Of a stretch of DNA of 64,000 bases, positions 1 to 64,000 are shown in pieces. The stretch lies in assembly GCA_041742075.1 (NCBI GenBank), contig JBGSJJ010000015.1:65132-129131 (forward strand), read 5' to 3'. The translations under genes were made by a program, and so were the position numbers. The DNA comes from Minisyncoccia bacterium (lineage in GTDB: Bacteria > Patescibacteriota > Minisyncoccia > Phycocordibacterales > UBA918). The notes under the pieces are model-generated. The model did no database searches. It was not told the DNA's origin and was given only the letters and a program-made list of their open reading frames with translations. The number at the start of each line of letters is the position of its first letter. Within the stretch, counting starts at the first letter, position 1.

Positions 1-1217
1 CATGAGCCCGCTAAAGCCATGTTAGTACCGGTTGCAACTCCATTAACAAATAGACGTACGCTGTTATCTTCCACTTCTCCCGTAGCGCCACTATTTCTTT
101 GTTTATCGACAAAAGCTTGCACGCCTACAATGGTTGCATTTTCAGGTATATCAAATTGCAATCCATCAACTACTAAATAATTAGACGCTGTAGTACCGGT
201 TGTAGTGACGTTCGGAGTTGAACTGTCATTCGTAGTTCCATTTTGATAGCCAGACCAAGCAATACTTCCATACGAAGTATTGTTGGTACTCGAAAGAGCT
301 TGGGAAACCTGAGCCTTAAGTGAACCGACTGACGGTGTATGGGCTGACGGAATAGCAATCGTATGTGAAACCCAGTTTTCTGTTGCACTCGTATACGTAC
401 CCGGGTCTTCAGAAGAAGCGGTAGCAAACTTTTGCGCAACATTCGTTGAAGCGCCGGCAGCAGTGTTTGCCGCAATAGAGTTGAGATTACTGTAGCCCGA
501 AGGAAGAGCAGAGGCAACCACCTGCGCATCACCACTTCGAGTTGCCAAGAAAAGATAAGGTCGGACTGCGTCCATAGTAATAAGAGGCGGGTCAGTATTT
601 GTGGACGAATTGTTCGTTACCGTAGCAAAAGGCGCGCCGGCGTTTTGGATACGGTAGGCAATATATGACGCCTCTTCAGCAAACGGTATAGTGACTGTAG
701 CTGTGTCTACACCTGTCGCAAATTTCCAGAACACCGCTCCTGTAGCCTGTACCCCATCTTTTTCGTCACCAAGCTTGCCCCAACCATTACTATCTATATT
801 TAGTTCCCTTCTTCCATCCATTGAAAATACAACCAGGAGCAAATCCCCCGCAGTAACACCAGAAGGTAGTGTAATTGCGTGATCAGTGAGGTCACCTGTA
901 GACCGCCCAGAAGAAGTCGACATGATAGTTGGGTAACTATCATCTATACCGACCCCATGCCAGGTACTTTCTGTAGACTTTTTAAACTGAAGTGACGGCC
1001 TGGTGGTGGTGCCAGTACCGGTGACGTCTATCAAACCTCGAAAACGGAGTGTCTCATCTAGACCCCACACGATGTTTGCGTCTTGGGGAGCTAGCCAGGT
1101 TGCGCCAGATTCTGATCCATCATCAAAGCGGAAACGGAAACCTTCTTGGGCGACTTGCGCATCTGCCAAAGATACAAACAACCCGAAGAAAAGTACGGTA
1201 AAAGCCACGATACTCAT
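1..1217 (-). CDS. Secreted protein of unknown function, 5' part only (C-terminus lies beyond window start). Not in the supplied ORF track because no stop codon falls in the window.
   Basis: Manual translation of the reverse strand from ATG (complement of 1215-1217) gives an uninterrupted frame to position 1: MSIVAFTVLFFGLFVSLADAQVAQEGFRFRFDDGSESGATWLAPQDANIVWGLDETLRFRGLIDVTGTGTTTRPSLQFKK... It has an N-terminal signal-peptide-like hydrophobic segment, is Ser/Thr/Gly-rich, and sits 95 nt downstream of the giant gene on the same strand. Confidence 0.55.
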   Translation of the reverse strand, partial: MSIVAFTVLFFGLFVSLADAQVAQEGFRFRFDDGSESGATWLAPQDANIVWGLDETLRFRGLIDVTGTGTTTRPSLQFKKSTESTWHGVGIDDSYPTIMSTSSGRSTGDLTDHAITLPSGVTAGDLLLVVFSMDGRRELNIDSNGWGKLGDEKDGVQATGAVFWKFATGVDTATVTIPFAEEASYIAYRIQNAGAPFATVTNNSSTNTDPPLITMDAVRPYLFLATRSGDAQVVASALPSGYSNLNSIAANTAAGASTNVAQKFATASSEDPGTYTSATENWVSHTIAIPSAHTPSVGSLKAQVSQALSSTNNTSYGSIAWSGYQNGTTNDSSTPNVTTTGTTASNYLVVDGLQFDIPENATIVGVQAFVDKQRNSGATGEVEDNSVRLFVNGVATGTNMALAGS

Positions 1218-1312
1218 GAGTTTCGCTGTACTTAACCGGTGTACTACTTGACCGATTATGGTGCTTTTATTCGGCTGTGGTGATGTCTGATACATATATA
1301 TGTGTATGTGGG

Positions 1313-4300
1313 CTAGCTGGTCGGTTCTACTGCTTCTGATTCTGGTGACGCTTCAGGCTCTGGTTCGACTGGTTCAGGCTTCTCTACTACTGGTTCCGGT
1401 TCTGGAGTGGGTGGGGGCGTTTCTTCTACGACTGGATCTTCTGGTATATCTTCCGTCCCGCTACCTCCGCTTCCTCTCGACCCTCCTTCCCCACCACCTT
1501 CGCTTACTTCTGGCTCTGGTGCTGGAGCTGGTGGTGGCGTGCTTGGGCCGGTACCCGAACCGTTGCCATTAAGGAGTCGGCGCAAATCGTCAGCGGTCAC
1601 ACACACGTCTTCGATACAGAGTTGTTCGGTTTCCACAATCTCCGTCTTGATACCCGTCACGGTAAGGACCCCATCAACAAAGTTTTGGGCGAGCGTCTTT
1701 AGGCGATCCCAGAGTGACTCACCTGCTCCACCAAAGACGATGTCGGTTGAGGTTGAAGTGAGTTCACGCATTATAGTCGCAGTCCGCGCGTCATCGAAGC
1801 GACCAAGCTTTACAAACATGAGCACAGTACCAACCTGTACTTGCTGTCCGTTAACCGTAACTGACTTGGCTCTCACATTTTGGAGCACTTCGATATCTTC
1901 TAGAGTTTCTTCAGCTTCTTCTTCAAGCTCTTCGGCGATTTCAGTGTCCGGCACAACTGGCTCAGTATTCTTCACGCAGTTCGTAGCGCCAGCAGAACCA
2001 ACTGCACCACCACCACCATAGCTACAGCCATCTTGAGCTTTCGGGTCAACTGGTGTCTCAGGAATATCTGGCAAACGAATATCGTCACCAAACTGATTCA
2101 CGAACCCTTCTGAGTAGGCATACTCACCCGTAAAGTCTTCAAGCGCTGAACCAACCACCACATCGCCTGGTTCAGCTTTTTTGCCCACGCCTGGAATACT
2201 GGAAAGCGCGATTTTGTCACCCACCTTGATAGCACCATTTTCGGTTGAAAGCTTAATTGGCACACGACCGGTAAGCGCAATCGGGTAGCCCGACTCGCGT
2301 GAGCGGAGTGAGGTGTCGTCAAACCCAAGGGTCATACCTGGCTTAGTTGAAACCACACCAATGATTTTTTCAGTTGTCTCTGTTGAAGCGCGACCGACAC
2401 TAATACCACCATCTGCATACACAATCTCGCCAGGTTCGAGGTTCTCACGACTGAAGTACATTTCAGCTAAGTCAGAGTTACCAACCGTAGCGGAAACCGA
2501 AGTGATTCGTCCCGTTGTCGACGCGTTACAACTTCCGTCATTATCGACACAGAGTCCTCCGCGACCAATCTGGAGACCTGCCATAGTGGTGCCGTTACCA
2601 ATGGTGGTTGTACCGTAACTGCTGACCGTGAAGACGCCTGAACCAACGTTCTGAAGATTAATGAAGTTACCTGCGTATGAGCCCGTATCGTTACCAAAGT
2701 TCATCAAGAGACCAGAGCCAGTGAAGGTTGAGTCTTCTTGGTAGAGTGCCATGAGGGCCGCACTCGTGATAGTGCGTGAGTAGCCTCGAATCGCGTTACC
2801 TTGAATGGTACCTTCGGTTTCTGCATACACACCAGCTGGCTCATAGAGGTCGCCAGCGTCTCCCCGAGTGGTAGCGCGGAGTCCAAAGGTCCGTCCGAAG
2901 CCGGAGAGCGCCGTGCTTTCTCCAAGGGTATTGGTACCTCTATCCACCTGCACTTCAAGACCACGAATGACGTTTCCTCTACTAGTACTGTCAGCCAAAC
3001 GCAGGAGATTACCCACAATAGTGGTCGTCGCACTACCGGTGTGCACGATTTCTGTCTGGTTACCAAACTGCACGCCACCACCACTGCTGTTTGCGAGACC
3101 GAGGTACTGCATAATGCCTGCTGTTGTGGTACCAGTGACGCCAGTCGCTTGAATTGAAAGCTTACTATTTGGCGTGGTAGTTCCGATACCCATGTTACCC
3201 GCTGCAGTCACGGTAAGAAGTCTGGCGTTTGTAGACGAAGCCAGCGCAAAGATGTCAGTTGTGCCAGCAGTACCAGTTACGGTAAGTTTCGCGGTTGGAG
3301 TTGTTGATCCAATACCAAGATTGCCGAGATAATCAAGTCGCATCCGTTCTGCTGGCACTGCATTATTTGCCGTAGAGAAAACTAATGCACCTTTGTATGC
3401 GCCATTTGTGATGTCAGTAATTATTCCAGATAAACCAGCCACGTTAGTCATGCCACCAGTCGTGCGGTTTGCACCGAAAAGAAGTTGAGTTCCGTTATTA
3501 TTTGTAGCTACTTCGTCATTTTGTAGTCGAGCCAAATCAAGTGTACCAACAGCACTGTTTATAATATCTAGCTTATACGCAGGGGCAGCTGTTGAATCTA
3601 GAAAACTACCAATTCCAAGATTTCCAGTATCACGCTCAACACGAAGTAATGGCAAAGAACTCGCCTGACTAAGTATTTCAAAGCCATTTCTAGTACCATC
3701 AAACCTACTGTTATAGCGAAGAATAATACCATCGCCTCCAGTCTCCTCTAAAACTACCTGTGCGCTTCCATTACTTGATGTATTTGAAAGTCTCAATTCA
3801 ACTGGATTAGACGTGCCATTTGCCGCAGAGAGATGTAATAACGCAGTTGAGTCCGGGTTAGCTGTACCAATACCAACTGCACCTGAACTTTTTACAGTAA
3901 GCAGTCGAGAGTTGGTTGACGAAGCTATTGCAAAGATATCGCCAGCCCCAGCAGCTCCAGTAATAGCTAATCGAGCCGTCGGCGTACTAGTACCAATACC
4001 TAGATTAGTCCCAGTGAATACAAAATCTGTACTGTCAGTAAGTGCTGTCGCACCACTGTTCGTATACATAATACGGTTAGCTGTGAAGGAAGAAGGTGTG
4101 TCGGTAAGCCCAAGGAACGTACCATTACCGAGACCAAGCGTACTCGTCGCCACCCAACGAGTACTGGTACCAGTAGTTTGAAGCACCATACCTAATGTAC
4201 CGGTGGCGTTGTTGTTGTCACGAAGTGCCCCTTGGAGGTAGGTGGTGCCAGAAAGCGTGAAGCCGAGGGTAGAAGAAGCGTTCACGAGGGTGGTGTTGGT

Positions 4301-7300
4301 GAGCATTGAGGAAGACGCGCGGACAAAGCCACCACTGGTTCCTTGTTCGTCACTAAGGAGGGCGGCTAGACCATTGGAATCGGTGAAGGCTGCTGAGGTG
4401 CCGAGGGTTGAGGTAGCCACCCACCTCGTACTCGTGCCGGTGGTCTGAAGCACCATACCTAATGTACCGGTGGCGTTCACTCCGTCACGGAAGCCGCCGG
4501 TGAGACGGAAGTCGCCGGCTACTGATAGTTTGCTGGCTGGGGAGCTGGTGCCGATGCCGATGTTGCCACTACTTAAGGTGGTGCCGGTACCGTCGACACC
4601 AGTACCAAAGATGAGGTTACCGATGTTGAGTACGTCGTCTTGAGTGGTGGAGAAGGCATCGATATCGTAACCAAGGAAGATACCTCGATCTACCCCTGTG
4701 GCGTTATCAGCAACACGATATCCAATCGCGATAGTACCAGTACCGTTGTTTACTGAAAGAGCATCCCTGCCAAGTGCAATATTTCTCAAACCAGTTGAGT
4801 TTGTAAACAAGGTGTAGCTACCGATACCGATGTTGTCTATACCAGTAGTGTTAGCAGCCAAAGATTGAATACCAAGCGCTGTATTATTTGAGCCGGTAGT
4901 GTTTTGTGTAAGTGTTAGTTCACCGAGCGCGATGTTATAAGAACCACTTGTGTTTTCATCAAGAGCAAATGGTCCTATGGCCACATTATTGAGGCCACTC
5001 ATGAGTGCGGTTGAAGAGCCAAATAACGCATTTTGTCCGATGGCAGTATTATTCGTACCGGTTCCTAAGAAACGAAGTGCCCCATCACCAATCGCGTAAT
5101 TGTAGGTACCGGTGGTAATAGAGGTAGATGACGCGCCGGCGAAGAAGAAGTTATTGCGTGTTGTCGAGCCGGTTAGCACTGGAGTAGTACCCATGAAGTA
5201 ACCAGCTGAGGCGGTGCTTGAGCCATTAATTGCAAGTGTGCCGAAAACAGTTGGCGCAGTAAGGATTGACGACGATGCGCGGACGAAGCCACCACTAGTT
5301 CCCTGTTCGTCACTAAGGAGGGCGGCGAGGCCGTTTGAATCACTGAAAGCGGCTGAAGCGCCGAGGGTTGAAGTAGCGACCCAGCGGGTTGAGGTGCCAG
5401 TCGTTTGGAGAATCATCCCCAGCGTACCCCTGCTACCAGAGTTATCACGAAGACCACCGGTTAGGGTGAGGTCGGTGAGGGTTGAAGTGCCGGTCACAGC
5501 AAGGGTGCCGGTTGCGGTTAAGTTGCCGCCGAAGTAGCCACTGCCAGCGACGGTGAGTTTGCTGCTTGGAGTGGTGGTACCAATACCAACCGCACCATCA
5601 TTAGCAATCACAAATGGGCTCGTGTCACCGAGTACATCATTTACCTGAAAGCTTATATCACTCGTTTCGTTAAGAACGAACAAAGCTGCGCCAGCAGTGA
5701 TTGAACTCGTACCCACAGCGACATCTCCATTAGCTTCAACCGCAAATGATGCTTGCCACGTCGCTCCAGAGTCGTTGCTTCTTCCGATACCAAATACAGA
5801 CTCACTACCTGAAGCATCACCAAACTGAAGAGCGTGACGATTTCCACCTTCTAACGTAGCCAGAGTGAAGCGTCGAGCAGAATTAGCATCGGTTTCCATA
5901 CCGAGCGCGTACGGGTCGTTATTTTCCGCTACGCTATTGTTAAATGTCATAAGCAAATTCTGATTTCCTACCGTCAGTAGGTACGGTGGTGTGCTGGTGC
6001 CAATCCCCACATTGCCATTACCATTAATTCGTATCCGTTCCGTGTTATTAGTGCCAAGAATAAGAGCGTTATTGTTTACGTTTCCGACTACCAGTGGAAA
6101 GTCTCGACCGGCATCTTGTGCAATAAGAGCGGCTGTGCCAGAGCTAAAACCAAAGAGTGTTCCGCCTGTCTGCCCAATATAAATATCGGCCGTGTTGCCA
6201 AAGTTTCGTATGTATTGAAAACCACTCGTGGTACCATCGCCCACCTGCAATTGGTAAGCAGGATTTGCAGTACCAATACCAACATTTCCTGTCGCACTAT
6301 CGACAAACAGCGTCGGTGTTGTCCCTGTCCCCACCCTGAAGTTCCCCCACACATCAAGCTTACTCGCTGGCGTCGTAGTACCAATACCTACATCACCACC
6401 ACTGGTGACAGTAAATAGACGTGCATTTGTGGACGAAGCTACCGCAAAGATGTCACTCGTGCCAGCAGTGCCTGTTATGGCGAGCTTGGCTGATGGGGTT
6501 GATGAGCCGATGCCGATGTTGCCAAATCGATTTATAGTCATTCGCTGTTCCTCAGCACCAGTCCAGAACTGAATCGATCCTTCTGGGTCACTTGGACCAC
6601 TTGGATTACCAGCCACAAAAAGAATATTTCCTCGCTGGTCCGATAATTCATTAAAATCATTACCCCGAGCGAGGAAATAGGCACCCTGGCTAGAATTATT
6701 TGAACCTCTACCAGCGGCAAAAAAGCCGATACTAGCATTGACTGTCCCAGAATTTTCTGATGAGAGGTAGAACAGATTGTCAGTCGCCTGAGAGCCTCCA
6801 TTTAATAAAATATTATTGGTAAATTCAGTTAAACCATTAAAAGTAGTTTTGCTCGTAGAAACATCTGTAAAGAGTGCTGGCACCGTACCAGTCCCCACGC
6901 GGAAGTTCCCCCACACATCGAGCTTTGCATTGCTGTGAGCAGTAGTTGAGCCGATAGCTAAGCTATCACTGAGTGACGTGAGGTATGAAGTAGCGCCACC
7001 ATCAGTGAAGAGTGACCCGCTTCCAAACCCAAGCGTTGAGGTAGCTACCCACCTCGTACTCGTGCCGGTAGTCTGGAGCACCATACCAAGGGTACCCGTC
7101 GCGTTGTTGTTGTCTCGGAGGGCCCCTTGGAGGTAGGTGGTGCCAGAGAGGGTGAAGCCAAGAGTAGAGGAGGCGTTGATGAGCGTAGTGTTGGTGAGCA
7201 TGGAAGAAGACGCGCGGACGAAGCCACCACTCGTGCCTTGTTCATCAGACAGAAGCGCAGCGAGTTCTGATGAGTTAATGAACTGAGCTGAAAGACCGAG

Positions 7301-9619
7301 GGATGAAGTCGCAATTTGATTCCAGGTATTGCCTGCTCCACCAATGAGGAGTTGGTTCACGCCAGTGGTTGAGGTACCGGTGCCTCCACGGGTTGGGGCT
7401 AAGATACCGATGGTATCTGAAAGCGCGATGCCGAGTGTACTGGTAGCAATCCACCGTGTAGAGGTACCGGTAGTTTGCAGCACCATACCTAAAGTACCAG
7501 TGGCGTTGTTGTTATCTCGGAGGGCACCGTTTAGGTACGTCACTCCAGCCAAGGTGAGGTTGGTTGATGAGGCGTTGAAGAGTGTTGGGGCGGTGAGGAA
7601 AGAGGAGGAAGCGCGGACGAAGCCACCTGAGGTGCCTTGTTCGTCGGTAAGAGCAAGAGCGAAGTTGTCTGATGATGGTGTTGCGAGGAAGGTCGCAACG
7701 TTGGTACCAAGACCTGAGACACCAGTACTAATCGGGAGACCAGTGGCGTTCGTGAGCACACCAGAGATTGGGGTGCCAAGAGCTGGAGCGATTAAGGTTG
7801 GACTGGTGAGGGTAGAGGAAGACGCACGAACGAAGCCACCTGAGGTACCGTTCTCATCAGAGAGGAGGGCGGCGAGTTGGTCGGAGTTGGTGAAGGCTAG
7901 TGAGGTTCCTAACGTTGAAGTAGCCACCCACTGAGTACTGGTGCCGGTGGTTTGGAGGATCATCCCGAGGGTACCACCTGAGTTAGAGGCGTCACGGAAG
8001 CGACCGGTAAGGGTGAGGTCAGAGAGAGTACTCGTGCCAGTAATTGATAGGGTGCCGGTTGCAATCACGTTACCAGCGACAGTAAGCAGAGCTGACGGTG
8101 AAGTGGTACCGATACCGACGTTGCCATTTGTCATCACGGTCATGCGCGACACACCGTTCGTGAACAGACGTAAGTCGTGGTTACTAATCGTGCCAATGAA
8201 ACCTTGCGAGGTGTCTGAACGTAATTCGGTAACTACATTGTTGGTAGTATTGATAGTCCTCAGTCCAGCTTCAGCAGAAGTTCCTTCTAGATGCAGAAGG
8301 CGTGCTGGTGAAGTCGTACCGATACCGAGTCTCGTCCCGGTAAATACAAACGTGTCACTATCAGTGAGTCCAGTTGCACCACTGTTTGTAAACGGAATCC
8401 GGTTGGCGTTGTACGCACTTGGTGTATCACTCAATCCCAAAAAGGTGTTGTTGCCAAAGCCAAGGGTAGAGGTACTCGTCCAGGTAGGCTGACCGCCCGA
8501 GACAGCAAGCACCTGACCAGCTGTACCAATACTAAGCGCAGCCGGTGTGTCAATTGCCGACGCGTAAAAGAGTGAACCACTCGGCATCGACGGCATGTCC
8601 GCTAAGTCAAACAAAGACGATCCCGAGAGGTCAGACAAGTAGGCATTGTCGAGAGCACAAATAGTACCGTTACAAGAAAAATCACCGAAGTCTAAGTTTG
8701 CCAGGTTGGTTGGTCCAATTGCATTTGCCGTTATTTCTTGTCCGGTGAGTGACAGGTAATCTTCTCCGGCTAAAGTGACAGCATCATGCCCAGCTGAAAA
8801 CCCAAGTGAGCTGGTCGCTACCCACTGGGTGCTTGTACCAGTTGTGAGAAGCACCATCCCAAGCGTACCGCGACTGCTGGCGTTGTCTCTAAGGCCACCC
8901 GTAAGCGTGAGGTCGGAGAGCGTGGTAGTACCCGTGACAGCCAAGGTACCCGTTGCGGATACGCTACCCCCGAAGTAGCTGTTTCCACTGACGGTGAGTC
9001 TCGCTGACGGAGTACTTGAGCCGATACCGACGTTGCCCGAGTTAGTTATCGTAAACAAATTGGTCACTCCTGAAAATAGTTCAAGTAAGTTACCGGCTCC
9101 ATTTTGAATCAAGGTGAGAAGTGCATTTGAACTTGTGGTAGCGAGTGTACCAGCCTGGTCACTGCGTAAGAAACTGGTCGTAGCTAAGCCTCCAAACTGC
9201 TCAGCGTTTTGCGCCTCAAACGCGGCTGGTACCGTTCCGAGAATCTTTCGTGGCGACATTTCGGCATCGGCCTCGATACTCACACCAAGGTAAAGAGTTT
9301 GCGTAAAGTCGACTCCTGCGCTCGCAAAAGAGGTGGTACTGCCGAGCATAACTGAGAAGAGTCCATTTGTAACCGTCACTTCGTTTGTACCATCGAGCGT
9401 CTCTGTCCAAATAGGTGAACCAGTTGAGGCAACGGTGTAGAGTGAGAATTCCATCTCATAGGTGCCGTTTGGAACCGCCACACCAGCGTTTGTGGTGAGC
9501 TTTCCTTGGTAGTTGATAGTCGGACTTTGCGCCAGTACTTGGGTCGATACAAACAGACCACAGGCAAAAACAATCAGGGTAGCGATCGTAAGTTGCAGTT
9601 GTAGCCGGAAGTGAATCAT
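1313..9619 (-). CDS. Giant (2768 aa) secreted/surface repeat protein with a signal peptide, an N-VGIGTTxP-x-KL-type beta-helical (tail-fibre-like) motif array, seven near-identical ~33-aa repeats, and a Pro/Glu-rich C-terminal tail.
   Basis: Single uninterrupted 8.3-kb ORF. N-terminus MIHFRLQLQLTIATLIVFACGLFVSTQVLAQ is signal-peptide like. The motif GxLRDNxxxxGTLGMVLQTTGTSTRWVATSTLG occurs 7 times and AALLSDEQGTSGGFVRASSS about 6 times. GNVGIGTTSPSxKLxV motifs recur. C-terminus is ...STPPPAPAPEPEVSEGGGEGG...EPEPVVEKPEPVEPEPE. Composition is dominated by T, S, G, A, N. Confidence 0.8.
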   Translation of the reverse strand: MIHFRLQLQLTIATLIVFACGLFVSTQVLAQSPTINYQGKLTTNAGVAVPNGTYEMEFSLYTVASTGSPIWTETLDGTNEVTVTNGLFSVMLGSTTSFASAGVDFTQTLYLGVSIEADAEMSPRKILGTVPAAFEAQNAEQFGGLATTSFLRSDQAGTLATTSSNALLTLIQNGAGNLLELFSGVTNLFTITNSGNVGIGSSTPSARLTVSGNSYFGGSVSATGTLAVTGTTTLSDLTLTGGLRDNASSRGTLGMVLLTTGTSTQWVATSSLGFSAGHDAVTLAGEDYLSLTGQEITANAIGPTNLANLDFGDFSCNGTICALDNAYLSDLSGSSLFDLADMPSMPSGSLFYASAIDTPAALSIGTAGQVLAVSGGQPTWTSTSTLGFGNNTFLGLSDTPSAYNANRIPFTNSGATGLTDSDTFVFTGTRLGIGTTSPARLLHLEGTSAEAGLRTINTTNNVVTELRSDTSQGFIGTISNHDLRLFTNGVSRMTVMTNGNVGIGTTSPSALLTVAGNVIATGTLSITGTSTLSDLTLTGRFRDASNSGGTLGMILQTTGTSTQWVATSTLGTSLAFTNSDQLAALLSDENGTSGGFVRASSSTLTSPTLIAPALGTPISGVLTNATGLPISTGVSGLGTNVATFLATPSSDNFALALTDEQGTSGGFVRASSSFLTAPTLFNASSTNLTLAGVTYLNGALRDNNNATGTLGMVLQTTGTSTRWIATSTLGIALSDTIGILAPTRGGTGTSTTGVNQLLIGGAGNTWNQIATSSLGLSAQFINSSELAALLSDEQGTSGGFVRASSSMLTNTTLINASSTLGFTLSGTTYLQGALRDNNNATGTLGMVLQTTGTSTRWVATSTLGFGSGSLFTDGGATSYLTSLSDSLAIGSTTAHSNAKLDVWGNFRVGTGTVPALFTDVSTSKTTFNGLTEFTNNILLNGGSQATDNLFYLSSENSGTVNASIGFFAAGRGSNNSSQGAYFLARGNDFNELSDQRGNILFVAGNPSGPSDPEGSIQFWTGAEEQRMTINRFGNIGIGSSTPSAKLAITGTAGTSDIFAVASSTNARLFTVTSGGDVGIGTTTPASKLDVWGNFRVGTGTTPTLFVDSATGNVGIGTANPAYQLQVGDGTTSGFQYIRNFGNTADIYIGQTGGTLFGFSSGTAALIAQDAGRDFPLVVGNVNNNALILGTNNTERIRINGNGNVGIGTSTPPYLLTVGNQNLLMTFNNSVAENNDPYALGMETDANSARRFTLATLEGGNRHALQFGDASGSESVFGIGRSNDSGATWQASFAVEANGDVAVGTSSITAGAALFVLNETSDISFQVNDVLGDTSPFVIANDGAVGIGTTTPSSKLTVAGSGYFGGNLTATGTLAVTGTSTLTDLTLTGGLRDNSGSRGTLGMILQTTGTSTRWVATSTLGASAAFSDSNGLAALLSDEQGTSGGFVRASSSILTAPTVFGTLAINGSSTASAGYFMGTTPVLTGSTTRNNFFFAGASSTSITTGTYNYAIGDGALRFLGTGTNNTAIGQNALFGSSTALMSGLNNVAIGPFALDENTSGSYNIALGELTLTQNTTGSNNTALGIQSLAANTTGIDNIGIGSYTLFTNSTGLRNIALGRDALSVNNGTGTIAIGYRVADNATGVDRGIFLGYDIDAFSTTQDDVLNIGNLIFGTGVDGTGTTLSSGNIGIGTSSPASKLSVAGDFRLTGGFRDGVNATGTLGMVLQTTGTSTRWVATSTLGTSAAFTDSNGLAALLSDEQGTSGGFVRASSSMLTNTTLVNASSTLGFTLSGTTYLQGALRDNNNATGTLGMVLQTTGTSTRWVATSTLGLGNGTFLGLTDTPSSFTANRIMYTNSGATALTDSTDFVFTGTNLGIGTSTPTARLAITGAAGAGDIFAIASSTNSRLLTVKSSGAVGIGTANPDSTALLHLSAANGTSNPVELRLSNTSSNGSAQVVLEETGGDGIILRYNSRFDGTRNGFEILSQASSLPLLRVERDTGNLGIGSFLDSTAAPAYKLDIINSAVGTLDLARLQNDEVATNNNGTQLLFGANRTTGGMTNVAGLSGIITDITNGAYKGALVFSTANNAVPAERMRLDYLGNLGIGSTTPTAKLTVTGTAGTTDIFALASSTNARLLTVTAAGNMGIGTTTPNSKLSIQATGVTGTTTAGIMQYLGLANSSGGGVQFGNQTEIVHTGSATTTIVGNLLRLADSTSRGNVIRGLEVQVDRGTNTLGESTALSGFGRTFGLRATTRGDAGDLYEPAGVYAETEGTIQGNAIRGYSRTITSAALMALYQEDSTFTGSGLLMNFGNDTGSYAGNFINLQNVGSGVFTVSSYGTTTIGNGTTMAGLQIGRGGLCVDNDGSCNASTTGRITSVSATVGNSDLAEMYFSRENLEPGEIVYADGGISVGRASTETTEKIIGVVSTKPGMTLGFDDTSLRSRESGYPIALTGRVPIKLSTENGAIKVGDKIALSSIPGVGKKAEPGDVVVGSALEDFTGEYAYSEGFVNQFGDDIRLPDIPETPVDPKAQDGCSYGGGGAVGSAGATNCVKNTEPVVPDTEIAEELEEEAEETLEDIEVLQNVRAKSVTVNGQQVQVGTVLMFVKLGRFDDARTATIMRELTSTSTDIVFGGAGESLWDRLKTLAQNFVDGVLTVTGIKTEIVETEQLCIEDVCVTADDLRRLLNGNGSGTGPSTPPPAPAPEPEVSEGGGEGGSRGSGGSGTEDIPEDPVVEETPPPTPEPEPVVEKPEPVEPEPEASPESEAVEPTS
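4150..8900 (-). repeat. Intragenic long direct DNA repeats within the giant gene (units of ~100-300 bp, several segments of 30 nt or more identical).
   Basis: For example, gaagcaccatacctaatgtaccggtggcgtt is identical at 4185-4215 and 4449-4479. Related copies lie near 5395, 7060, 7450, 7925 and 8810. gacgcgcggacgaagccaccac-type copies lie near 4310, 5270, 7200, 7610 and 7810. The repeats also produce the repeated antisense ORF translations in the track (ARTKPP(L/E)VPCSS...). Confidence 0.8.
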
Positions 9620-9624
9620 ACCGG

Positions 9625-10407
9625 TTATTCGTTTGCGCTCTTAACTGGTACCAACAAAAAACGGTAGTTCTCATCGCTTTTGTTTTTGAAGATTGGCGTG
9701 ATGATGCCACTACTGTCATCTTCAAACCGAACCGTTACCGGGTCAGAAAACTGACTGCGAACCGCCTCGACTTGACTGGCCGTAGTTCCCCCGTCCAGCA
9801 AAACCAGACCTTGCTCAGATTGTTCTGCTGGGGCCATTAAGACACCATTATCGCTCGCTACTTTCTCTGGAGCTTGTTCTTGAAGCGGGATTGGCTCTGG
9901 GGACCAGAACGATTTAAACCAGCCTAAAAAGGCTACCTGCGAATTTGGCTGTACTGCTTCAGAGCCGGGAAAAACGTGGAGCAAATCAACTCCGACCACT
10001 TCGACTCCTTGCTCGATATCGGCAAAGGATAGTCGTTCTTCAATCGCAACGAATGAAAACGTCCCCATGAAAAACAGTACCGCAAAAATAGCGACACTTT
10101 GAGCGAGAGCATGTGTGGGCTTTGGGATGGTTGGTGCGGTTAGCCCGACATGAGTGCTCATGACAGCTCGTTCAATTTTTCGTTCCGTCCGCAATACTTC
10201 TTGCCTGACTGACTTCTGCTTAGCAACCTGCTCTAGAAATTCTGAGAGAGAATTTCGGTCGACGTACCACTGCCTGCCCACCAACGTTCCGAGCACTTTT
10301 CCCTCTCGCGCCAGCTTGCTCACGTAGTCACTCGTGTAGCCAAAATTTCCTGCCACCGCAGAACTTGGTTCGTACATTTTTCCATTGATTTCAAGTTGCT
10401 TGGCCAT
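9625..10407 (-). CDS. Membrane-anchored protein with an N-terminal excisionase/MerR-like HTH (HTH_17-like) domain, one TM helix and a C-terminal extracytoplasmic region. Paralog of 10951..11940.
   Basis: N-terminus ...GYTSDYVSKLAREGKVLGTLVGRQWYVD fits the HTH_17 pattern (..L.R.GK.....GR.WY.). Hydrophobic segment LAQSVAIFAVLFFMGTFSFVAI. The stop codon is 5 nt upstream of the giant gene's ATG (translational coupling). Confidence 0.6.
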   Translation of the reverse strand: MAKQLEINGKMYEPSSAVAGNFGYTSDYVSKLAREGKVLGTLVGRQWYVDRNSLSEFLEQVAKQKSVRQEVLRTERKIERAVMSTHVGLTAPTIPKPTHALAQSVAIFAVLFFMGTFSFVAIEERLSFADIEQGVEVVGVDLLHVFPGSEAVQPNSQVAFLGWFKSFWSPEPIPLQEQAPEKVASDNGVLMAPAEQSEQGLVLLDGGTTASQVEAVRSQFSDPVTVRFEDDSSGIITPIFKNKSDENYRFLLVPVKSANE

Positions 10408-10950
10408 ATACGATATTGCTAATAATTATATAATCATTCTGGTCAAAAAAGCCTGAAAAAACGGCCAAATCTGGGGACAAAAAAGTACCACTTTTTGAAA
10501 AAATTTTTACCTCTTTAATCCGGAGTACGTGAAGGTGCCGAGCATAAAAAAATCACCCCCTCAGTAGCTAACCGAATTGGTGGAAACCTCAACTTGAGAA
10601 CCAACCAGGCTCAGAGGGATTTACTGCCAGAACTCACCCCAGACAACAGTTCATCCTTCCAAGTCTACCCGGGTCTTCTCTTTCATTTTTCACTCCCTGC
10701 ACACACTCTGGGGCCACACAGAGAGAGTAAAAAATCGCATTATCGTCCAGGTACATCACATGCGCCCCAAAGGGCGCAGAAGATACCCAAACTATGAGGA
10801 TTAGGCCGGTGTAGCTAAGCAAACCAGACTAATTTTCTATACACTACTCAAGAGAAACAAGACTTCCGACCGACCACATAACCAAGCGGGACCAGCACCG
10901 CCTCCTTCTAACAATTATCTCTTCTTACACCGTACGTAGTTAATACTCGT

Positions 10951-11940
10951 TTACCCGAGATATGTTGATAAATAAGCTCTTATTAGGTCAATTCCGGTCT
11001 CGAGATTTAGTATATACCCGTTTTGAATCGTGAGTGAGTCCACAAAAATCCGATGTGAAATCGAGAGTAGACAGACCGCAAGTACGCACCCAGCAATTAA
11101 AGCACTCATTAAAATAAGCAAACGAACCCCACCTGACCAACCTCGATACTCAATTACCTGGCTCGCTGCAGGATGAACTTCAACGATTGAGTCGACAGAC
11201 TCAGGGGTCTCAAGTACCTCGAGATGTTCTACTGCTCCAGGATGCTTCCATCTTTTCTTTGAACGTTTCCCTAGTGGCGCTACTGTTACTTTTGGTTCAG
11301 TAACCGCCACAGCATCGACGGACTCGCCCTCGGCTACTTCTACGGGACTATCTTGAACTACCGTCTCTCCCGACGCCTCAACCTCCGCTACCTCGTCCTC
11401 AGCCGACTTAACACCAACCTTACCTTTAAACTTTATCTCGGACCGCTTTGAGGCTGTGAAGACGGTCTTTACCTTGTCACCGCTTACAGCTATATTTTCA
11501 GCTCCGGCAAGTTTAACCGATAGGTAGCCAGTTTTAGCCTGTTCTGGGGCTGTTTTTTCTTTAACGAGGGGAATTAGCTCGGCTTCATCAGCGCCATAAC
11601 GAGGCGTAATGATAGTGGCTCCCCGGTGACCCTCGTACCGAGGCTTATGGATCGCTACTTCGTGGAGGGCTTTATCAACGACTTTTTCTGATTCTTCAGC
11701 AACTGACTGTTGAAGGAACTTCTGAGTTACCGCCTTAGTACTGCGATAGCGAGTTTGCTTGTGCGAACGAATTGACTTCTCTTCCACGTACCAGGTTCGT
11801 CCGACGAGCTGAGCTTCTACCTTACCAGCTCGGCAAAGCTGACCGATGTAATCTGCCGTGTAGCCGAGTTCTCGGGCGATTTTATTCGCCTTAATAAAGG
11901 TTTTCTCGTTTAGGGTTAAATACTCCATACCTAGGCTCAA
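10951..11940 (-). CDS. Membrane-anchored HTH (HTH_17-like) protein, paralog of 9625..10407, with the TM helix near the C-terminus.
   Basis: N-terminus ...GYTADYIGQLCRAGKVEAQLVGRTWYVEEKS is homologous to the N-terminus of the neighbouring gene. Acidic/Lys-rich middle region. TM segment VRLLILMSALIAGCVLAVCLLSI. Confidence 0.6.
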   Translation of the reverse strand: MSLGMEYLTLNEKTFIKANKIARELGYTADYIGQLCRAGKVEAQLVGRTWYVEEKSIRSHKQTRYRSTKAVTQKFLQQSVAEESEKVVDKALHEVAIHKPRYEGHRGATIITPRYGADEAELIPLVKEKTAPEQAKTGYLSVKLAGAENIAVSGDKVKTVFTASKRSEIKFKGKVGVKSAEDEVAEVEASGETVVQDSPVEVAEGESVDAVAVTEPKVTVAPLGKRSKKRWKHPGAVEHLEVLETPESVDSIVEVHPAASQVIEYRGWSGGVRLLILMSALIAGCVLAVCLLSISHRIFVDSLTIQNGYILNLETGIDLIRAYLSTYLG

Positions 11941-12014
11941 GTATATACGGAAGAACAGAAAAAGACTCCTTACGGAGTCCCTAACCTGTGTACAAGCGAT
12001 AGCTCAACTCAAAA

Positions 12015-13439
12015 TTATTTGATGTTTTTCTTAAGCAACTCGAGAAGGAGGCTCGGGTTAGCTGATCCCTTGCTCGCTTTCATTCCCTGTCCGACCAAAA
12101 ACTGGAGAGCAGATTCTTTACCTCCTTTGTACTCCTCTACCACAGACTGATGAGTAGCAATCAGTTCAAGCACCATCGGTTCTAAAGAATCAGCTGAATT
12201 CTGTTGTAGTAAGCCACGTTCTTTGGCTATAGTCATCGGATCTAGTCCAGCAAAGAGTACTTCACTGAGTAGGTCTTTCGCCACCCTGGACGTAACAGTA
12301 CCGTCGGTAGCAAGCTTAAGGAGAGTTAGAAAAGGTACCACATGAGCAGTTGCTAGGGTCTGGTTTCCGCTCAGTAAACTCACTACGTCACTCAAGAAAT
12401 AGTTTGCTACGAAGCGTGGTTCTAGCCCAGTCGGTAGAGCGCTAAGGCATGCCTCAAAGAAATTAAAGTACTCTGGACTTCCGATAATTATTTCTATCTG
12501 ATCGCTCGTTAATCCGAGATTAGCATAATATAGCCTTATTTTACTTGGCGTCTGAAGCGAGTTCTCGTCTACACGAGTATTAAAAGTAGACACCTCGGAC
12601 AACATAAACTTCGGGATATCAGGGTCAGGAAAGTAACGGTAGTCGTCGGCCGTCTCTTTAACACGCTGACTAAACGTACGGCTCTTCTCCTCGTCCCAGC
12701 CGCGCGTCTCTTGCACAACAGTCTTACCAGCTTCGAGCAATTCAATCTGTCTCGCGGTCTCATACGTGATGGCTGACTCGACTGACTTAAAGGAGTTTAG
12801 GTTTTTAACTTCAACTTTGGTACCGAGTTCATGGGTGTTGCTAACTGAGATGTTGGCTTCAACCCGCATCTCTCCCCGCTCCATGTTTGCCTCAGATGCA
12901 CCAAGCACCCGAAGTAGTAACTGCAACTCTTTTGCAAAAAGAGCAGCCTCCTTCCCACTATGAATTACTGGCTCTGTTACCAGTTCCATGAGAGGTACCC
13001 CGGCTCGGTTGAAGTCAACTAGACTCTCGTCACCTTGATCATGCAAACTTCTCGCGGTATCTTCCTCTAGGTGAATGCGCGTAATTGAAACTCCCGCTAA
13101 CTCTCCGCCACGTACAAACGGAAATTGATACTGACTGATCTGATACGCTTTTGGAATATCTGGGTAGAAATAATTCTTTCTATCAAACTCACTGAAGTCG
13201 GCGATTGTTCCACCTATCGCAGAACCGACCTTCAGTACGAGTGCTACCGCTTCTTGGTTTACTACTGGCAGTGTCCCGGGGTGGGCCATACATACCGGAC
13301 AGACGTGTGCGTTTGGTTCCCCTTCGTGCGGATTATTTGTACAACCGCAAAACATTTTACTTTTAGTTTTTAATTCGACATGAACTTCAATGCCGACCGT
13401 TGTTTTGTATGTACTCATACCAACAATACTAACCTCCAC
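12015..13439 (-). CDS. gatB: Aspartyl/glutamyl-tRNA(Asn/Gln) amidotransferase subunit B
   Basis: MEVSIVGMSTYKTTVGIEVHVELKTKSKMFCGCTNNPHEGEPNAHVCPVCMAHPGTLPVVN... is the canonical GatB N-terminus. Full length is 474 aa. Confidence 0.92.
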   Translation of the reverse strand: MEVSIVGMSTYKTTVGIEVHVELKTKSKMFCGCTNNPHEGEPNAHVCPVCMAHPGTLPVVNQEAVALVLKVGSAIGGTIADFSEFDRKNYFYPDIPKAYQISQYQFPFVRGGELAGVSITRIHLEEDTARSLHDQGDESLVDFNRAGVPLMELVTEPVIHSGKEAALFAKELQLLLRVLGASEANMERGEMRVEANISVSNTHELGTKVEVKNLNSFKSVESAITYETARQIELLEAGKTVVQETRGWDEEKSRTFSQRVKETADDYRYFPDPDIPKFMLSEVSTFNTRVDENSLQTPSKIRLYYANLGLTSDQIEIIIGSPEYFNFFEACLSALPTGLEPRFVANYFLSDVVSLLSGNQTLATAHVVPFLTLLKLATDGTVTSRVAKDLLSEVLFAGLDPMTIAKERGLLQQNSADSLEPMVLELIATHQSVVEEYKGGKESALQFLVGQGMKASKGSANPSLLLELLKKNIK

Positions 13440-14397
13440 GCAGTCGCTCTACAAGTGCATCGCGCAGTTCTTTCACTCCTTCCCCTGTTTCTACAGACAC
13501 AACAAACACACGATTCTTAATATTGTCAATAGACTTGAGTTGCGCGTCTAAAATATCCTTATTTATAAGGTCGCTTTTAGTTAAAATAATCCACTCTTCC
13601 TTGGTGATAATCTCTGTAGAAAAGAGCTGAAGCTCGTTTCGAACTGTCGCGTAGGCTGTTTTTACGTCTTCATTTTCAAGCGAAACTAAGTGCAGGAGCA
13701 TTTTGGTACGAGAAACATGACGTAAAAATTTGTGACCTAGTCCCTTTCCTGAGGCAGCACCTTCAATCAGACCAGGAATGTCGGCTATGGTGTACTCATA
13801 GAGAGCACCTAAGTGCGGTTCAACGGTCGTGAACGCGTACGCACCAACTGGAGAAGAGGCATTTGTGAAAGCGTTTAAGAGTGTCGACTTACCAGCGTTT
13901 GGTAACCCAATGAGTCCCACGTCTACCACGAGAGAAAGGTCGATTTGAAAATCTCCTTCTTCACCAAAACCACCTTTGGTTGTTTCTACCGGTGACCTGT
14001 TTACAGACGACTTGAAGTGTTCGTTACCGAGGCCTCCATTTCCACCTTTAAGAATTTTTTCTACGGCACCTGCCGAGAAGAGTTCGTACACTCTATTTCG
14101 ACTTATGTCAGTTACGACTGACCCGATAGGTACGTCGATATAGAGATCAGCCCCAGCGTGACCCCACTGACTTTGCTCACGGCCATGCTCGCCACTGCCT
14201 GCAGTAAACTTTTTGTTGCCGGTGTACTTAGCTAAGCGGTTGAGGTCAGGTACAGCCCGAAGGTACACGTCACCCCCGCGACCACCATTGCCACCAGCCG
14301 GTCCGCCTCTCGGGCGAAACTTCTCTTGAATCCAGCGGACAACGCCATTACCACCGTTTCCGGCTTTGGCATAAATTGTTAGTTCATCGACAAACAT
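13429..14397 (-). CDS. obg: GTPase Obg/CgtA (Obg fold N-domain plus GTPase domain; no C-terminal extension)
   Basis: MFVDELTIYAKAGNGGNGVVRWIQEKFRPRGGPAGGNGGRGGDVYL is the Gly-rich Obg fold. GLIGLPNAGKSTLL is Walker A. DIPGLIEGA is present. Overlaps the gatB start by 11 nt. Confidence 0.92.
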   Translation of the reverse strand: MFVDELTIYAKAGNGGNGVVRWIQEKFRPRGGPAGGNGGRGGDVYLRAVPDLNRLAKYTGNKKFTAGSGEHGREQSQWGHAGADLYIDVPIGSVVTDISRNRVYELFSAGAVEKILKGGNGGLGNEHFKSSVNRSPVETTKGGFGEEGDFQIDLSLVVDVGLIGLPNAGKSTLLNAFTNASSPVGAYAFTTVEPHLGALYEYTIADIPGLIEGAASGKGLGHKFLRHVSRTKMLLHLVSLENEDVKTAYATVRNELQLFSTEIITKEEWIILTKSDLINKDILDAQLKSIDNIKNRVFVVSVETGEGVKELRDALVERLRGG

Positions 14398-14628
14398 AAG
14401 TCATAGACAATACCACAAAAAAGTTATCCTGTATATAAGGTCATTGAGAGTACTTTTCCTGCAACGTGCCTTCCCTTCTTCTCTATACCAAGAGATGTCT
14501 ACCCTACTTAGAAACTTACCTGTGTTACTACTACGAAATGGCTATAAAAATATAGCTATTTCGCACAGAACTACGCTACTTTTTTACTAGCCCGTCCAGA
14601 ATGCCCCACCAGCTGGCGGCGAGGTGGT

Positions 14629-14967
14629 TTACTTTATAAATCTGTTTCCGATAGCACTTATCACTGAGACAATGACTGAGACGAAGAGCGCTGTCCAAAA
14701 ACCTACGATAGAGAACCCGTCGACGAAGGAGGCCACAAACCAGAGCAAACCGGCATTTATAACAAATATAAACAAACCGAGTGTCAGAATAGAAATCGGA
14801 AGCGTGAGAATAATCAGGAGTGGTTTTGCGGTCACGTTGAGAAGTCCGAGTATTAAAGACGCAATGAGAGCCGGGTAAAGACCGTCTATGGTTACCCCCG
14901 GTAAAAACTCGGCTACAAGTAATAGACCAAGAGCGGTAATAAGGATTTTTGCTAGTATTTTCATCAC
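14629..14967 (-). CDS. Small 4-TM membrane protein, PF04020 (phage holin 4_2 / DUF360)-like
   Basis: 112 aa with four hydrophobic helices. The pattern LLLVAEFLPGV...KPLLIILTLPISILTLGLFIFVINAGLLW is typical of this family. Confidence 0.5.
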   Translation of the reverse strand: MMKILAKILITALGLLLVAEFLPGVTIDGLYPALIASLILGLLNVTAKPLLIILTLPISILTLGLFIFVINAGLLWFVASFVDGFSIVGFWTALFVSVIVSVISAIGNRFIK

Positions 14968-15038
14968 CTTAGAGTACGGTTTAAAGCCTACTCAGTCAAC
15001 TTTTGTTCAGCCTTTAATCTGTCTATATACACCGGCAC

Positions 15039-15071
15039 AAAACAGCCCCCAAAAGATTCGGGGGCTGTTTT
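15039..15071 (-). terminator. Rho-independent terminator downstream of secA (perfect 12-bp stem, 9-nt loop, A/T tracts on both sides; potentially bidirectional)
   Basis: aaaacagccccc aaaagattc gggggctgtttt. On the minus strand the stem is followed by TTTTGTGCC. Confidence 0.55.
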
Positions 15072-15117
15072 GGTGTCTTTGGAGCTCGATTGTAACGTAC
15101 ACTCTTCCTTTTCAAGA

Positions 15118-17640
15118 CTACGTGAGAATCTTCCAGGTTCCGGTCGCGAGGAGTGGTTCAGCCTTTTTAAATTTGAGTTCCTTTGTTTCGGTGCCGTTAG
15201 TTATTTGTACCGTTTCGTTGCGACCAATCGTTGGCTGGTTCACTTTCGGTACTGACTGTGGTCGAACTTGGCTCGCCTTCTCCCCGCCAGCGTGTTCGGC
15301 AAACTCGCGAGCTTTCTTGAGTTCTGCTTCTTCTTTCTCTAGTGCTTGGGGGGCGAGCTGTGGAATGATTTCGGCAACCCGGTACAAGAATACTTCCTCC
15401 ATTTCTTTGAAAAGGCGGATTCCCTCTTTTCGGTATTCAATCAAGGGGTCGCGTTGACCATAGGCACGCAGGTTCACACTACTCCTGGTGTACTGCATCA
15501 CCTCGAGGTGCTCTACCCAGAGGATGTCGGTCATCTGAAGCGCGAGGCGTCTAAATAATTCTTTCCAGACGTCTTCACCAAACTCTGACTTCTTTTTTTG
15601 AACTGCCTCTGTGACGTCTGGCACCTTGGTTACCACTTCAGTCAGTACTGCGTCTATCGCGCCAGCCTCCCCTTTGAGGAGAGCATTGCGCTTTTTATAG
15701 ACAACAGTCCGTTGTGCATTGAGCACATTGTCATAGGCTAAAACTTGCTTACGGGCGTCAAAGTGGAAACCTTCGATTCGTGATTGAGCGGTCTCGAGTT
15801 GGCGAGAAATCATCTTGTTTTCAACCGGCATGTCTTCCGGGATACCAAAGGTGCCCATGAGTGATTTAATCCGGTCTCCACCAAACACACGCATGAGCTG
15901 GTCTTCCATAGACACGAAGAATTGGGTGGCGCCTGGGTCTCCCTGCCGTCCGGCTCGCCCGCGAAGCTGGTTGTCAATCCGCCTTGCTTCATGACGCTCA
16001 GTACCGAGTACAAAGAGACCGCCAAGCGCGAGAACTTCTGCTTCAGCTTCCTTACTAGCATCGATACCTCCCAGCTTAATGTCGACTCCTCGACCGGCCA
16101 TGTTGGTAGCTAAGGTGACCATACCCCTGCGTCCCGCATTGGCGATGATTTCACCTTCCCGTTCATGGTTTTTGGCGTTTAACACCTCATGAACTACATT
16201 GGCTTTTGTGAGTTCAAGGGAAAGCATTTGGTTCGTTTCAATTGAAGCAGTACCGATGAGTACTGGTTGACCTTTTTCACTCAGCTCTCTTACCTTCTGT
16301 ATGACAGCTTGGTACTTTCCGGCTGTTGTTTGGTAGATAAGGTCATTGTGGTCAAGTCGCGCGACTTGTTTGTTGGTAGGCACGGGAACTACTTCAAGTC
16401 CATAGACGGTATAGAACTCTTCGGCTGAGGTGAGCGCGGTACCAGTCATACCGGCTAGTTTTTTGTACTGCTTAAAGTAATTCTGGTACGTTATTGAAGC
16501 GTAGGTTTTTGTCTCTTTTTGAATCACTACCCCTTCTTTGGCTTCAACCGCTTGATGTAGGCCATCTGACCACCTACGGCCTGGCTGTAACCGACCAGTA
16601 AACTCGTCGACTATCACTACCTCATTGTCACGTATGACGTACTCCTTATCACGCGTATAGAGCGCTTTGGCTTTTACCGCTGTCTCCAAGTGGTGTACGT
16701 ATTTGATACCTTTATCAGTATAAATATTTTCAATCCCGAGCATATCTTGGGTCGCCTCAATACCGGCATCGGTCAAAGTAGCGCTCCGCATTTTTTCATC
16801 AAGTTCATAGTGGTCACCTACTTTGAGGCGCTCGGCAATCCGGGCAAAGTTTTCATAGAGCTTCTCGCCCTCTGGTGCAGGTGCCGAAATAATGAGCGGT
16901 GTTCGCGCTTCGTCAATCAAGATGGAGTCGATTTCGTCGACAATAGCAAAGGCATGTTCGCGTTGCCGAAGTCGGGTAATTTCAAACTCGATGTTGTCGC
17001 GCAAATAATCAAAACCGTATTCGTTGTTCGTACCGTAGGTAATATCAGCCGCATACGCCTCAGTGCGGGTACAAGGCCTCAGGTACTCGTAGAAGACTTT
17101 AAATGAACCTTGAGCGTCTCTGGCGCTATCAACGTCGGTATGCCCGGTATCATAAATATATGAACTCTCATGATTGATCACACCAACCGATAAACCAAGC
17201 GCCGAATAAATCTGCCCCATCCAAACGGCATCGCGTCGTGCGAGGTAATCGTTTACCGTCACCACGTGCACACCTTCGCCCGAGAGAGCATTGAGAGCGG
17301 CGGGAAGAGTACCTACCAAGGTCTTCCCTTCACCCGTGCGCATTTCAGTTATCTTTCCACGATGGAGAAGAAGCCCACCAATCAACTGCACGTCGTAGTG
17401 CCTAAGACCAAGCGTCCGCAAAGACGCTTCACGCGTAAGGGCAAACATTTCAGGCAGGACACTATCGAGTGTTGCGCCGAGCGCTACCTCACTCCTTAGT
17501 TCTTTAACGCGTTCGATAAGCCCAGCATCAGTTCGCTCCTTACACGACGCCTCAAGGGCGTTAATGGTATTGATAAGTGGTTGAATATATTTGAGCTCTT
17601 TCGCGTACGATGGCCCAAAAAAACGGTCTAAAAATGACAT
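15118..17640 (-). CDS. secA: Preprotein translocase ATPase SecA. True start is probably the internal Met at 17640 (MSFLDRFFG...), not the track's 17706.
   Basis: MSFLDRFFGPSYAKELKYIQPLINTINALEASCKERTDAGL... plus DEAD-like motor motifs (MRTGEGKTLV, DEIDSILIDEARTPLIIS). The track's N-terminal extension overlaps a terminator hairpin. Confidence 0.9.
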   Translation of the reverse strand: MSFLDRFFGPSYAKELKYIQPLINTINALEASCKERTDAGLIERVKELRSEVALGATLDSVLPEMFALTREASLRTLGLRHYDVQLIGGLLLHRGKITEMRTGEGKTLVGTLPAALNALSGEGVHVVTVNDYLARRDAVWMGQIYSALGLSVGVINHESSYIYDTGHTDVDSARDAQGSFKVFYEYLRPCTRTEAYAADITYGTNNEYGFDYLRDNIEFEITRLRQREHAFAIVDEIDSILIDEARTPLIISAPAPEGEKLYENFARIAERLKVGDHYELDEKMRSATLTDAGIEATQDMLGIENIYTDKGIKYVHHLETAVKAKALYTRDKEYVIRDNEVVIVDEFTGRLQPGRRWSDGLHQAVEAKEGVVIQKETKTYASITYQNYFKQYKKLAGMTGTALTSAEEFYTVYGLEVVPVPTNKQVARLDHNDLIYQTTAGKYQAVIQKVRELSEKGQPVLIGTASIETNQMLSLELTKANVVHEVLNAKNHEREGEIIANAGRRGMVTLATNMAGRGVDIKLGGIDASKEAEAEVLALGGLFVLGTERHEARRIDNQLRGRAGRQGDPGATQFFVSMEDQLMRVFGGDRIKSLMGTFGIPEDMPVENKMISRQLETAQSRIEGFHFDARKQVLAYDNVLNAQRTVVYKKRNALLKGEAGAIDAVLTEVVTKVPDVTEAVQKKKSEFGEDVWKELFRRLALQMTDILWVEHLEVMQYTRSSVNLRAYGQRDPLIEYRKEGIRLFKEMEEVFLYRVAEIIPQLAPQALEKEEAELKKAREFAEHAGGEKASQVRPQSVPKVNQPTIGRNETVQITNGTETKELKFKKAEPLLATGTWKILT

Positions 17641-17697
17641 AACGGCCTTAGCATAGCATGAATAGTGGACGTCTTCTACGCAGTCACCTAAAACGAT

Positions 17698-17724
17698 AAA
17701 AACCACCGTGGAGGGGTGGTTTTT
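17698..17724 (-). terminator. Terminator hairpin for the small Lys-rich gene, upstream of secA
   Basis: aaaaaccacc gtggagg ggtggttttt. The minus-strand reading is followed by TTTTTATCGTTTT. Confidence 0.45.
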
Positions 17725-17754
17725 ATCTAATTAACGTCACCTTGAGGTGTCGAA

Positions 17755-17922
17755 TTATTTCTTCTTCTTTGGAGCTGCCTTCTTTTTTGGGGCTGCCTTT
17801 TTTGTAGCTTTTTTTGCTACTTTCTTTGCAACCTTCTTCTTTGGAGCAGCCTTCTTTACAGCTTTCTTAGCTGCAACTCGCTTGGCTGGCTTCTTCGCTA
17901 CAGCTTTCTTTTTTGTTGCCAT
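17755..17922 (-). CDS. Unannotated 55-aa Lys/Ala-rich histone-H1-like nucleoid-associated protein (below the ORF-track size cut-off)
   Basis: Reverse-strand ATG (complement of 17920-17922) to TAA (complement of 17755-17757): MATKKKAVAKKPAKRVAAKKAVKKAAPKKKVAKKVAKKATKKAAPKKKAAPKKKK. Clean AAG/AAA/GCx codon periodicity, 213-bp extremely AT-rich upstream region, terminator downstream. The + strand F-rich ORF 17747..17929 is its antisense shadow. Confidence 0.55.
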   Translation of the reverse strand: MATKKKAVAKKPAKRVAAKKAVKKAAPKKKVAKKVAKKATKKAAPKKKAAPKKKK

Positions 17923-18135
17923 ATTGTGATGAGAGTATTAGTGAATAACTATTCGACCGCTGACTTCTCATTTGTGAAAGAACAAACTGAAGAGAATGTC
18001 TGCTTACTACTATTATCACTGTGAAAAAAAACTAATACAACAAAAAATAAAATAAATGTGTGGATAAAATATTTTAGTTAAAAATATTTTTTAAAAAAAT
18101 AAATTTATTTTTTAAATTTTCTCTCACGACTTTTT
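17923..18135 (-). promoter_or_regulatory. AT-rich (>80% A+T) intergenic region with A/T tracts and palindromes. Presumed strong promoter/UP-element region for the Lys-rich gene, and 3' end region of murB.
   Basis: aaaaatattttttaaaaaaataaatttattttttaaatttt. No ORF. Confidence 0.35.
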
Positions 18136-19167
18136 TTAAAGACACGTCACTTCACGTTCGAGTACGATGCCGGTCGCTTCAAAAGTTCGCTCGGCAAGCG
18201 TATTTGAAAACGCGAGGACCTCTTTTGCAGTCGCACCTTCATACGCTACCAACACCAGTGCTTGCCCCTCAAACGTACCAACAGAGCCAATTCTTTCACC
18301 CTTTGCGTTTAGTATCTTGTCAAAAATATAGCCAACGGGAACTTTTATTTGTGTGGCCGAAAGCGGATACATCGGTAGTTCAGGATACTTTCTCTCCAGC
18401 ATAAGCGCTTCGGTACTTGAAATAATTGCGTTCTTAAAAAACGAACCAGCCGTACCTACCACGGTCCAGTCAGGAAACTTCTTTGAACGTATTTCAATTA
18501 CGGCTTCACGAATCGCGAGCAGACTTGGCTCTTTGGTATCTTTAAAATATTCTTCTAAATCTTTGTACGTTAGTTTCCTCTCTGGAATTTTTGATAGTTC
18601 AAAAGTTACTTCGGTCACAATATATCTTCCAGGCTCTTGTTTAAAAACTGAATCACGGTAACCGAAATTACATTCCTCCACTACTAAGAGTCGGTAACAC
18701 TCTTCTAGCGTATCAAAAACCCGTACCTGGGAAATGAGGCTTTGTATTTCGACCCCATATGCACCAACGTTTTGCACCGGGGTCGCTCCCACACTTCCAG
18801 GTATATGCGATAAATTCTCAAGTCCCCACCACCCTTCCTCAACACATCTTTTGATAAACTCATCAAACACTTCGCCAGCACCGACCACTACCTTAATAAC
18901 CTCCTCTGTTGTACCTACTACCTCTACCCCTTTGATAGCTATGTGGATGAGTAAACCACCAACACCCTCGTCAGAGACGAGGGTGTTTGAGCCCCCACCG
19001 AGGATTCGTATCGGTAGGTTGTTTTTTTTCGCATAGGTACGAGCACTCGTGAGTTCAGCTTCCGTTGTAACCCGCACGTAGTGTTCTGCCTTTCCTCCCA
19101 CCTTGAGCGTAGTAAGAGGAGCTAAGGGGACGTTCTGTTCGATCGTAATGTGCATTATGGAGTACAC
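18136..19167 (-). CDS. murB: UDP-N-acetylenolpyruvoylglucosamine reductase MurB
   Basis: ...LAPLTTLKVGGKAEHYVRVTTEAELTSARTYAKKNNLPIRILGGGSNTLVSDEGVGGLLIHI... is the FAD-binding MurB signature. C-terminal domain present. Confidence 0.88.
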   Translation of the reverse strand: MYSIMHITIEQNVPLAPLTTLKVGGKAEHYVRVTTEAELTSARTYAKKNNLPIRILGGGSNTLVSDEGVGGLLIHIAIKGVEVVGTTEEVIKVVVGAGEVFDEFIKRCVEEGWWGLENLSHIPGSVGATPVQNVGAYGVEIQSLISQVRVFDTLEECYRLLVVEECNFGYRDSVFKQEPGRYIVTEVTFELSKIPERKLTYKDLEEYFKDTKEPSLLAIREAVIEIRSKKFPDWTVVGTAGSFFKNAIISSTEALMLERKYPELPMYPLSATQIKVPVGYIFDKILNAKGERIGSVGTFEGQALVLVAYEGATAKEVLAFSNTLAERTFEATGIVLEREVTCL

Positions 19168-21341
19168 GGCGTGTCAGGCGCCTTACCAGTTTCAATGTTC
19201 GAGATAATACACTTCGCGTTTGGTGCAAGTCCTGGTGCAGCGATACTACCTTCTTTGAGTACTTCGATAGCGCGATCATTATTCTTAAGTTCATAGTAGA
19301 TGAACGCAAGACTTGCCCAATTTTGTGCGTCTGCTGGCAGAGCCTTCACGCGCAACTCATACAATTCAGCCAACCAACCTAAGTCACCTTTTTGCTGAAC
19401 GGTACCGACAGCAAAGTCATTCTGAGCAAAAGCTAATCGTTCTTCTTCAGTCGTGAGCAGGGCTTTTGCCTTCGGTACATCTTCGAGATTGGCTACCATC
19501 GCCGCATACAACACTCTCGCCTGTACATACCCCGGCACTCGGTCATGCGCTTCTTTGAAGAACGCGAGCGCGCCAGCCGGGTTGTTCATTTGAAGTTCAA
19601 CCACTCCTTGCTCAATCATCATGGCAGGCTTATCAGGTGAAAGCCCTCGCGCGATTGCGGCCTGCTCCTTGGCTTGCGGAAGCGCACCAATGTTTCGGTA
19701 GTAGTTCGAGAGGAAGATATGAAGCCGAGCATCGCCTGGTTTTTCGTCAATCATGCGCAACAACTCCAGTTCGGCTCGCATCACAAACGGATCTTTTTCT
19801 TCGGCTGGCACGCTGGGGTCACGCGCTATGTTCATGGCCATCTGGGCCAACTGCTCGACTATTTCTTGATCTCCAAAGCCTTTACGTCCAATCGCTCGAT
19901 CAAACGCTTCGAGACGTTCAATCACCGTTGGAGCGCGGAGTGCTTCAATAATGTCTCCCGCGGCCAGGTAGGAAGGGATGTTTACAAAATACACACCGGC
20001 TACACAGAGTACCAGCACCACCGGTGTTGCGACCTGCAGTACCAGAGTTTGGCTAACTTTAAACTTCTCTACCTTAGGGAGGGTTCGCGCGACCCGTGCA
20101 TGGACTAGACCAAGGAGAGTTCCATAAAAGATGTAACTAATAATGTTGTCAAACACCACTACGTTGTGCAAAAGGTAACCTGTCAGAAGCCCGAGAATAA
20201 TTGCTCGTTCAAGTACATTGAAGTCAGTGTCGACTTCCTTTCGGCGGAGCGGTATCCAAAACAGGTAATACAGAATTGCTCCCATAATACTAAAGTAGGA
20301 TAGGAAGCCCACGACTCCGCCAGCAATCAGCCAGTCAAGGAAAATATTGTGTGTTCTATCGAACCACTGCTCTTGGTTGTAGAGTTCAGCTTTGTAGTTT
20401 TGGTTAAACACAAAGTTAAAGTTGCCGTGTCCCCAACCGAGCACCGGTCGCTCTTTGACGCCATCAAGCGCCATCCCCCAGATAGTTCCGCGCACCACGA
20501 GGTCTGACTTAAGGTCTATGTTTGCAATACGAGCGAGTGAACCGTTACTTTGGATAAAATCTGCTTCCCGAACTGAGTAGAGTGTCCCAGCTAAAACCAC
20601 CAGCGCAATAATCCCGCCAATTGCGAGCTTTCGAAACTGTGGAAAGCGAGCCCCGAAAATCGCAACATACGCCACACTGACGACTGCTCCACCAGCCAGA
20701 CCCAAGAACGTACCGCGGGTACCAGTCTGGAGTAGTGTGGCCAAAAAGAGTAGCGAAATCAATATGTACGCCCCGCGGTACCACCAGTCTTTTGCTCGAA
20801 CATAGAGTAAAGCGGTGAAGAAGATATGGAAAAGCATGTATACCGCCATGTACGCTGAGTTACCAAGCGTACTGTCAATACGGGCAATACCGCTATTTTG
20901 CATCTGTATATATCCCTTTACGGCGACAAAGGCTGCCACCGCAATAGTAGTATGAAGAAAGATAGACCAGGTCCGAGCGGTAAACGCCATACTCCCGAGC
21001 ACCACAAAGTACATCCACAAGTGAATAATAGTGACAATACCATCCATTCGCTCGTAGTTACTCCAGAAACTAGTGGCTGGACTCTTCCCGAGAACAGCTG
21101 ACAGTGAAATCAAGGCGATAAAAACGGTAAAGGTTACCAGTATCCAAGAAAATTTTGGCCGGTAGCGGGCATCGATGAGAGCAAGGAGAATCCAAGCCGA
21201 AAACACAATCTCAACTATGATGCGGAAAAAGAAGTTTTTTCCGGTTATAAATGGAAAAAAGAGACTATCGGTAACTAAAAGTGGTAAAAAAAGTACGAGG
21301 AACAAACCACCGTACACAAGGCCTTGTAACATATCTTTCAT
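19155..21341 (-). CDS. Polytopic membrane protein with a Wzy_C (O-antigen ligase / PglL-like) domain fused to C-terminal TPR repeats. Likely start is the Met at 21341; the track extends to 21434.
   Basis: About 12 TM helices in the N-terminal 430 aa (…GTRGTFLGLAGGAVVSVAYVAIFG… region typical of Wzy_C) followed by a soluble TPR-like region (LAFIYYELKNNDRAIEVLKEG...). Overlaps murB by 13 nt. Confidence 0.7.
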   Translation of the reverse strand: MKDMLQGLVYGGLFLVLFLPLLVTDSLFFPFITGKNFFFRIIVEIVFSAWILLALIDARYRPKFSWILVTFTVFIALISLSAVLGKSPATSFWSNYERMDGIVTIIHLWMYFVVLGSMAFTARTWSIFLHTTIAVAAFVAVKGYIQMQNSGIARIDSTLGNSAYMAVYMLFHIFFTALLYVRAKDWWYRGAYILISLLFLATLLQTGTRGTFLGLAGGAVVSVAYVAIFGARFPQFRKLAIGGIIALVVLAGTLYSVREADFIQSNGSLARIANIDLKSDLVVRGTIWGMALDGVKERPVLGWGHGNFNFVFNQNYKAELYNQEQWFDRTHNIFLDWLIAGGVVGFLSYFSIMGAILYYLFWIPLRRKEVDTDFNVLERAIILGLLTGYLLHNVVVFDNIISYIFYGTLLGLVHARVARTLPKVEKFKVSQTLVLQVATPVVLVLCVAGVYFVNIPSYLAAGDIIEALRAPTVIERLEAFDRAIGRKGFGDQEIVEQLAQMAMNIARDPSVPAEEKDPFVMRAELELLRMIDEKPGDARLHIFLSNYYRNIGALPQAKEQAAIARGLSPDKPAMMIEQGVVELQMNNPAGALAFFKEAHDRVPGYVQARVLYAAMVANLEDVPKAKALLTTEEERLAFAQNDFAVGTVQQKGDLGWLAELYELRVKALPADAQNWASLAFIYYELKNNDRAIEVLKEGSIAAPGLAPNAKCIISNIETGKAPDTPCTP

Positions 21342-21482
21342 AATGCTGAAAACTATACCATACCGAACGGACGCTCGGCGACGTTGACGAGAGGAGTGAA
21401 GAGCGTTGCAATATATAGCGTCTTGAGTCGGCATATGTAGAGTACAAAAACAGGCCCCAAGGTGGGGCCTGTCAAAATGTAC

Positions 21483-22034
21483 TTATCTATAATTACGGAG
21501 GTATACGATCTTTGCGCCTGGCCGATACCGACGATGCCAAGTATGCGTGCCAAACTGGCGAGCAAACTGCCTTTCTTGAAGCAAACTCTTAACCGGCGCG
21601 TCCACGTCACCCGAGAACTCTACTGTGAACAAAGCCTCACCTGTATGAGCTGACAACCCAGACTCAATTTGAATCAACATACTAGTCACAATCAAACCTA
21701 CAACCAAAGACGAACGTTCATTATGACTCGGCAGGATGCAGGTAGTTTGACGTACGTTCCAAAGATAGTGGCCATTTTTGAAACACAGGCACGCGAGTGC
21801 CACTATGTGCTCTGTCTCAGCACACTTCTGTTCAACCAGAAAACAACTGTGCCTGTCTTCAAGCTGATTGCAATTCTCAATCCGCCTGAGCAAATCAGGT
21901 CCAGCGTGTTGCCGAACCTGCCCAACAAACGCTAACCACCGTTCCATCAGGTGATGGTTGGACTCAAGTGCAGACTCCATGTAGTCGCTACTGAATGTCC
22001 ACACACTCATGTCGTCGTTTTCTAAAACCGTCAT
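21483..22034 (-). CDS. Hypothetical protein (183 aa, Cys/His-containing), no recognisable family
   Basis: ORF with GGAG about 12 nt upstream of ATG. Directly downstream (74 nt) of the hypothetical 22109..22621 on the same strand. Confidence 0.4.
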   Translation of the reverse strand: MTVLENDDMSVWTFSSDYMESALESNHHLMERWLAFVGQVRQHAGPDLLRRIENCNQLEDRHSCFLVEQKCAETEHIVALACLCFKNGHYLWNVRQTTCILPSHNERSSLVVGLIVTSMLIQIESGLSAHTGEALFTVEFSGDVDAPVKSLLQERQFARQFGTHTWHRRYRPGAKIVYLRNYR

Positions 22035-22108
22035 GCTTGGTGCTCCACTTTAGGTAGACATTGGTCACAGTTGGGCACGAGCTTCGCTCGCGCCCAACTC
22101 AGCTCACC

Positions 22109-22621
22109 TCAAAACAGACGTGTCACATTCCCCTCAAATGGCCAGGTAGGTCTTTTTGTGACAAGGTCGAGTTCCCACTTGGTAAGTTGTCGACCAAACA
22201 AATCTCTGAAGTCGCCAATAATCGGAGTAAAGGCAAACTCATCACTTGGTACAATCATGCTCGCTTCTGGCACCGCTGTGACAAACAGTTTCTTAAGGTG
22301 GAAATCCTCGGCCATGCGCTTTAAGGAACGAAGCAATATTTGTAGCTCACATGCGACCACAGAATCCTGACGCATCAGGTCAACCATGAGTCTGACCGTA
22401 AGTGCACTATCGATTAGGTGTACTATACCTACGATTACGACATGTCCCGACCTTGGATTAAAGACGAGCCAGGTGTTTTCAGGGTCAAGTAACGGACGCT
22501 GACTCGACACTTGTAGCCGGAGTAGGAACGCTTCGTAGGCACAGAGCGCATTTGGGTTGTCACGCTTCACGTCTTTCAAGTTCAACACGACTGGAAGTTG
22601 GTTAGTTGATACTAGTTTCAT
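22109..22621 (-). CDS. Hypothetical protein (170 aa), no recognisable family
   Basis: ORF with GGGAAG-like SD. First gene of a two-gene unknown module. Confidence 0.4.
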   Translation of the reverse strand: MKLVSTNQLPVVLNLKDVKRDNPNALCAYEAFLLRLQVSSQRPLLDPENTWLVFNPRSGHVVIVGIVHLIDSALTVRLMVDLMRQDSVVACELQILLRSLKRMAEDFHLKKLFVTAVPEASMIVPSDEFAFTPIIGDFRDLFGRQLTKWELDLVTKRPTWPFEGNVTRLF

Positions 22622-22720
22622 TGTTAAAGAACTTCCCTAGTTGGGGCGAAAGCGCCACCTTTCCAGTTGGAATTAGAGCACAAAAAAAACCTTTCCTCAA
22701 GCCTATGACCCTATGCTTTT

Positions 22721-23446
22721 TTAGTGAAGGTGGATTTTTTTGGCGCGCTCAGAGTGGAACTCTTCAGCGGTCTCAGATATCTTTTCGATATCTTCCTCTT
22801 CTGATTCCCCTATCTGGACCTCCAAGATGTCGAGGTCGGTGTTTAGTGGAGCAGTGGGTGCGTGCCATACACCAGGTAGGTTAATGTGCACTTCCCCATT
22901 TGGCATAAAGAAGAACTCACTCCGCTTATTGTGGCGCTGAAGAGAAAGTGTCTTCCCCGCTTCGATATGGAGCATTTTTACCTTAAGCTTCGGGAGATCA
23001 AGGACGACGTCATAAAAACCCCAGCGGGTTGGTACTCTCTGGCGTCCGTTAATAGCTGAACTCGAACTATACTTTCCGCCCCCCACCTCGAACACTGGTT
23101 CAATACCAAGCTCCGCGCAGACATCAAGCTCAGGTGTGTTGTCTTTCTTGCGGTCGCCTCCGTTTCCAAAGTAATCAGGCTTAATCCGCCGCAAAGCCTC
23201 ACAGACAGTGCCATCACTATCGTCTACCTCATAGACATACGGCGTATAGGCTTCGAGGATTTTTTTTCGGTCGGTAAATGGTTGGAAAAAGAAACCTTTC
23301 TTTCTAATGAGCCAGTCGTCACTGTTTACCACAATATGTACGTCACCGTACTTCTGCGCATCTTCAATCATGGCAATGTGTCCAGGATGAATCGGGTCAA
23401 AACCGCCTGAAATAACGATGGACTTCTTTTTTGGTTCGGTACTCAT
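22721..23446 (-). CDS. Bidomain protein: cytidylyltransferase-like nucleotidyltransferase (HxGH motif) plus C-terminal cupin. Start is probably the Met at 23446.
   Basis: SIVISGGFDPIHPGHIAMIED is the (T/H)xGH motif of the RfaE-domain-II/glycerol-3-P cytidylyltransferase class. C-terminal KTLSLQRHNKRSEFFFMPNGEVHINLPG is cupin-like. Confidence 0.6.
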   Translation of the reverse strand: MSTEPKKKSIVISGGFDPIHPGHIAMIEDAQKYGDVHIVVNSDDWLIRKKGFFFQPFTDRKKILEAYTPYVYEVDDSDGTVCEALRRIKPDYFGNGGDRKKDNTPELDVCAELGIEPVFEVGGGKYSSSSAINGRQRVPTRWGFYDVVLDLPKLKVKMLHIEAGKTLSLQRHNKRSEFFFMPNGEVHINLPGVWHAPTAPLNTDLDILEVQIGESEEEDIEKISETAEEFHSERAKKIHLH

Positions 23447-23571
23447 ATATATGTATAGTGAATTAACTAATAGCGACAAAGGTATTACTGATTGTAACCT
23501 CCCGACCTCATTCTGGGTTACAACTAAGGTCAATATAAGCGACCGCTGGAATTAATAAGTAACTGTGATAG

Positions 23572-24675
<1,104 letters not shown>

Positions 24676-24762
24676 CAACTACCTAGGTAATACTGCAGTA
24701 ATGACAAAGACAGCCCGGCAACGAAGTTGCCGGGCTGTCTTTGTCACAAGCTTAGTTTAAGA

Positions 24763-25020
24763 CTACTCATACAGTTCGCTATGAGACCCTATCTCAAGAA
24801 AAATGACGGACTGATTATCATAGATAAAAATCGCACGATAGTCAGCACTAACGTTTAAACTGAGGCAGGGGTACCTAACTCCTTGAAGCGTATGAATATG
24901 GAGTAAAGGATGGTTTGGATACTCAAGAAAAATTGCCAACCGGTCTGTAAATTGCTTTTGCACTTTTTTTGGTAGCTTCTTATACTGCTTTTTAAAGTGC
25001 CGATGAAACGAAACTTCCAT
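24763..25020 (-). CDS. Type II toxin, RelE/ParE (YoeB-like) family
   Basis: 85 aa. FKKQYKKLPKKVQKQFTDRL...LHIHTLQGVRYPCLSLNVSADYRAIF matches the RelE/ParE fold pattern. Stop lies 4 nt after the upstream antitoxin gene. Confidence 0.7.
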   Translation of the reverse strand: MEVSFHRHFKKQYKKLPKKVQKQFTDRLAIFLEYPNHPLLHIHTLQGVRYPCLSLNVSADYRAIFIYDNQSVIFLEIGSHSELYE

Positions 25021-25023
25021 GAA

Positions 25024-25296
25024 TTATTTTGCGAGCCAAGCCTCAGCTTGAGCTTTTGAAGAAAAACCTTTTGAGACATGCTTTCCTGCTCGCGCTTCGG
25101 CGATATGCTTTTCGAGCTTTGCCAACACAGCCGGTTTGAGTTGTGGCTCACGCGCCAAGGTAAAGGCACCTGAACGCACAAACTCATGTAAGTAGGCATT
25201 GACCACAGTTGAGAGTGGTACTCCTAAGTATTCAGCGAGCGCTTGCGCTTGCTCCTTAACTAGCTTATCGGTCTTTATGTTTAAGACAGTTTTCAT
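25024..25296 (-). CDS. Type II antitoxin, RelB/DinJ family
   Basis: 90 aa. MKTVLNIKTDKLVKEQAQALAEYLGVPLSTVVNAYLHEFV is a RHH/DinJ-like N-terminus. Immediately upstream of the RelE-like gene. Confidence 0.62.
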   Translation of the reverse strand: MKTVLNIKTDKLVKEQAQALAEYLGVPLSTVVNAYLHEFVRSGAFTLAREPQLKPAVLAKLEKHIAEARAGKHVSKGFSSKAQAEAWLAK

Positions 25297-25357
25297 AATC
25301 TAACCATTGTATACACAACGGTTATTTTGTCAATCATGTAATGTATATAAAATTCAA

Positions 25358-25380
25358 CCCCATCCGCGTAGCGGATGGGG
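25358..25380 (-). terminator. Terminator hairpin downstream of the HD-like gene. Member of a repeated hairpin family (see 26221..26247).
   Basis: ccccatccgc gta gcggatgggg. Minus-strand reading is followed by TTGAATTTTAT. Confidence 0.5.
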
Positions 25381-25430
25381 TCTTGGTTTGAGTGGAAGCG
25401 TTTTGTTTCCTTGGCTTCGGCTAGAAAAAT

Positions 25431-26195
25431 TTAATTGTACATCTCATAATACTCGCCGAGAGCTTGCTTGATATCGTCCTCAGACTCGTTTAGAACATTG
25501 TGTCGACGAGCAATCTCGGCTCCAAAAGCTCGCACGAAGGATAGATATGCTCGCATGTCCTTCTCATCGATAAGGCCACGAGCAGTATCCGAAGGCAACA
25601 TACCTACCCACTCAATCATTCGAAACAGGTTCTGGTAGACGGTCTTCATCTGCCCTTCAACCGTCGTACCGTAGCCAAACGGATTAGCCGGGTCGTACAG
25701 AGGCATCGAGGCACTATGTGCTACACCAGAGACGATTCCGAGCGGACCGAGGCGGTCAAGCTTGTCGGCAATACGCAGTGCGGTAAGCAGAGGTGTATCG
25801 TTCGGCTCATCGTCTTTCTTGCTGTGCTGAAGAACCGCATCAATGATTCTCGCCCGCGCCATATAGTCAAACCGGCTTTCTTTAAGCAGATACTCGAGCA
25901 AATGGTTAAGGGGTATGAGTTTTTCAACCCCTCTCACCATACTCAAACGGTCGAGATTGTGGAGCCAGACCGCCGCCTGGTATTCACCCTGATCAAACGA
26001 AAGCTGAGTCGCTCGCCTGATACGCTCTCCAAGCGCGACCATACGATGCACATGCTCCACATCGTGCCCACCAGGAGCGTTCGGCATCGTATAGAGTGGC
26101 CCGAGTTTAGCTTCAAGCTCTTTAAGAAAACCACGCACTTTTTTCTCCTCATAGAGCACGACCACCGCGCTTTTCCAAGTACTCTTATACAACAT
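25431..26195 (-). CDS. Hypothetical protein, possibly an HD-superfamily-like hydrolase (weak)
   Basis: 254 aa. H..H (HDVEHVHRM), LHNLD and ADKLDRLG spacing loosely resembles HD motifs. Not conclusive. Confidence 0.4.
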   Translation of the reverse strand: MLYKSTWKSAVVVLYEEKKVRGFLKELEAKLGPLYTMPNAPGGHDVEHVHRMVALGERIRRATQLSFDQGEYQAAVWLHNLDRLSMVRGVEKLIPLNHLLEYLLKESRFDYMARARIIDAVLQHSKKDDEPNDTPLLTALRIADKLDRLGPLGIVSGVAHSASMPLYDPANPFGYGTTVEGQMKTVYQNLFRMIEWVGMLPSDTARGLIDEKDMRAYLSFVRAFGAEIARRHNVLNESEDDIKQALGEYYEMYN

Positions 26196-26220
26196 TATAC
26201 ATAAAAATCAACCCCACCCG

Positions 26221-26247
26221 CGAAACTTGCGGATGGGGTCTTGATGT
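26221..26247 (-). terminator. Terminator hairpin downstream of the Dabb-like gene. Near-identical to the 25358..25380 hairpin.
   Basis: ccccacccgc gaaactt gcggatgggg. Minus-strand reading is followed by TTGATTTTTAT. Shares the flanking caacccca...ggggtcttg with the other copy. Confidence 0.5.
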
Positions 26248-26272
26248 GTTCGCTTGAAGCGGACGGGGCGCG

Positions 26273-26752
26273 TCAGCGGATTTTAATTCTTAGACTTTGA
26301 CTTGGTGAATAGACCCCTTTATCGCCTTCCTCAAGCGAAAGTTCGGTGTTTCGGGTGTAGGCCTCCAGATAAGAGCCTTCACCGAGCGGGTTAATGGCTA
26401 CATCGGAGACCACCCAATGTTCGGCCAACCCGGCAATTTTCTGGCCGAAGGCGACGTGGTCGGGATGGGCGTGGAAGTTGATGAAGGCTTCTGGGCCTGC
26501 AAACAGCCCCACCTCGACCCAGCCATACCCCTTACGCTGGTCGATGTTCGGCCGGACAGAGAAAGACTTGATGCCCGCCTTAGCTCCTCCGCACAGCTTG
26601 TGGAGCGCGGCGCACTCTGCCATCACTGCTATCTGCTCCTCCTCGGTGACATCCGCTTTGAACTTGAACGTCACAATGTGAAGCAGGTCGGCATCACTCG
26701 GGACACCATCTCGGATAAAAGTGTAAAGTGGGTTTTCAGTTACTTGCGTCAC
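26273..26752 (-). CDS. Stress-responsive alpha/beta-barrel (Dabb)-like protein (weak)
   Basis: LHIVTFKFKADVTEEEQIAVMAECAALHKL is reminiscent of the Dabb domain. 159 aa. Confidence 0.4.
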   Translation of the reverse strand: MTQVTENPLYTFIRDGVPSDADLLHIVTFKFKADVTEEEQIAVMAECAALHKLCGGAKAGIKSFSVRPNIDQRKGYGWVEVGLFAGPEAFINFHAHPDHVAFGQKIAGLAEHWVVSDVAINPLGEGSYLEAYTRNTELSLEEGDKGVYSPSQSLRIKIR

Positions 26753-26862
26753 GGCGTTTCTCCTTTGGCTGACGTACCGGTACTTTCCACATTACAGCAC
26801 AACCTAAGCCAAAAAGCCATACCTGTCACCAAATGCCGACAGATAGTGTTATAATCGTCATC

Positions 26863-27792
26863 ATGGAAAAAACCGCTAAAATCTATGTCGCTGGCCATAG
26901 AGGTCTCGTTGGCTCAGCGCTTATTCGCTCACTTCAAAAGAACGGCTACACCAACCTCATTACCAAAACTCGAGCTGAACTCGATTTGCTCGACGCACAA
27001 GCGGTGGCCAACTTCTTCGCTACCGAAAAACCGGAGTATGTTTTTCTGGCCGCCGCTAAGGTTGGTGGCATAATGGCCAACAAAACCTACCCCGCTGACT
27101 TTATCTTTGAAAACCTCAGTATTCAAAACAACGTCATCCATAGTGCGTATGTATCGGGTGTTAAAAAGTTACTCTTTCTCGGCAGTTCTTGTATCTATCC
27201 AAAACTAGCCCCGCAACCGATTAAAGAAGAGTACTTACTTACTGGTCCACTAGAACCAAGCAACGACGCGTATGCCATAGCAAAAATTGCGGGCATTATG
27301 ATGTGTCAAAGCTACAAGCGCCAATACGGTAGCAACTTCATCAGCGTGATGCCCACCAACCTCTACGGAGAAAATGATAACTTTGACTTAGAAACGAGTC
27401 ACGTCCTCCCCGCTCTCATTCGTCGCTTCCATGAAGCCAAGGAAAATAGTGTGCCGAGTGTTACCCTCTGGGGTTCGGGCACCCCGATGCGTGAGTTTAT
27501 CCATGTAGACGATATGGCTCTAGCTTGCCTCCATCTAATGGAAACCTATAACGAAAGTGAGATTGTGAATATCGGCACAGGCGAAGACGTCACTATCAAG
27601 GAACTAGCCGAGACCGTGGCAAAGGTAGTCGGTTACCAAGGAGAGCTCTTGTGGGATACGAGCAAGCCTGACGGCACTCCTCGCAAGCTTCTTGATGTAT
27701 CCAAACTACACGGACTTGGCTTCAAGCATACGATTCAGCTTGAAGACGGCATCCGTGATACATATGAATACTACAAAAAAGTTACTGTTTGA
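26863..27792 (+). CDS. fcl: GDP-L-fucose synthase (GDP-4-keto-6-deoxymannose 3,5-epimerase/4-reductase). ATG at 26863; the track's 26833 start is an upstream in-frame extension.
   Basis: [33 protein letters not shown]...[19 protein letters not shown]...YAIAKIAG is canonical Fcl/WcaG. Confidence 0.92.
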
Positions 27793-27794
27793 GT

Positions 27795-28973
27795 ATGATT
27801 CTCTATTTTGATACTTTCATAACTGAAACTCCGCTTCACAAAAAAGCTCCACCTAAAGATGACGTGCGAGATAAGCACGATATCTATCGGATGCCAAGTA
27901 AAATTGAAATAGCTAAATATTCCTTAGCGAGTTATTCAATATTTTCGTGGTCAAATGTATATATCAAATACGAACTAGAAGATACTAGTCTTACTCTTGA
28001 ATTTGATAATTTTATAAAAGAACTTTTTCCTGAAGTAATTATTGAACATGAAAGAAGTGACTCACAATCTGATTACCAAAATTCTTTAGCAACGCTTAAG
28101 AAATTAAACGACCCGTGGATATTTTACTCTCCTAATAATGATCACCCGTTATTGATTAGTCAAAAAACAGATACCGAATACATCAAACGTTTGGTTGATA
28201 AAGCTGAACAATGGCGAGCTCTTTTTCCGTTTGTTTCTATTATTTATTCCCATTTTGAAGAATACATTAATGCTCCATACCCAAATAGTGCTAATCACCG
28301 CTTCTTTGGTAAAGACATGGTTCTCTTACATGAAGATGACGAGGTCATAATTTGTCTCAAAAAACACGGGGACTTTAATTCAGTTCAAATTGTACACATT
28401 GACTTGTTTTCACATTGGTTTACTTCAAGTGATTTATCCGCTTCAGTCGTTAGGCGGGCGGAAGATTTACATCAAGTGGAAGTAAAAAATCATATCCTGA
28501 TTATACCGAAAAAAAGACTATGCGCGCATTTTGATGGGTATGAGCATATGCAAGGTACCGCAAATGAAATCCTGCAGGATACAAGCCCAGTCCTTTTTAT
28601 CCCACCTGGTTTTTTTGATAAAAAAATTAAAATTGCTTATGGGTATAGTCAGCGGAAAAATGGTTACACAAATATTAATCCAGGAACAAAAAAATATAGT
28701 TTCAGAAATTCAACAACCGGGACTGATCTGAAATTAAGCTTAGCTGAAATACCTTTATTTTGGAAAGACAGAATTAAAGAAATAGATATTAACCCTCACG
28801 CAAACCATCAATTGCTGAACAAAATGGCTAGAGTACATTTTGCAAAACAAAAATATCCTTGGAGTGTTTTTAGTAGAGGACTAAATGGTAAAAATTTTAT
28901 CTTTCAAATTAAGCGGGGTCTAAGGTTTATTAGAGATGAATTTATTACAAAGCAAGGAATACTTCAGAAATAA
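27795..28973 (+). CDS. Hypothetical protein (393 aa), first gene of the AT-rich block, function unknown
   Basis: Long ORF immediately after the fcl stop (track start 27789 is TTG; ATG at 27795). No family recognised. Confidence 0.5.
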   Translation: MILYFDTFITETPLHKKAPPKDDVRDKHDIYRMPSKIEIAKYSLASYSIFSWSNVYIKYELEDTSLTLEFDNFIKELFPEVIIEHERSDSQSDYQNSLATLKKLNDPWIFYSPNNDHPLLISQKTDTEYIKRLVDKAEQWRALFPFVSIIYSHFEEYINAPYPNSANHRFFGKDMVLLHEDDEVIICLKKHGDFNSVQIVHIDLFSHWFTSSDLSASVVRRAEDLHQVEVKNHILIIPKKRLCAHFDGYEHMQGTANEILQDTSPVLFIPPGFFDKKIKIAYGYSQRKNGYTNINPGTKKYSFRNSTTGTDLKLSLAEIPLFWKDRIKEIDINPHANHQLLNKMARVHFAKQKYPWSVFSRGLNGKNFIFQIKRGLRFIRDEFITKQGILQK

Positions 28974-29111
28974 CTTTTCTTTACTAAATTTTTTCTAAAA
29001 CACCGTATATACCCACTTAATAGAATTAAAAAGTCATTTAATTTAGAGCACATATTTAAATAATTTCAATGTGTTTTGAATTATTATTTGGGGTATTCTT
29101 TCAATTTAAGT

Positions 29112-30746
29112 ATGAAAACAAAGGGGTCCACAATAGCCGTAATCCCCGCCGCTGGTATACCTACCAACAAGCTAAACATCCACTCCAACACACCCGATAC
29201 GATGTTGCCCATAAATGGTAAGCCAGTTATTGGTCATATTCTTGATGACCTACTCGCGCGAAAAATTTATCGAGCAGTCATTGTTCTAAACGAACACGAC
29301 CTACACACAGAAAAATATGTCAATCGTAAATATTCTTCCAAACTTAAACTTTCAATTGTACGAAACGCTCTTTATGGTCGGGGTCTCGGGTACTCAATTT
29401 ATCTGGGTTGTCGAGAAATAAGCGACCTTGAATCCTACGATGGAATACTAGTTTATTTAGGAGACACAATTTACAAAGGTGACTTAGACTTTAGTAAAGA
29501 TTTCGTAATTATCAACTCAAATCTAGTGAACAGTCAAAGGTGGTGTTATGTTGAAGAATCCCCTACTGGCCTTACCTATATAAATAAACCCTCCGAATAC
29601 GTTGGCGCTGGAAACCCTTTGGCCGGAATCTATTATTTTTCAAATCCTGAAAAATTAAATAGTGTTGTGAGTAGTGTGGTAAAACGAGAAGCTATTGTTG
29701 AACTTCATTTTATCCTGAGTATATACAATCAACACTTCGCATTAAAGCAAGCTGAACAACACTATGATTGTGGCAATATTGAAAACTATTATCAGGCACG
29801 AATAGACTTTTTACGTACCCGGAGTTTTAATACACTTGAATACAACGATCTGTTTGGAACTATTACAAAATCAGGCACGAATCGAGATAAAATTGAGGAT
29901 GAAATTAACTGGTTTAAGAATGTCCCTCATGAGCTACAAATCTTTACACCCAGATTAATCGATTACACTATTAGTGAATCCAAAGTTTCATATTCTCTAG
30001 AATACTATGGGTATCAGTCTTTAGCGGACTATTTTGTTTTAAATCAATTTGATGAAAAGGTTTGGCAAGTTCTTATTGACCGTCTTTTTACTATACTTAG
30101 TCTGTTTAAAAATTACTCGACACCACTTCCGCACCGAGCGTTTTATGAAATGTATGTAGAAAAAGTAGAAGCTCGAATCAAATTACTAGAGCAAGACGCA
30201 ACCTGGAAAGAACTTCTTTCTAAAGAAACACTTACGATCAATTCGGGTACATACCTTGGCTGGCCCACATATGCTTCTAAAATTTCAAGCTTTGCTGATT
30301 ACCTCTATGATTCCTCAACAGCCAGTTTTATTCACGGAGATTTATGTTTAAGCAACATTCTGTTTGATCCTCATACGTTACTGATAAAACTAATCGATCC
30401 ACGTGGCAAGTTTGGAGACTACACTGTCTATGGCGATCATAACTACGACCTAGCCAAGTTACGACATAGCTTTGTGGGGCTGTATGATTTTATTGTGAGT
30501 GATTTATTTATACTCGATGAGCATGAGAATACATTTCAATACCAAGTACTTTGCGACAAGGACCATGTCGAAATTGGTGAATTATTTGACGCTACTTTAC
30601 AAAAAAGAGGCTATAATACCACTGCGGTTATGTTAATCGAAGCTCTTCTTTTTCTGTCTATGATTCCACTCCATAGTGAGGCCCCAGTTCGACAAAAGGC
30701 AATGTTCTTAACTGGAATTCAACTCTTAAATAAAATTGAACTATGA
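29112..30746 (+). CDS. Bifunctional fusion: N-terminal sugar-phosphate nucleotidyltransferase domain plus C-terminal APH/choline-kinase-fold kinase domain
   Basis: N-terminus STIAVIPAAGIPTNKL...LPINGKPVIGHILDDL is NTP_transferase-like. C-terminus FIHGDLCLSNILFD...IDPRG is the Brenner motif HGDLxxxNIL of APH/choline/hexosamine-1-kinases. Stop overlaps the next gene's ATG (ATGA). Confidence 0.6.
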   Translation: MKTKGSTIAVIPAAGIPTNKLNIHSNTPDTMLPINGKPVIGHILDDLLARKIYRAVIVLNEHDLHTEKYVNRKYSSKLKLSIVRNALYGRGLGYSIYLGCREISDLESYDGILVYLGDTIYKGDLDFSKDFVIINSNLVNSQRWCYVEESPTGLTYINKPSEYVGAGNPLAGIYYFSNPEKLNSVVSSVVKREAIVELHFILSIYNQHFALKQAEQHYDCGNIENYYQARIDFLRTRSFNTLEYNDLFGTITKSGTNRDKIEDEINWFKNVPHELQIFTPRLIDYTISESKVSYSLEYYGYQSLADYFVLNQFDEKVWQVLIDRLFTILSLFKNYSTPLPHRAFYEMYVEKVEARIKLLEQDATWKELLSKETLTINSGTYLGWPTYASKISSFADYLYDSSTASFIHGDLCLSNILFDPHTLLIKLIDPRGKFGDYTVYGDHNYDLAKLRHSFVGLYDFIVSDLFILDEHENTFQYQVLCDKDHVEIGELFDATLQKRGYNTTAVMLIEALLFLSMIPLHSEAPVRQKAMFLTGIQLLNKIEL

Positions 30747-31816
30747 GAATAGTTATCGACCTTGATGGCACCATAGCGTCACTACGAAAGCATAACCAAG
30801 ACTACAGTGAGGTTACACCTTTACCCGGAGTAGTTGAGAAGTTAACTACTTTAAAGGAAGACGGTCACTACCTCATTATCTATAGTGCACGTCACATGAA
30901 GACATGTCAGGGGGACGTTACATTAGTAGAGCAGAAAATCGGCAAGAAAACGAGGGAGTGGCTTAGCACATACAAGATTCCCTACGATGAGCTTATTTTT
31001 GGTAAACCATACGGACATGTCTATATTGATGACCTGGCTATACCATTTCGTGGCTGGGAAAACATTCAATCCACTGAGCTTGATACTGATGTCATCAATG
31101 TGGTAATACCTATGGCTGGTTTAGGAAGTCGCTTTACAAAAGCTGGATTTACTACCCCAAAACCACTCATTGATGTACTTGGCCAACCAATGGTTAAGTG
31201 GGCAGTTGATTCTCTTTCTTTTTTACCTAAACAACCAGTCCAACTTATTTTTATTATTTTACGTGAGCACGAAGTACAATATGAACTTTCAAAGCAACTG
31301 CGCTTGTTGTTTGGTAGCCATATTAAAGTCATTCAAGCTGAGAAATTAACATTAGGACAGGCTGATACAGTCTACCTCGCTAAAGATTTTATAAATAATT
31401 TTAGTAAATTATTTATTTTTAACTGTGACACGTTCAGCCAAACACCGGATTTATGGGAACATATTACTGAGATTGACCCAGACTGTACCTTAGCTTGTTT
31501 TACGTCCACCGACGCACGCTATAGCTACGCAAAACAAGATTCGTACGGCTACGTTGAAGAAACAGCTGAGAAAAAGGTTATTTCTAACAACGCCTCTACT
31601 GGTCTGTATTACTTCAAACATGGCTTCTACTTTATCGATGAAGTAGAAAAAGCGCTTCAGTCATACCAACCAGACCAAGGTGAAATTTACATCGCTCCAC
31701 TGTATAATAATCTGATAAAACTGGGAAAAAAGGTGACTATTTCAGAGGCTAGTGAAAACTGGATACTTGGGACACCTGAAGAACTGGATTATTTTAAAAC
31801 CCACTACCGAAAGTAA
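30743..31816 (+). CDS. Bifunctional fusion: N-terminal HAD-superfamily phosphatase (DxDGT) plus nucleotidyltransferase domain
   Basis: MRIVIDLDGTIA (HAD motif I), IYSAR (motif II), GKPYGHVYIDD (motifs III/IV). Then VVIPMAGLGSRFTKAGFTTPKPLIDVLGQPMV is an NTP_transferase G-loop. Confidence 0.6.
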   Translation: MRIVIDLDGTIASLRKHNQDYSEVTPLPGVVEKLTTLKEDGHYLIIYSARHMKTCQGDVTLVEQKIGKKTREWLSTYKIPYDELIFGKPYGHVYIDDLAIPFRGWENIQSTELDTDVINVVIPMAGLGSRFTKAGFTTPKPLIDVLGQPMVKWAVDSLSFLPKQPVQLIFIILREHEVQYELSKQLRLLFGSHIKVIQAEKLTLGQADTVYLAKDFINNFSKLFIFNCDTFSQTPDLWEHITEIDPDCTLACFTSTDARYSYAKQDSYGYVEETAEKKVISNNASTGLYYFKHGFYFIDEVEKALQSYQPDQGEIYIAPLYNNLIKLGKKVTISEASENWILGTPEELDYFKTHYRK

Positions 31817-31860
31817 GAATGGGCCTAAAAGAATGTGTGCAATCTTAATAAACGAACCAT

Positions 31861-32520
31861 ATGCAATTTATATCTAAAACAAAATACAAAATAAAACTCT
31901 TATTTACAGATCCGGTGAAATTAGCTGGCATACTAAAAAATATGCTAAAAATGGCCTTTGTAAGTAAGGTTGATACTGGCCCTGAAGGGATACGGTGGAC
32001 TACTGAAATTGAAAAAAACCTCTTACAAAAATATGCTAAAAGTGCCCAGATTGGAATCGTAGAAATTGGTGTACTTGATGGAAAGACTACCAAGGAAATG
32101 GCCCTCGTTGCCAATGTGCCACTTTATGGAATCGACCCTCTGATACCAGACAGTATGAATAGAAGATTAATCGGTACGGAAGAAAAAGTTTTATCAAACT
32201 TAGCCTTTTATGAAAAATTTTATTTTATAAAAGACTTTAGCTACAACGTGGCCAAAAACTGGAGTAAACCTTTTGATTTTATCTTTATAGATGGTGACCA
32301 CACCTATGAAGCCGTAAAAAAAGATTTTGAAGACTGGTACAACCTCATCTCTCCTCAAGGATTCATTGCATTTCATGACTCTCACGCAATCACCGTTGAT
32401 GGGAAAGAAGTATTTGCCGGCTGGGCTGGTTGCGTACAATTTGTTTCAGAGTTAAAAGATGACCCTCGAGTTAACTTTGTAGAAGTGCAAGATTCGATTA
32501 CTGTTTTTCAAAAAAAATAA
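31861..32520 (+). CDS. Class I SAM-dependent methyltransferase (CmcI / Methyltransf_24-like)
   Basis: IVEIGVLDGKTT...FDFIFIDGDHTYEAVKKDFEDW...GFIAFHD. Confidence 0.65.
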   Translation: MQFISKTKYKIKLLFTDPVKLAGILKNMLKMAFVSKVDTGPEGIRWTTEIEKNLLQKYAKSAQIGIVEIGVLDGKTTKEMALVANVPLYGIDPLIPDSMNRRLIGTEEKVLSNLAFYEKFYFIKDFSYNVAKNWSKPFDFIFIDGDHTYEAVKKDFEDWYNLISPQGFIAFHDSHAITVDGKEVFAGWAGCVQFVSELKDDPRVNFVEVQDSITVFQKK

Positions 32521-32526
32521 TCTATT

Positions 32527-33825
32527 GTGCCGAAATCTCTTCTCCGAAAACTAGCGACCAGAAACAATTTTTCGCGAGACGGAATCATTCGCTACGCGCA
32601 GAATACTGGGTGGGTCTTTTTTGGCAAGTTTAGCAACCTCGCGATTAGTTTTTTTGCCACCTTATACATCGCTCGCTCACTTGGTCCCGGCAACTACGGT
32701 GAACTGAGCTATGCGCTTAGTTTCATTGGTCTCTTTTCGTTCATCTCTTCTTTAGGAATTGATTCGGTGCTCTACCGAGAAATCATAAAATACCCCGAGC
32801 AAAAAAATGCTCTCCTTGGTACCGCATTTCGCATTAAACTCATCGCTGGGAGCATCACCGCTGTTCTTACTATTGCTACCGCCTTGTTTCTCTCTCCACC
32901 AGACGTTTCATTTCTTATTATTGTTATTCTATCGAGTACCTTTATCGTCCATACGTTTTCAATCATTTCGTATGAATTTGGCGCCGCGGTAAACAATAAA
33001 CCTGTTTCCATACTGTCTTTTTTTGTTACAGCTCTAGTAAATGTACTGAAGATTATTGTCATCTTCTTCGGTAACGGCGTCCTCTACCTAGCACTCATCA
33101 TTGTCGCTGAAACTCTCTTTTATGCGCTTGGGTATATCTATATTCGCTTCCGTGCGTTTGGTAGCGTCTTTAATTGGACCTATAACCACACTACCGCCAA
33201 GAGACTCCTCCTTGATTCTTGGCCATTTATTTTTACCAGCGCTTTTTCTGTTATTTATACTCGCATTGATCAGGTATTGCTCAAAAACATGATTGACGCC
33301 ACAACTGTCGGTGTTTACGACGCGGCGGTGCGTTTAAGTGAACTCTGGCACTTCTTTCCAGCCGTACTGGTCGGAACGCTCTTCCCGGCGATTATTAATG
33401 CCAAAAAGTCAGCTCACGCTCAGTACAGACAGCGCATTGTGTCTCTTATAATACTTCTACTATCGCTCTCGGTCTTTGTCGCGATTGCAGTGACGTTCTT
33501 AGCCAAACCAATTGTGCTCCTGGTATATGGTGCTGAGTTTGCTCCCGCAATTCCTATCTTACAAATCTACATCTGGGCCTTTGTGCCCGCCACCCTTGGC
33601 GTGATAGCTCAGCACTATCTCTTAGCTGAAAACGCGCGTGTCGCACTTTTCCTCATGACCCTAGTTGGGATGGTAGTCAATGTAGTTGGTAACCTCGTCC
33701 TTATTCCTGAATATGGTGCAATCGGGGCCGCTGTTGCTACCTTAATCTCGAGTACGAGTATCATTATGGTCGTCATACTCATCTATTTTTTAAAGCGCTT
33801 TACTCGTATACTACGTACACGTTAA
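32527..33825 (+). CDS. wzx: Wzx-type polysaccharide/oligosaccharide flippase (polysaccharide biosynthesis protein family, ~12 TM). GTG start.
   Basis: 432 aa polytopic membrane protein with the typical Wzx N-terminus (…YAQNTGWVFFGKFSNLAISFFATLYIARSLGPGNYGELS…). Confidence 0.72.
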   Translation: MPKSLLRKLATRNNFSRDGIIRYAQNTGWVFFGKFSNLAISFFATLYIARSLGPGNYGELSYALSFIGLFSFISSLGIDSVLYREIIKYPEQKNALLGTAFRIKLIAGSITAVLTIATALFLSPPDVSFLIIVILSSTFIVHTFSIISYEFGAAVNNKPVSILSFFVTALVNVLKIIVIFFGNGVLYLALIIVAETLFYALGYIYIRFRAFGSVFNWTYNHTTAKRLLLDSWPFIFTSAFSVIYTRIDQVLLKNMIDATTVGVYDAAVRLSELWHFFPAVLVGTLFPAIINAKKSAHAQYRQRIVSLIILLLSLSVFVAIAVTFLAKPIVLLVYGAEFAPAIPILQIYIWAFVPATLGVIAQHYLLAENARVALFLMTLVGMVVNVVGNLVLIPEYGAIGAAVATLISSTSIIMVVILIYFLKRFTRILRTR

Positions 33826-33829
33826 ATCT

Positions 33830-34693
33830 ATGAAATCAAAAGCCCTCATCACCGCCTGTTCAAACAAATTCTTTCCGTCGGTTATAAACCTCCTGACCTC
33901 AATTAAGGTTAATTACCCGGACCACCCAGTCATTTACGTCTATGACTTAGGTCTTTTCTACACCTTTAGGAAAGAGCTGGAGATGATTGATGGTGTAACC
34001 GTACTTCCCATGCCTCATTTTTGCTCTCACTGGAGATCTTGTTACACCTGGAAAACATATATTTTTGCGCACCCCATCGCTGACCTCAACTTCTATCTCG
34101 ATGCAGGCTGTCACGTACTGAAACCCCTTGATGCCGATTTTGCTATCATTGAAAAAGACGACGTACTCTTGATTGACCAAGAGCAAACCTTTGCAGACAT
34201 CGTGCCAAAAAGTTACAAAGAGATGTTTGCTATAGGAGACGAGTTTGACACACTGACCATCATGCACGCCGGTATCATTGGTTTCAGCAACAGCGAAGAA
34301 GCCGGTCAGATTTTTGCAAAAATCTATTCCGCTGGTATTGCTGGTCTAGCGCTTGGGTTTTCTCCAGGTGATAGTTGGCGAAATAAAGGCCCCGATAAAT
34401 CTGTATTTGTGCGTGATTGTCGCCTATTCCGGCACGACTTAACCTTAGTAAATATCTTTTTCAGAAAGTACTGGCCTCATATAAGCATTCAGTCCCTAGA
34501 GACCTACCACGGCGGGCTACTCAACTCACCCACCCAGCGTATATGGCACCTTCGGCTCAATTGGAAACGGTTGCCATACATGTCAATTAAGAAAATTCAT
34601 CCCAAAGTAAGCTTTTTCCCTTTTATAAATCGTATAATTATTGTAAAAATGGTTTATTTAAGAAAGATATTTCATTACCTGAAAGGTATTTAA
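33830..34693 (+). CDS. Hypothetical protein, possibly a nucleotide-diphospho-sugar (GT-A-like) transferase
   Basis: 287 aa. Start LITACSNKFFPSVINLLTSIKVN and YLDAG resemble GT-A capsule transferases. Weak. Confidence 0.4.
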   Translation: MKSKALITACSNKFFPSVINLLTSIKVNYPDHPVIYVYDLGLFYTFRKELEMIDGVTVLPMPHFCSHWRSCYTWKTYIFAHPIADLNFYLDAGCHVLKPLDADFAIIEKDDVLLIDQEQTFADIVPKSYKEMFAIGDEFDTLTIMHAGIIGFSNSEEAGQIFAKIYSAGIAGLALGFSPGDSWRNKGPDKSVFVRDCRLFRHDLTLVNIFFRKYWPHISIQSLETYHGGLLNSPTQRIWHLRLNWKRLPYMSIKKIHPKVSFFPFINRIIIVKMVYLRKIFHYLKGI

Positions 34694-34707
34694 ACTTAAT
34701 TTTCAAA

Positions 34708-35661
34708 CTATTTTTCAATTAATTTCGATAGCTCTAAACAAATTCCCTCAACTGACGTGTACTCTGGAGTATACCCAACACTCTCTGCTTGATAGTTTTT
34801 TGAATAATAGATATTTTTCGAAAATTTATTGCCACCTCGAATTGGGTCAGATGAAATTTCATATCGTAAATCAAACTTTTCTTGAAGCTCATTAAGCAAA
34901 TCGAGCTTGGCTACCGGAGCCTTGCTGTAAACATCTAAGGCCGTGTTGCTTGGTGACCGCATAACACATTGAATGAGTTGATGGAGGTCAGTAGGCGAAA
35001 TATAGTCCCGAATGATATCGGTGTCGTTGGTTTTAAATACCTTATTGGAAATAAGGCAATCAGCAATCTCTGACATCAAAAATTCAGCTTCCGTATCGAC
35101 AAACTTACTAAAAAACGCAAATACGCGCAAATCGATGATGGTATAGTTTGCTAGTGCACGATGTCTCGCTTCAGCATGTAACTTAGCAATCGAGTAGTAC
35201 TCCGATACCTTGAACTCATTAACAGAGAAGGTGGCTTTGGTTTCTTCTGTTATAGGGGCACTAAAATTATCTCCATACACCGCCCCACTACTCAGGTTGA
35301 TGTACACTGCTTCGGGATTTTTTCTTAAGTAAGAAAGAATGAGTGTGTCAACAGATTCAGTAAGGGTAAAAATACTTGCCGGCTCGTCACCCAATACTTT
35401 TGTATTTCCGATTCCTGTCGCGTTAATGATCACATCAAAGCTCCCGTATTGAAACTCTGATATGTCGCAAAGTCTAATTAAACGCCCTTTTTCAATATCT
35501 TTAAAATCTAAAATAGTTTTCTCTAATTTTGAAATGTCTCGCGAATAAAGGTAGAGCTCAGTGTCAGAGTTATTTACTAAAAACTCTGCGAGTAGTGATT
35601 TCCCGATATAGCCGGTCGCTCCCAAAAGCGCCAGTTTTCTAACATTAAGATTACTTGTCAT
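34708..35661 (-). CDS. NAD(P)-dependent epimerase/dehydratase-family (extended SDR) protein
   Basis: LALLGATGYIGKSL is a Rossmann motif. YSIAK is YxxxK. 317 aa. Confidence 0.7.
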   Translation of the reverse strand: MTSNLNVRKLALLGATGYIGKSLLAEFLVNNSDTELYLYSRDISKLEKTILDFKDIEKGRLIRLCDISEFQYGSFDVIINATGIGNTKVLGDEPASIFTLTESVDTLILSYLRKNPEAVYINLSSGAVYGDNFSAPITEETKATFSVNEFKVSEYYSIAKLHAEARHRALANYTIIDLRVFAFFSKFVDTEAEFLMSEIADCLISNKVFKTNDTDIIRDYISPTDLHQLIQCVMRSPSNTALDVYSKAPVAKLDLLNELQEKFDLRYEISSDPIRGGNKFSKNIYYSKNYQAESVGYTPEYTSVEGICLELSKLIEK

Positions 35662-36286
35662 TCGATTGTATGAATTTTAGTACATCCTGAAACTTGTTTG
35701 CTGTTACAGAAGGTTGTGCATTAGCTAATACTTTTGGAGTATGAAAACCCCAAGTTACAGCGATGGTGACAACACTAGGTACCCTGCTGGCTTCCAGCAA
35801 ATCCCCAACTGTATCGGTAACAAAAAACACTCTATCTATATTAGGTGACGTAACAGCTTTCTCCAAAAAATAACTTTTTTGCTTTTTACTGTGTCCTATT
35901 ATTTTAGTAAAAAAATTCTGGAGCTGGTTAGCCTTGAGAATTTTTTTAATATGAATTTCAGGCGCTGTACTCAGTATCCATAACTCCCCTTGTCTACTTA
36001 TACTCTCAAGTAAAGAGGTGGCTTCTGGAAAAAGTTTAACCCTATCTGCATTATAGAAGTCTGCAAAAATTTTATGTTTTAATTTTATAAAATTCTCCAG
36101 TTCTGTTTCACTTAAGTTAAAAATTGCGCCAAGATTTTTATTTAAAGGGCCATAAAATGCTTTTCTGTATTGTGATTTTGAAAGATGATACCCCATTGCC
36201 AAACCAGCAGACATGTTGATTTGATACAGATTATCAAATGAATCTGCTAAAACTCCATCAAAATCAAAAACAATTATCTGCTTCAA
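35651..36286 (-). CDS. HAD-family hydrolase (phosphoglycolate-phosphatase-like)
   Basis: MKQIIVFDFDGVLADS is motif I. 211 aa. Overlaps the downstream SDR gene by 11 nt. Confidence 0.7.
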   Translation of the reverse strand: MKQIIVFDFDGVLADSFDNLYQINMSAGLAMGYHLSKSQYRKAFYGPLNKNLGAIFNLSETELENFIKLKHKIFADFYNADRVKLFPEATSLLESISRQGELWILSTAPEIHIKKILKANQLQNFFTKIIGHSKKQKSYFLEKAVTSPNIDRVFFVTDTVGDLLEASRVPSVVTIAVTWGFHTPKVLANAQPSVTANKFQDVLKFIQSNDK

Positions 36287-36296
36287 ATTTGTAAAA

Positions 36297-36839
36297 TTAA
36301 AAACGAGCTATTAAAGCTTTCATGAATACTCCAATATCTCTTGGGTGACGTGAAGTAATAATGTTACCATCTTCGACTACTGGTTCATCAATATATGTTG
36401 CTCCCGAATTAACGATATCGTCCTTAATACCCACATAGCCAGTTGCCTTTTTCCCTTTCAATAGTCCAGCAGAAATTAAGACCCACGGCCCATGACAAAA
36501 AGCGGCTACTAATTTATTTTCGTTTGCCATCGCATTTACGAATTCAAGAACTTCAGGTATCTGACGGACTCGATCTGGAGCTTCAAAGCCTCCCGGAATA
36601 AGGACCATGTCATAGTCTGAAGTACTCAATTTTTTGGCATCTACTAATTTCCCATAGTATCTAACCATCAACTCCAAAGGGAAATTTAATCGTCCTACTA
36701 CAAGCTTTGCATCTTTCGTGGCAATATCAACTTCAAAACCTTCTTCATGAAGCCTCATTATTGGATACATAACCTCTTCATCCTCAAACGCCTCAGCAGT
36801 GATAATGACAACTCGGTTTGTTTCTCTATTTATTTTCAT
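36297..36839 (-). CDS. DJ-1/PfpI-family protein (class I glutamine-amidotransferase-like; deglycase/protease family)
   Basis: VLIPGGFEAP...KLVAAFCHGPWVLISAGLL has the nucleophile-elbow Cys in the AFCHGP context. Confidence 0.8.
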   Translation of the reverse strand: MKINRETNRVVIITAEAFEDEEVMYPIMRLHEEGFEVDIATKDAKLVVGRLNFPLELMVRYYGKLVDAKKLSTSDYDMVLIPGGFEAPDRVRQIPEVLEFVNAMANENKLVAAFCHGPWVLISAGLLKGKKATGYVGIKDDIVNSGATYIDEPVVEDGNIITSRHPRDIGVFMKALIARF

Positions 36840-36878
36840 ACTTTGTGAGTTATTGGCCTTTAAATTTTGATATTATAA

Positions 36879-38687
36879 TTAATTAGAAAAAGTAATGTCA
36901 TCTGCCATATTTTTTTCAAATTCTTCTCTTTCCAAAAAAGGAAACATGTCTTCAAGTGGCTTACTTACCATTGTGCCGTCAGCCAATTTTTCTGAATACA
37001 CTTTAGGCCATAGTGGTTGAGTAGGTGACATCTTTATGTTGCAGAGCACCGGTCCAGGATAACTTAAAGTCTCTTCTATTATTTGTTTTATATTGGAATG
37101 ATCATTTATCTCTAAGTAACCAATACCAAATGTCTTTGCAACATCCTTAAAATCTGGAAAGCTAACACCACTTTCTTCATCCACCGCTACTAAATTACCT
37201 CCAAAAAAGGAATTCTGGGTATTTTTAATGGCCAAATATCCATTATTGTTAATAAGAAATATTTTTAAAGGTATTTTGTAGTGCTTAATAGTTTGGAGTT
37301 CTTGCAAATTCATCATAATACTACCGTCTCCAGTCAATAATGTAATTCTATCTTTACCTGTCGCAAACCAACCTCCTATAGCTGAAGGCAAATCGTACCC
37401 CATAGAAGCACAACCTACACTGCTGAATAAACGTTGATCTTTCTGTACCTTAAATGACTGGAGAGTGCCCGTGAATGAAGTTCCAACTCCGGTCATAATG
37501 ATGTCACCTTCAGTCAAACAATCTGAAAGTACTTCAGTAAAATAGTAAGAATTGACGTATTCTTTTTCATCTTTATACGACGGTAAAATTACCGGATATT
37601 TCTCCTTCCAGTCAATCACACGAGTAATCCAAGCGTCAATATCTGTTTTCTTTTCAGCACTGGTTAATAATTCAGTAATAAAAAGCTTTGCGTCACAATG
37701 TATAGCTACATCAGGGACAACAGTTTTTTTATTTAATTCATTTATGTCGATTTCAACAACTACTTTTGTAGCATTTCGAGCAAACTCCTTGTAGTTGTAG
37801 CCTACATTCCATAAGTGATGACGTGCTCCAATACTGATAAGCAAATCAGCGTTTTGAATAGCGAAGTTACCTGCACGGTCTCCAAATACACCTGGTCTAC
37901 CAGCAAACAGTCTATGATTTGTAGGAATGAGATCATGGGCTGCCATTGCAGTAAGTATCGGAACGTTCAGTTTTTCTGCCAGCTCTAGAAATTCTTTATG
38001 AGCTCCTGATAAACGAATCCCGTACCCAGCAAAGATTAATGGTTTCCGAGCATTTTTAATGAGCGATAACACATGAGTCATCTGATCCTTAAACTCAGGC
38101 GATACTGGAACCAGTAAATTCTCCTTTTCAGGATCAAAAGACTTAATTGCATCTAGATCAACCTCACACGTCTGAATATCAGAGGGAATATCTAATAAAA
38201 CAGGGCCAGGACGCCCTGATTTTGCCAGAAATACTGCCTTTTCTAAATGATATCGAATATCATTTGGATCATCCACAATTTCACAATACTTTGTGATAGG
38301 TTTAGCTATATCAACAATATTTATTTCTTGTACTCCCAACTGACGTAAGTCTGTATTTGTCATCATAACTTCTCGTTTGACTTGTCCAGACAAATATAGA
38401 GTAGCGATTGAATCAGTCCAAGCCCCCATAATGCCAGTTAGAGTGTTAGTAGCAGCCGGGCCGACAGTGGTCACACATACACCAATGTTTCCCCCTACTC
38501 GACCATAGGCTTCAGCAGCCATTGCACAGGCTTGTTCATGGTGGTTAGAAATATTCAATAAATCTTTATGTTTACTGATGGCATCAATCATGCTGACATT
38601 ACCGCCACCAGGAATTAAAAAAACATGTTTCACCCCCAGAGAAGCAATATAATTGGCAATATAATCAGAAACTTTTATTTTTCTCAT
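36879..38687 (-). CDS. Thiamine-diphosphate-dependent enzyme of the acetolactate-synthase/YerE-like family
   Basis: 602 aa. N-terminal Pyr domain (YIANYIASLGVKHVFLIPGGGN), central domain, C-terminal PP domain with GDGSIMMNLQEL (the TPP-binding GDG-x24-NN motif). Confidence 0.8.
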   Translation of the reverse strand: MRKIKVSDYIANYIASLGVKHVFLIPGGGNVSMIDAISKHKDLLNISNHHEQACAMAAEAYGRVGGNIGVCVTTVGPAATNTLTGIMGAWTDSIATLYLSGQVKREVMMTNTDLRQLGVQEINIVDIAKPITKYCEIVDDPNDIRYHLEKAVFLAKSGRPGPVLLDIPSDIQTCEVDLDAIKSFDPEKENLLVPVSPEFKDQMTHVLSLIKNARKPLIFAGYGIRLSGAHKEFLELAEKLNVPILTAMAAHDLIPTNHRLFAGRPGVFGDRAGNFAIQNADLLISIGARHHLWNVGYNYKEFARNATKVVVEIDINELNKKTVVPDVAIHCDAKLFITELLTSAEKKTDIDAWITRVIDWKEKYPVILPSYKDEKEYVNSYYFTEVLSDCLTEGDIIMTGVGTSFTGTLQSFKVQKDQRLFSSVGCASMGYDLPSAIGGWFATGKDRITLLTGDGSIMMNLQELQTIKHYKIPLKIFLINNNGYLAIKNTQNSFFGGNLVAVDEESGVSFPDFKDVAKTFGIGYLEINDHSNIKQIIEETLSYPGPVLCNIKMSPTQPLWPKVYSEKLADGTMVSKPLEDMFPFLEREEFEKNMADDITFSN

Positions 38688-38691
38688 ACAT

Positions 38692-39459
38692 TCAGTGAAT
38701 AGTTAACACAGTAAATATATCATTTGTTGGTTTTAAATTCTCATAGTGTTCCAAAAACCACTCTCCTGAGCAAATATCACCGACAGACAACACGACTTCC
38801 CCGCTATTATCTAAAACATCTGTATCAAGAAAACTAATAGTACAAAAATGCTTTTGTTTCACTTCTTCATAAAAACTCCCCCAATCTTCTCGATTATGGA
38901 GCACAACATTACTATTCTTTATTACTTTTTGAATTATCTTACGCTCTTCATAAATATCATTATGAAAATCATGATACTCATAATCTTGTGTATTAACTGA
39001 TAACTCCTTGCCAGCCTCATATCCCTTATTTTCTCTACCGTATTTATCTTGCAATCTCACTAAATCGGTTTTTTCTGGCGGACTTTCAATTTCCATTATA
39101 AATGCCCCATCCTCACAGTCTGACGCAGTAGAGTGAAAGGTGGCTTTATCAATCATAATGCAATCTCGACAGGTGAGACTGTGAATATCGCACAAAGACG
39201 ATGTTTTTACTGATCCATCCAAAACATAGAGCGAGGTCTTCTTTTTTGGATGACAGTGCATTGATGTCTGAGATCCCCCTTTTAAAAATAAAATCCAGAT
39301 TGCGACATGATCATTTTCAAATAACAAATACTCATACCCCCAAGGTTTATTTACTACAATACCTTTATAGTCAAATTTCTCTGGTGCAGATATCTGACCT
39401 GTCTCCCTTAAAGATAATTCGTTTACATCTGTTTGGTTTTGGGCAATTTTTTTAATCAT
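38692..39459 (-). CDS. Cupin-domain protein, putative NDP-sugar isomerase/epimerase
   Basis: NKPWGYEYLLFENDHVAIWILFLKGGSQTSMHCHPKKKTSLYVLDG is the cupin His/Glu metal motif. 255 aa. Confidence 0.55.
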   Translation of the reverse strand: MIKKIAQNQTDVNELSLRETGQISAPEKFDYKGIVVNKPWGYEYLLFENDHVAIWILFLKGGSQTSMHCHPKKKTSLYVLDGSVKTSSLCDIHSLTCRDCIMIDKATFHSTASDCEDGAFIMEIESPPEKTDLVRLQDKYGRENKGYEAGKELSVNTQDYEYHDFHNDIYEERKIIQKVIKNSNVVLHNREDWGSFYEEVKQKHFCTISFLDTDVLDNSGEVVLSVGDICSGEWFLEHYENLKPTNDIFTVLTIH

Positions 39460-39511
39460 CGTTATCTAAATACTAAACTTCAATTTCCTAAAGCAAAATA
39501 ATAAAAATAAA

Positions 39512-40282
39512 CTATTTCCACAACCTCCATGGAGCTTGATTGTTCTTCCACATCTCTTCGAGTTTGTTTTTGTCGTTTAAGCTATCCATCGGCTTCCAAA
39601 AACCGTCATGATTGAATGCTTTAAGCTCACCTAAAGTAGCAAGTTTTTCCAGCGGATCCTTTTCAAAAATTGTTTCGTCATTTTCAAGATACTTAAACAC
39701 CTCTGGTTGAAGTACAAAGAACCCCCCATTGACACGATTTTTGTTGTCAGTCTTTTCACTAAAAGAAGTCACTGACGATTTGTCATTAATAGACAGTACA
39801 CCAAACTTACCTTCTGGCACTACTGCTGTGACTGTGGCAAGCTTTTTGTGTGCTTTGTGCGCTTCTACGAGAGCTTTAATGTCTACATTTGAGACACCAT
39901 CACCATAGGTAAGCATAAAGGTCTCGTTACCTATGTACTCTTCTACACGTTTGACCCTGCCACCGGTCATAGTATGTTCCCCGGTATCAACAAGAGTAAC
40001 TTTCCATTTTTCACTTCGGTTTTTGTGAAAAGTCGTTGTGTTGTGCTCCAAGTCAATCGTCGCATCGTTGGTATGTAAATAGTAGTTATTGAACCACTCT
40101 TTTATGTAGTAGCCCTTGTAACCAAGACAAATCACAAAGTCATTAAAGCCGTAATGGGAATAGATTTTCATGATGTGCCAAAGAATTGGCTTACCACCAA
40201 TTTCAACCATCGGTTTCGGGCGCAAATGCGTCTCTTCGCTAATTCGCGTTCCGTATCCTCCAGCTAAAATAACAACTTTCAT
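39512..40282 (-). CDS. rfbF: Glucose-1-phosphate cytidylyltransferase
   Basis: MKVVILAGGYGTRISEETHLRPKPMVEIGGKPILWHIMKIYSHYGFNDF is near-identical in pattern to RfbF/DdhA. Confidence 0.88.
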   Translation of the reverse strand: MKVVILAGGYGTRISEETHLRPKPMVEIGGKPILWHIMKIYSHYGFNDFVICLGYKGYYIKEWFNNYYLHTNDATIDLEHNTTTFHKNRSEKWKVTLVDTGEHTMTGGRVKRVEEYIGNETFMLTYGDGVSNVDIKALVEAHKAHKKLATVTAVVPEGKFGVLSINDKSSVTSFSEKTDNKNRVNGGFFVLQPEVFKYLENDETIFEKDPLEKLATLGELKAFNHDGFWKPMDSLNDKNKLEEMWKNNQAPWRLWK

Positions 40283-41349
40283 GAAATATTAAAAAAAGAT
40301 TTAATTTGACTACTCGTAATGGCTTTTACATCCCCTCGTTCGTAATACTCTTTATACCACAAAGCAGTGTCATTAATGGTTTGTTTATAGGTTAACGTAG
40401 GTTGCCACCCAAGCTCAGTGATTGCTTTTGATACATCGAGCCGTAAAAGGTGCGTTTCGTGTAAGTCTGGTTGGGGTTCAATTAAAACAGATCCTCGACC
40501 GATGTGTTCCAACATGGTCCGAGTTACCGACTCAACACTCTCAAAACTCTCTGATAGTGGACCGAAGTTCCAAGCTTCAGCACATCTTGTTTGACCTGCA
40601 AACAACCGCTGGCCGAGCAGGAGATAACCTGAGAGTGGCTCAAGCACATGCTCCCACGGTCGTACCGCTTTAGGGTACCTCAGTAAGACCGGTACGCTTT
40701 TCTCATAAACCGATCGCATAATTTCTGGTATCAGTCGGTCGACTGACCAATCCCCACCTCCAATAACGTTACCAGCTCGAGCAATAGCCACAAGCGTGTC
40801 ATGTTTAATCTTGTAATCTTTCGGATTAAAAAATGACTGCATGTATGACTGAGCGATAATGTCTGCTGCTGCCTTACTCGCACTATACGGGTCGTACCCA
40901 CCAAGCATATCTATTTCACGATACGGATATACCCAATCCTGATCTTTATATACTTTGTCAGTCGTAACTACGACCACTGCTTTTACTGTATTCACCTGCT
41001 TAATGGCATCAAGCACACTTGCAGTACCTGTAGCGTTAGTTGAAAACGTCAAAAGTGGTTCATCATAACTGCGTCTAACTAAGGGCTGAGCGGCTAAATG
41101 AAAAACAATTTCGGGTTGTTCTTGAATAAGTATTTGCTTGAAATTAGCTGTATCACGAATATCACAAAAATAACTGGCGATTTTACGTTGGTGCCCAAGG
41201 AGGGTAAAAAGATTTGGATTAGCGGCTGGGGCCAAAGCTACCCCGACTACCTCCGCCTCCCACTGTAAAAGTATCTCAGTCAGCCATGACCCCTTAAAAC
41301 CCGTATGGCCGGTAATCAGCACCCTTTTCCCGCGGTAAAAATCCTTCAT
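40279..41349 (-). CDS. rfbG: CDP-glucose 4,6-dehydratase. Start is probably the Met at 41349; the track's is 41412.
   Basis: FYRGKRVLITGHTGFKGSWLTEILLQWEAEVVG, YSASKAAAD (YxxxK). Overlaps rfbF by 4 nt. Confidence 0.85.
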   Translation of the reverse strand: MKDFYRGKRVLITGHTGFKGSWLTEILLQWEAEVVGVALAPAANPNLFTLLGHQRKIASYFCDIRDTANFKQILIQEQPEIVFHLAAQPLVRRSYDEPLLTFSTNATGTASVLDAIKQVNTVKAVVVVTTDKVYKDQDWVYPYREIDMLGGYDPYSASKAAADIIAQSYMQSFFNPKDYKIKHDTLVAIARAGNVIGGGDWSVDRLIPEIMRSVYEKSVPVLLRYPKAVRPWEHVLEPLSGYLLLGQRLFAGQTRCAEAWNFGPLSESFESVESVTRTMLEHIGRGSVLIEPQPDLHETHLLRLDVSKAITELGWQPTLTYKQTINDTALWYKEYYERGDVKAITSSQIKSFFNIS

Positions 41350-41453
41350 ATATTGTATAACCCCAAAAGTAGCTTGAAGTATACAGATAGAGTGTATATC
41401 TGCAACCTGCACGAACCAAATCGGATATTGATGTACATTTGAGCCAAAAAGAA

Positions 41454-41476
41454 CCCCACGAGTATAAATCGTGGGG
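41454..41476 (-). terminator. Terminator hairpin downstream of the 41533..42210 gene
   Basis: ccccacga gtataaa tcgtgggg. Minus-strand reading is followed by TTCTTTTTGG. Confidence 0.45.
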
Positions 41477-41532
41477 AAATGAGTTTATGTGGTTGTGGTA
41501 AGTGGTTACGTCCCGCTCTGATTCTGGTTTAG

Positions 41533-42210
41533 CTACAACGAGTCACGCGTGCGGAAATACTCAATGAGCTCTTCCAGGGTGGCGTGCGGGGTGAACGTCG
41601 CACTATCCCTGTCAGCGTACCTAATCACGCGGTCAAACTCTTCGCGCATGTGAACGTCGATGAGTGTACCTGAGAATGGAGTTCCATTGAGGACACCCTT
41701 CGTCGCAATCATCTGCCAATTGATGGTCGCAAGAGTCCTGGTGTAAACCTTCAATTTTGAACTGGCCCGCTCCAAGCAGAACACCATTTGGAGCATACAT
41801 CGCAGAATGTGATGCGGATAACTCATGATAGTCAAACTTTCCCAGCCATTCTCTTCTGCCAGTTTAATCAGGTTGGCGCTCTCTGTCGCCGTATACTTCG
41901 ACGGCTGGATCATGAGAAAATCTTCGCAACCCAAATCATAGAGTACTCTACCCCATGTACCAGAGCCTGGATACGCTAAACGCTGGCCGTTTGGCCAACA
42001 CTCCGCGTCCGAAAGACCATTAATTACGACACAACCTGTTTCACCTACACGGGACATTTGAACTGCTGTACGCAGAAGTTCGGTGTCAATTTCATCGTTC
42101 GCTGCCGGTGAGCCATGAACGAACACGGCGTCGGTTTTTTCACGCCTATCAAGGAGCACGAGAAGTTGCGCTCGAGCGTAGTTGAGCGGATCAATTGAGT
42201 AAACGGTCAT
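41533..42210 (-). CDS. Hypothetical protein, possibly DUF218/YdcF-like
   Basis: 225 aa. Higher-GC than its neighbours. Loose resemblance to the DUF218 core (AVFVHGSPAANDE). Confidence 0.4.
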   Translation of the reverse strand: MTVYSIDPLNYARAQLLVLLDRREKTDAVFVHGSPAANDEIDTELLRTAVQMSRVGETGCVVINGLSDAECWPNGQRLAYPGSGTWGRVLYDLGCEDFLMIQPSKYTATESANLIKLAEENGWESLTIMSYPHHILRCMLQMVFCLERASSKLKVYTRTLATINWQMIATKGVLNGTPFSGTLIDVHMREEFDRVIRYADRDSATFTPHATLEELIEYFRTRDSL

Positions 42211-42494
42211 CCATTAACCTTTCGTGTTAGTGAACTTCAAGATGGATATCTTTCTCTCTTGATTCATAACACAATATATCAATATAGTCAATTCCTAGTC
42301 ACTACCTACCCAATTCTTAAGAAAGAATTTCTACCTCAAGAATCTGCAACTTTTTAAGTGTCTCGACGATTATAAAAGAGGTGAATCAAAATGATTGCTA
42401 TGTGAGGCTTTCAGTTCGGTACAATATTTGTGTAAACTCTCTTTTCTGTTACAATTTTGATGCAAAAAGTATATTAAAAACTCTAAAATAACCT

Positions 42495-43733
42495 ATGGCA
42501 ACAAAAAAAACTCCACCTGCAAAAAATAAACTACGTGTGCCCTATGGTTTCTCTGTCCATGGCCAAGAAGAAATCGATGCAGTTGTTGAAGTTCTCAAAG
42601 GTAACACCGCACTTGGTGAAAAAACTCAAGTTTTTGAAGAACGAATTGCCAAGATGTTTGGTAAAAAATACGGTGTAATGGTGAACTCTGGTTCGTCAGC
42701 TAACTTGCTCGCTTTTGAACTACTGCAATTACCACCTGGCTCTGAAGTCATTACCCCTATCTTAAGTTTTGCCACGGTGGTTGGTCCGATTGTTCAAAAA
42801 GGACTGACTCCGGTCTTTGTTGATGTTGATCCAGACACCTATAACGTAAATGTAGACGCAGTTGAGAAAGCTATCAGTAAAAAAACTAAGGCGCTCATGA
42901 TTCCTTCACTCATGGGTAACATTCCTGACCTGCCAAGACTCCACACCTTAGCGAAAAAGCACAAACTCGTTTTGATTGAAGACTCTTGCGATACGCTTGG
43001 TGGCACCATCAACAAAAAGCCAACTGGTATGTTTTCGGATATATCTATCACAAGCTTCTATGGTTCTCACATCATCAATGGAGCTGGTGGCGGAGGTATC
43101 ATCATGGTCAACAACCCAGAGTGGGCCAATCGTCTTAAGGTACTTCGTGGTTGGGGGCGCCAGTCTTCCCTGTTTGGTGAAAAGGGTAATTCTGAATTAC
43201 TTAAGAATCGCTTCAATACAAAACTAAATGGCATAGCGTATGATGCCAAGTTTATTTTTAGTTCAATCGGCTACAACTTTTTACCGCTCGAGATTTCTTC
43301 AGCCTTTGCTTTAGCACAACTAAAAAGATTGCCTGGCTTTCTCGCGTTACGCCTGAAGCACTACAATCGACTCTACGAATTCTTTAGTGGTCACCAAGAC
43401 TTCTTTATCCTGCCACGCCAAACCCCGGCTACAACAACTGCTTGGCTGGCGTTCCCACTCATCATCAAACCAAAAGCTCCCTTCACTCGACTAGAATTAG
43501 TTACATTTTTAGAAGAGCAAAACATTCAAACCCGTCCTGTCTTTACCGGCAACATCCTCAAGCAACCAGGTTTTAAGAGGATAGCCCACCGAAAAGCGAC
43601 ACCAACTTTCCCAAACACCGAACTCGTTATGAGAAATGCTTTTGTGGTTGGTTGCCACCAAGGACTCACGGAGGAACAGATTACGTATATGCAAAATTGC
43701 TTTGAAACGTTTTTAGCGAAATACAAAAAGTAA
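42495..43733 (+). CDS. rfbH: DegT/DnrJ/EryC1-family PLP/PMP enzyme with the hallmark of CDP-4-keto-6-deoxy-D-glucose-3-dehydrase (E1, RfbH/DdhC): His in place of the Schiff-base Lys
   Basis: Aspartate-aminotransferase-fold motifs (VNSGSSANLLA, IEDSCDTLGG) are present. The catalytic position reads SITSFYGSHIINGAGGGG, where canonical aminotransferases have SF(H/Y)xxK. Encoded next to ddhA/ddhB. Confidence 0.65.
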   Translation: MATKKTPPAKNKLRVPYGFSVHGQEEIDAVVEVLKGNTALGEKTQVFEERIAKMFGKKYGVMVNSGSSANLLAFELLQLPPGSEVITPILSFATVVGPIVQKGLTPVFVDVDPDTYNVNVDAVEKAISKKTKALMIPSLMGNIPDLPRLHTLAKKHKLVLIEDSCDTLGGTINKKPTGMFSDISITSFYGSHIINGAGGGGIIMVNNPEWANRLKVLRGWGRQSSLFGEKGNSELLKNRFNTKLNGIAYDAKFIFSSIGYNFLPLEISSAFALAQLKRLPGFLALRLKHYNRLYEFFSGHQDFFILPRQTPATTTAWLAFPLIIKPKAPFTRLELVTFLEEQNIQTRPVFTGNILKQPGFKRIAHRKATPTFPNTELVMRNAFVVGCHQGLTEEQITYMQNCFETFLAKYKK

Positions 43734-43743
43734 CATCGCTTCT

Positions 43744-44727
43744 ATGAGCTCTCCAGTTTTAAGTATCTGTATACCGACCTATAATCGGTCCCATTACCTC
43801 AAGCGATGTCTCGATAACATTGTTGAGCATTTTAAACAAAACCCCGAACTTAAAAACATGGTAGAAGTGGTCGTTTCTGATAACTGCAGTACCGATGAGA
43901 CAGGAGTAATTGTCCACTCATTCGCAGAAAAAATACCTCTTTTGGTCTACACGCGAAACCAGGAGAATATTGGGTTTGACCGCAACATCAAAGAAGTTGT
44001 TACTAAAGCCAGTGGCCGGTATTGCTGGTACTTAGGTGACGATGACCTAATTATTCCTGGCGCTTTAAAAGTTGTCTTCGATAAATTTGCTACCAACAAG
44101 TACGATCTCATCACGATGAACTCTCTTCCTTTATGGGATGTGAGTGGTATTATTCCGCCACAAAGCTACACAGAAGAAAGTTTTGTTGAACTTCAAGATC
44201 ATAACGAATTCTATTTTCGTGTCTACTGCCAGGGGGGTGTCAGTGTCCTCGCTTTCTCTCGAGAGCTTTGGCTTCAGCTCGTAACAATGGAAAATTATTT
44301 GGAGCATTGGCTCTACTATGAAAATGTGCTGAAAATTCTTGCGAACTCCAACAAACCAAAAGTATTTGTTGCTACTCCCGTTATTGCCACTGGGCAAGAT
44401 TGTCGCTGGGCTGAGAATGGTACGGAATTATTTACTTTTGTGAACTCTATAGTTTTGTTACAAAGAATGACTAGCTATGGATTTGATAAGGGGCGTATTC
44501 AAAATGATGTAGCTCGAAATAGTAAGTTCCTGATTATTATGGTACTAAGAGCTAAAGGGCATGGACTTGCGTGCAATCGGAAAAATTTTAAGTATATGTA
44601 CACACATATGAAAAAGCTTGTTCCAATTCGGTTACTCATAGCTTCAGCCATTTTTTTTATTCCAAACAAACTCATTGTTTTAGTTCGAGACCTGAGAAAA
44701 ACTCTTTTTAATCTAAAGAAAGCTTAA
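43744..44727 (+). CDS. Glycosyltransferase family 2
   Basis: LSICIPTYNRSHYLKRCLDNI...VVVSDNCSTDETG...YLGDDD (DxD). Confidence 0.8.
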   Translation: MSSPVLSICIPTYNRSHYLKRCLDNIVEHFKQNPELKNMVEVVVSDNCSTDETGVIVHSFAEKIPLLVYTRNQENIGFDRNIKEVVTKASGRYCWYLGDDDLIIPGALKVVFDKFATNKYDLITMNSLPLWDVSGIIPPQSYTEESFVELQDHNEFYFRVYCQGGVSVLAFSRELWLQLVTMENYLEHWLYYENVLKILANSNKPKVFVATPVIATGQDCRWAENGTELFTFVNSIVLLQRMTSYGFDKGRIQNDVARNSKFLIIMVLRAKGHGLACNRKNFKYMYTHMKKLVPIRLLIASAIFFIPNKLIVLVRDLRKTLFNLKKA

Positions 44728-44880
44728 TGGCTAAATATCATTCAGAAGTTTTGTGTATCGAGGGATCTGGCTGGATATAGGCTTTTAAAGCAGTCTGGAT
44801 ATAGATAGGTATTTTGGGATAACTTAAAGAGCTACTATAAACTTACGAAAAACTTTACTAGACCGGCAAGAAAAAAACAT

Positions 44881-45921
44881 ATGCAAAAATTCAACAAAAT
44901 TGTCGTGATGCCAGTACGAAATGAAGAGTGGATACTTGAGAAGACCCTCTCGGTCTTGTCATTATTTGCTGACTACATCATTGTGGCCGATCATAATTCT
45001 ACCGACAGAACAGCCGAAATCTGTAGTAAATTTCCCAAGGTAAGGGTTATAAAAAACGACGCAAAATTTCAGTCGAGCCATATTAGAGGGACGTTACTTG
45101 AAAAAGCGCGAGAGATTGAGGGTAACAACGTCATATTTAGTATCGATGCCGATGAGGTTCCGACAGCAGATATACTAAATGACGAGTTCTGGAAAGAGAT
45201 AGAAAAGATGCCACCTGGTACTGCCATTGAGATGCAGTGGATCAATCTTTGGCGATCATTTACAGAATACCGAGACGACAATTCAGTCTGGGCAAACAGC
45301 TATAAAGTTTTTGGGTTTGTTGATGACCGCCAGTCAAACTTTGTAAGTAAAGCTGGAGACTATGACCATGTATCGAGGGTACCTATTGATGTACTCAAGA
45401 ATATAAAGCGACTTGAAAGTCCTAAGGTCATTCATTTTCAATTTATTGACTGGGAAAAAGTACTCGTGAAGCAGGCTCACTATCGAGTGATTGAATACCT
45501 ACAGAGAAAAAAGGGTTTCATGAATGCTTTTAAAATAAACGTGCGCTATTACTCCTACCGGGAAGACAAAGATGTGAAAACTTCTCCCGTTCCCACTTCC
45601 TGGCTTCATGAGTACGAGCAAAAAGGGCTCGACCTGTGGCATTTCCCAAAAAATAAACTTTCTTGGCTTGATGTTGACACCCTCAAGTTTTTTAAAGAGC
45701 ACAGCCCTCAGCATTTTAGATGGCTTGACGTTTGGGACATAGACTGGGAAACAAAACGACTCCTCGCACTACACGAGGGTATCGATAGTGTCCCTACGGG
45801 TCCTATTATCGATCCTCGGTCATGGTACATACGATACTATCACTCATATGTCCAACAATTTTTTAGTTATAATAGTGTATTGTACAGAGCTTATCGGTAT
45901 AGTATAAAATTTGTTAAATAA
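44881..45921 (+). CDS. Glycosyltransferase family 2-like (Glyco_tranf_2_4-type)
   Basis: IVVMPVRNEEWILEKTLSVL...IIVADHNSTDRT...SIDADE. Confidence 0.55.
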   Translation: MQKFNKIVVMPVRNEEWILEKTLSVLSLFADYIIVADHNSTDRTAEICSKFPKVRVIKNDAKFQSSHIRGTLLEKAREIEGNNVIFSIDADEVPTADILNDEFWKEIEKMPPGTAIEMQWINLWRSFTEYRDDNSVWANSYKVFGFVDDRQSNFVSKAGDYDHVSRVPIDVLKNIKRLESPKVIHFQFIDWEKVLVKQAHYRVIEYLQRKKGFMNAFKINVRYYSYREDKDVKTSPVPTSWLHEYEQKGLDLWHFPKNKLSWLDVDTLKFFKEHSPQHFRWLDVWDIDWETKRLLALHEGIDSVPTGPIIDPRSWYIRYYHSYVQQFFSYNSVLYRAYRYSIKFVK

Positions 45922-45950
45922 TAAGCCTCCAATTAGGCAAGAAACATCAT

Positions 45951-47066
45951 ATGGAAAAAACTAAAAGCTATTGGTTTGGCAAAAGAGTGCTTGTTACAGG
46001 AGGAGACGGTTTCCTGGCAACACACTTAACAAAAACACTCTTAAAAGAAGGTGCGATGGTTACTATTACCGTTCGCCATAAGCGACCATTTACTACGGCT
46101 GAACTACTAACAGACACCGAGGAAAATGTTGGTACTCCCGATATTGAACATTTTGACATTCTTGACTTGACTGCTCTGCGAAGAGTTTGTGAGCGGCACC
46201 AGATAGACACCATATTTCACTTAGCTGCATCCGCTATTGTTTCAGACGCAGCCAATTCCCCATTTTCAACAATGGAAAACAATGTAGTTGGTACACTCAA
46301 TATTCTTGAAGTAGCCCGCATCAATAAAATACCAAGAGTCCTGATTGCCTCTTCAGACAAGTCCTATGGAGACCACTATAAAGATGACAAGGAAGGATTG
46401 CCGTACAGAGAAAGCTATGCGCTTCGAGGACTCGATGTCTATAGTTCTTCTAAGGTGTGTACTGACATGATTACTCAGACTTATTCCTACCAATTTAAAA
46501 TACCCGCGATTATTACCAGAGCCTGCAATATGTATGGCCCAGGAGATTTAAACTTTTCACGTCTCATTCCAAAAACGTCGATGTGCCTTCTTGCTAGCAA
46601 GCCGCCCATGATTAATGAAGGGAGTGCAAACGTTTTGCGAGAATACATTTATGTAGATGATGTAGTTAACGCATACATGTTTCTTATGGAGAATGTTGCT
46701 GACTATTACGGAGAGAATAACGTAAACATGCCTCGGGATGGCAAAACAACGTATGGTTGGGCAGCCTTTAATGTGGGGAGTTATGGAGCTGAAGAAATTA
46801 AGTCTGTTGAAAAATGCGCAAACATAAAGAGTGTTACTGACGTGATAAATCTCCTTCGAACTAAAATCGCAGACGTTGAGCCAACAGTCCAGGGTCGCCC
46901 CGATAATTTTATCGAAATTCCTGATCAATTTCTTGATTCTTCAAAGCTGATTAATTTCGGCTTCAAGACCAAAACCTCGTTTGAAGAGGGTCTCGGTAAA
47001 ACAGTAGACTGGTACGCAAAAAATTATGCAGTGCTCGAGAATATGGCTTTCAAGTATACCAAATAA
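45951..47066 (+). CDS. NAD-dependent epimerase/dehydratase (extended SDR), putative NDP-4-keto-sugar reductase/epimerase
   Basis: FGKRVLVTGGDGFLATHL, YSSSKVCTD (YxxxK). Confidence 0.7.
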   Translation: MEKTKSYWFGKRVLVTGGDGFLATHLTKTLLKEGAMVTITVRHKRPFTTAELLTDTEENVGTPDIEHFDILDLTALRRVCERHQIDTIFHLAASAIVSDAANSPFSTMENNVVGTLNILEVARINKIPRVLIASSDKSYGDHYKDDKEGLPYRESYALRGLDVYSSSKVCTDMITQTYSYQFKIPAIITRACNMYGPGDLNFSRLIPKTSMCLLASKPPMINEGSANVLREYIYVDDVVNAYMFLMENVADYYGENNVNMPRDGKTTYGWAAFNVGSYGAEEIKSVEKCANIKSVTDVINLLRTKIADVEPTVQGRPDNFIEIPDQFLDSSKLINFGFKTKTSFEEGLGKTVDWYAKNYAVLENMAFKYTK

Positions 47067-47099
47067 TATTGCAGACGTTAACTATAGTGTAAAAAACTC

Positions 47100-48002
47100 A
47101 TGAAAATTATTATTACTAGTCTCATTAGTCTAACCAATAAATTTTTAAAGAATAAAAAAATATTTCTTTATACTCCAAACAAGCATAATGGTTTTGGAAA
47201 GACTGCTGTTAAAACAAAATTTGGTTTTTGGTATGTAGGAGATATCCTCGATCAAAGAGATATCGCTTGTGGTATTTTACGATATGGTGAAATCGAACCC
47301 GAAGAGACTGCACTCACTATAAAGATTTTTAAGTACCTAAATCAAAAAGCTAACCCAGTTATCTATGACATCGGAGCCAATACTGGGTACTACGGATTAT
47401 TGGCTGCTCATTTTTTTGAGAAACAAGTTTCAGTGTATTCTTTTGAGCCAGTCAAAGAGTTTGCCGACTGTATCGACGAAACAGCAAAGATAAATGGTTT
47501 CAGTGACTGCATTCATGTCTGCAATTTTGCACTCAGTGACAAGAATGGAACTGGTGAAATATATGTATGGGGAACCTGTTCAAGTCTCGATAAAGACTTT
47601 AATAATAAAGACCTGCCGACACAAACTATCGAACTTAAAAGGCTTGACGGTTTTGCAGAAAGTGTTTCTCCAGACTTTATAAAAATAGACACGGAAGGCC
47701 ATGAACTACTTACACTCGAAGGGGCTATTGAAACTATTTCAAAAAGTAAGCCTCTGCTATTTGTTGAAATCATAGAAAGACTCAAAATGAGAAATTTTGT
47801 CAATCAAGATTACTCGAAAACAATTCAGCTTTTACTAAACATTGGGTACGAAGCCTATCTTTTCAAAAACGGTAAACTAGAGAAGACCGATGGTAGCCTA
47901 ACAATTGAAGGCGTGTATATGTACTTATTCATACATAAAGACAAGCATAAAGATTTTCTGAAATACTTAAATGTGTCTGACGAGAAAATATCTTCTAACT
48001 AA
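47100..48002 (+). CDS. FkbM-family methyltransferase
   Basis: IYDIGANTGYYGL...YSFEP...IKIDTEGHELLTLEGA. Confidence 0.7.
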   Translation: MKIIITSLISLTNKFLKNKKIFLYTPNKHNGFGKTAVKTKFGFWYVGDILDQRDIACGILRYGEIEPEETALTIKIFKYLNQKANPVIYDIGANTGYYGLLAAHFFEKQVSVYSFEPVKEFADCIDETAKINGFSDCIHVCNFALSDKNGTGEIYVWGTCSSLDKDFNNKDLPTQTIELKRLDGFAESVSPDFIKIDTEGHELLTLEGAIETISKSKPLLFVEIIERLKMRNFVNQDYSKTIQLLLNIGYEAYLFKNGKLEKTDGSLTIEGVYMYLFIHKDKHKDFLKYLNVSDEKISSN

Positions 48003-48013
48003 ATTTTAAATGT

Positions 48014-48949
48014 ATGACCTCTGAACTACTACACAAAAACATCAAGCTAGTTCGTGCGGTAATACCTTTATCACTTCGTCGCTTAGTAGGACCATATATT
48101 GCGTATAGTGCATATATATGGAGAGTGTATATAACCAAAAATAAAAATGCCCCAAAAATTCTTTCACTTGAAGAAACAATTGACATTATTATAGCTAATG
48201 AACTTTCAGCAATTCGTTTTGGTGATGGTGAAATGTCCCTTATTGAAAATGAACAACTTAATTTTCAGCAAACAAACAGTCAATTGTCTTACAAACTAAG
48301 AGCAATCCTGCAGATACATACACCCGCGTTACTCATCTGCATTCCCGGCATTTGGGGAAAGTTAAACGGTTACACCAAAGTTTCGTACTGGTTTATTTTG
48401 CATCACCTATTCCGCCACGGTCATGTTTGGAGAGGTCTGTTATCAAGTAACCAAACCTATGGTGACGCTTATATCACAAGACCATATCTAGGTTATAAAG
48501 ATAAATCGCATAGTGGTAGTATTTTTAAAAAGTTGTTCTCAATATGGGCAGGAAAAAAAGTTGTCCTCATTGAAGGTAAAAAAAGTCGGCTCGGTGTAGG
48601 TAATGATATGTTTAACAATGTGCAAAGTCTGAAACGAATCCTCTGTCCAGCGGAAAATGCCTATACAAAATATGCTGAAATAATGACGGAAGCCTTGAAG
48701 ATACCGAAGGATTCATTAGTGTTACTTTCGGTAGGTCCGACTGCAAAAGTATTAGCCTATGACTTGTTCATGGCCGGATACAGAGTGATTGATATTGGGC
48801 ACATCGACATGGAATACGAAATGTTCTTGCGGTCTTCCTCCACCCTTGTTAAAGTGCCGTATAAGTATTTTAATGAAATAAATGAACTCAATCCGCAAGA
48901 CTGTCTTGATGATACCTACCTGTCCCAGATTATTGCAAAAGTAGTATAA
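48014..48949 (+). CDS. Putative GT-D-fold glycosyltransferase (DUF1792-like)
   Basis: SAIRFGDGEMSLIE motif and ~310 aa size. Confidence 0.45.
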   Translation: MTSELLHKNIKLVRAVIPLSLRRLVGPYIAYSAYIWRVYITKNKNAPKILSLEETIDIIIANELSAIRFGDGEMSLIENEQLNFQQTNSQLSYKLRAILQIHTPALLICIPGIWGKLNGYTKVSYWFILHHLFRHGHVWRGLLSSNQTYGDAYITRPYLGYKDKSHSGSIFKKLFSIWAGKKVVLIEGKKSRLGVGNDMFNNVQSLKRILCPAENAYTKYAEIMTEALKIPKDSLVLLSVGPTAKVLAYDLFMAGYRVIDIGHIDMEYEMFLRSSSTLVKVPYKYFNEINELNPQDCLDDTYLSQIIAKVV

Positions 48950-48962
48950 TACGAGTCTGACC

Positions 48963-50018
48963 GTGAAAAAAATCCGCGTAAAATTTTTAAAGTTTGGCAG
49001 TGCTGACCATACGACACCAGGATCATATGCTAATCTTTTTTATTCTCTCCTTCAAAAAAAGTACGAAGTCGAGATATCAGAAACGCCTGATTATATTTTC
49101 TACCATGAATCATCTGATGAACACTTGAACTATAATTGCGTAAAAATTTTCTATACCGGTGAAAATGTCTCACCAAATTTTAACTTTTGTGATTACGCCA
49201 TTGGTTTTGATTGGCTTGATTTTAGTGACCGTTACTATCGTTTTCCAATCTATCTAAATGCTATCTACTATCGACCAGAAGAAATAACTCAATCCGCAAA
49301 TATAGACTGGACAAAACCTGCCAACCTTACTCGTGCTGATATGGAAGCAAAAACGGAATTTTGTAGCTTTGTCTACTCTAACTATCGTGGCGAACTGGCC
49401 CGTCAGTCTTTATTTGATGCACTTAGTGTTTACAAAAAAGTGAACGCCGGCGGTGCGTATCTCAATAACGTTGGTGGGCGCGTAGAGAACAAACTGGCTT
49501 TTGAAGCTAAACATAAGTTTTCGATTGCTTGTGAAAATTCATCACGCTCAGGCTATACAACTGAAAAAATCATTGGTTCTTTTTTAGCTAAAACTATCCC
49601 TATCTATTGGGGCGACCCAGACGTCGCCAAGCAGTTTAACCCAAAGCGGTTTATTAATTGTCATGACTTTAAAAGTTTTGACGAGGTACGTACCCGAGTA
49701 GCCGAAATAGATGAAGATGATGACCTCTACCTGAGTATGGTAAATGAACCAATAACGATCCCTGAGTACAACTTTACAAAAGTTCATGAGGGCCTTGAAG
49801 CTTTTCTTCAACATATTTTTGACCAGCCTGTTACAGACGCTAAGCGAGCGACCATTAACCCAAATCGACTCGCAGAAATGGAAAAACGAGAACATGTGGC
49901 CAGTTGGTATACCGGCGCTCAATTAAAACTCATCCAAGTCAGTGCTAAAATCTACCAACCTCTTAAAAAGTTTCCTTGGTTTGAGAAACTAAAACATACA
50001 CTTTTTCAAAGTAAGTAG
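48963..50018 (+). CDS. Alpha-1,3(/4)-fucosyltransferase, glycosyltransferase family 10. GTG start.
   Basis: KFSIACENSSRSGYTTEKIIGSFLAKTIPIYWG matches the GT10 signature motif (FxxxFENSxxxxYxTEK). The GDP-fucose genes are in the same locus. Confidence 0.7.
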   Translation: MKKIRVKFLKFGSADHTTPGSYANLFYSLLQKKYEVEISETPDYIFYHESSDEHLNYNCVKIFYTGENVSPNFNFCDYAIGFDWLDFSDRYYRFPIYLNAIYYRPEEITQSANIDWTKPANLTRADMEAKTEFCSFVYSNYRGELARQSLFDALSVYKKVNAGGAYLNNVGGRVENKLAFEAKHKFSIACENSSRSGYTTEKIIGSFLAKTIPIYWGDPDVAKQFNPKRFINCHDFKSFDEVRTRVAEIDEDDDLYLSMVNEPITIPEYNFTKVHEGLEAFLQHIFDQPVTDAKRATINPNRLAEMEKREHVASWYTGAQLKLIQVSAKIYQPLKKFPWFEKLKHTLFQSK

Positions 50019-50025
50019 GGTTACT

Positions 50026-51039
50026 ATGCTCAACATCATCTCTCGCTCTATAGTCTCTCGCCACACTCGTGGGCCACGAAAAGTGGTACTGAATCTAATC
50101 AAAGGCCTTGATGAACTTAACGTGCCCTATGTCGTGAACGCCTCACTTGATGCCACCAGTGAGCTCTGGATACACGATGACCCCTTAGCCCTTAAAGCCT
50201 CTCTTACCTTACCTCCTACTACGAGCATTATTGCCGGACCGAATATTTACACTCTCCCCTCAGAGATTCCACCTGAAATGAATTTAAGTCGACTACTCTG
50301 GCTCTATCCCGCGCCCTGGGTAGAAAAGTTTTGGCACGCATTTGGAGGAAGTCATATCCCTAGTGCGGTGTGGCCGGTTGGTATCGATACCGCGAAGTTT
50401 TCTCCAAGCACGCGCGAGAAGAGGCTTGTCTTAGTCTATAACAAACAGCGCTCTTTAAAAGACACTCTAGCCGTCACCACCCTACTTGAAACACTCGGGC
50501 AAACGTATCACGTCATCACCTACGGCAACTACCAAGAGCGTGAGTACCAGACTCTCCTCAGTGAGGCAAAGGCTGTTATTTGGATTGGTCGTTCAGAGAG
50601 TCAGGGAGTTGGCTTACTTGAAGCCCTCGCCATGAACGTCCCGATGCTCGTCTGGGGCGTCACCCGCTTTGGTGACTGGGTTGGCTCAGGGCATGACCAC
50701 TTCACCCCAAGCCAACTCGCGTACACGCCAGTTATGACCGCACCGTATTTTAATGAACGGTGTGGAGTCTGTATCTCAAGTAACGAAGAGCTACCAAATG
50801 CTCTACCTCCCTTCCTGAGCAATTTAGCGCAATATACGCCACGTGCGTACGTGGAGGCAGAGCTTAGCCTCAAGCGAGGAGCGGAGACATTTTTAGCTCT
50901 CTATACCAACCATTTTGGTGTCCTACCCGAAACAATGCGGACCAAGCACCTCATAAACACCAAAAAGTGGCACAACGCCACCCTCCGTTTCCAACTCAAA
51001 AGCCAGATAAAAGATGCGTTGCGACGGATAATACGTTAA
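50026..51039 (+). CDS. GT-B-fold glycosyltransferase (GT4/GT1-like)
   Basis: RSESQGVGLLEALAMNVPMLVWG matches the E-x7-E nucleotide-sugar-binding region. Confidence 0.55.
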   Translation: MLNIISRSIVSRHTRGPRKVVLNLIKGLDELNVPYVVNASLDATSELWIHDDPLALKASLTLPPTTSIIAGPNIYTLPSEIPPEMNLSRLLWLYPAPWVEKFWHAFGGSHIPSAVWPVGIDTAKFSPSTREKRLVLVYNKQRSLKDTLAVTTLLETLGQTYHVITYGNYQEREYQTLLSEAKAVIWIGRSESQGVGLLEALAMNVPMLVWGVTRFGDWVGSGHDHFTPSQLAYTPVMTAPYFNERCGVCISSNEELPNALPPFLSNLAQYTPRAYVEAELSLKRGAETFLALYTNHFGVLPETMRTKHLINTKKWHNATLRFQLKSQIKDALRRIIR

Positions 51040-51040
51040 A

Positions 51041-51958
51041 ATGTTCGCTATGAATCGGGCAGAGCTCATCGCTACTATATGGAATGCTACGCCTGATATC
51101 GACATGGCTATTGGTCGCAATGCCCGCTTTAAGAAGCACCCTCTTAAAGCGCTCTACTTCTATACCCTGGTTGCCCTCAACCGCTTTACGCCACTCCTCC
51201 TCCCTATCAAAGCCCGCACTCTCTGGGGACACCGTCTCTTTGCCTACGAAACCTCAGCGATTGGCTCGATGTCCTTCCTAGGCTTTTATGACCGCGAGAT
51301 TACCCTCTTTCTCTTAAAACACTTTAATGAACCGGGCGACATCCTAGACGTCGGCGCCAACATCGGCGTCTACACCAGTTTGTTTACGCAAATTGCCCAT
51401 CAGGATGCTAAAATTATCGCCTTTGAACCGACCCCTAGTACCTACTCTGTCCTCTTTAAGAACGTTGGCACCTTACCCCAGGTAGAGACTAAGCAACTCG
51501 CTTTAAGTGACCACGCCGGTACCATCACCTTCTTTGACTATGGGTTGCGTCACGGCGTCTTTAATTCCACTACCGACCAGCCGCTCGATTTTTTACACGG
51601 GCAGGGTAAAAAAATCGATGTGCCAACTACCACGCTGGACTCTTGGTGCATGGAAAATAATATCCACCCGAGTCTCTTAAAGCTCGATACCGAAGGGACT
51701 GAAGCGAGTATCTTAGCTCACAGTAGTCAGGTTCTTTCGGCTGACAAACCCGTCATTCTCTTAGAAGTGGGTGGTGGTGACGCCTGGAGTAAGAACAACA
51801 ATGACAGTCTCGATATCCTTACCTCGTACCAGTACCAGTTCTTTACAGTGAGTGATGCTGGTGAGCTCGTCGTGCATGCACGTCAAGCCAGTTACCAGTA
51901 CACCAACCTTGTCTGTATCCCCGCTAGCAAAGTGAGTTTGTATGTTCAGTCTACTTAA
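51041..51958 (+). CDS. FkbM-family methyltransferase (second copy)
   Basis: ILDVGANIGVYTSLF...IAFEPTP...LKLDTEGTEASIL. Confidence 0.7.
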   Translation: MFAMNRAELIATIWNATPDIDMAIGRNARFKKHPLKALYFYTLVALNRFTPLLLPIKARTLWGHRLFAYETSAIGSMSFLGFYDREITLFLLKHFNEPGDILDVGANIGVYTSLFTQIAHQDAKIIAFEPTPSTYSVLFKNVGTLPQVETKQLALSDHAGTITFFDYGLRHGVFNSTTDQPLDFLHGQGKKIDVPTTTLDSWCMENNIHPSLLKLDTEGTEASILAHSSQVLSADKPVILLEVGGGDAWSKNNNDSLDILTSYQYQFFTVSDAGELVVHARQASYQYTNLVCIPASKVSLYVQST

Positions 51959-52694
51959 AAAAATTCGGCGAGTGCTCTTAACGGCGCTTTATAGTCCGTT
52001 TATTCTAAAGGATTACTTGGCTTTTATACGCCAGGATAACAATCCTCGGTTTACCTACTCCTGGCGGACCTTCTACCCGCAGATTTTTGATAAAACCAAA
52101 CTAACTGGTTTTGATCGACACTATGTCTATCACACCGCTTGGGCAGCCCGCGTGGTAAAAGAAATCAACCCACCGCTTCATACTGACATCGCTTCAAGCT
52201 TATACTTTCCCGCCCTCGTCTCCGCGTTTGTACCCGTCGCTTTTTATGACTATCGCCCGGCCGAACTTGGGTTATCTAACCTCACGAGTAACCATGCTGA
52301 CCTCACGAAGCTCCAGTTTGAGACGGGGAGCGTTACTTCCCTGTCTTGCCTTCACACGATTGAACACGTCGGACTCGGTCGCTATGGCGACCCGGTTGAT
52401 CCAAGTGGCGACGTCAAAGCTTGTAGTGAACTCGCGCGTGTCCTCGCTCCCGGTGGGTCACTCTTGTTTGTGACACCGGTTGGGAAAACGGCCCAGATTA
52501 TGTTTAATGCTCATCGTATTTATACGTATGAACTCGTGCTTTCGCTCTTCCCTGACTTGATCCTTCATGAGTTCTCACTCATTCCCGAGCAGGCCGAGCA
52601 TGGTGGCTTGATTCGAAATGCCGACCCAATACTGATAGAAAATGAAGTGTATGGGTGCGGATGTTTTTGGTTTAAGAAACCAGCCTCAGTATGA
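51942..52694 (+). CDS. Putative SAM-dependent methyltransferase (DUF268-like)
   Basis: LSCLHTIEHVGLGRYGDPVDPSGD...LAPGGSLLFVTP. Confidence 0.4.
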   Translation: MFSLLKKIRRVLLTALYSPFILKDYLAFIRQDNNPRFTYSWRTFYPQIFDKTKLTGFDRHYVYHTAWAARVVKEINPPLHTDIASSLYFPALVSAFVPVAFYDYRPAELGLSNLTSNHADLTKLQFETGSVTSLSCLHTIEHVGLGRYGDPVDPSGDVKACSELARVLAPGGSLLFVTPVGKTAQIMFNAHRIYTYELVLSLFPDLILHEFSLIPEQAEHGGLIRNADPILIENEVYGCGCFWFKKPASV

Positions 52695-53560
52695 TTATCG
52701 TAAACCTCAAAGGAGGCTTAGGAAACCAGATGTTTCAATACGCGCTTGGTCGCACGTTGGCACTTAAACATAACGACACACTTAAGCTCGATATCAGTAC
52801 ACTCTCCCGCGCTCATGAACTTGGGGTGGTGTATCGTCCCTTTAGCCTACAGTCTTTCAATGTCATACAGAACATCGCTACCAGAGATGAAATCAATCAC
52901 CTTGCCTATCCGTACGGCCTACTTTCAAAACTTACTCGGACAATTTCTGCTCGCGTTTTAAAACGTACCCACGTTTGTTTTGAACCCACCATTCTCAACC
53001 TGACTGGGGACCAGTACCTTGATGGGTATTGGCAAAGCCCACGTTTTTTTGAAGACATCCGCGGCACTCTGATAACTGAGTTTACGCTACGGACGCCCCT
53101 GCCTGAGACAGGTGAATTCTACAAGCAAGCTTTGACACAAGATGGGTCAGTCAGTCTGCACGTACGCCGTGGTGACTACGCCACTAACCCCAAAACAACT
53201 GGGGAGATGGGGGTATGCTCACTTGAGTATTACAAAATAGCTATTGAGCACATACGTACAGTGGTCGATACGCCCCGCTTTTTTGTTTTTTCAGACGATA
53301 TCGCCTGGGCCAGAGAACATCTCCTCCTTGAAGAGTCCGAGGTTATCTTTGTATCTGATGCGTCGCTCACTGACGCTATGGAACTAGCACTGATGAGCTT
53401 GGCCAAGCACAATATAATAGCCAATAGTAGCTTTAGCTGGTGGTCAGCCTGGCTTAACCAAAACCCAAGCAAAGTTGTGATAGCGCCTACTCCTTGGTTT
53501 AATACAGTACGGTTCGATACTCACCTACTACCAGAATCATGGATACAACTACCCAAGTAA
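52691..53560 (+). CDS. Alpha-1,2-fucosyltransferase, glycosyltransferase family 11
   Basis: MIIVNLKGGLGNQMFQYALGRTLA is the hallmark GT11 N-terminus (GGLGNQ[ML]FQYA). ...HVRRGDY is motif I. Confidence 0.8.
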   Translation: MIIVNLKGGLGNQMFQYALGRTLALKHNDTLKLDISTLSRAHELGVVYRPFSLQSFNVIQNIATRDEINHLAYPYGLLSKLTRTISARVLKRTHVCFEPTILNLTGDQYLDGYWQSPRFFEDIRGTLITEFTLRTPLPETGEFYKQALTQDGSVSLHVRRGDYATNPKTTGEMGVCSLEYYKIAIEHIRTVVDTPRFFVFSDDIAWAREHLLLEESEVIFVSDASLTDAMELALMSLAKHNIIANSSFSWWSAWLNQNPSKVVIAPTPWFNTVRFDTHLLPESWIQLPK

Positions 53561-54315
53561 CAAGTGCTCCTAAAGTAAGCATCCTCATGCTTACCTATAA
53601 CCGTGCTTCGTATATAAAAGAGGCGATACAAAGTGTGCTTAAGCAAACCTACCCAGACTTCGAACTCCACATCATCGATGATGGCTCGACAGACGCGACT
53701 GCGGAGCTCGTAGTAAAGTTCACGGACTCGCGCGTAAAGTACCACAGAAGTAGCACTAATAAAGGTCTGATTGAAAGACGTAAAGAAAGTCTCACCTACG
53801 CCAACGGCATGTACATTGCCATACTCGATAGCGACGACGCTTGGAATGACCCGGGCAAGCTCCAGGCTCAAGTGGCGTATATGGAAGCCAATCCAGATTG
53901 TGCGGTCGTTGGTACCTTCATCAACCGTATTAACCAGGCGGGTGAAACAATTGGCACCGACAAGTATGCTGAAAGTGACAGCACTATCCGTAAAACCATT
54001 CTGGTCCGGAATCAATTCGCCCATTCAAGCGTGCTACTGCGCACAGCTTTTGTAGAAAAAACTGCTGGCTACCGTGACACTACCCTCGCTGAAGACCTTG
54101 ATTTGTTTTTACAACTTGGACAGGTCGGCACATTCGCCAATCTACCAGTCTACACAACCAACTATCGCATCCACGGCGAGAGTTTTGGCTCTAAGCGCGT
54201 ACTGATGGCAAAAGCTATCTTGCATATTATCAAGAACTACCGAGATACCTACCCCAATGCCTGGAAAGGATTGCTCGTTGGCTACCTAAGACTCCTTCTA
54301 TCGTATGTACGTTAA
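53539..54315 (+). CDS. Glycosyltransferase family 2
   Basis: VSILMLTYNRASYIKEAIQSVLKQTYPDFELHIIDDGSTD...ILDSDD. Confidence 0.8.
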   Translation: MDTTTQVTSAPKVSILMLTYNRASYIKEAIQSVLKQTYPDFELHIIDDGSTDATAELVVKFTDSRVKYHRSSTNKGLIERRKESLTYANGMYIAILDSDDAWNDPGKLQAQVAYMEANPDCAVVGTFINRINQAGETIGTDKYAESDSTIRKTILVRNQFAHSSVLLRTAFVEKTAGYRDTTLAEDLDLFLQLGQVGTFANLPVYTTNYRIHGESFGSKRVLMAKAILHIIKNYRDTYPNAWKGLLVGYLRLLLSYVR

Positions 54316-54324
54316 GGTATAAAA

Positions 54325-54350
54325 GAACGCCCACTCAAGAGTGGGCGTTC
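54325..54350. terminator. Bidirectional terminator hairpin (11-12-bp perfect stem) between convergent genes
   Basis: gaacgcccactc aa gagtgggcgttc. Lies after the last gene of the 12-gene + strand operon and after the minus-strand small gene. Confidence 0.5.
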
Positions 54351-54371
54351 ACGATACTACTTAAAATTACT

Positions 54372-54761
54372 TTAAATCCATTCGATTCTCTGTGTTATTC
54401 CTTGGCCACACGAGAGTATGACGTACGGGTCAACATAGGTGACGTTTGGTACAAGGTGCGTGCGGTGCATCATTTTCCAAATTCCAGTACTCACAGACTC
54501 CCTCTGCAGACTAACACCTCCATTCCTGCAGACAACCCGAAGGACAGCCGGCTTACCTCCTTCCAGATACGCAGTAAGGACAGCTCGCCTGAAAGGTCCT
54601 GGAACGACAACGTGCCCAGCAATTTCTTTTATTTTAAGTCCTTCTTCTCTAAGACTACATTGTATTATGGAGTCTAATTCTTCATGACTGAGTGGCTGAA
54701 ACACTGGTACTTTTTGTGCTCTTTTTTTCTTTAGTTTGCGAACTATGCTGTCTGTTTGCAT
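54372..54761 (-). CDS. Hypothetical small protein (129 aa from the internal Met preceded by a GAGGAAA SD)
   Basis: gcGAGGAAAcaATGcaaaca. No family recognised. Divergent from 54892..55254. Confidence 0.4.
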   Translation of the reverse strand: MQTDSIVRKLKKKRAQKVPVFQPLSHEELDSIIQCSLREEGLKIKEIAGHVVVPGPFRRAVLTAYLEGGKPAVLRVVCRNGGVSLQRESVSTGIWKMMHRTHLVPNVTYVDPYVILSCGQGITQRIEWI

Positions 54762-54891
54762 TGTTTCCTCGCTGTGTTTCAATCGGGAGACTTTTCTGCT
54801 TGGTAATGTAACGCGCAAACTTCGAGCGGTCAAGGTTTACTGATTAAAACGAACCACTGTAAAAAATAGGTAAACCATGCTCTAATACAAC

Positions 54892-55254
54892 GTGGAGGTA
54901 CCCAGCATGTCAGACAAAAAGAACCAGTCCATTCCTTTTATTCTCACTCAGCGTTCTTTTATGCAAGCATTGTTAGGCGACCAATATAAAAAAATCGTTT
55001 CTGCACCATACCTACTAGACCAAATTCTCCCACACACACCAAAGCTTTGTGGGATTACGTTGGAAGAATTCTGTGCCACAATGAAGCAAATTGCCCCTTC
55101 GCTCACCTGCCCTGAAGTGCACTACACGCGACCGCTTGAAGTGACCTACGGCTTACTAAACAGCCACATAAACGCAATTGAGCCTCTCCCGAAAAGAAGA
55201 ACTTCGGTCTATACCGAAACAGTTATCCTCGCCTTTAGGCGACCAGATGGGTAA
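54892..55254 (+). CDS. Hypothetical small protein (120 aa)
   Basis: GGAGGT SD 7 nt upstream of ATG. Followed by a strong terminator. Confidence 0.45.
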   Translation: MEVPSMSDKKNQSIPFILTQRSFMQALLGDQYKKIVSAPYLLDQILPHTPKLCGITLEEFCATMKQIAPSLTCPEVHYTRPLEVTYGLLNSHINAIEPLPKRRTSVYTETVILAFRRPDG

Positions 55255-55286
55255 AACGACCAGTCCGTAAGGACTGATCGTTTTTT
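55255..55286. terminator. Rho-independent, bidirectional terminator (13-bp stem with one mismatch, then T-run)
   Basis: aacgaccagtcc gtaa ggactgatcgtt tttt, between the + small gene and galE (minus). Confidence 0.55.
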
Positions 55287-55297
55287 CTGTATAGTTT

Positions 55298-56245
55298 TTA
55301 TAAACCGTATACTGCTACCGTGCTTTCCACCATGTCGGTCAAAGTCCGTTTTGGTTCCCAACCAAGAATTTCTTTTGCTCTCTCAGCGTTCGCTACAACA
55401 GTGGCCACATCACCGGCCCGACGAGGTACTACCGTTATCTCAATTTTTCTACCGATAGCTTTTTCAAAGGCTGCCACGAGTTCAAAGACTGAATAGCCTA
55501 CCCCAGTACCAAGATTAATCGTACACGCACCTTCGGTGTTTGTTGCCTGCCCGTGAGCTTCTGCTAAGTCAGACAGGTGGATATAGTCTCGTACCCCACT
55601 ACCGTCTTTTGTCTCATAATCATCTCCAAAGACCTGAAAACTTTTACCGCCCTTGATTGAGCGAGCAATCAGTGGGAATACGTTCTGGGCGGACTCTTCT
55701 TTGTACCCAAGCCCACTATCACCAGCTACGTTAAAGTAACGCAAGATAGCATGGGACGAAATCTTACCAGTTCGGGTAAATTCACGAATCAACGTTTCAG
55801 ACATAAGCTTAGACTGTCCGTACACATTTTTTGGGTCAACTGGAGATGTTTCAGTTGCCTGCCCCTCTATAGGTGCATACACTGAGGCGGTTGAAGAGAA
55901 AATAATCTGCGGTACCGTATAGCGCGCCATAGCCGATAAGACATTCAGTGTGCCCAGGACATTATTTTTGAAGTAGAGAGCCGGTTCTTGCTCACTTTCG
56001 CCGACGGCTTTTTTTGCCGCTAAGTGGATAACGGTGTCAAATTGGTACTGACTGAAAACCTCGTCAACGGCTGTTTCGTTAGTCACGTCACCAACTATAA
56101 GGGACGCGCCACGAGTGACCTTATCTTCCTGTCCAGCGGTTAAGTCATCAAACACGACAACCGTGTTCCCTGCTTCGACGAGAGTTTTTACACATGCCGA
56201 ACCAATATACCCGGCTCCGCCCGTTACCAATATTTTTTTAGACAT
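55298..56245 (-). CDS. galE: UDP-glucose 4-epimerase
   Basis: MSKKILVTGGAGYIGSACVKTLVEAGNTVVVFDDL, YGQSKLMSE (YxxxK). Confidence 0.85.
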   Translation of the reverse strand: MSKKILVTGGAGYIGSACVKTLVEAGNTVVVFDDLTAGQEDKVTRGASLIVGDVTNETAVDEVFSQYQFDTVIHLAAKKAVGESEQEPALYFKNNVLGTLNVLSAMARYTVPQIIFSSTASVYAPIEGQATETSPVDPKNVYGQSKLMSETLIREFTRTGKISSHAILRYFNVAGDSGLGYKEESAQNVFPLIARSIKGGKSFQVFGDDYETKDGSGVRDYIHLSDLAEAHGQATNTEGACTINLGTGVGYSVFELVAAFEKAIGRKIEITVVPRRAGDVATVVANAERAKEILGWEPKRTLTDMVESTVAVYGL

Positions 56246-56310
56246 ACACCCTATAGTACCAAACCTAGCTATGATTGGTTACCTTGACGAAAACCGCCAA
56301 CATACGATTG

Positions 56311-57648
56311 TTATGAGGCTTTAAGGGGTGCCAAACTAAGGGCACTTTCAATGGCATCTCGATACGCCACCTTAAACACTTCTGGGTCTTCATGAAGACG
56401 ATCTTTTATCGTCGTGCGAGCGTTGTGGGCAAACTGCACCCGGGTACCATTATTATTTAGAAACTTGGAGAGTTTCTGTGAAAATTCAATCGTGTCGTCT
56501 TTATCGCATAAAAACGCATTTTCTTCATCTGTAAAAACGTCATTTCGAAGGTCAGTCCGCGCCGCCAAAATAGGCAGACCAACCGCAGCTGCCTTAATCA
56601 CAATTTCTTCACTTTCTGGAGTTACGTCGGTACAGACAAGTAAATTGGCCGAGCGCATATACGAGATCACATCTACACTAGCCGGTTCAAAAATAAGCTG
56701 TTCGTTTATTCCAAAAATATTAGCCCGATTTTGGAACTCTTTTTTCATCGGTCCATCACCGATGACTACAAGTGCAATGGCTGGTGAGCGTAGTATAGTC
56801 CGTGAGGCGTCAATCGCTCTGAAAAGAGTACTGTCATGGTTAAGTGTCCCGACAAAGAGCGCAATGAATTTAAAGCGCGCTAACTTTGCTGGCTTAACTG
56901 TTTGCTCTCTGGTTTCTGAAAGAATCGCTTTAATGTTGTAGTACCGTGGCAGTAGCAACGGTTCTTTTAAGTGAGCAAAATTTTTCTTCACTTTCTCTTT
57001 AATACTTTGCGAAGTAACACAAATACTCTCCGTTTGCTTAAGTACATGTCGTGACAACCGTAAGAGCATTTTGGCATGGGGTCGAGAGTACAAAAATGAC
57101 TCGGAAAATATATCTTCTAACAGATGCACTTGAAACGGTCGCTGATACTTCTCTGATAACTTTAAGCCGATGTACCCAGCCTCAAAAGGATCAAGTGCCA
57201 CAATAATGTCCGGACGGAACCCATCAGTGAACTCGAGTTGTTTTTTCATCAGCTCTTCCGCAACGGTGAGCATTTGCCACCAATGACTGGCGGTTGCGCC
57301 ATAGACAAAGACTCGATCAGCAATTTTATCGGTTAAAAAACGAGGTTTCCCCGCGCACTCTATCACCGCTATGTGTATCTCTTCAAACACGGCGTTAAGG
57401 GAGGCTAGTTTCTCTAAAAGCTCAGTTTGCGGGGCGAGCAAATTAACGTCAGTGGAAATAAACAAGACTCTTGATTTTGTTCGTCCAGTAGTTAAAGGTA
57501 GTGCTGGCCCTTGGCCCACTTGGGCAGTGTTAGTCAGCCCACTACGCAAGGTCTCGAGGGTACTATCCTCATTTAACACGTACTCCAAAATGTTTTCAGA
57601 TCGCGGAGCCGGACTAAATGTCTCTGGTTCACGCATAACATTGACCAT
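56311..57648 (-). CDS. GT-B-fold glycosyltransferase (GT4-like)
   Basis: C-terminal ...LLVCTDVTPESEEIVIKAAAVGLPILAA... is an EX7E-type region. 445 aa. Confidence 0.55.
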   Translation of the reverse strand: MVNVMREPETFSPAPRSENILEYVLNEDSTLETLRSGLTNTAQVGQGPALPLTTGRTKSRVLFISTDVNLLAPQTELLEKLASLNAVFEEIHIAVIECAGKPRFLTDKIADRVFVYGATASHWWQMLTVAEELMKKQLEFTDGFRPDIIVALDPFEAGYIGLKLSEKYQRPFQVHLLEDIFSESFLYSRPHAKMLLRLSRHVLKQTESICVTSQSIKEKVKKNFAHLKEPLLLPRYYNIKAILSETREQTVKPAKLARFKFIALFVGTLNHDSTLFRAIDASRTILRSPAIALVVIGDGPMKKEFQNRANIFGINEQLIFEPASVDVISYMRSANLLVCTDVTPESEEIVIKAAAVGLPILAARTDLRNDVFTDEENAFLCDKDDTIEFSQKLSKFLNNNGTRVQFAHNARTTIKDRLHEDPEVFKVAYRDAIESALSLAPLKAS

Positions 57649-57724
57649 ATACAGTTAAGTATAGCGTATATGCTCGTTAAACAGTGATACTATCTCACGC
57701 CCGCCTGTGTATGAAAGAGTTGCC

Positions 57725-58768
57725 CTACGCTCCACCCTGCACGATGTTCATAATAAACGCCGCCAGTTTGTTTGAGTCATGGCGAAGCAAGCTCCGTTTT
57801 AACTGATCACTGGGACCAGAGACTGTCACCACATCAGACAATAAGTCTCCGGTTAAAACTGGCACCGGTAAAACCGCTGTATCGTCAATTAGGGGTGTGT
57901 CCCCTTCTTCAAGATAGTGTTCGAGTATATCGGCTCGAAGTGGAGCACTATTTTTGAGCACCACATCAGGCATGCGAGTTGTATAGCGAGCGATTTCCCG
58001 CACGTGATCATTAATAGTCATGCCTCGGGTTTGTCCTGGTCTCGTCATAAGGTTGGCGACATAGACAATTTTTGCTTTTGATTGAGCAAAGGCCTCTGGC
58101 ACTCCCTGAATAACGCAATTAGCTAAGATACTTGAATACAAGTCTCCCGGTCCCAATACAATACAATCGGCCTCAACAATAGCTTCAAAAGCCTCGTCGT
58201 TGATTATTCCTACCGGACTCGTAAAGAGTGACGTAATCCGTCTATGCGCATACGCTGGCGGTGGAGCATCAATATTTGTCTCACCAATGACGGTAGTACG
58301 ATCATCGTACTCGGCCACCAGGTTTAGATTGTCCGCAGTAACGGGTATTACTGACCCTCGAATATTTAAAATATGGGATGCAACTTTTGTCGCTTCAATT
58401 TCGCTCCCTAAAATATCTGTCAGCGCCGTTAAAAATAAGTTTCCAAAATTATGCCCCGACAAACCTTCACCTTTGGCAAAGCGGTACATAAAAAGTTGGC
58501 GGACGATTTCTTCGTGATCGTCGTCATCACTGGCGAGCGCCACCAGAGCCATCCGCACGTCACCCACGGGCAAATACCCAAACTCATCTCGCAGTCGTCC
58601 GGTTGACCCGCCTGAGTCGGCCATGGTGACGACCGCTTTTATATCGAGACTACTGTGAAATTGCTTGAGTCCACGCAAAACAGTGTGGGTACCTGTCCCG
58701 CCTCCAATTACCACTATTTTCTTTTTTGTGGGCTTACGTAAGCGTTTCGTAGCCGTATGTTCATCCAT
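57725..58768 (-). CDS. YvcK/CofD-family protein (UPF0052; gluconeogenesis-factor / cell-envelope homeostasis family)
   Basis: KIVVIGGGTGTHTVLRGLK...AVVTMADSGGSTGRLRDEFGYLPVGDVRMAL. Confidence 0.8.
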   Translation of the reverse strand: MDEHTATKRLRKPTKKKIVVIGGGTGTHTVLRGLKQFHSSLDIKAVVTMADSGGSTGRLRDEFGYLPVGDVRMALVALASDDDDHEEIVRQLFMYRFAKGEGLSGHNFGNLFLTALTDILGSEIEATKVASHILNIRGSVIPVTADNLNLVAEYDDRTTVIGETNIDAPPPAYAHRRITSLFTSPVGIINDEAFEAIVEADCIVLGPGDLYSSILANCVIQGVPEAFAQSKAKIVYVANLMTRPGQTRGMTINDHVREIARYTTRMPDVVLKNSAPLRADILEHYLEEGDTPLIDDTAVLPVPVLTGDLLSDVVTVSGPSDQLKRSLLRHDSNKLAAFIMNIVQGGA

Positions 58769-58828
58769 CTGGTAACTCTAGTACAAGTACCTCATACAAA
58801 ACAACTAGACAAATTAAAAAAGTATCCC

Positions 58829-60277
58829 TCAAGCGTGATTTTTTACCTCTGTTGGTGATTTGGTGAGGAAAATAGCTCCTAAAACCAGCAAAACAAACAG
58901 TCCAAATACGATGAGTGGCGTTGTCTCGCGAGGGGCGGGTTCCTTAGTTACTGGCCTAGCAGAGCTCTCTTGAGGCGACTCAGCCTCGACTGTTGCTTCA
59001 ATTAGACTAGGCTGACTATCCGCACCATACACCGCGTCAGCATCTTTATGGGGTACGTACACTGGTTCAGTAGACGCTTCAGCTCTCGGCGTAAACGTAA
59101 AAAAGTCAGTTGCTTCTGCTTCTTGTTCTATACTAAGCAGTACTTCTTCGGGAACCACCTCAGTAGATACTTTGGCAGTATTATTTGTAGTAGCCACCAA
59201 CTGTCCTTCAGAGTCGTACAAAGCGACACTATCACCATAGGATGCCTGCAAACGATTTTTTGAGACCGTGATAGTACCCCTCGGCAGAAGCATGGTTCTG
59301 GGCGGGAAAATTACTGACTCAACTCCACGTAATCTAAAGCCTGAGAGTGGTACTTCGTACGGAGAATTATTATGCACCTGTACATCGCCAGCTGTATTTT
59401 GAGTCAAAGAAACCGTGACTGGTAGTACGGTAATTGTGACTCGCGCTATCTGTTCATGGCGCGCGTACGAAGCATAGACATTGACCGCGTATTCACCCGG
59501 ATAAAGAAACTGGTGCGTAACTTCTTTACCACTCTCACTATACCCATCACCAAAGTTCCAATTATATAAAAGCGAATGCAATATCGTATCGTTTGGCCCG
59601 GCCGGGGTTACTACAAACGGTATCTCTTGTCCCACATATGCAATCTCTGGGGCATCTATCACAAGTGCAAGTTCAGTATTTGCTCGTTCTAGTTTGAGCG
59701 TCTTCTTAGGTGGACGTAAAAGTACCCCTCCGCCAGATCGCACCAGAGGAGCTGTGGTGACTTCTTCTTCATCACTAGGTGTTGTCTCACTACCAACAGT
59801 TTTATTAGCACTGCCGGGTGTCGCTTCTGCCGTAATCCACTTCGTGCCACTATACTGAGCAGTTTCTTTGGTCGTATTATTGCCACCTATATTTTCCCAA
59901 TCGGTGCCACCAACCACTTGGTCAACAATGGTTTCATCGCCTGTACGCAAAGTAATCGTTGCGCCCGTATTTACAAGCGCACCCGTATAGGTGACAAACG
60001 GCGGGTTAGCAAGGTATACCCCGTCGCCGCGATTTCGCTCAAGTAGTACGTAGTCACCGGCCGGTATTTCACCAGCCAGCGCTATCGTAACACTCTCACC
60101 AACGGTAAGTTTCCAGCCAGCTAAAGAAACAGCGCTCGCATCGCTATTGTAAAGCTCAATCCACTCGTGATTCACGGACTCCACACTCCCCATCCACGCT
60201 ACCTCACTGACACTTACACCAGCATACGTAAGCGAGGGTAGTCCGAGAAACAGAGTGAGGAGGAGTAAGGCACGCAT
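58829..60277 (-). CDS. Surface protein: signal peptide, lamin-tail domain (LTD), PKD domain, C-terminal TM anchor
   Basis: MRALLLLTLFLGLPSLTYA is the signal peptide. VSEVAWMGSVESVNHEWIELYN...GWKL is LTD. NWNFGDGYSESGKEVTHQFLYPGEYAVNV is PKD. C-terminal PLIVFGLFVLLVLGAIFL. Confidence 0.7.
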   Translation of the reverse strand: MRALLLLTLFLGLPSLTYAGVSVSEVAWMGSVESVNHEWIELYNSDASAVSLAGWKLTVGESVTIALAGEIPAGDYVLLERNRGDGVYLANPPFVTYTGALVNTGATITLRTGDETIVDQVVGGTDWENIGGNNTTKETAQYSGTKWITAEATPGSANKTVGSETTPSDEEEVTTAPLVRSGGGVLLRPPKKTLKLERANTELALVIDAPEIAYVGQEIPFVVTPAGPNDTILHSLLYNWNFGDGYSESGKEVTHQFLYPGEYAVNVYASYARHEQIARVTITVLPVTVSLTQNTAGDVQVHNNSPYEVPLSGFRLRGVESVIFPPRTMLLPRGTITVSKNRLQASYGDSVALYDSEGQLVATTNNTAKVSTEVVPEEVLLSIEQEAEATDFFTFTPRAEASTEPVYVPHKDADAVYGADSQPSLIEATVEAESPQESSARPVTKEPAPRETTPLIVFGLFVLLVLGAIFLTKSPTEVKNHA

Positions 60278-60289
60278 ACTAGAGAATAC

Positions 60290-62332
60290 TTACAGCAGTG
60301 GTGGTCTATCGTTCCCGGTTACACGCATCATTCGTTCTAGTTTTTTTGGTGACAAAGGATCATCGGCTATTTCGGAAGTTCGCTCATCACTTTTTGGTTC
60401 TATGGGTGGAGGCGGTACCAGCCTGTCTTCTACGACACTTGATTCTTCCGTCGGTGCTACTGGGGTTGGTTTTGTGGCGTCGCCAATTGCTTTAGCTAGA
60501 GCGTCTTTAAGACCAGTATCTGGTTTTACTGAATTTTTTTCTGCCCCCTCTGTCTCAGATGCAGTACTTTTGTGTACATTCGCTTTCTCGTTGGTAGCGG
60601 AATTATTTTGTGAGGTAATCGATTTTAAAATAGCGCGTAAGTCATCGACGCTCGTTTGCTTAGGTGGTTGCGTTACGTCCCGCTGTCGTTCTCCCTGCGG
60701 TGGTCTTGGAGTAGTTACGGAAGGAGTCGGCCTTCGGTCTGTGTCTCGAGCACTTTCTACTCGAGCCGGTCGTGCTACTTCTGGCGATAAAACTGGCTTA
60801 GTATCTTGGCCCTGTGGTCGCACTACTAAAGGAGTGCGCGACGTGTCTCCTTTTTCTCTCCCCTCTCCCGCTTTATTTCGGTTATCAGTAGCTTCTCCTC
60901 TCACTGCTCGACGATCGTGATTTTGAGTAGATTCTTCATACTTCCGGGCCGGCGTTTCTGGTCTTTCTAACCTCACTTCTCTTGGGGGTTGAACACTACC
61001 ATCTCCTGTAGGTGGCTTGCGTTCAACCACCGGTTTTGGCGTCGGTTTATGAAATTCCAAAATAAGCTCTTCCACTTCTGCCCGTGGCCGAGCAAACTGT
61101 TTTCGACTCTCGGCCACAATCATATCCCGGCACGACACACTGGCGCGTGGGATTGGTGGAAGCGTAGTGGCGGAAAATGGTGTTGAACCGATACCGTCAA
61201 TCATAAGCGTCAGGTAGACCTGCGCGAACCCAAGGTTCACAATGTCTGGTGCCAAAAACTTTGGCGTAAATATAGTCTCGAGTACCTCCGCGTCAAACGG
61301 ACCAACCCGAAACGCAATAATCGTTCCGACGTTACCAAACACGGCATTGCGCACCTCTTCTTCCATTTGCTCGATATACTGGTGAGCAATCGTTAGATTG
61401 AGTTTGTACTTTCTGGCTTCTGACAAAATGTCTGCAAAGGTAGCGTTTGCAAATGACTGAAACTCGTCAACGTAAAAGTAAAAGTTTGGCGCTGAGTCCA
61501 TTTGAGTTGGCGTCAGGTCGGCCCGACTCATGGCCGCGAGATAAATACGGGTCGTGAGCATTGAACCCAAAAGATTGGCATTACTCTCTCCCACCAAACC
61601 TTTAGAAAGATTCATGATAAGAATCTTTTTGTTATCCATGATGTCACGAATGTCAAAACTAGAATGGGGTTGCCCAACAATATTTCGGATAAGTGGGTTC
61701 GAGGTAAACTGCCCAATCTTGTTTTTAATCGCATCACCCGCCTCCTGCATGTAGCGCTCGTTGTACTTTAAAAACTCATCAACCCAAAAAGACTTTACTG
61801 AAGGGTCTTTAATGTTGTCTATGACCGCCTTACGATAATCCTTATCGGAGAGCATGCGATTCACGCCAAGCAGGGTCGAATTTGGATACTCGAGAAGTGC
61901 CAAAAGCGTATTTGAAAGAATATACTCCATACGGGCTGACCAGGCGTCTATCCAGATTTTTTTGAACACAGACATGAGGCCCGACACCACCAAGTGGCGC
62001 CGGTCTGGACCGACGTCTTCCATGACATTAAAAGAAACCGGGCAATCCGTGTCAAACGGAGCAAAATAAAGCACATCCTTCTTGCGCTCTTCCGGAATGT
62101 AGTTAAGCAGGGTTTCCGCTGTCTGTCCGTGCGGGTCGATAAACGCGAGACCATTACCATTTCGGATATCCTGGACAGCCATATTCTCAAGGAGCGTGGA
62201 CTTACCCATACCAGTCTTCCCGATGACATACACATGCCGAGTCCTATCTTTCGCCTTAATACCAAAAGGCACATTGTTACCACGCGAATCGGTCTTGGCA
62301 AAAAAAGTAATCTGTTCAGGGTCGTATAGCAT
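60290..62332 (-). CDS. Soluble VirD4/TraD/TraG-like (type IV coupling protein-like, AAA_10/TrwB-type) P-loop ATPase with a ~260-aa disordered Pro/Thr/Arg/Glu-rich C-terminal tail
   Basis: HVYVIGKTGMGKSTLLENMAVQD is Walker A. FYFYVDEFQSFA is Walker B. No N-terminal TM segments. The tail is low-complexity. Confidence 0.6.
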   Translation of the reverse strand: MLYDPEQITFFAKTDSRGNNVPFGIKAKDRTRHVYVIGKTGMGKSTLLENMAVQDIRNGNGLAFIDPHGQTAETLLNYIPEERKKDVLYFAPFDTDCPVSFNVMEDVGPDRRHLVVSGLMSVFKKIWIDAWSARMEYILSNTLLALLEYPNSTLLGVNRMLSDKDYRKAVIDNIKDPSVKSFWVDEFLKYNERYMQEAGDAIKNKIGQFTSNPLIRNIVGQPHSSFDIRDIMDNKKILIMNLSKGLVGESNANLLGSMLTTRIYLAAMSRADLTPTQMDSAPNFYFYVDEFQSFANATFADILSEARKYKLNLTIAHQYIEQMEEEVRNAVFGNVGTIIAFRVGPFDAEVLETIFTPKFLAPDIVNLGFAQVYLTLMIDGIGSTPFSATTLPPIPRASVSCRDMIVAESRKQFARPRAEVEELILEFHKPTPKPVVERKPPTGDGSVQPPREVRLERPETPARKYEESTQNHDRRAVRGEATDNRNKAGEGREKGDTSRTPLVVRPQGQDTKPVLSPEVARPARVESARDTDRRPTPSVTTPRPPQGERQRDVTQPPKQTSVDDLRAILKSITSQNNSATNEKANVHKSTASETEGAEKNSVKPDTGLKDALAKAIGDATKPTPVAPTEESSVVEDRLVPPPPIEPKSDERTSEIADDPLSPKKLERMMRVTGNDRPPLL

Positions 62333-62745
62333 CTTGTTCAGTATACCAAACCCTTACTCACAACACTGCACTATTACGTATGAGGTGCTAACAAGTAAAA
62401 ATTTTGTAGGTTTGCGTGTAGAAAGATTAATTTCGAGTTGGTGTGAATAATACTTTGCTGGAACTAACAAAACCCTTAATCGTATGCCTCATTTTTTGGA
62501 AAAATTTTTTGTTGTATAGTTTGTAGTTACCAGTTCAGTTATTACTCCGCGTACATTAGCTGCTCTAAAGAGCTGGGTGCGGTCGTCACCGAAGAGACTA
62601 GGGACAAAGACGGCTATGGTATGTGTTTGGTGACACATATACAAGTTCAGAGTCTTTATATGTGCTGGAGATGCGGGCATCGAGATATTGTATCGAATAT
62701 TTGGGTATCGGGGGGGGTAGGGATCACTTTACCACCACCGCTACA

Positions 62746-64000
62746 CTAATATGTCCCGTTACTTGGAAATGGCCTAGGCATCCTTGACCAGTGACTATCA
62801 GCACGAACTGTACCAGGGGCTGGAAGAACGAAAACACCACCACCGCTACAGGTATAGACATCACCAGTGGTTGGATGGACAGCCATCTCTCGATTTGCTG
62901 CCGTAACTGGTGAGTTACCAGTAATGTCTTCCCATGTTATAGCCGTGAAGGTGGCATTAAACGTTCCCCGCCAGACCATTGACTTACCAAATGCCCGCGC
63001 GTAGAAGTAAAATCGACGCGGCTCCAGCGTACACCATGCACCACTTGCTGCAAGAATCGGGAGCACATTGTTCCATCCACTACTCGCGTATGCGTTTGCA
63101 AGTCGTAACTCTAATTTTATAGACGCACTCGCTTCGCCTTGTAGCAACACTAAATCACCGCTATTACTAGTTGTGATAGCATAATTATCATTATGAGGAG
63201 AAACCCAGAAAAAAGGTTTGTCTTTTCCGCCTCGGTTTGGTGGATTGCCGGTGTACCACGTTGTCCAACTTACACCACCATCAGTTGAGCGATCAAACTT
63301 TTCATAGTTAGACGTAGCCCAAGTAACACTTCCCCGTTGACCAGACACACCACAGGCGGTACGACCACCACCCATTAACGACCAGCTGTCGCCAGCATTA
63401 TTCGATCGGAAGAGACCAGCGTACACTTGATTTGAGTTTGCTGGAGACACATACACAGTTGGAGTAGGATTTGCACTCGGCATACGAACAACCCAACTAG
63501 GTGCTAAATCTCCATTAGCAGCTCTATCACGTGTCAAAATAATTTGTCTAGAACCATAGTCACCAATTGCCAAAATGGCGCGACCGCGCTTTGCAACTGG
63601 AACTTCGGTTGCATTCTGAGGAATCAAACCAACCGCAACTCCGCTAAACGTCCCTCCGACAACTGAATTAAATTGATTTTTAATTGAATCACTGAGTTTC
63701 GCCTCAAGTAGTGTGTCTGGCAAATTATTTGTGTGTGCACACTGAACATCGTTTAGAGCCATAAGCATTCGGTTTGGACTGCTTCTATCAAAAGCTACGC
63801 CGAGTGAGAACATCCCTCCAAAGCCAGCTCCACTGACAAACCAGTCAGCACCGCGATTATTTGTAATCCACATTTGTCCATAACCAAAGGCTGAGGCTGT
63901 TTGAACGTTCGTTTGACTAGCTCGAAATTGTGACTGCCCTTTTCCTGTAAAGCTCACCCAGTGCTGATTGTAGTCAAGACCACTTGCTGGTGGATTAATA
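62746..64000 (-). CDS. BNR/Asp-box repeat protein (sialidase-like beta-propeller). 5' end lies beyond the window; the track's GTG at 63957 is not the true start.
   Basis: Asp-box-like SxDxGxSW motifs (SNNAGDSW, STDGGVSW). The reading frame stays open to position 64000 (…INPPASGLDYNQHWVSFTGKG…). Confidence 0.6.
   Translation of the reverse strand, partial: INPPASGLDYNQHWVSFTGKGQSQFRASQTNVQTASAFGYGQMWITNNRGADWFVSGAGFGGMFSLGVAFDRSSPNRMLMALNDVQCAHTNNLPDTLLEAKLSDSIKNQFNSVVGGTFSGVAVGLIPQNATEVPVAKRGRAILAIGDYGSRQIILTRDRAANGDLAPSWVVRMPSANPTPTVYVSPANSNQVYAGLFRSNNAGDSWSLMGGGRTACGVSGQRGSVTWATSNYEKFDRSTDGGVSWTTWYTGNPPNRGGKDKPFFWVSPHNDNYAITTSNSGDLVLLQGEASASIKLELRLANAYASSGWNNVLPILAASGAWCTLEPRRFYFYARAFGKSMVWRGTFNATFTAITWEDITGNSPVTAANREMAVHPTTGDVYTCSGGGVFVLPAPGTVRADSHWSRMPRPFPSNGTY

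Follow-up and report, generated by a model that had tools for sequence, protein, structure and literature searches.

Several fibrous proteins of bacteria and their phages provide a framework for interpreting the gene described here. The mosaic adhesive trimer (MAT) fibres of Bdellovibrio bacteriovorus (e.g. Bd2133, PDB 8OND) are cellular, phage-fibre-like surface proteins of a bacterium living on other bacteria, in which the signal peptide directly precedes a beta-rich N-terminal domain of ~130 aa without a homolog in the PDB (Caulton et al., 2024; PMC10769870). The pre-neck appendage protein gp12 of Bacillus phage phi29 (MEROPS/Pfam Peptidase_G2; PDB 3GQ7, 3SUC) carries a C-terminal autochaperone that is required for folding and is cut off once folded (PMC3357383, PMC4690869); the body of this chaperone is described as beta-stranded (PMC4690869), and residue 691 is the last one of mature gp12 (PMC6542822). 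In the S74 fibres (viz. K1F endosialidase and T5 pb1), a C-terminal chaperone likewise folds a trimeric beta-fibre and thereafter removes itself by self-cleavage (PMC4690869). Host recognition and holding by the ultra-small Patescibacteria (CPR) are largely unknown, and most of the large surface proteins of these bacteria are annotated as 'hypothetical'. In the present work, we have analyzed a window of 64,000 nucleotides from a Patescibacteria (Minisyncoccia) genome, and we propose, with modest confidence, that the product of its dominant gene is a Sec-exported surface fibre resembling phage tail fibres, probably a homotrimer, that is equipped with a self-cleaving C-terminal chaperone. This proposal ties the protein to two systems on which experiments exist, viz. 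the MAT fibres of Bdellovibrio and the autochaperone of the phi29 appendage protein, and it provides a giant CPR protein with a testable architecture in which an anchor-like N-terminal domain is followed by a mosaic shaft, then by a conserved distal domain and finally by a putative self-cleaving chaperone (Table 1).

Table 1. Features of the fibre gene and of the gene upstream of it, with their positions in the window.
Feature	Position	Strand	Remarks
Whole fibre gene	1313..9619	minus	2768 codons and stop; intact ORF, both end modules aligned over their full length with homologs
Sec-type signal peptide (predicted), aa 1-30	9530..9619	minus	Predicted cleavage VLA|QS
N-terminal beta-sandwich domain, aa 31-135	9215..9529	minus	Remotely homologous to the N-terminal domain of Bdellovibrio MAT fibres; presumed to be the anchor near the cell
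Mosaic shaft, aa 136-2140	3200..9214	minus	Interspersed modules; region with little conservation and a shuffled order in the family (homolog coverage, self-comparison map)
Seven 31-aa 'LRD..GTLGMVLQTTGTSTRWVATSTLG' units, span	4133..8893	minus	Between units: protein identity 71-100%, DNA identity 59-81%
LRD-type units, single copies	8801-8893, 7907-7999, 7430-7522, 7028-7120, 5360-5452, 4400-4492, 4133-4225	minus	
Five 'AALLSDEQGTSGGFVRASSS' units, span	4307..7873	minus	7814-7873, 7601-7660, 7202-7261, 5267-5326, 4307-4366
Short N-x-x-A-[IL]-G-type repeats, aa 1470-1660	4640..5212	minus	YadA-head-like by eye; self-similar
Exact 32-nt DNA repeat, span	4179..4477		Copies at 4179-4210 and 4446-4477, 267 nt (89 codons) apart
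Conserved domain before predicted cleavage site, aa 2141-2382	2474..3199	minus	~50-72% identity to homologs
Predicted autocleavage site Ser2382|Asp2383 in S-D-L-A-E	2471..2476	minus	hhalign to phi29 gp12
Intramolecular-chaperone-like core, aa 2383-2500	2120..2473	minus	Related to Peptidase_G2
Family-specific extension, aa 2501-2689	1553..2119	minus	Invariant C2532/C2548 and C2668/C2673, acidic helix
Acidic Pro/Glu-rich tail, aa 2690-2768	1316..1552	minus	Composition
Upstream co-oriented gene, 260 aa	9625..10407	minus	HTH-like N-terminus, one TM helix, extracytoplasmic C-terminus

A preliminary description of this DNA had reported an open reading frame of 2768 aa for a secreted, repeat-rich and fibre-like surface protein with a signal peptide, and these points have held up. 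The reading frame begins with ATG and contains no internal stop codon, and its integrity together with the full alignment of both end modules rules out a pseudogene. The sole hydrophobic segment of the protein (aa 4-31) is N-terminal and ends in V-L-A|Q-S, and in the homologs an AXA|Q/A pattern directly precedes a conserved INYQGKL, so that this N-terminus fits a Sec signal peptide. No domain scored above threshold when the whole protein was compared with Pfam, NCBIfam and PHROGs, and promoter and terminator scans around the gene gave results at or below shuffle expectation and were uninformative.

Sequence searches at E<=1e-30 place the protein in a large, uncharacterised family of ~980 clusters, i.e. 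close to a thousand, whose chromosomal locus is conserved. All of the 80 genome loci that were retrieved belong to Patescibacteria MAGs, except for one contig binned as Thermoplasmatota, and across these loci the family is, that contig aside, restricted to Patescibacteria. A search of the literature on this fibre family in Patescibacteria found nothing relevant. The family members share a conserved N-terminal region (~aa 1-280) and a conserved C-terminal region (~aa 2100-2750; ~620 aa) on either side of a variable middle; the N-terminal domain is kept in 109 of the 119 homologs and the full C-terminal module in 66 of them, and some patescibacterial relatives that share this N-terminal domain carry a Pfam S74 chaperone domain at their C-terminus instead. 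These conserved modules provide useful handles for finding and comparing such fibres in metagenomes.

The N-terminal domain connects this family with the MAT fibres. The NCBIfam profile NF053851 (Bdello_MAT_N) matches the protein over profile positions 16-82 of 162 with an E value of 1.8e-8 and 34.3 bits against a cut-off of 60, and it is matched in all 21 of 21 relatives (best E 5.9e-9); the domain is therefore homologous to that of the MAT fibres, yet it is no member by the curated threshold. AlphaFold2 (AF2) models it as a beta-sandwich with a pLDDT of ~90 over the first ~100 modelled residues, and the model, like the MAT domain, has no significant fold match in the PDB. In the shaft, the motif G-x-[VILM]-G-I-G-[TS] occurs 12 times, of which 10 copies carry the ..P..KL extension, in agreement with the many GNVGIGTTSPxxKL motifs noted earlier. 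The link of this motif to phage tail and beta-helical fibres is also borne out, since PHROG 9942 ('tail fiber protein') matches aa 1795-2130 (E 1.7e-10) and three stretches of the shaft align with Bd2133 (PDB 8OND; whole-sequence E 1.2e-3). The two kinds of fibre have in common a signal peptide preceding related beta-rich N-terminal domains, the shaft motif GN[VL]GIG..P..KL, which is of the repeating V-G-x-x-x-x-P-x-x-x-L type of solved MAT shafts, and their nature as cellular surface proteins of bacteria that live on other bacteria. Each superfamily also has members with a self-cleaving C-terminal chaperone, and the split between S74 and non-S74 forms among the relatives of this fibre parallels that of the MAT fibres. 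They differ in that the MAT fibres vary at their C-terminal tips, whereas in this family the C-terminal ~620 aa rank among the best conserved parts and the variation lies in the middle; in that the chaperone of this fibre is G2-like and not S74; in length, this fibre being 2-3 times longer; and in the organism, which is a Patescibacterium rather than Bdellovibrio.

A likeness to YadA-type trimeric autotransporters, which are also long and repeat-rich, is seen by eye in the head-repeat-like aa 1470-1660, and JGI labels two relatives as trimeric autotransporter adhesins. Residues 1440-1700 match no Pfam family even at E<=10. A trimeric autotransporter was rejected, as the protein has no Hep_Hag/YadA anchor match in Pfam and no C-terminal beta-barrel, and, to our knowledge, Patescibacteria have no outer membrane into which such a barrel could be inserted.

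The C-terminal 386 residues (aa 2383-2768) are probably a self-cleaved intramolecular chaperone, as judged from sequence comparison. The hhalign program places S2382|D2383-L-A-E2386 on S691|D692-F-A-E695 of phi29 gp12 with a probability of 56%; the S, D, L, A and E of this motif do not vary among the 19 aligned sequences, and 84 of the 120 listed proteins contain [NSH]SDLAE exactly once. Presumably, Asp692 and Glu695 of gp12 have catalytic roles. In both proteins the motif precedes a domain, beta-stranded in gp12 and predicted to be so here, that lies C-terminal to a beta-structured fibre; AF2 gives pLDDT values of mostly 75-90 over the core (aa 2383-2500), whose confident part is beta-stranded, and matches in BFVD include a 'preneck appendage protein' (E 1.5e-7). 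The Pfam profile PF11962 (Peptidase_G2) scores 18.8 bits with the segment and 15.5 bits with the module, below the gathering threshold of 25; it is matched in 8 of 19 relatives at E<=0.1 (best E 1.4e-6), and gp12 itself scores 325 bits. This fibre differs from gp12 in being cellular and Sec-exported rather than part of a virion, in having no detectable pectate-lyase-like beta-helix, and in the ~270 residues after the core, including the acidic Pro/Glu tail, that are without a gp12 counterpart.

The closest detectable homologs of the DLAE core are found in virion proteins of jumbo phages (viz. Sinorhizobium phage Phosso XYS97449.1, Pseudomonas phage PA5oct gp359, and Agrobacterium phage Atu_ph07), with 32-38% identity over ~110 aa. 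These proteins were matched by tblastn and include a PA5oct structural protein verified by mass spectrometry, and the alignment with the extreme C-terminus of the Phosso protein has an hhalign probability of 98.6% (E 1.3e-15). In the jumbo-phage proteins the homologous domain is the last one, as is expected of a C-terminal chaperone; these domains are uncharacterised and unrecognised by Pfam, and the remainder of the proteins is unrelated to this fibre. The C-terminal module had no matches among PDB sequences in a profile search, and only one unannotated family among PHROGs. gp12 was absent from the PDB matches that Foldseek gave for the C-terminal model, of which the best were decoration proteins of phage capsids (E 4e-3), a likeness that we have set aside as weak. 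For the C-terminal 565 aa, AF2 gave an overall pLDDT of 47, the model being poor outside of the chaperone-like core.

The domain preceding the predicted site (aa 2141-2382), which in the mature fibre would lie at its distal end, is also found in other proteins without the downstream domain; it contains the invariant pair C2357/C2364 and has AF2 pLDDT values of 24-43, i.e. it is not folded in the model. The extension that follows the core has no homolog outside of the fibre family in Pfam and PDB-sequence profile searches. The three invariant cysteine pairs of the C-terminal region (C2357/C2364, C2532/C2548 and C2668/C2673) fit an extracytoplasmic protein. The last 79 aa contain 27% Pro and 25% Asp+Glu, and no TM segment or terminal LPXTG is present at the C-terminus, the LAxTG strings being only internal repeat residues; a Pro/Glu-rich end lacking a sortase motif and a C-terminal TM had been correctly described. 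What had been read as a spacer-like tail is now seen as the end of the conserved ~386-aa C-terminal module, and, as this module is probably self-cleaved, the tail would lie outside of the mature fibre. In the homologs, the acidic, Lys/Arg-poor and mostly Pro/Glu-rich character of the tail is kept but its sequence is not.

In the mechanism that we propose, aa 2383-2768 would act after export as a Peptidase_G2-related intramolecular chaperone that nucleates and registers the folding of the beta-fibre from its C-terminal end, following the folding logic of the S74 fibres. No S74 domain (PF13884) and no SDxxxK/SDxRxK motif was found in this fibre itself. The chaperone would then cut itself off between Ser2382 and Asp2383, yielding a ~40 kDa fragment and a mature chain of ~238 kDa (aa 31-2382), and this predicted cleavage lends itself to a simple biochemical test. 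The MAT-related N-terminal beta-sandwich would hold the fibre on the cell envelope, and the mosaic shaft would project the conserved distal domain (aa 2141-2382) to host cells or other surfaces, so that the fibre may mediate attachment to host cells. More tentatively, and as a possibility that we consider rather doubtful, a phage-derived, self-cleaving trimeric fibre encoded at a core locus could be the main host-attachment organelle of many CPR, with an N-terminal domain that would have a common ancestor with that of the fibres by which Bdellovibrio recognises its prey. If this were true, the clade-conserved distal domain might recognise a widespread feature of host envelopes, the shuffled shaft with its inserted domains would tune reach or specificity, and the adjoining HTH-TM proteins could be the membrane anchor or a regulator of the fibre.

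The repeats of the shaft bear on a different account of this protein, viz. a contingency-type adhesin in which near-identical DNA repeats lead to frequent slipped-strand or homologous recombination and hence to length variation between cells and strains, which we consider unlikely. The seven copies of the LRD-type unit reported earlier were all recovered, with a core of 31 aa ([LF]RD....GTLGM[IV]LQTTGTST[QR]W[IV]ATS[ST]LG); the second unit, thought to occur about six times, has five copies (AALLSDEQGTSGGFVRASSS-type). The modules are near-identical at the protein level only, since unit pairs with 97-100% protein identity are 76-81% identical as DNA, and the repeat families overall 60-82%. The repeats are interspersed rather than tandem, and Tandem Repeats Finder detected no arrays in the gene beyond two tiny low-complexity rows. 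One of the identical DNA blocks of at least 30 nt that had been described exists (32 nt), but there are no others, the next longest exact repeats being of 26, 23, 23 and 20 nt; the coordinates first given for it (4185-4215 and 4449-4479) are out of register, with 10 of 31 positions matching. In favour of this account, the 32-nt and 26-nt exact repeats are in frame, and the residual DNA identity lies above a random-codon null: in 200 synthetic codings of this protein that followed the codon usage of the gene, the mean length of the longest repeat was 17.8 nt (maximum 29), and repeated 20-mers numbered 0.84 on average as against 29 observed, so that the residual DNA repetition exceeds chance. 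However, the repeat copies have dS values of 1.0-2.3, near saturation, with dN of 0.05-0.25 and dN/dS of ~0.03-0.2, and this divergence, together with the DNA identity of 59-81% and the single exact tract of at least 30 nt, indicates that this copy of the gene is not very recombination-prone. The repeat subtypes also resemble their counterparts in a related genome as closely as they resemble each other, which argues against concerted evolution in this lineage and for old repeats kept by selection on the protein. The claim of length variation stands at the level of the family: at the same syntenic locus in different genomes the fibre measures 1617, 1858, 1884, 2768, 3101 or 3109 aa, the module order in the closest relative differs from that seen here, and the ortholog of that relative (L002) contains 17 exact intragenic repeats of at least 100 nt, up to 554 nt, with exact repeats of 77-161 nt in other orthologs. 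The diverged repeats of this gene and the long exact repeats of a close ortholog thus constitute a natural experiment on length change.

The remaining alternatives concern the fate of the C-terminus and the function and origin of the protein. A non-cleaved, possibly monomeric wall- or S-layer-associated protein that retains the C-terminal module and the Pro/Glu tail, for example in a wall-spanning, cell-proximal position, is improbable in our view. Surface proteins of Gram-positive bacteria commonly cross the wall with a Pro-rich C-terminal segment, the tail character is kept family-wide, the Peptidase_G2 match is sub-threshold, and the module of ~386 aa is large beside the 163 residues (692-854) cleaved from gp12; against this, the C-terminus has no TM segment, LPXTG or known wall-binding domain, the invariant S-DLAE aligns exactly on a known cleavage site, the homologous phage domains form the extreme C-terminus of virion proteins, and the likeness to the presumed MAT anchor belongs to the N-terminal domain. 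A sortase-anchored surface protein was rejected for want of the combination of LPXTG, hydrophobic segment and basic tail. The fibre could also be a tailspike-like enzyme, such as a depolymerase of host envelopes or polysaccharides, rather than a passive adhesin, given that gp12, which has the same chaperone type, contains a pectate-lyase-like beta-helix and that Beta_helix/NosD, LVIVD or lactonase-type domains are present within the variable middle of several other proteins of the family; as no catalytic or beta-helix family was found anywhere in this protein by Pfam, NCBIfam and PDB sequence searches, we regard this as decidedly unlikely. Finally, the closest characterised relatives of the repeats and of the C-terminal domain are phage proteins, as they would be in a prophage or tailocin tail-fibre gene, but this origin is close to refuted and in our estimation extremely improbable. 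The protein has a Sec-type signal peptide; the order SecA, Obg, GatB, two HTH-TM genes and fibre gene is conserved in six genomes, with MurB also nearby and no phage genes in the vicinity; and with its closest ortholog the fibre shares ~73% identity in both the N-terminal 200 aa and the C-terminal 660 aa, a rate of divergence about that of GatB (74.5%). This conserved housekeeping neighbourhood is indicative of a cellular gene, in accordance with the surface fibre that we favour.

Within this neighbourhood, the upstream 260-aa HTH-TM gene, whose stop codon lies 5 nt from the ATG of the fibre gene, is found in the same order with the fibre gene in five related genomes and is thus a conserved partner. 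The glycan locus mentioned in the preliminary description is real and is situated ~17 kb from the fibre gene, with housekeeping genes between them. A Wzy_C+TPR gene lies inside the conserved synteny block and provides a lead, and only that, toward a possible O-glycosylation of the fibre.

The fibre gene of the window (1313..9619, minus strand) is a real giant gene that was mostly correctly described in the preliminary description, and its product is best read as a phage-fibre-like surface fibre that is related to the mosaic adhesive trimer (MAT) fibres of Bdellovibrio and that ends in a G2-like self-cleaving chaperone. The giant open reading frame is intact as claimed, extending from an ATG start over 2768 codons with zero internal stops. 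The only hydrophobic segment of the protein lies at aa 4-31 and ends in VLA|QS, and an AXA|Q/A pattern directly ahead of a conserved INYQGKL is also found in its homologs; these observations uphold the reported signal peptide, and the N-terminal sequence appears compatible with Sec export. The last 79 aa contain 27% Pro and 25% Asp+Glu, and a sequence scan of the C-terminus found neither a hydrophobic segment nor a terminal LPXTG, in agreement with the Pro/Glu-rich tail lacking a sortase motif or C-terminal TM helix that had been noted. Across the family, the acidic and mostly Pro/Glu-rich composition of this tail is kept, and its sequence is not.

The fibre gene belongs to a large, uncharacterised family that is restricted to the Patescibacteria, and the literature searched contained no description of it. 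A search of 5.8 billion proteins identified 622 relatives of the fibre protein at E<=1e-5, the named ones coming from Kaiserbacteria, Nomurabacteria, Paceibacteria, Minisyncoccia, Wolfebacteria, Lloydbacteria or the "Patescibacteria group", and those among the matches listed are 1530-4801 aa long. Judged by the coverage by homologs, both ends (about aa 1-280 and aa 2100-2750) are conserved, and conservation is poor in the middle, where other family members carry extra Pfam domains (LVIVD, Beta_helix, EPTP and lactonase among others). The N-terminal domain is present in 109 of 119 homologs, and the whole C-terminal module in 66 of the 119 with 44-72% identity. When 1.84 billion representatives were searched with a profile of this module, 982 clusters matched at E<=1e-30, and each of its halves is also found apart from the other half in other proteins. 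Two peptide patterns of the C-terminal module, which reach only fairly close relatives, were used to scan one genome of each species and yielded 80 loci, all but one of them in Patescibacteria MAGs. The sole exception is a contig (L081, JBMYRW010000057.1) that was assigned to the bin of a Thermoplasmatota archaeon and encodes the chaperone-like core of the module with 42% identity; it is probably mis-binned.

It is the C-terminal end, and not the middle, that is conserved in this family, and in an alignment of 19 C-terminal modules both the S-D-L-A-E motif and three Cys pairs are invariant. The Pfam family Peptidase_G2 matches 8 of these 19 members (best E 1.4e-6) and matches the window protein weakly (18.8 bits, cut-off 25). 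Profile comparison sets S2382-D-L-A-E2386 against S691-D-F-A-E695 of gp12, the pre-neck appendage protein of phi29 (probability 56%, E 1e-4), in which the mature chain terminates at residue 691 (PMC6542822). The C-terminal domain of gp12 acts as an autochaperone, which is removed once the protein has folded and without which the chains aggregate (PMC3357383), and its chaperone body is beta-stranded (PMC4690869). By sequence comparison, the core that follows S-DLAE has a clear homolog in the extreme C-terminus of a phage Phosso protein (probability 98.6%, E 1.3e-15), and it shares 32% identity with a phage PA5oct virion structural protein that has been verified by mass spectrometry. The AF2 model of the C-terminal module is poor overall (pLDDT 47), and aa ~2385-2505 within it are beta-stranded with pLDDT mostly 75-90. 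Foldseek comparison of viral models with the module gave 20 matches at E<=1e-3, a "preneck appendage protein" among them, and comparison with the PDB gave weak matches to decoration proteins only, with gp12 not among them. In addition, gp12 has no counterpart of the ~270 residues that lie behind the chaperone core of the fibre protein.

The relationship to MAT fibres is indicated by the other end of the protein and by the shaft. The NCBIfam profile NF053851 (Bdello_MAT_N) matches all 21 aligned N-terminal domains, that of the window protein at E 1.8e-8 and 34 bits, under the curated cut-off of 60 and over profile positions 16-82 of 162. An AF2 model of this domain is a confident beta-sandwich (pLDDT ~90 across the first ~100 modelled residues) with no significant fold match in the PDB, a property shared with the MAT N-terminal domain, which was likewise reported without a PDB match and which its authors place beside the cell surface (PMC10769870). 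Within the shaft, aa 1795-2130 match the PHROG 9942 family "tail fiber protein" (E 1.7e-10) and three stretches align via the GN[VL]GIG..P..KL motif to the sequence of the Bd2133 crystal structure (8OND), which substantiates the suggested link of this motif to phage tail fibres. The stretch aa 1470-1660 resembles YadA head repeats by eye, and no Pfam family matched it even at E<=10. Among relatives with the same N-terminal domain, those without the C-terminal module frequently have a Pfam S74 chaperone domain at their end, and this split parallels the one described for MAT fibres (PMC10769870).

The homologies and invariant residues behind the fibre model are established at the level of sequence, and we infer the trimerisation, self-cleavage, orientation and adhesion of the fibre. 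In the model that we propose, the protein would be exported by the Sec pathway and would fold into a beta-structured fibre of three chains, with the C-terminal module (aa 2383-2768) nucleating the folding, followed by self-cleavage at S2382|D2383, which would free an acidic fragment of ~40 kDa and leave a chain of ~238 kDa. The N-terminal domain would then anchor the fibre, and the shaft and conserved distal domain (aa 2141-2382) would contact host cells or other surfaces. Extrapolation from Bd2133, in which 370 aa extend over 142 Å (PMC10769870), predicts a fibre length of about 90 nm. Because the fibre protein scores under the curated thresholds of the named families and departs from them in one architectural criterion, it is not assigned as a member.

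The shaft contains several types of repeats, which are interspersed rather than tandem according to both a tandem-repeat search and self-comparison. The reported seven copies of the LRD-type unit are all present, with a core of 31 aa ([LF]RD..GTLGM[IV]LQTTGTST[QR]W[IV]ATS[ST]LG), and the recurrent GNVGIGT-type motif is found 12 times as GxxGIG[TS]; the AALLSDEQGTSGGFVRASSS-type unit also recurs, in 5 copies rather than about 6. The modules had been called near-identical, which holds for some pairs as protein (97-100% identity) but not as DNA, where the same pairs are just 76-81% identical and use different codons for about half of the residues that they share. The DNA repeat families as a whole are 60-82% identical, and between copies dS is 1.0-2.3 and dN 0.05-0.25 (Nei-Gojobori). 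Identical blocks of at least 30 nt had been reported at coordinates that prove to be off register (10 of 31 positions match); one such block does exist, a 32-nt exact repeat at 4179-4210 and 4446-4477, the only one of >=30 nt in the gene. When the protein was re-encoded 200 times using the gene's own codon usage, the longest repeat averaged 17.8 nt (maximum 29) vs. the 32 nt observed, and repeated 20-mers numbered 0.84 vs. 29. The observed repeats exceed this null model, and the copies therefore retain some trace of common descent or short conversion tracts. Taken as a whole, the copies are nevertheless old, and it is mainly selection at the protein level that maintains them.

The claim of recombination-prone DNA repeats fares differently at two levels. 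Within the window gene, substrates for homologous recombination are marginal, given the single long exact repeat and the high dS, whereas the family is plastic in both length and module order. At the same syntenic locus in five related genomes the gene encodes 1617, 1858, 1884, 3101 or 3109 aa vs. 2768 aa in the window, an almost twofold span, and its module order in the window is unlike that of the closest ortholog (P0002, at 6285-15614 of locus L002). Within this ortholog there are 17 exact repeats of >=100 nt, the longest of 554 nt, and four of its 93-nt units are identical to each other; these sequences derive from a metagenome assembly, and they result from duplication or conversion that took place recently in that lineage or else are an artefact of the assembly. 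The unit subtypes LRDNNNATG, FRDGVNATG and LRDNSGSRG of the window gene are as close to their counterparts in this ortholog as to their own paralogs, and hence the subtypes are older than the split of the two lineages.

The neighbours of the fibre gene in the window include GatB, Obg, SecA, MurB and a Wzy_C+TPR protein, and the order SecA, small holin_4_2-like gene, Obg, GatB, two HTH-TM genes and fibre gene is repeated in five related genomes, the small ORF of the window (see table) being part of this conserved block. Relative to the closest ortholog locus, the N-terminal 200 aa and C-terminal 660 aa of the fibre protein are 72.5% and 73% identical, with 74.5% for GatB and 90% for Obg. A prophage origin of the fibre gene, despite its phage-like product, was rejected because of the conserved SecA/Obg/GatB order and because its ends have diverged about as much as GatB; the locus is instead part of the core genome and vertically inherited.

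Coordinates of genes surrounding the fibre gene in the window
Feature	Position	Strand	Characteristics
Further ORF, at least 405 aa	1-1217	-	Signal-peptide-like start (MSIVAFTVLFFGLFVSLADA|Q...) at 1217; leaves window at left end
HTH-TM gene, 260 aa	9625-10407	-	N-terminal HTH_17-like motif, one TM helix, extracytoplasmic C-terminal part
HTH-TM gene, 329 aa	10951-11940	-	Same build and orientation as 260-aa gene
Small ORF, 112 aa	14629-14967	-	Position matches ~110-aa Phage_holin_4_2-family gene of relatives, between SecA and Obg
Wzy_C (O-antigen ligase-like) + TPR fusion	19155-21434	-	Upstream of fibre gene; adjoins MurB; in conserved block

The HTH-TM pair is located immediately upstream of the fibre gene in the five related genomes, although in one of these loci (L003) it is split into HTH and TM genes, and in the window 5 nt separate the fibre ATG from the stop codon of the 260-aa gene. 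The pair could be a membrane-bound regulator or an anchor of the fibre. The non-coding gap between the two genes (10408-10950) is unusually long (543 nt), and the only promoter-like site found in it (10943-10914, minus strand) is weak and no better than in shuffled sequence. On the other side, the fibre gene of relatives is followed by large secreted-type genes of 3660, 2665 (behind a small NYN gene), 2040 and 1343 aa, and in L003 by a 402-aa Laminin_G_3 protein.

The glycan gene cluster is real and occupies ~26.8-50 kb of the window, starting ~17 kb from the fibre gene, past housekeeping genes. Among its products are epimerases/dehydratases and nucleotidyltransferases, as well as a Wzx-type flippase, a DegT aminotransferase, a TPP-dependent enzyme and a GT2. 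The stretch is low in GC (0.34-0.45 vs. 0.46-0.51 in the rest of the window), and the cluster may have been horizontally acquired. The fibre shaft is 26% Ser+Thr, a content that is usual in beta-structured fibres. The Wzy_C family takes in protein O-oligosaccharyltransferases, and if the fibre is glycosylated, the Wzy_C+TPR protein would be a candidate enzyme, at most a lead; L003, the sole related locus that extends that far, has the gene for it in the same order with MurB and SecA.

What the first reader, a model, noticed from the sequence alone, without database searches (positions are those of the whole stretch)
9625..11940. Two paralogous membrane-anchored HTH proteins translationally coupled to the giant adhesin gene: candidate transmembrane regulatory or novel accessory system
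The two genes share an N-terminal excisionase/MerR-like HTH (…GYT[AS]DY[VI]..L.R.GKV…VGR.WYV…). They then diverge. Each has a single TM helix, mid-protein in one and near the C-terminus in the other, and an extracytoplasmic tail. The downstream copy stops 5 nt before the giant gene's ATG. This suggests a one-component transmembrane transcription regulator (ToxR/CadC-like logic but with an HTH_17 fold), or a DNA-tethered membrane factor that controls or assists the surface protein. I do not recognise this architecture and gene context as a described system.
Basis: partly seen in the sequence, partly recalled or inferred. Interest (0 to 1): 0.65.

Follow-up and report, generated by a model that had tools for sequence, protein, structure and literature searches.

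The report
Membrane HTH proteins anchoring giant fibre
Two related membrane proteins with a DNA-binding-type domain inside the cell sit directly in front of a giant secreted fibre gene in hundreds of ultrasmall (Patescibacteria) bacteria; in some species the same module is fused to the fibre, so it is probably the fibre's membrane base, an arrangement I found described nowhere.

Summary
On the minus strand, gene A (9625-10407, 260 aa) and gene B (10951-11928, 325 aa) share an N-terminal excisionase/MerR-type winged helix (44% identity, E=1e-12). AlphaFold pLDDT is about 95 and the best fold matches are Xis, BldC and RacA. Each protein has one TM helix, and A stops 5 nt before the 2768-aa gene.

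In 86 non-redundant related loci from Paceibacteria the order Obg-GatB-B-A is invariant. Among 32 loci with at least 8 kb downstream, 28 carry the fibre gene. A's stop lies -20 to +11 nt from the fibre's start in 36 of 37 cases.

The giant protein is a secreted fibre resembling the chimeric fibres of Bdellovibrio: a signal peptide, a conserved N-domain, then a hypervariable body.

In 8 species the A-type module (HTH, basic helix, TM) is fused to the giant protein. A's ectodomain and the fibre's signal peptide and N-domain are then all missing. Other lineages have tandem-HTH giants of up to 5533 aa, or a single ancestral HTH-TM-ectodomain gene.

A DnaA-box-like 9-mer (TTATnCACA) lies about 60-70 nt upstream of A in 75% of loci, of B in 26%, and of other genes in 2%.

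My best reading is that these proteins form the membrane base of the fibre, with a cytoplasmic domain that probably binds DNA. Any regulatory role is untested. I found no description of this arrangement.

The parts
10951..11928 (-). Gene B (325 aa; the ORF list extends it to a TTG at 11940). Membrane-tethered winged-helix protein: HTH, long helix, about 180 aa of disordered linker, a TM near the C-terminus and a 35-aa outside tail.
11779..11928 (-). B winged helix (aa 1-50), beta-beta-helix-helix-beta-beta. Invariant positions in the family are Y23 T24 D26 Y27 G29 Q30 L31 R33 K36 G43 R44 W46.
   Evidence: pLDDT 95-98. Foldseek best match is Pukovnik Xis (prob 1.00, TM 0.67-0.69, rmsd 1.8 A), followed by BldC, RacA and RdfS. 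Alignment of 83 members. HTH_17 is weak in the window protein (E=0.056).
11569..11610 (-). Conserved short linear motif in B's disordered cytoplasmic linker (R-Y-x-x-D-x-x-E-L-I-P; Y111 and P120 invariant, D114 and L118 in at least 90%).
11065..11133 (-). B transmembrane helix (aa 266-288).
10954..11061 (-). B extracytoplasmic mini-domain (beta-hairpin 290-307 plus helix 309-323).
   Evidence: pLDDT about 92-95
11987..11995 (-). DnaA-box-like 9-mer TTGTACACA, 58 nt before B's ATG.
11961..11982 (-). Terminator-like hairpin after gatB (GGGACTCC-GTAA-GGAGTC followed by a T run). It lies between the 9-mer and B's -10-like TATATA (11942-11947).
10408..10950 (-). 543-nt B-A spacer. Only the last 80 nt or so (promoter-proximal) are conserved with close relatives.
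   Evidence: No Rfam match. Fold z-score 0.24. No ORF shared among the 26 long spacers. Alignment and blastn.
10472..10480 (-). DnaA-box-like 9-mer TTGTCCCCA, 64 nt before A's ATG.
   Evidence: Motif present at -90..-46 in 58 of 77 A genes, against 15 of 659 other genes.
10425..10430 (-). TATAAT -10-like box, 17 nt before A's ATG. It sits inside a short palindrome (ATTATATAAT) that in many relatives is the centre of a 28-34-nt inverted repeat.
9625..10407 (-). Gene A (260 aa): HTH, basic helix, mid-protein TM, variable linker and a conserved C-terminal ectodomain.
10258..10407 (-). A winged helix (aa 1-50).
   Evidence: pLDDT 94-97. Foldseek matches Pukovnik Xis, TraN, pSK1 Par, RacA, RdfS and BldC. 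HTH_17 E=0.031, TIGR01764 E=0.074, excisionase PHROG E=0.0017.
10144..10257 (-). A long basic juxtamembrane helix (aa 51-88; QKxxRxExLRxERKxER).
10039..10119 (-). A transmembrane helix (aa 97-123), N-in by the positive-inside rule.
9640..9810 (-). A C-terminal ectodomain (GLVLLD...VRxxFSDPVxVxF..G.ITPxF...YRFLLVPV).
   Evidence: Present in 61 of 64 separate A proteins and never inside giant proteins. The model there is of low confidence.
9620..9624 (-). 5-nt gap (CCGGT) between A's stop codon and the fibre gene's ATG.
   Evidence: Sequence. The corresponding gap is -20 to +11 nt in 36 of 37 loci.
1313..9619 (-). Giant gene (2768 aa): a secreted chimeric fibre with a hypervariable body.
9215..9523 (-). 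Conserved fibre N-domain (aa 33-135, INYQGKLT...WTE...NGLFSVMLG...EMSPRKILGTVPAAFEA). It directly follows a signal peptide with an AxA-type site (VLA|QSP).
   Evidence: Found in 58 loci. 62% mean identity. NCBIfam NF053851 Bdello_MAT_N E=1e-5 here and 1e-6 to 1e-9 in 10 of 10 relatives, all below the 60-bit cut-off.

Best explanation
A and B are single-pass, N-in membrane proteins. Their cytoplasmic end is an excisionase/MerR-type winged helix followed by a long basic helix. They are the two halves of a duplicated ancestral gene (HTH, linker, TM, ectodomain) that belongs to the locus of a giant, secreted fibre resembling the MAT fibres of Bdellovibrio.

A is made from the same message as the fibre and is translationally coupled to it. 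It serves as the fibre's membrane base. Its small conserved ectodomain is inferred to hold the fibre's conserved N-terminal domain at the cell surface. Its cytoplasmic winged helix, and that of B, is inferred to bind DNA. This would tie the fibre base to the nucleoid or to its own locus, and possibly feed back on transcription of the two HTH genes.

Shown: the fold, the topology, the invariant synteny, the tight coupling, the fusions with complementary domain loss, and the cis-motifs specific to these two genes.
Inferred: ectodomain-fibre docking, DNA binding, and any regulation.
For: 1. Fold. Both HTH domains model at pLDDT 94-98. Their best matches are DNA-binding excisionase/MerR-type winged helices: Xis 4j2n (TM 0.67-0.69, rmsd 1.8-1.9 A), BldC, RacA, RdfS, TraN and pSK1 Par. 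HTH_17 is the only recurrent Pfam family.

2. Topology. One TM each, with K/R on the N-side.

3. Synteny. Obg-GatB-B-A in all 86 non-redundant loci. Complete or near-complete genomes of about 1 Mb carry the same locus. The fibre gene is present in 28 of 32 loci with at least 8 kb downstream: 19 adjacent, 7 later, 2 fused.

4. Coupling. A's stop to the fibre's start is -20 to +11 nt in 36 of 37 loci.

5. View from the fibre side. Of 71 metagenome loci that carry the fibre N-domain, 45 have an A-type gene directly upstream and 9 more have one further upstream.

6. Rosetta-stone fusions. In 8 species the giant ORF itself starts with the A-type HTH, basic helix and TM, and there is no separate A gene. 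These fused giants lack both A's ectodomain and the fibre's signal peptide and N-domain.

7. Wider family. There are 3800 cluster representatives. They include proteins of 5533, 3277, 1974 and 1155 aa with one or two HTH-basic-helix units before the TM.

8. Ancestral form. Other lineages have a single gene with a B-type HTH and linker motif, a TM and an A-type ectodomain at the same position.

9. Secreted fibre. In split loci the fibre has a cleavable-looking signal peptide, so it needs a surface partner. The Bdellovibrio MAT paper states that the homologous N-domain 'would presumably tightly bind a surface element' that is still unidentified (PMC10769870).

10. cis-elements. TTATnCACA lies at -90..-46 upstream of A in 58 of 77 loci, of B in 22 of 86, and of other genes in 15 of 659.
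Against: - No experiment or multimer model links A's ectodomain to the fibre N-domain.
- The ectodomain is very divergent (mean pairwise distance 0.70), while the fibre N-domain is more conserved than GatB (0.34 against 0.39). The partial mirror-tree correlation is only 0.23.
- 17 of 71 fibre genes lie in other contexts without an HTH gene nearby.
- The window proteins fall below the Pfam and TIGRFAM cut-offs for HTH_17/excisionase.
- By my own hand count from the translation (not a tool result), A's HTH domain has about zero net charge, which is unusual for a DNA binder.
- B-A is also invariably linked to the housekeeping genes obg and gatB, so part of the synteny could be inherited gene order.
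- The 9-mer equals the DnaA-box consensus, so DnaA rather than A or B may bind it.
Confidence: 0.45

Rival explanations
1. One-component transmembrane transcription regulators, the first reader's leading idea (ToxR/CadC logic). A and/or B sense something outside the cell through their ectodomains or through the fibre. While membrane-bound, they bind promoter DNA to switch on the fibre operon and their own genes.
For: - The fold is a DNA-binding winged helix.
- The architecture is N-in: HTH, TM, then ectodomain.
- A 9-mer specific to the promoters of just these two paralogous genes sits at a fixed distance.
- An inverted repeat is centred on the -10 box upstream of A in about 40 of 77 loci.
- B's recognition helix is invariant across the clade.
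Against: - The HTH is not the OmpR/PhoB type.
- A lies in the same operon as its presumed target.
- In fused forms the 'sensor' would be a fibre of 3000-5500 aa.
- The 9-mer matches the DnaA-box consensus.
- The arms of the inverted repeat vary in sequence between species while staying complementary. That pattern suggests a hairpin rather than an operator for an invariant recognition helix.
- The palindrome is weak in the window itself.
Confidence: 0.2
2. The winged helix is a protein-binding adaptor rather than a DNA binder, as in RodZ. A and B would link a cytoplasmic partner (cytoskeleton, divisome, Sec machinery) to the envelope, and thereby position or export the fibre.
For: - RodZ has the same layout: HTH, basic juxtamembrane segment, TM, then an outside beta-rich domain (my own knowledge).
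- B has a long disordered linker with an invariant short linear motif, which is typical of partner binding.
- A's HTH has about zero net charge (my own hand count from the translation, not a tool result).
- The locus sits in a conserved block with murB, secA, obg and gatB.
Against: - There is no Xre-type HTH or DUF4115 (RodZ_C) match.
- All close structural neighbours are DNA-bound proteins.
- Tandem HTH-basic-helix units resemble DNA-binding arrays more than a single docking domain.
Confidence: 0.15
3. Inherited gene order only. A and B are lineage-specific housekeeping membrane proteins that merely happen to lie next to a hotspot for giant surface genes.
For: - The Obg-GatB-B-A order is invariant, so the block is ancestral.
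- Some fibre genes occur elsewhere without an HTH gene.
Against: - Independent fusions of the A-type module to giant proteins, with loss of the matching domains.
- Near-zero intergenic distance in 36 of 37 loci even though the fibre body is hypervariable.
Confidence: 0.05

Closest known systems
ToxR / CadC / TcpP-type one-component transmembrane transcription activators
   Same: An N-terminal cytoplasmic winged-helix domain, a single TM and an extracytoplasmic C-terminal domain. The gene lies next to the locus it may act on. DNA would be held at the membrane.
   Different: Those proteins carry the OmpR/PhoB-type domain (Trans_reg_C). Here the fold is excisionase/MerR-type (HTH_17). The partner is a giant fibre, the same module occurs fused to the fibre, and neither DNA binding nor regulation has been shown.
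RodZ (HTH, basic juxtamembrane segment, TM, periplasmic domain; binds MreB)
   Same: Nearly the same linear layout as A, including the basic helix before the TM and a small beta-rich outside domain.
   Different: RodZ has an Xre-type HTH and a DUF4115 C-domain, and neither was detected here. RodZ is not coupled or fused to surface fibres.
Small excisionase/MerR-like DNA binders: Xis (Pukovnik), BldC, RacA N-domain, RdfS, TraN
   Same: Same fold (TM 0.55-0.70, rmsd about 2 A over 46-57 residues). RacA also tethers DNA to the cell envelope, through DivIVA.
   Different: Those proteins are soluble. Here the domain is followed by a long basic helix and a TM, sometimes in tandem, and it is attached or coupled to a huge extracellular protein.
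Bdellovibrio MAT (mosaic adhesive trimer) chimeric fibres (PMC10769870)
   Same: The giant protein has a signal peptide, then a conserved beta-rich N-domain with weak but consistent homology (NF053851, 11 of 11 proteins). A variable fibre body follows, and some relatives carry S74 chaperone/protease domains. Phage tail-fibre similarity is also present.
   Different: Scores are below NCBI's cut-off and cover only the first half of the profile. The proteins are 2-4 times longer. The host is a Patescibacterium without an outer membrane. No HTH-TM partner is described for Bdellovibrio MATs, whose surface receptor is unknown.
RsgI-type anti-sigma factors / Notch-like receptors (signal released by regulated proteolysis)
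   Same: A large extracellular binding part is joined through one TM to a cytoplasmic domain that acts on transcription.
   Different: No cleavage sites, protease partners or anti-sigma domains were identified. This is an analogy only.

Membership tests
HTH_17 / excisionase-type winged helix (PF12728, TIGR01764; MerR superfamily) | Sequence match to the family profile at or above the curated cut-off | tested here: inconclusive
   The window proteins score 15.0 and 14.2 bits against a cut-off of 27. TIGR01764 scores 13.4 against 28.8. HTH_17 is nevertheless the only recurrent family: 11 of 13 A-type N-termini (best E=3e-7) and 13 of 83 B-type (best E=1.4e-4). Many relatives carry a precomputed PF12728 hit.
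HTH_17 / excisionase-type winged helix (PF12728, TIGR01764; MerR superfamily) | Fold: helix-turn-helix followed by a beta-hairpin wing, superimposable on Xis/BldC/MerR N-domains | tested here: met
   AlphaFold pLDDT 94-98. Foldseek top matches are Pukovnik Xis (prob 0.99-1.00, TM 0.67-0.69, rmsd 1.8-2.0 A), BldC (TM 0.69-0.70), RacA and RdfS. Foldseek E-values are weak (0.06-1) because the domain is only about 50 residues.
HTH_17 / excisionase-type winged helix (PF12728, TIGR01764; MerR superfamily) | Binds double-stranded DNA | not testable with these tools
   Inferred from the fold only.
ToxR/CadC-like transmembrane transcription activators | OmpR/PhoB-type winged-helix effector domain (Trans_reg_C) | tested here: not met
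   No such Pfam hit in A, B or their families. The fold matches excisionase/MerR instead.
ToxR/CadC-like transmembrane transcription activators | N-in single-pass topology with an extracytoplasmic C-terminal domain | tested here: met
   One TM each. The positive-inside rule holds for A. A has about 135 aa outside and B about 35 aa.
ToxR/CadC-like transmembrane transcription activators | Binds specific promoter sites and activates transcription while in the membrane | not testable with these tools
   Only indirect: a 9-mer specific to the A and B promoters. DnaA could equally bind it.
RodZ | Xre-type HTH (HTH_25) plus a C-terminal DUF4115 domain | tested here: not met
   No such Pfam or NCBIfam hit.
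MerR-family transcription regulators (full length) | Winged helix, a long antiparallel coiled-coil dimerisation helix and a C-terminal effector-binding region; match to the MerR profiles | tested here: not met
   A long helix follows the HTH, but it leads into a TM. There is no MerR/MerR_1 hit and no effector domain.
MAT (mosaic adhesive trimer) chimeric fibre family (for the giant protein) | Signal peptide immediately followed by the conserved beta-rich N-terminal domain (NF053851) | tested here: inconclusive
   The signal peptide plus conserved domain layout is present in 58 loci. NF053851 matches 11 of 11 tested proteins at E=1e-5 to 1e-9, but at 25-38 bits against a 60-bit cut-off and only over profile positions 3-81 of 162.
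MAT (mosaic adhesive trimer) chimeric fibre family (for the giant protein) | Variable, swappable fibre body and tip; an S74 chaperone/protease domain in a subset; trimeric fibre | tested here: inconclusive
   Domain content differs between orthologous positions: Beta_helix/NosD, LVIVD, and Peptidase_S74 in L004, L007 and L009. The window protein has no S74 hit and only tail-fibre PHROG similarity. Trimerisation is not testable here.

The most novel reading that the evidence does not exclude
The HTH-basic-helix-TM module is a new kind of transmembrane coupler that joins a giant host-contacting fibre directly to the chromosome. Pulling on or binding of the fibre at the host surface would be transmitted to DNA in one of two ways. 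The tethered winged helices (three per trimeric fibre, six in tandem forms) could be repositioned, or they could be released by intramembrane proteolysis as in Notch. In this way an ultrasmall episymbiont with very few regulators would sense attachment.
Probability: 0.12. Interest if true: 0.9.

Novelty: new variant of a known kind. Interest (0 to 1): 0.68.

Why it matters
Patescibacteria make up a large share of bacterial diversity and live attached to host cells. How they attach, and how they sense attachment, is largely unknown.

This locus is a single-copy, core feature of a large Paceibacteria clade. The species-representative genome collection holds 338 matches, and the wider HTH family has 3800 protein clusters. 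The locus links a hypervariable giant fibre to a conserved membrane module carrying a DNA-binding-type domain.

If the module is the fibre's base, it identifies a cell-surface partner for fibres of the MAT type. That partner is explicitly unknown in Bdellovibrio.

If the winged helix binds DNA, this would be a physical connection between an extracellular fibre and the chromosome. It would also be a simple contact-sensing route in organisms that have few regulators.

Both ideas can now be tested directly with purified domains and multimer modelling.

Tried and rejected
- **Structured RNA or hidden gene in the 543-nt B-A spacer.** Rfam found nothing at gathering score, and the only E-value hit was a chance snoRNA match. 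The fold z-score is 0.24. The 26 long spacers share no ORF. Only the last 80 nt or so are conserved. Rejected.
- **Sequence relatives with solved structures.** Profile searches of both families against PDB sequences found none.
- **Co-evolution of A's ectodomain with the fibre N-domain.** The partial mirror-tree correlation is 0.23, against 0.15 for the HTH control. This is too weak to use.
- **The 9-mer as a general promoter element.** It occurs upstream of only 2.3% of other genes, and the window as a whole is not enriched (21 observed, 22.6 expected). Rejected.
- **The locus as a replication origin.** Cumulative GC skew declines almost steadily across the window, apart from a local rise over the giant gene at about 4-10 kb, and shows no origin-type turning point. 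Rejected.
- **RodZ, ToxR or full-length MerR membership.** The defining domains are absent.
- **The 4-gene secreted cassette seen in some relatives.** It is absent from the window.
- **Literature.** Searches for a described system found none.
- **Word-indexed profile search with fused N-termini.** It returned only A-type proteins of about 240 aa. The giants appeared only in the exhaustive search.
Full report
**1. Observation**

The minus strand carries, in order, obg (13429-14397), gatB (12015-13439), gene B, a 543-nt spacer, gene A and a 2768-aa ORF (1313-9619).

- A is 9625-10407 (260 aa).
- B is listed from a TTG at 11940. The identical database protein has 325 aa and the family alignment starts at MEYLTL, so B is 10951-11928.
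- A and B align only over their first 50 residues (44% identity, E=1e-12).
- Hydropathy gives one TM segment each, at A 99-124 and B 264-299. Basic residues flank the N-side of A's TM and acidic residues the C-side, which indicates N-in.
- A's TAA is followed by CCGGT and then the giant gene's ATG, with no Shine-Dalgarno sequence.

**2. Anatomy of the two proteins**

AlphaFold models place a beta-beta-helix-helix-beta-beta winged helix at residues 1-50 of both proteins (pLDDT 94-98). A long helix follows, to residue 84 in B and 88 in A.

Against the PDB the best matches for both are mycobacteriophage Pukovnik Xis (prob 0.99-1.00, TM 0.67-0.69, rmsd 1.8-2.0 A), BldC, RacA, the RdfS excisionase, TraN and the pSK1 Par DNA-binding domain. 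All are excisionase/MerR-type DNA binders.

At the sequence level the window proteins only graze HTH_17 (E=0.03 and 0.056), TIGR01764 and excisionase PHROGs. HTH_17 is nevertheless the only family that recurs among relatives: 11 of 13 A-type and 13 of 83 B-type.

A continues with a TM helix (97-123), a variable region, and a conserved C-terminal ectodomain of about 60 aa (FSDPVxVxF...ITPxF...YRFLLVPV). That ectodomain was modelled with low confidence.

B continues with about 180 disordered residues that contain an invariant short motif (Y111...D114..L118.P120). Then come a TM helix (266-288) and a confidently modelled outside hairpin plus helix of 35 aa. Neither family has a sequence relative in the PDB.

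**3. Distribution and synteny**

Relatives come almost only from Patescibacteria metagenomes and are unannotated. The species-representative genome collection holds 338 matches, named Kaiserbacteria, Nomurabacteria, Parcubacteria/Paceibacteria and Minisyncoccia.

In every one of the 86 non-redundant loci analysed, the order is Obg-GatB-B-A. Usually Wzy_C/TPR, MurB, SecA and a holin-like gene lie upstream. Complete or near-complete genomes of about 1 Mb show the same single locus.

Of 32 loci with at least 8 kb downstream, 28 carry the fibre gene: 19 directly after A, 7 after a few intervening genes, and 2 fused. Most of the remaining loci simply end within 1-5 kb, often inside an open reading frame. 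The distance from A's stop to the fibre's start is -20 to +11 nt in 36 of 37 loci. Co-transcription and translational coupling are therefore a conserved property, not an accident of this window.

**4. What the giant gene is**

Pfam sees nothing significant in the window protein. In all split loci, however, the giant protein begins with a signal peptide ending in an AxA-type site. A highly conserved domain of about 100 aa follows immediately (INYQGKLT...WTE...NGLFSVMLG...EMSPRKILGTVPAAFEA). The domain shows 62% mean identity and is more conserved than GatB.

This domain hits NCBIfam NF053851 (Bdello_MAT_N, 'mosaic adhesive trimer family chimeric fiber protein') in 11 of 11 proteins tested. E-values are 1e-5 to 1e-9, which is below the curated cut-off.

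The rest of the protein is hypervariable between species: Beta_helix/NosD, LVIVD, C1q, and Peptidase_S74 in some. In the window it resembles phage tail fibre (PHROG E=1.7e-10).

The Bdellovibrio paper reports that all 21 MAT fibres carry such a domain right after the signal peptide. It also states that the domain 'would presumably tightly bind a surface element' that has not been identified (PMC10769870).

**5. Fusions and evolution**

In 8 species (L007, L028, L032, L035, L039, L044, L053, L068) there is no separate A gene. The giant ORF itself starts with an A-type HTH, basic helix and TM, and these align along their whole length with A's N-terminus.

These fused giants lack A's ectodomain (0 hits in ORFs above 600 aa, against 61 of 64 separate A proteins). 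They also lack the fibre's signal peptide and N-domain. The two domains that would have to meet in the split system disappear together once the link is covalent.

An exhaustive search with A residues 1-95 finds 3800 cluster representatives at E<=1e-3 and 540 at E<=1e-10. Among the best 145 are proteins of 5533, 3277, 1974 and 1155 aa, and many carry two tandem HTH-basic-helix units before the TM.

Seen from the fibre side, 45 of 71 metagenome loci have an A-type gene directly upstream and 9 have an HTH gene further upstream. The other 17 have none and lie in other contexts.

In some of those lineages a single gene combines a B-type HTH and linker motif, a TM and an A-type ectodomain. A and B are therefore the products of duplication and division of labour of one ancestral fibre-locus gene.

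**6. cis-elements**

A TATAAT box sits 17 nt before A's ATG and is conserved in close relatives.

Across the clade, a 9-mer with consensus TTATnCACA (identical to the DnaA-box consensus, by my own knowledge) lies 50-85 nt before the start codon. Counting either orientation at -90..-46, it occurs upstream of A in 58 of 77 loci, of B in 22 of 86, and of all other genes in 15 of 659 (Fisher p=6e-55 and 4e-13). The loci are related, so these p-values overstate independence. The window has TTGTCCCCA (10472-10480) before A and TTGTACACA (11987-11995) before B.

In about 40 of 77 loci the -10 box is the centre of a 28-34-nt inverted repeat that ends at the ATG. Its outer arms differ between species but stay complementary. 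In the window only a 10-nt palindrome remains.

Which protein binds the 9-mer (DnaA, or A/B) cannot be decided here. Nor can it be decided whether the repeat acts as DNA or as RNA.

**7. Mechanism**

The evidence best supports A-type modules as the membrane base of the giant fibre, with B as the sister half of the ancestral protein. The supporting points are coupling, fusion, complementary loss, and a secreted fibre that needs a partner.

Two steps are inferred rather than shown. The first is that A's ectodomain docks the fibre N-domain. The contrast in conservation, and the weak mirror-tree signal (0.23 against a control of 0.15), argue for caution on this step. The second is that the cytoplasmic winged helices bind DNA. 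This follows from the fold alone.

The promoter motifs shared by just these two genes leave room for autoregulation or for control by DnaA. I put about 0.45 on 'fibre base with a DNA-binding cytoplasmic end'. I put 0.2 on a true ToxR-like regulator, 0.15 on a protein-binding (RodZ-like) adaptor, 0.05 on mere inherited synteny, and the remainder on readings not listed, including a proteolytic Notch-like sensor.

**8. Comparison and novelty**

The layout works like ToxR/CadC or RodZ. Membership in both fails on the defining domains. The HTH belongs structurally with Xis/BldC/RacA. The giant protein is a distant, oversized relative of Bdellovibrio MAT fibres.

Full-text searches found no description of an HTH_17-TM protein coupled or fused to giant surface proteins. 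I rate it a new variant of a known kind (a membrane-tethered winged-helix protein) in a new partnership. The unexcluded possibility is that it represents a new fibre-to-chromosome coupling device.

Noticed in passing
window 28000-50000: A low-GC island (0.34-0.42, against 0.46-0.51 elsewhere) is full of surface-glycan genes. These include nucleotidyl transferases, a Polysacc_synt flippase, epimerases/dehydratases, a DegT aminotransferase, a TPP enzyme, a GT2 and a GT10 fucosyltransferase. It is probably a horizontally acquired or fast-evolving glycosylation cluster.
   Followed up: partly
window 10408-10950, and the B-A spacers of L001-L090: The B-A spacer comes in two size classes: about 20-140 nt in most loci and 330-600 nt in 26 loci, including the window at 543 nt. 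The long spacers share no ORF, no Rfam family and no sequence beyond the promoter-proximal 40-80 nt. It is unexplained why compact genomes keep them.
   Followed up: yes
upstream of the A-type gene in related loci, e.g. L057 (-41..-3), L071, L079, L048, L020: A 28-39-nt inverted repeat is centred on the TATAAT box and ends at the start codon. Its arms covary between species, for example GACGGAATACCTATATAcTATATAGGTATTCCGTC. It could be a leader hairpin, a processing site or an operator. It is degenerate in the window.
   Followed up: partly
window 18059-18067 (-): A perfect DnaA-box sequence, TTATCCACA, lies in the 429-nt intergenic region between murB and secA. Its significance was not examined.
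   Followed up: no
window 1-1296 (-): Directly downstream of the giant gene another secreted protein begins (MSIVAFTVLFFGLFVSLADAQ...). It is more than 431 aa long and runs off the window. In the closest relative, L001, the gene at this position is a second giant of 3660 aa.
   Followed up: no
L004, L025, L034, L038, L050, L055, L057, L064, L082, L088, L089, L146, L162: A conserved cassette of four secreted or membrane proteins (about 225, 335, 257 and 460-520 aa, one with fn3) lies between A and the fibre gene or just after the fibre. In L109 and L121 one of them appears joined to the fibre ORF. The cassette is absent from the window.
   Followed up: partly
P0323 (5533 aa), P0347 (3277 aa), P0328, P0318, P0239-P0241: Relatives carry two tandem copies of the HTH-plus-basic-helix unit before the TM. 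Some are giant proteins and some are about 330-390 aa.
   Followed up: partly
window 11569-11610 (-), B residues 107-120: An invariant short motif (RYxxDxxELIP) lies in an otherwise disordered, fast-evolving cytoplasmic linker. The same motif is kept in the single-gene ancestral form (LKYESxxxPxxPELKK). It looks like a docking peptide for an unknown partner.
   Followed up: no
L011-L172 (contig ends): Many contigs stop within 0.3-3 kb after A, inside the open fibre ORF. The repetitive giant genes evidently break metagenome assemblies, so databases under-represent them.
   Followed up: no

What the first reader, a model, noticed from the sequence alone, without database searches (positions are those of the whole stretch)
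19155..21341. Wzy_C (O-antigen-ligase/PglL-like) + TPR membrane protein next to a Ser/Thr-rich giant surface protein and a fucose/dideoxyhexose glycan locus: candidate general protein O-glycosylation system
The Wzy_C family includes O-antigen ligases (WaaL) but also the protein O-oligosaccharyltransferases PglL, PilO and WsfB. The same window holds a Wzx flippase and over 10 glycosyltransferases. It lacks Wzy polymerase and Wzz chain-length genes. It also holds a 2768-aa Ser/Thr-rich secreted protein and other secreted proteins (LTD/PKD, BNR). Together this arrangement is what is seen for S-layer and adhesin O-glycosylation systems rather than LPS O-antigen. A C-terminal TPR extension on the transferase could mediate substrate-protein recognition. 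If this is a Gram-positive-like or CPR-type envelope without LPS, the inference strengthens.
Basis: inference. Interest (0 to 1): 0.7.

Follow-up and report, generated by a model that had tools for sequence, protein, structure and literature searches.

The report
Conserved WaaL-like glycan ligase of Paceibacteria
This gene encodes a membrane enzyme, found across a large group of ultra-small LPS-free (CPR) bacteria, that most likely moves ready-made sugar chains from a lipid carrier onto a cell-surface target. That target is probably surface protein, but it is unproven and the kind of enzyme is already known.

Summary

New here: this is one member of a large, architecture-stable Patescibacteria (Paceibacteria) family. 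At least 558 GTDB species carry it, and 2,261 50%-identity clusters match at E<=1e-30.

The gene sits at a fixed position. Downstream is a conserved block: murB (start overlaps the stop, TAATG), secA, obg, gatB and the giant Thr/Gly/Ser-rich protein. Upstream is a hypervariable glycan-synthesis island with either a Wzx-like or an ABC-type flippase.

A conserved enzyme beside variable glycan genes argues for an en bloc ligase with relaxed glycan specificity, not a Wzy polymerase. The acceptor is unresolved. Protein O-glycosylation is the best guess: Paenibacillus WsfB has the same Wzy_C+TPR build, and Parcubacteria lack LPS. PglL-specific domains are absent, and no acceptor evidence exists. Linkage to the giant protein rests on synteny only. 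Some details were overstated (7 confirmed glycosyltransferases, not over 10). Verdict: new member of a known kind, moderately interesting.

The parts
19155..21341 (-). Wzy_C/WaaL-fold glycan ligase with C-terminal TPR domain (728 aa), the finding itself
   Evidence: ORF. Pfam Wzy_C plus TPR. AF2 model with pLDDT 86.3 and pTM 0.80. Homologues.
19977..21341 (-). Membrane domain, residues 1-455: 13 predicted TM helices, N-terminus inside, large outer loop at residues 257-332. Invariant outer-face residues include R209, R271, R284, H331-N332, D336, H392-N393 and D398-N399.
20292..20759 (-). Pfam Wzy_C match (residues 195-350)
19155..19976 (-). Extracytoplasmic all-helical TPR domain (residues 456-728) with invariant Cys711 and Cys726 near the C-terminus
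   Evidence: TPR Pfam hits. Foldseek and HMMER hits to CTPR, OGT and SPINDLY TPR domains. It follows a 13th TM helix, so it is predicted to lie outside. The Cys pair is invariant in 41 sequences.
18136..19155 (-). murB. Its ATG overlaps the ligase stop codon (TAATG), so the two are likely co-translated. This pairing is conserved in relatives.
   Evidence: Pfam FAD_binding_4 plus MurB_C. Sequence read. MurB lies within +1/+2 in 47 of 61 loci, and is directly adjacent on the same strand in 42.
22721..57648 (.). Variable glycan-biosynthesis island. It holds GDP-fucose and dideoxyhexose-type sugar-nucleotide genes, methyltransferases and 7 Pfam-supported glycosyltransferases. The 28-50 kb part has low GC. 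It is the presumed source of the lipid-linked glycan donor.
   Evidence: Pfam scans. GC is 0.34-0.45 in the 28-50 kb part against 0.45-0.51 elsewhere in the window. Equivalent but different islands sit upstream of the gene in relatives.
32527..33825 (+). Wzx-like (Polysacc_synt/MurJ superfamily) flippase
   Evidence: Pfam. About 10 TM helices. A Wzx-like flippase is present upstream of the ligase in 26 of 53 related loci, and a fused ABC exporter in 9 others, never both.
1313..9619 (-). 2768-aa secreted Thr/Gly/Ser-rich protein. A speculative acceptor only, but a syntenic member of the conserved downstream block.
   Evidence: Composition and N-terminal helix. No Pfam domain. N-terminal homologues appear at the far edge of 13 of 38 related loci that reach 9 kb or more downstream.

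Best explanation
The gene encodes a WaaL-fold transferase that uses lipid-linked glycans, conserved across Paceibacteria (CPR).

**Proposed mechanism**
1. Enzymes of the adjacent, species-variable island assemble a glycan on undecaprenyl-pyrophosphate at the cytoplasmic face.
2. A Wzx-like flippase (or, in other species, a fused ABC exporter) flips the glycan to the outer face.
3. The ligase transfers it en bloc to a hydroxyl acceptor, using an outer-face active site built from the invariant Arg209/Arg284 (pyrophosphate binding) and His331.
4. The roughly 270-residue TPR domain, tethered outside by a 13th TM helix and probably disulfide-stabilised, recruits the acceptor.

**Acceptor**
The most likely acceptor is secreted or surface protein. 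That would make this an O-oligosaccharyltransferase analogous to Paenibacillus WsfB.

**What is shown and what is inferred**
- Shown: fold, motifs, architecture, conservation and gene context.
- Inferred: the Und-PP donor, en bloc transfer, TPR topology and role, and the protein acceptor.
For: - **Catalytic motifs.** The R/R/H-type motifs align to WaaL 7tpg and are invariant in the family. These residues are essential in WaaL and conserved in PglL (PMC3643930).
- **Topology.** There are 13 TM helices, and positive charges sit on the predicted inside loops. This puts the TPR domain on the same side as the catalytic loop. An invariant Cys pair lies in the TPR tail.
- **Conserved enzyme, variable glycan genes.** Family members share 50-69% identity over full length in the top 120 hits. 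Upstream islands differ between species: fucose, nonulosonic-acid, sulfation, methylation and varied GTs.
- **Flippase pattern.** The islands carry either a Wzx-like or an ABC-type flippase, never both. Usually no other polytopic protein is present that could be a Wzy.
- **Precedent.** WsfB, the putative S-layer O-OTase of a Gram-positive, is Wzy_C plus C-terminal TPR. WsaB has a separate adjacent TPR protein (PMC2943079).
- **No LPS.** A Parcubacterium was reported to lack lipid A/LPS genes (PMC5220378).
Against: - No experimental or computational evidence identifies the acceptor.
- The PglL_A and Wzy_C_2 domains that mark PglL/PglS O-OTases are absent.
- No pilin gene and no recognisable S-layer gene is adjacent.
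- No initiating phosphoglycosyltransferase was found in the window or in related loci (crude test).
- The tight, conserved coupling to murB fits a cell-wall-related acceptor at least as well.
- TPR domains also scaffold polysaccharide export, so TPR does not prove protein recognition.
- Absence of LPS genes could not be checked for this genome, since only a 64-kb window is available.
Confidence: 0.45

Rival explanations
1. The chemistry is the same (en bloc transfer from a lipid-linked donor by a WaaL-fold ligase), but the acceptor is not protein. It would be a membrane glycolipid, lipid II, or peptidoglycan itself. The result would be an LPS-like or secondary-cell-wall glycopolymer on a monoderm CPR envelope.
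For: - The stop codon overlaps the murB start (TAATG).
- The ligase-murB pair is adjacent on the same strand in 42 of 61 loci, down to 35% identity.
- The closest solved structure is a lipid-acceptor ligase.
- PglL-specific domains are absent.
- From my own knowledge, not tested here: Wzy_C-type proteins (WpaA/WpaB) are implicated in Bacillus anthracis secondary cell wall polysaccharide assembly.
Against: - murB is part of a longer housekeeping block (secA, obg, gatB) with no common function, so the adjacency may be historical.
- In known monoderms, wall glycopolymers are attached by LCP enzymes, not Wzy_C proteins (established knowledge).
- A large, highly conserved extracytoplasmic TPR domain is more typical of protein recognition (PMC2943079).
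Confidence: 0.3
2. It is the Wzy-type polymerase of the locus. It would polymerise flipped repeat units, with the TPR domain acting as a built-in chain-length or scaffold module.
For: - Pfam Wzy_C also covers Wzy polymerases.
- There is a weak hit to TIGR04370 'oligosaccharide repeat unit polymerase' (26.3 bits).
- No other candidate Wzy lies in the window or in most related Wzx-containing loci.
Against: - The TIGR04370 hit is below its cut-off of 40 bits.
- Wzy polymerases are repeat-unit specific and notoriously divergent. This protein keeps 50-69% identity next to islands with different sugar chemistry.
- It is equally conserved next to islands that use a fused ABC exporter instead of Wzx (9 loci). 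ABC-type export pathways normally need no Wzy.
- It retains the WaaL/PglL Arg/Arg/His set.
Confidence: 0.1
3. The enzyme is functionally unrelated to the neighbouring glycan island. The island would simply occupy an insertion hot-spot next to a conserved gene, and the enzyme would handle a conserved, housekeeping lipid-linked substrate made elsewhere.
For: - The island has lower GC and variable content, consistent with horizontal replacement at a hot-spot.
- No phosphoglycosyltransferase is in the islands.
- In this window two unknown ORFs separate the ligase from the island.
Against: - The juxtaposition persists across the whole family, down to 35% identity.
- A flippase lies within 10 kb upstream in 35 of 53 loci.
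- Ligases with relaxed glycan specificity beside variable glycan loci are the norm for WaaL and PglL systems (PMC12645811).
Confidence: 0.1

Closest known systems
WsfB of Paenibacillus alvei (putative S-layer protein O-oligosaccharyltransferase), and WsaB/WsaA of Geobacillus stearothermophilus
   Same: It has a Wzy_C membrane domain followed by a C-terminal TPR motif and comes from a monoderm without LPS. It works with a variable glycan locus, and wsfB is transcribed separately from the glycan genes (PMC2943079).
   Different: Sequence relatedness beyond shared domains was not tested. No S-layer or SLH gene was recognised here. The CPR protein is a class-wide core gene coupled to murB, not part of an S-layer glycosylation (slg) locus.
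WaaL O-antigen ligase (Cupriavidus metallidurans, PDB 7TPG/7TPJ; E. coli WaaL)
   Different: Identity is only 14%. The CPR protein has an extra 13th TM helix and a roughly 270-aa external TPR domain. The lipid A-core acceptor should not exist in Parcubacteria (PMC5220378).
PglL / PglS general O-oligosaccharyltransferases (Neisseria, Acinetobacter)
   Same: They share the Wzy_C core and the conserved Arg/Arg/His (PMC3643930). They work with a Wzx-type flippase and no Wzy. They are 'general' enzymes not linked to one substrate gene (PMC12645811).
   Different: The PglL_A (PF15864) and Wzy_C_2 (PF11846) domains that define this class were not detected even at E<=1.
TfpO/PilO and TfpM pilin O-oligosaccharyltransferases
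   Same: They have a Wzy_C core without PglL_A or Wzy_C_2. CPR bacteria rely heavily on type IV pili, and pilin glycosylation is suspected but unexplored (PMC11623550).
   Different: Those enzymes are encoded next to their pilin substrate. No pilin-type N-terminal motif occurs anywhere in this window.
Eukaryotic TMTC1-4 and OGT/SPINDLY (glycosyltransferase plus TPR substrate-recruiting domain). This is an analogy from my own knowledge.
   Same: A catalytic glycosyltransferase module is fused to a TPR array on the side where substrates are met. The TPR part here is structurally closest to the OGT, SPY and consensus TPRs.
   Different: The catalytic folds and donors are unrelated. This is an analogy only.

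Membership tests
Pfam Wzy_C (PF04932) / WaaL-fold lipid-linked glycan transferases | Wzy_C domain scoring above the gathering threshold | tested here: met
   68.3 bits against a cut-off of 31.7, E 8.3e-19, residues 195-350
Pfam Wzy_C (PF04932) / WaaL-fold lipid-linked glycan transferases | WaaL-type 12-TM core fold with a large outer loop | tested here: met
Pfam Wzy_C (PF04932) / WaaL-fold lipid-linked glycan transferases | Conserved Arg, Arg and His of the outer face (E. coli WaaL R215, R288, H338; PglL R224, R298, H349) | tested here: met
   R209, R284 (also R271) and H331 are invariant in 41 and 36 sequences. They align to GTRG, VRLKIW and HN of 7tpg. Equivalence to the E. coli numbering is inferred from PMC3643930.
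WaaL (true O-antigen:lipid A-core ligase) | The organism makes lipid A-core (lpx and kds genes) | not testable with these tools
   Only a 64-kb window is available. The literature reports no lipid A/LPS genes in a Parcubacterium (PMC5220378). All 80 related loci are Patescibacteria MAGs.
PglL/PglS O-oligosaccharyltransferases | PglL_A (PF15864) and Wzy_C_2 (PF11846) domains flanking Wzy_C | tested here: not met
   Neither family is listed in the Pfam scan at E<=1. The criterion comes from PMC3643930 and PMC12645811.
TfpO/TfpM pilin O-oligosaccharyltransferases | Encoded adjacent to the cognate pilin gene | tested here: not met
   A six-frame scan of the window found no type IV pilin N-terminal motif. 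The neighbours are murB and two unknown ORFs.
WsfB-like S-layer O-oligosaccharyltransferases | Wzy_C domain plus C-terminal TPR in an LPS-free bacterium | tested here: met
   Architecture. The criterion comes from PMC2943079.
WsfB-like S-layer O-oligosaccharyltransferases | Sequence orthology to WsfB, and glycan transfer to an S-layer protein | not tested
   The WsfB sequence and the primary paper were not retrievable. No S-layer gene was identified.
Wzy O-antigen/repeat-unit polymerase | Match to the repeat-unit polymerase model, and serotype-specific divergence tracking the glycan locus | tested here: not met
   TIGR04370 scores 26.3 bits against a cut-off of 40. The protein keeps 50-69% identity across species with different islands, including ABC-exporter islands.
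IctB family (TIGR00947) | Score above the curated cut-off | tested here: not met
   32.3 bits against a cut-off of 366.4
SEDS peptidoglycan polymerases (FtsW/RodA) | Best structural and sequence match to SEDS | tested here: not met

The most novel reading that the evidence does not exclude
In the LPS-free, monoderm Paceibacteria this class-wide core enzyme, translationally coupled to murB, would ligate the species-variable glycans onto a non-protein envelope anchor. The anchor would be lipid II or peptidoglycan, or a membrane glycolipid. This would be a wall-glycopolymer attachment route based on a WaaL-fold enzyme rather than LCP proteins, effectively an 'O-antigen' on a single-membrane cell. 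The external TPR domain would dock onto the wall-synthesis machinery.
Probability: 0.2. Interest if true: 0.75.

Novelty: new member of a known kind. Interest (0 to 1): 0.45.

Why it matters
The cell envelope of CPR/Patescibacteria is still described as unclear (PMC5220378), and their glycosylation as unexplored (PMC11623550). These organisms live attached to hosts, so surface glycans probably decide host range, phage sensitivity and immune visibility.

A single enzyme lies next to each species' variable glycan genes. It is conserved and easy to recognise, present in at least 558 species and 2,261 50%-identity clusters. It gives a concrete experimental handle: express it with a lipid-linked donor and candidate acceptors.

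It is also a genomic landmark for finding the glycan locus in any Paceibacteria MAG. If it proves to be a relaxed-specificity O-oligosaccharyltransferase, it could be useful for glycoconjugate engineering.

Tried and rejected
- **Single-sequence PDB search.** phmmer of the membrane domain against PDB found nothing useful. A family profile was needed to reach WaaL.
- **Full-length fold search.** Foldseek with the full-length model returned only TPR proteins. I therefore modelled the membrane domain alone.
- **AFDB50 fold search.** The library was unavailable. The spread of the full architecture outside CPR, including WsfB-like proteins, could not be mapped.
- **WsfB primary paper and sequence.** These were not held. 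No direct comparison was possible.
- **Literature on O-antigen ligase in Patescibacteria.** Only an unrelated paper turned up. Other searches found no description of this family.
- **Cluster look-up for an organism name.** It gave no name or accession.
- **Motif scans.** Scans for WbaP/PglC-type and WecA/MraY-type initiating transferases and for pilins were negative. These are crude regex tests.
- **IctB and TIGR04370 membership.** Rejected on curated cut-offs.
- **Giant protein as a special feature of this locus.** Rejected. Its position is ancestral synteny shared with relatives.
Full report

Yes. A minus-strand ORF ends at 19155. That start matches every homologue, whereas the longer 759-aa form does not. 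Pfam reports Wzy_C (68.3 bits, cut-off 31.7, residues 195-350) and several TPR families over residues about 520-700. NCBIfam gives only sub-threshold hits: IctB at 32 against 366 bits, and the repeat-unit polymerase TIGR04370 at 26 against 40 bits.

The surrounding genes are broadly as described:
- the giant 2768-aa protein, GatB, Obg, SecA and MurB;
- the target itself, two unknown ORFs, and a cytidylyltransferase/cupin protein;
- GMD and a fucose-synthase-like epimerase;
- a Wzx-like flippase (32527-33825);
- a TPP enzyme, NTP transferase, 4,6-dehydratase and DegT-family set;
- FkbM and other methyltransferases;
- GT2 (three), GT-D, GT10, GT11 and GT1;
- CofD/YvcK-like, LTD/PKD and VirD4-like proteins.

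- Seven glycosyltransferases have Pfam support, not over ten.
- No BNR domain was seen.
- The giant protein starts 9.5 kb away, not next door.

Only the target and the Wzx-like protein are polytopic membrane proteins, so the window has no separate Wzy or Wzz. The giant protein has an N-terminal hydrophobic helix and is 14.3% Thr, 13.5% Gly and 10.2% Ser.

**2. What the protein is.**

A profile of the family reaches only one membrane protein in the PDB by sequence. That protein is the Cupriavidus WaaL O-antigen ligase 7TPG (E 2.7e-6). The family motifs tgtRGt, vRftiW and hN align to GTRGA, VRLKIW and HN. The AF2 models are confident:
- full length: pLDDT 86.3, pTM 0.80;
- membrane domain alone: pLDDT 84.5, pTM 0.88.

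R209, R271, R284, H331, D336, H392/N393 and D398/N399 are invariant across 41 homologues of 50-69% identity. All but H392/N393, which are about 90% conserved, also stay invariant in the second set of 36 that reaches down to 42%. PMC3643930 reports that R215, R288 and H338 of E. coli WaaL are functionally important and conserved in PglL. The three aligned positions here are their likely equivalents, which is an inference.

**3. Topology.**

The model has 13 long hydrophobic helices. If the short N-terminus is placed inside, every Lys/Arg-rich loop falls inside: RYRPK at 57-65, R232-K238, RRK at 366-368 and RTLPKVEKFK at 419-428. Every invariant polar motif then falls outside. The domain after helix 13 (residues 456-728) also lies outside, on the side of the catalytic loop. 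Two invariant cysteines (C711, C726) in the tail fit an extracytoplasmic disulfide. This topology is inferred, not measured.

**4. Who has it.**

The top 120 database hits are all 723-758 aa, aligned over 99-100% of the query, 50-69% identical, and carry Wzy_C plus TPR. Those with names are Patescibacteria or Candidatus Kaiserbacteria 'O-antigen ligase family protein'.
All of the 80 best that name a lineage are Patescibacteria MAGs: Kaiser-, Nomura-, Campbell-, Lloydbacteria and Paceibacteria, plus many generic 'uncultured Candidatus Saccharibacteria' titles and a few titled only 'bacterium'. One complete 0.75-Mb genome is among them.
- An exhaustive HMMER search of 1.84 billion representatives found 2,261 50%-identity clusters at E<=1e-30. 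The best 150 are nearly all 620-830 aa, most matching over nearly their full length.

This is therefore a large, architecture-stable, class-wide family and not a feature of this locus. The exact protein occurs on Logan assemblies of two sequencing runs. No source name was retrievable.

**5. Gene context in 80 related loci.**

I used my own ORF calling and BLAST clustering.

Downstream is a conserved block:
- MurB lies within +1/+2 in 47 of 61 loci with enough sequence. It is directly adjacent on the same strand in 42, and 27 of those have gaps of 15 nt or less.
- SecA follows in 49 loci, a small holin_4_2-like membrane protein in 36, Obg in 30 and GatB in 26.
- Homologues of the window's two unknown ORFs appear in 33 loci.
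- The N-terminus of the giant protein appears at the edge of 13 of the 38 loci that extend 9 kb or more.

In the window the murB ATG shares a base with the ligase stop codon (TAATG).

Upstream the content differs from species to species, but it is almost always glycan biosynthesis:
- From clustering: Wzx-like flippase, Fcl-type epimerase, GMD, FkbM and other methyltransferases, GT1 and GT2, ATP-sulfurylase/APS-kinase and sulfotransferase, NeuB/NeuC/NeuA-like genes, and a fused ABC exporter.
- A Pfam survey of 140 upstream ORFs from 65 loci confirms these classes and adds Wzt_C.
- Of 53 loci with 8 kb or more upstream, 26 have the Wzx-like protein, 9 have the fused ABC exporter, and none have both. 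Usually no other protein with 8 or more TM helices is present.

In the window the island also has lower GC: 0.34-0.45 at 28-50 kb, against 0.45-0.51 elsewhere.

**6. Interpretation.**

A conserved WaaL-fold enzyme at the fixed edge of a hypervariable glycan island is the pattern expected of an en bloc ligase with relaxed glycan specificity. The islands use alternative flippase types, and usually no separate polymerase candidate lies within the 10 kb examined. WaaL and the O-oligosaccharyltransferases behave this way (PMC12645811). The pattern is not what a Wzy polymerase would show, since Wzy enzymes track the repeat unit and are not needed in ABC-type pathways.

A classical WaaL role is unlikely. 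A Parcubacterium was reported to lack lipid A/LPS genes (PMC5220378). I could not verify this for the present genome.

The acceptor is the open question. Evidence favouring protein:
- The external TPR domain is highly conserved.
- P. alvei WsfB, the putative S-layer O-OTase, is published as Wzy_C plus C-terminal TPR. In Geobacillus a separate TPR protein, WsaA, sits next to WsaB (PMC2943079).
- CPR bacteria carry abundant surface proteins and type IV pili, and their glycosylation is suspected but unexplored (PMC11623550).

Evidence against, or neutral:
- The PglL-specific domains PglL_A and Wzy_C_2 are absent.
- No pilin motif is in the window.
- No initiating phosphoglycosyltransferase motif is in the window or in related loci (crude).
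- The link to the giant protein is synteny only.
- The conserved translational coupling to murB keeps a wall or lipid acceptor plausible.

My estimates are:

| Reading | Probability |
|---|---|
| Protein O-OTase | about 0.45 |
| Non-protein acceptor ligase | about 0.30 |
| Polymerase | about 0.10 |
| Unrelated to the island | about 0.10 |

The broader statement, a lipid-linked-glycan ligase serving the adjacent island, I hold at about 0.75.

**7. Comparison and novelty.**

By fold and motifs this is a member of the Wzy_C/WaaL superfamily. It fails the tests for the PglL/PglS class, the pilin-linked TfpO/TfpM class, Wzy (TIGR04370), IctB and SEDS. It shares its domain make-up with WsfB, but orthology was not testable.

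The enzyme kind and the Wzy_C+TPR fusion are known. These points appear undescribed in the searched literature:
- the recognition of a class-wide CPR clade;
- its fixed genomic position between a variable glycan island and a murB-secA housekeeping block;
- its predicted 13-TM, TPR-outside topology.

I rate it a new member of a known kind, with interest of 0.45. It is a useful and testable handle on the unknown CPR envelope, but not surprising to a glycobiologist.

Noticed in passing
window 19153-19159 (-): The murB start codon overlaps the stop codon of the ligase gene by one base (TAATG). This implies translational coupling of a glycan ligase with a peptidoglycan-precursor enzyme. The adjacency is conserved in 42 of 61 related loci.
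   Followed up: yes
window 1313-19155 (-); L012, L013, L015, L017, L022, L024, L026, L032-L035, L037, L040 at their far downstream ends: The whole downstream block is ancestral synteny in Paceibacteria. It runs murB, secA, a small holin_4_2-like membrane protein, obg, gatB, two unknown membrane-anchored ORFs, then the giant Thr/Gly/Ser-rich secreted protein. The giant protein has no Pfam domain.
   Followed up: partly
window 36879-43733: A thiamine-pyrophosphate enzyme sits beside an NTP transferase, a 4,6-dehydratase and a DegT-family (E1-like) enzyme. From my own knowledge this resembles CDP-3,6-dideoxyhexose or branched-chain sugar (YerE/yersiniose-type) pathways. The product sugar was not worked out.
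   Followed up: no
window 28000-50000: The central part of the glycan island has markedly lower GC (0.34-0.45) than the rest of the window (0.45-0.51). This suggests horizontal acquisition or replacement.
   Followed up: partly
window about 24763-25296 (-); L001 6046-6579: A small two-gene pair, with weak ParE/YafQ toxin Pfam hits, is inserted between GMD and the Dabb-domain gene inside the sugar-nucleotide region. It is probably a toxin-antitoxin module.
   Followed up: no
related loci, e.g. L003 3184-4839, L014 4340-5176, L062 3016-4035, L078 6355-7518: The islands directly upstream of the ligase often encode other sugar chemistries. Fused ATP-sulfurylase/APS kinase appears in 12 loci and sulfotransferase in 6. 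NeuB-, NeuC- and NeuA-like genes appear in 6-10 loci. Sulfated and nonulosonic-acid-containing glycans may therefore be common in Paceibacteria.
   Followed up: partly
related loci, e.g. L059 7691-9475: A fused TMD-NBD ABC exporter (MsbA/PglK-like) lies immediately upstream of the ligase in 9-12 loci. It is mutually exclusive with the Wzx-like flippase, which suggests two interchangeable ways of flipping the donor.
   Followed up: partly
window 57725-58768 (-) and 3 related loci: A CofD-family (PF01933) gene recurs in these glycan islands. In an organism unlikely to make F420 it is probably a YvcK-like UDP-sugar-binding morphogenesis factor rather than a cofactor enzyme (my own knowledge).
   Followed up: no
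window 58829-62332 (-): An LTD/PKD surface protein lies next to a VirD4/TraG-like coupling ATPase at the far end of the window. It may be part of a DNA-uptake or secretion system and has no obvious tie to the ligase.
   Followed up: no
window 21483-22621 (-): Two ORFs of 183 and 170 aa have no Pfam match. They lie between the ligase and the sugar-nucleotide genes and were found only in the identical Logan contigs, not in the 80 related loci.
   Followed up: partly
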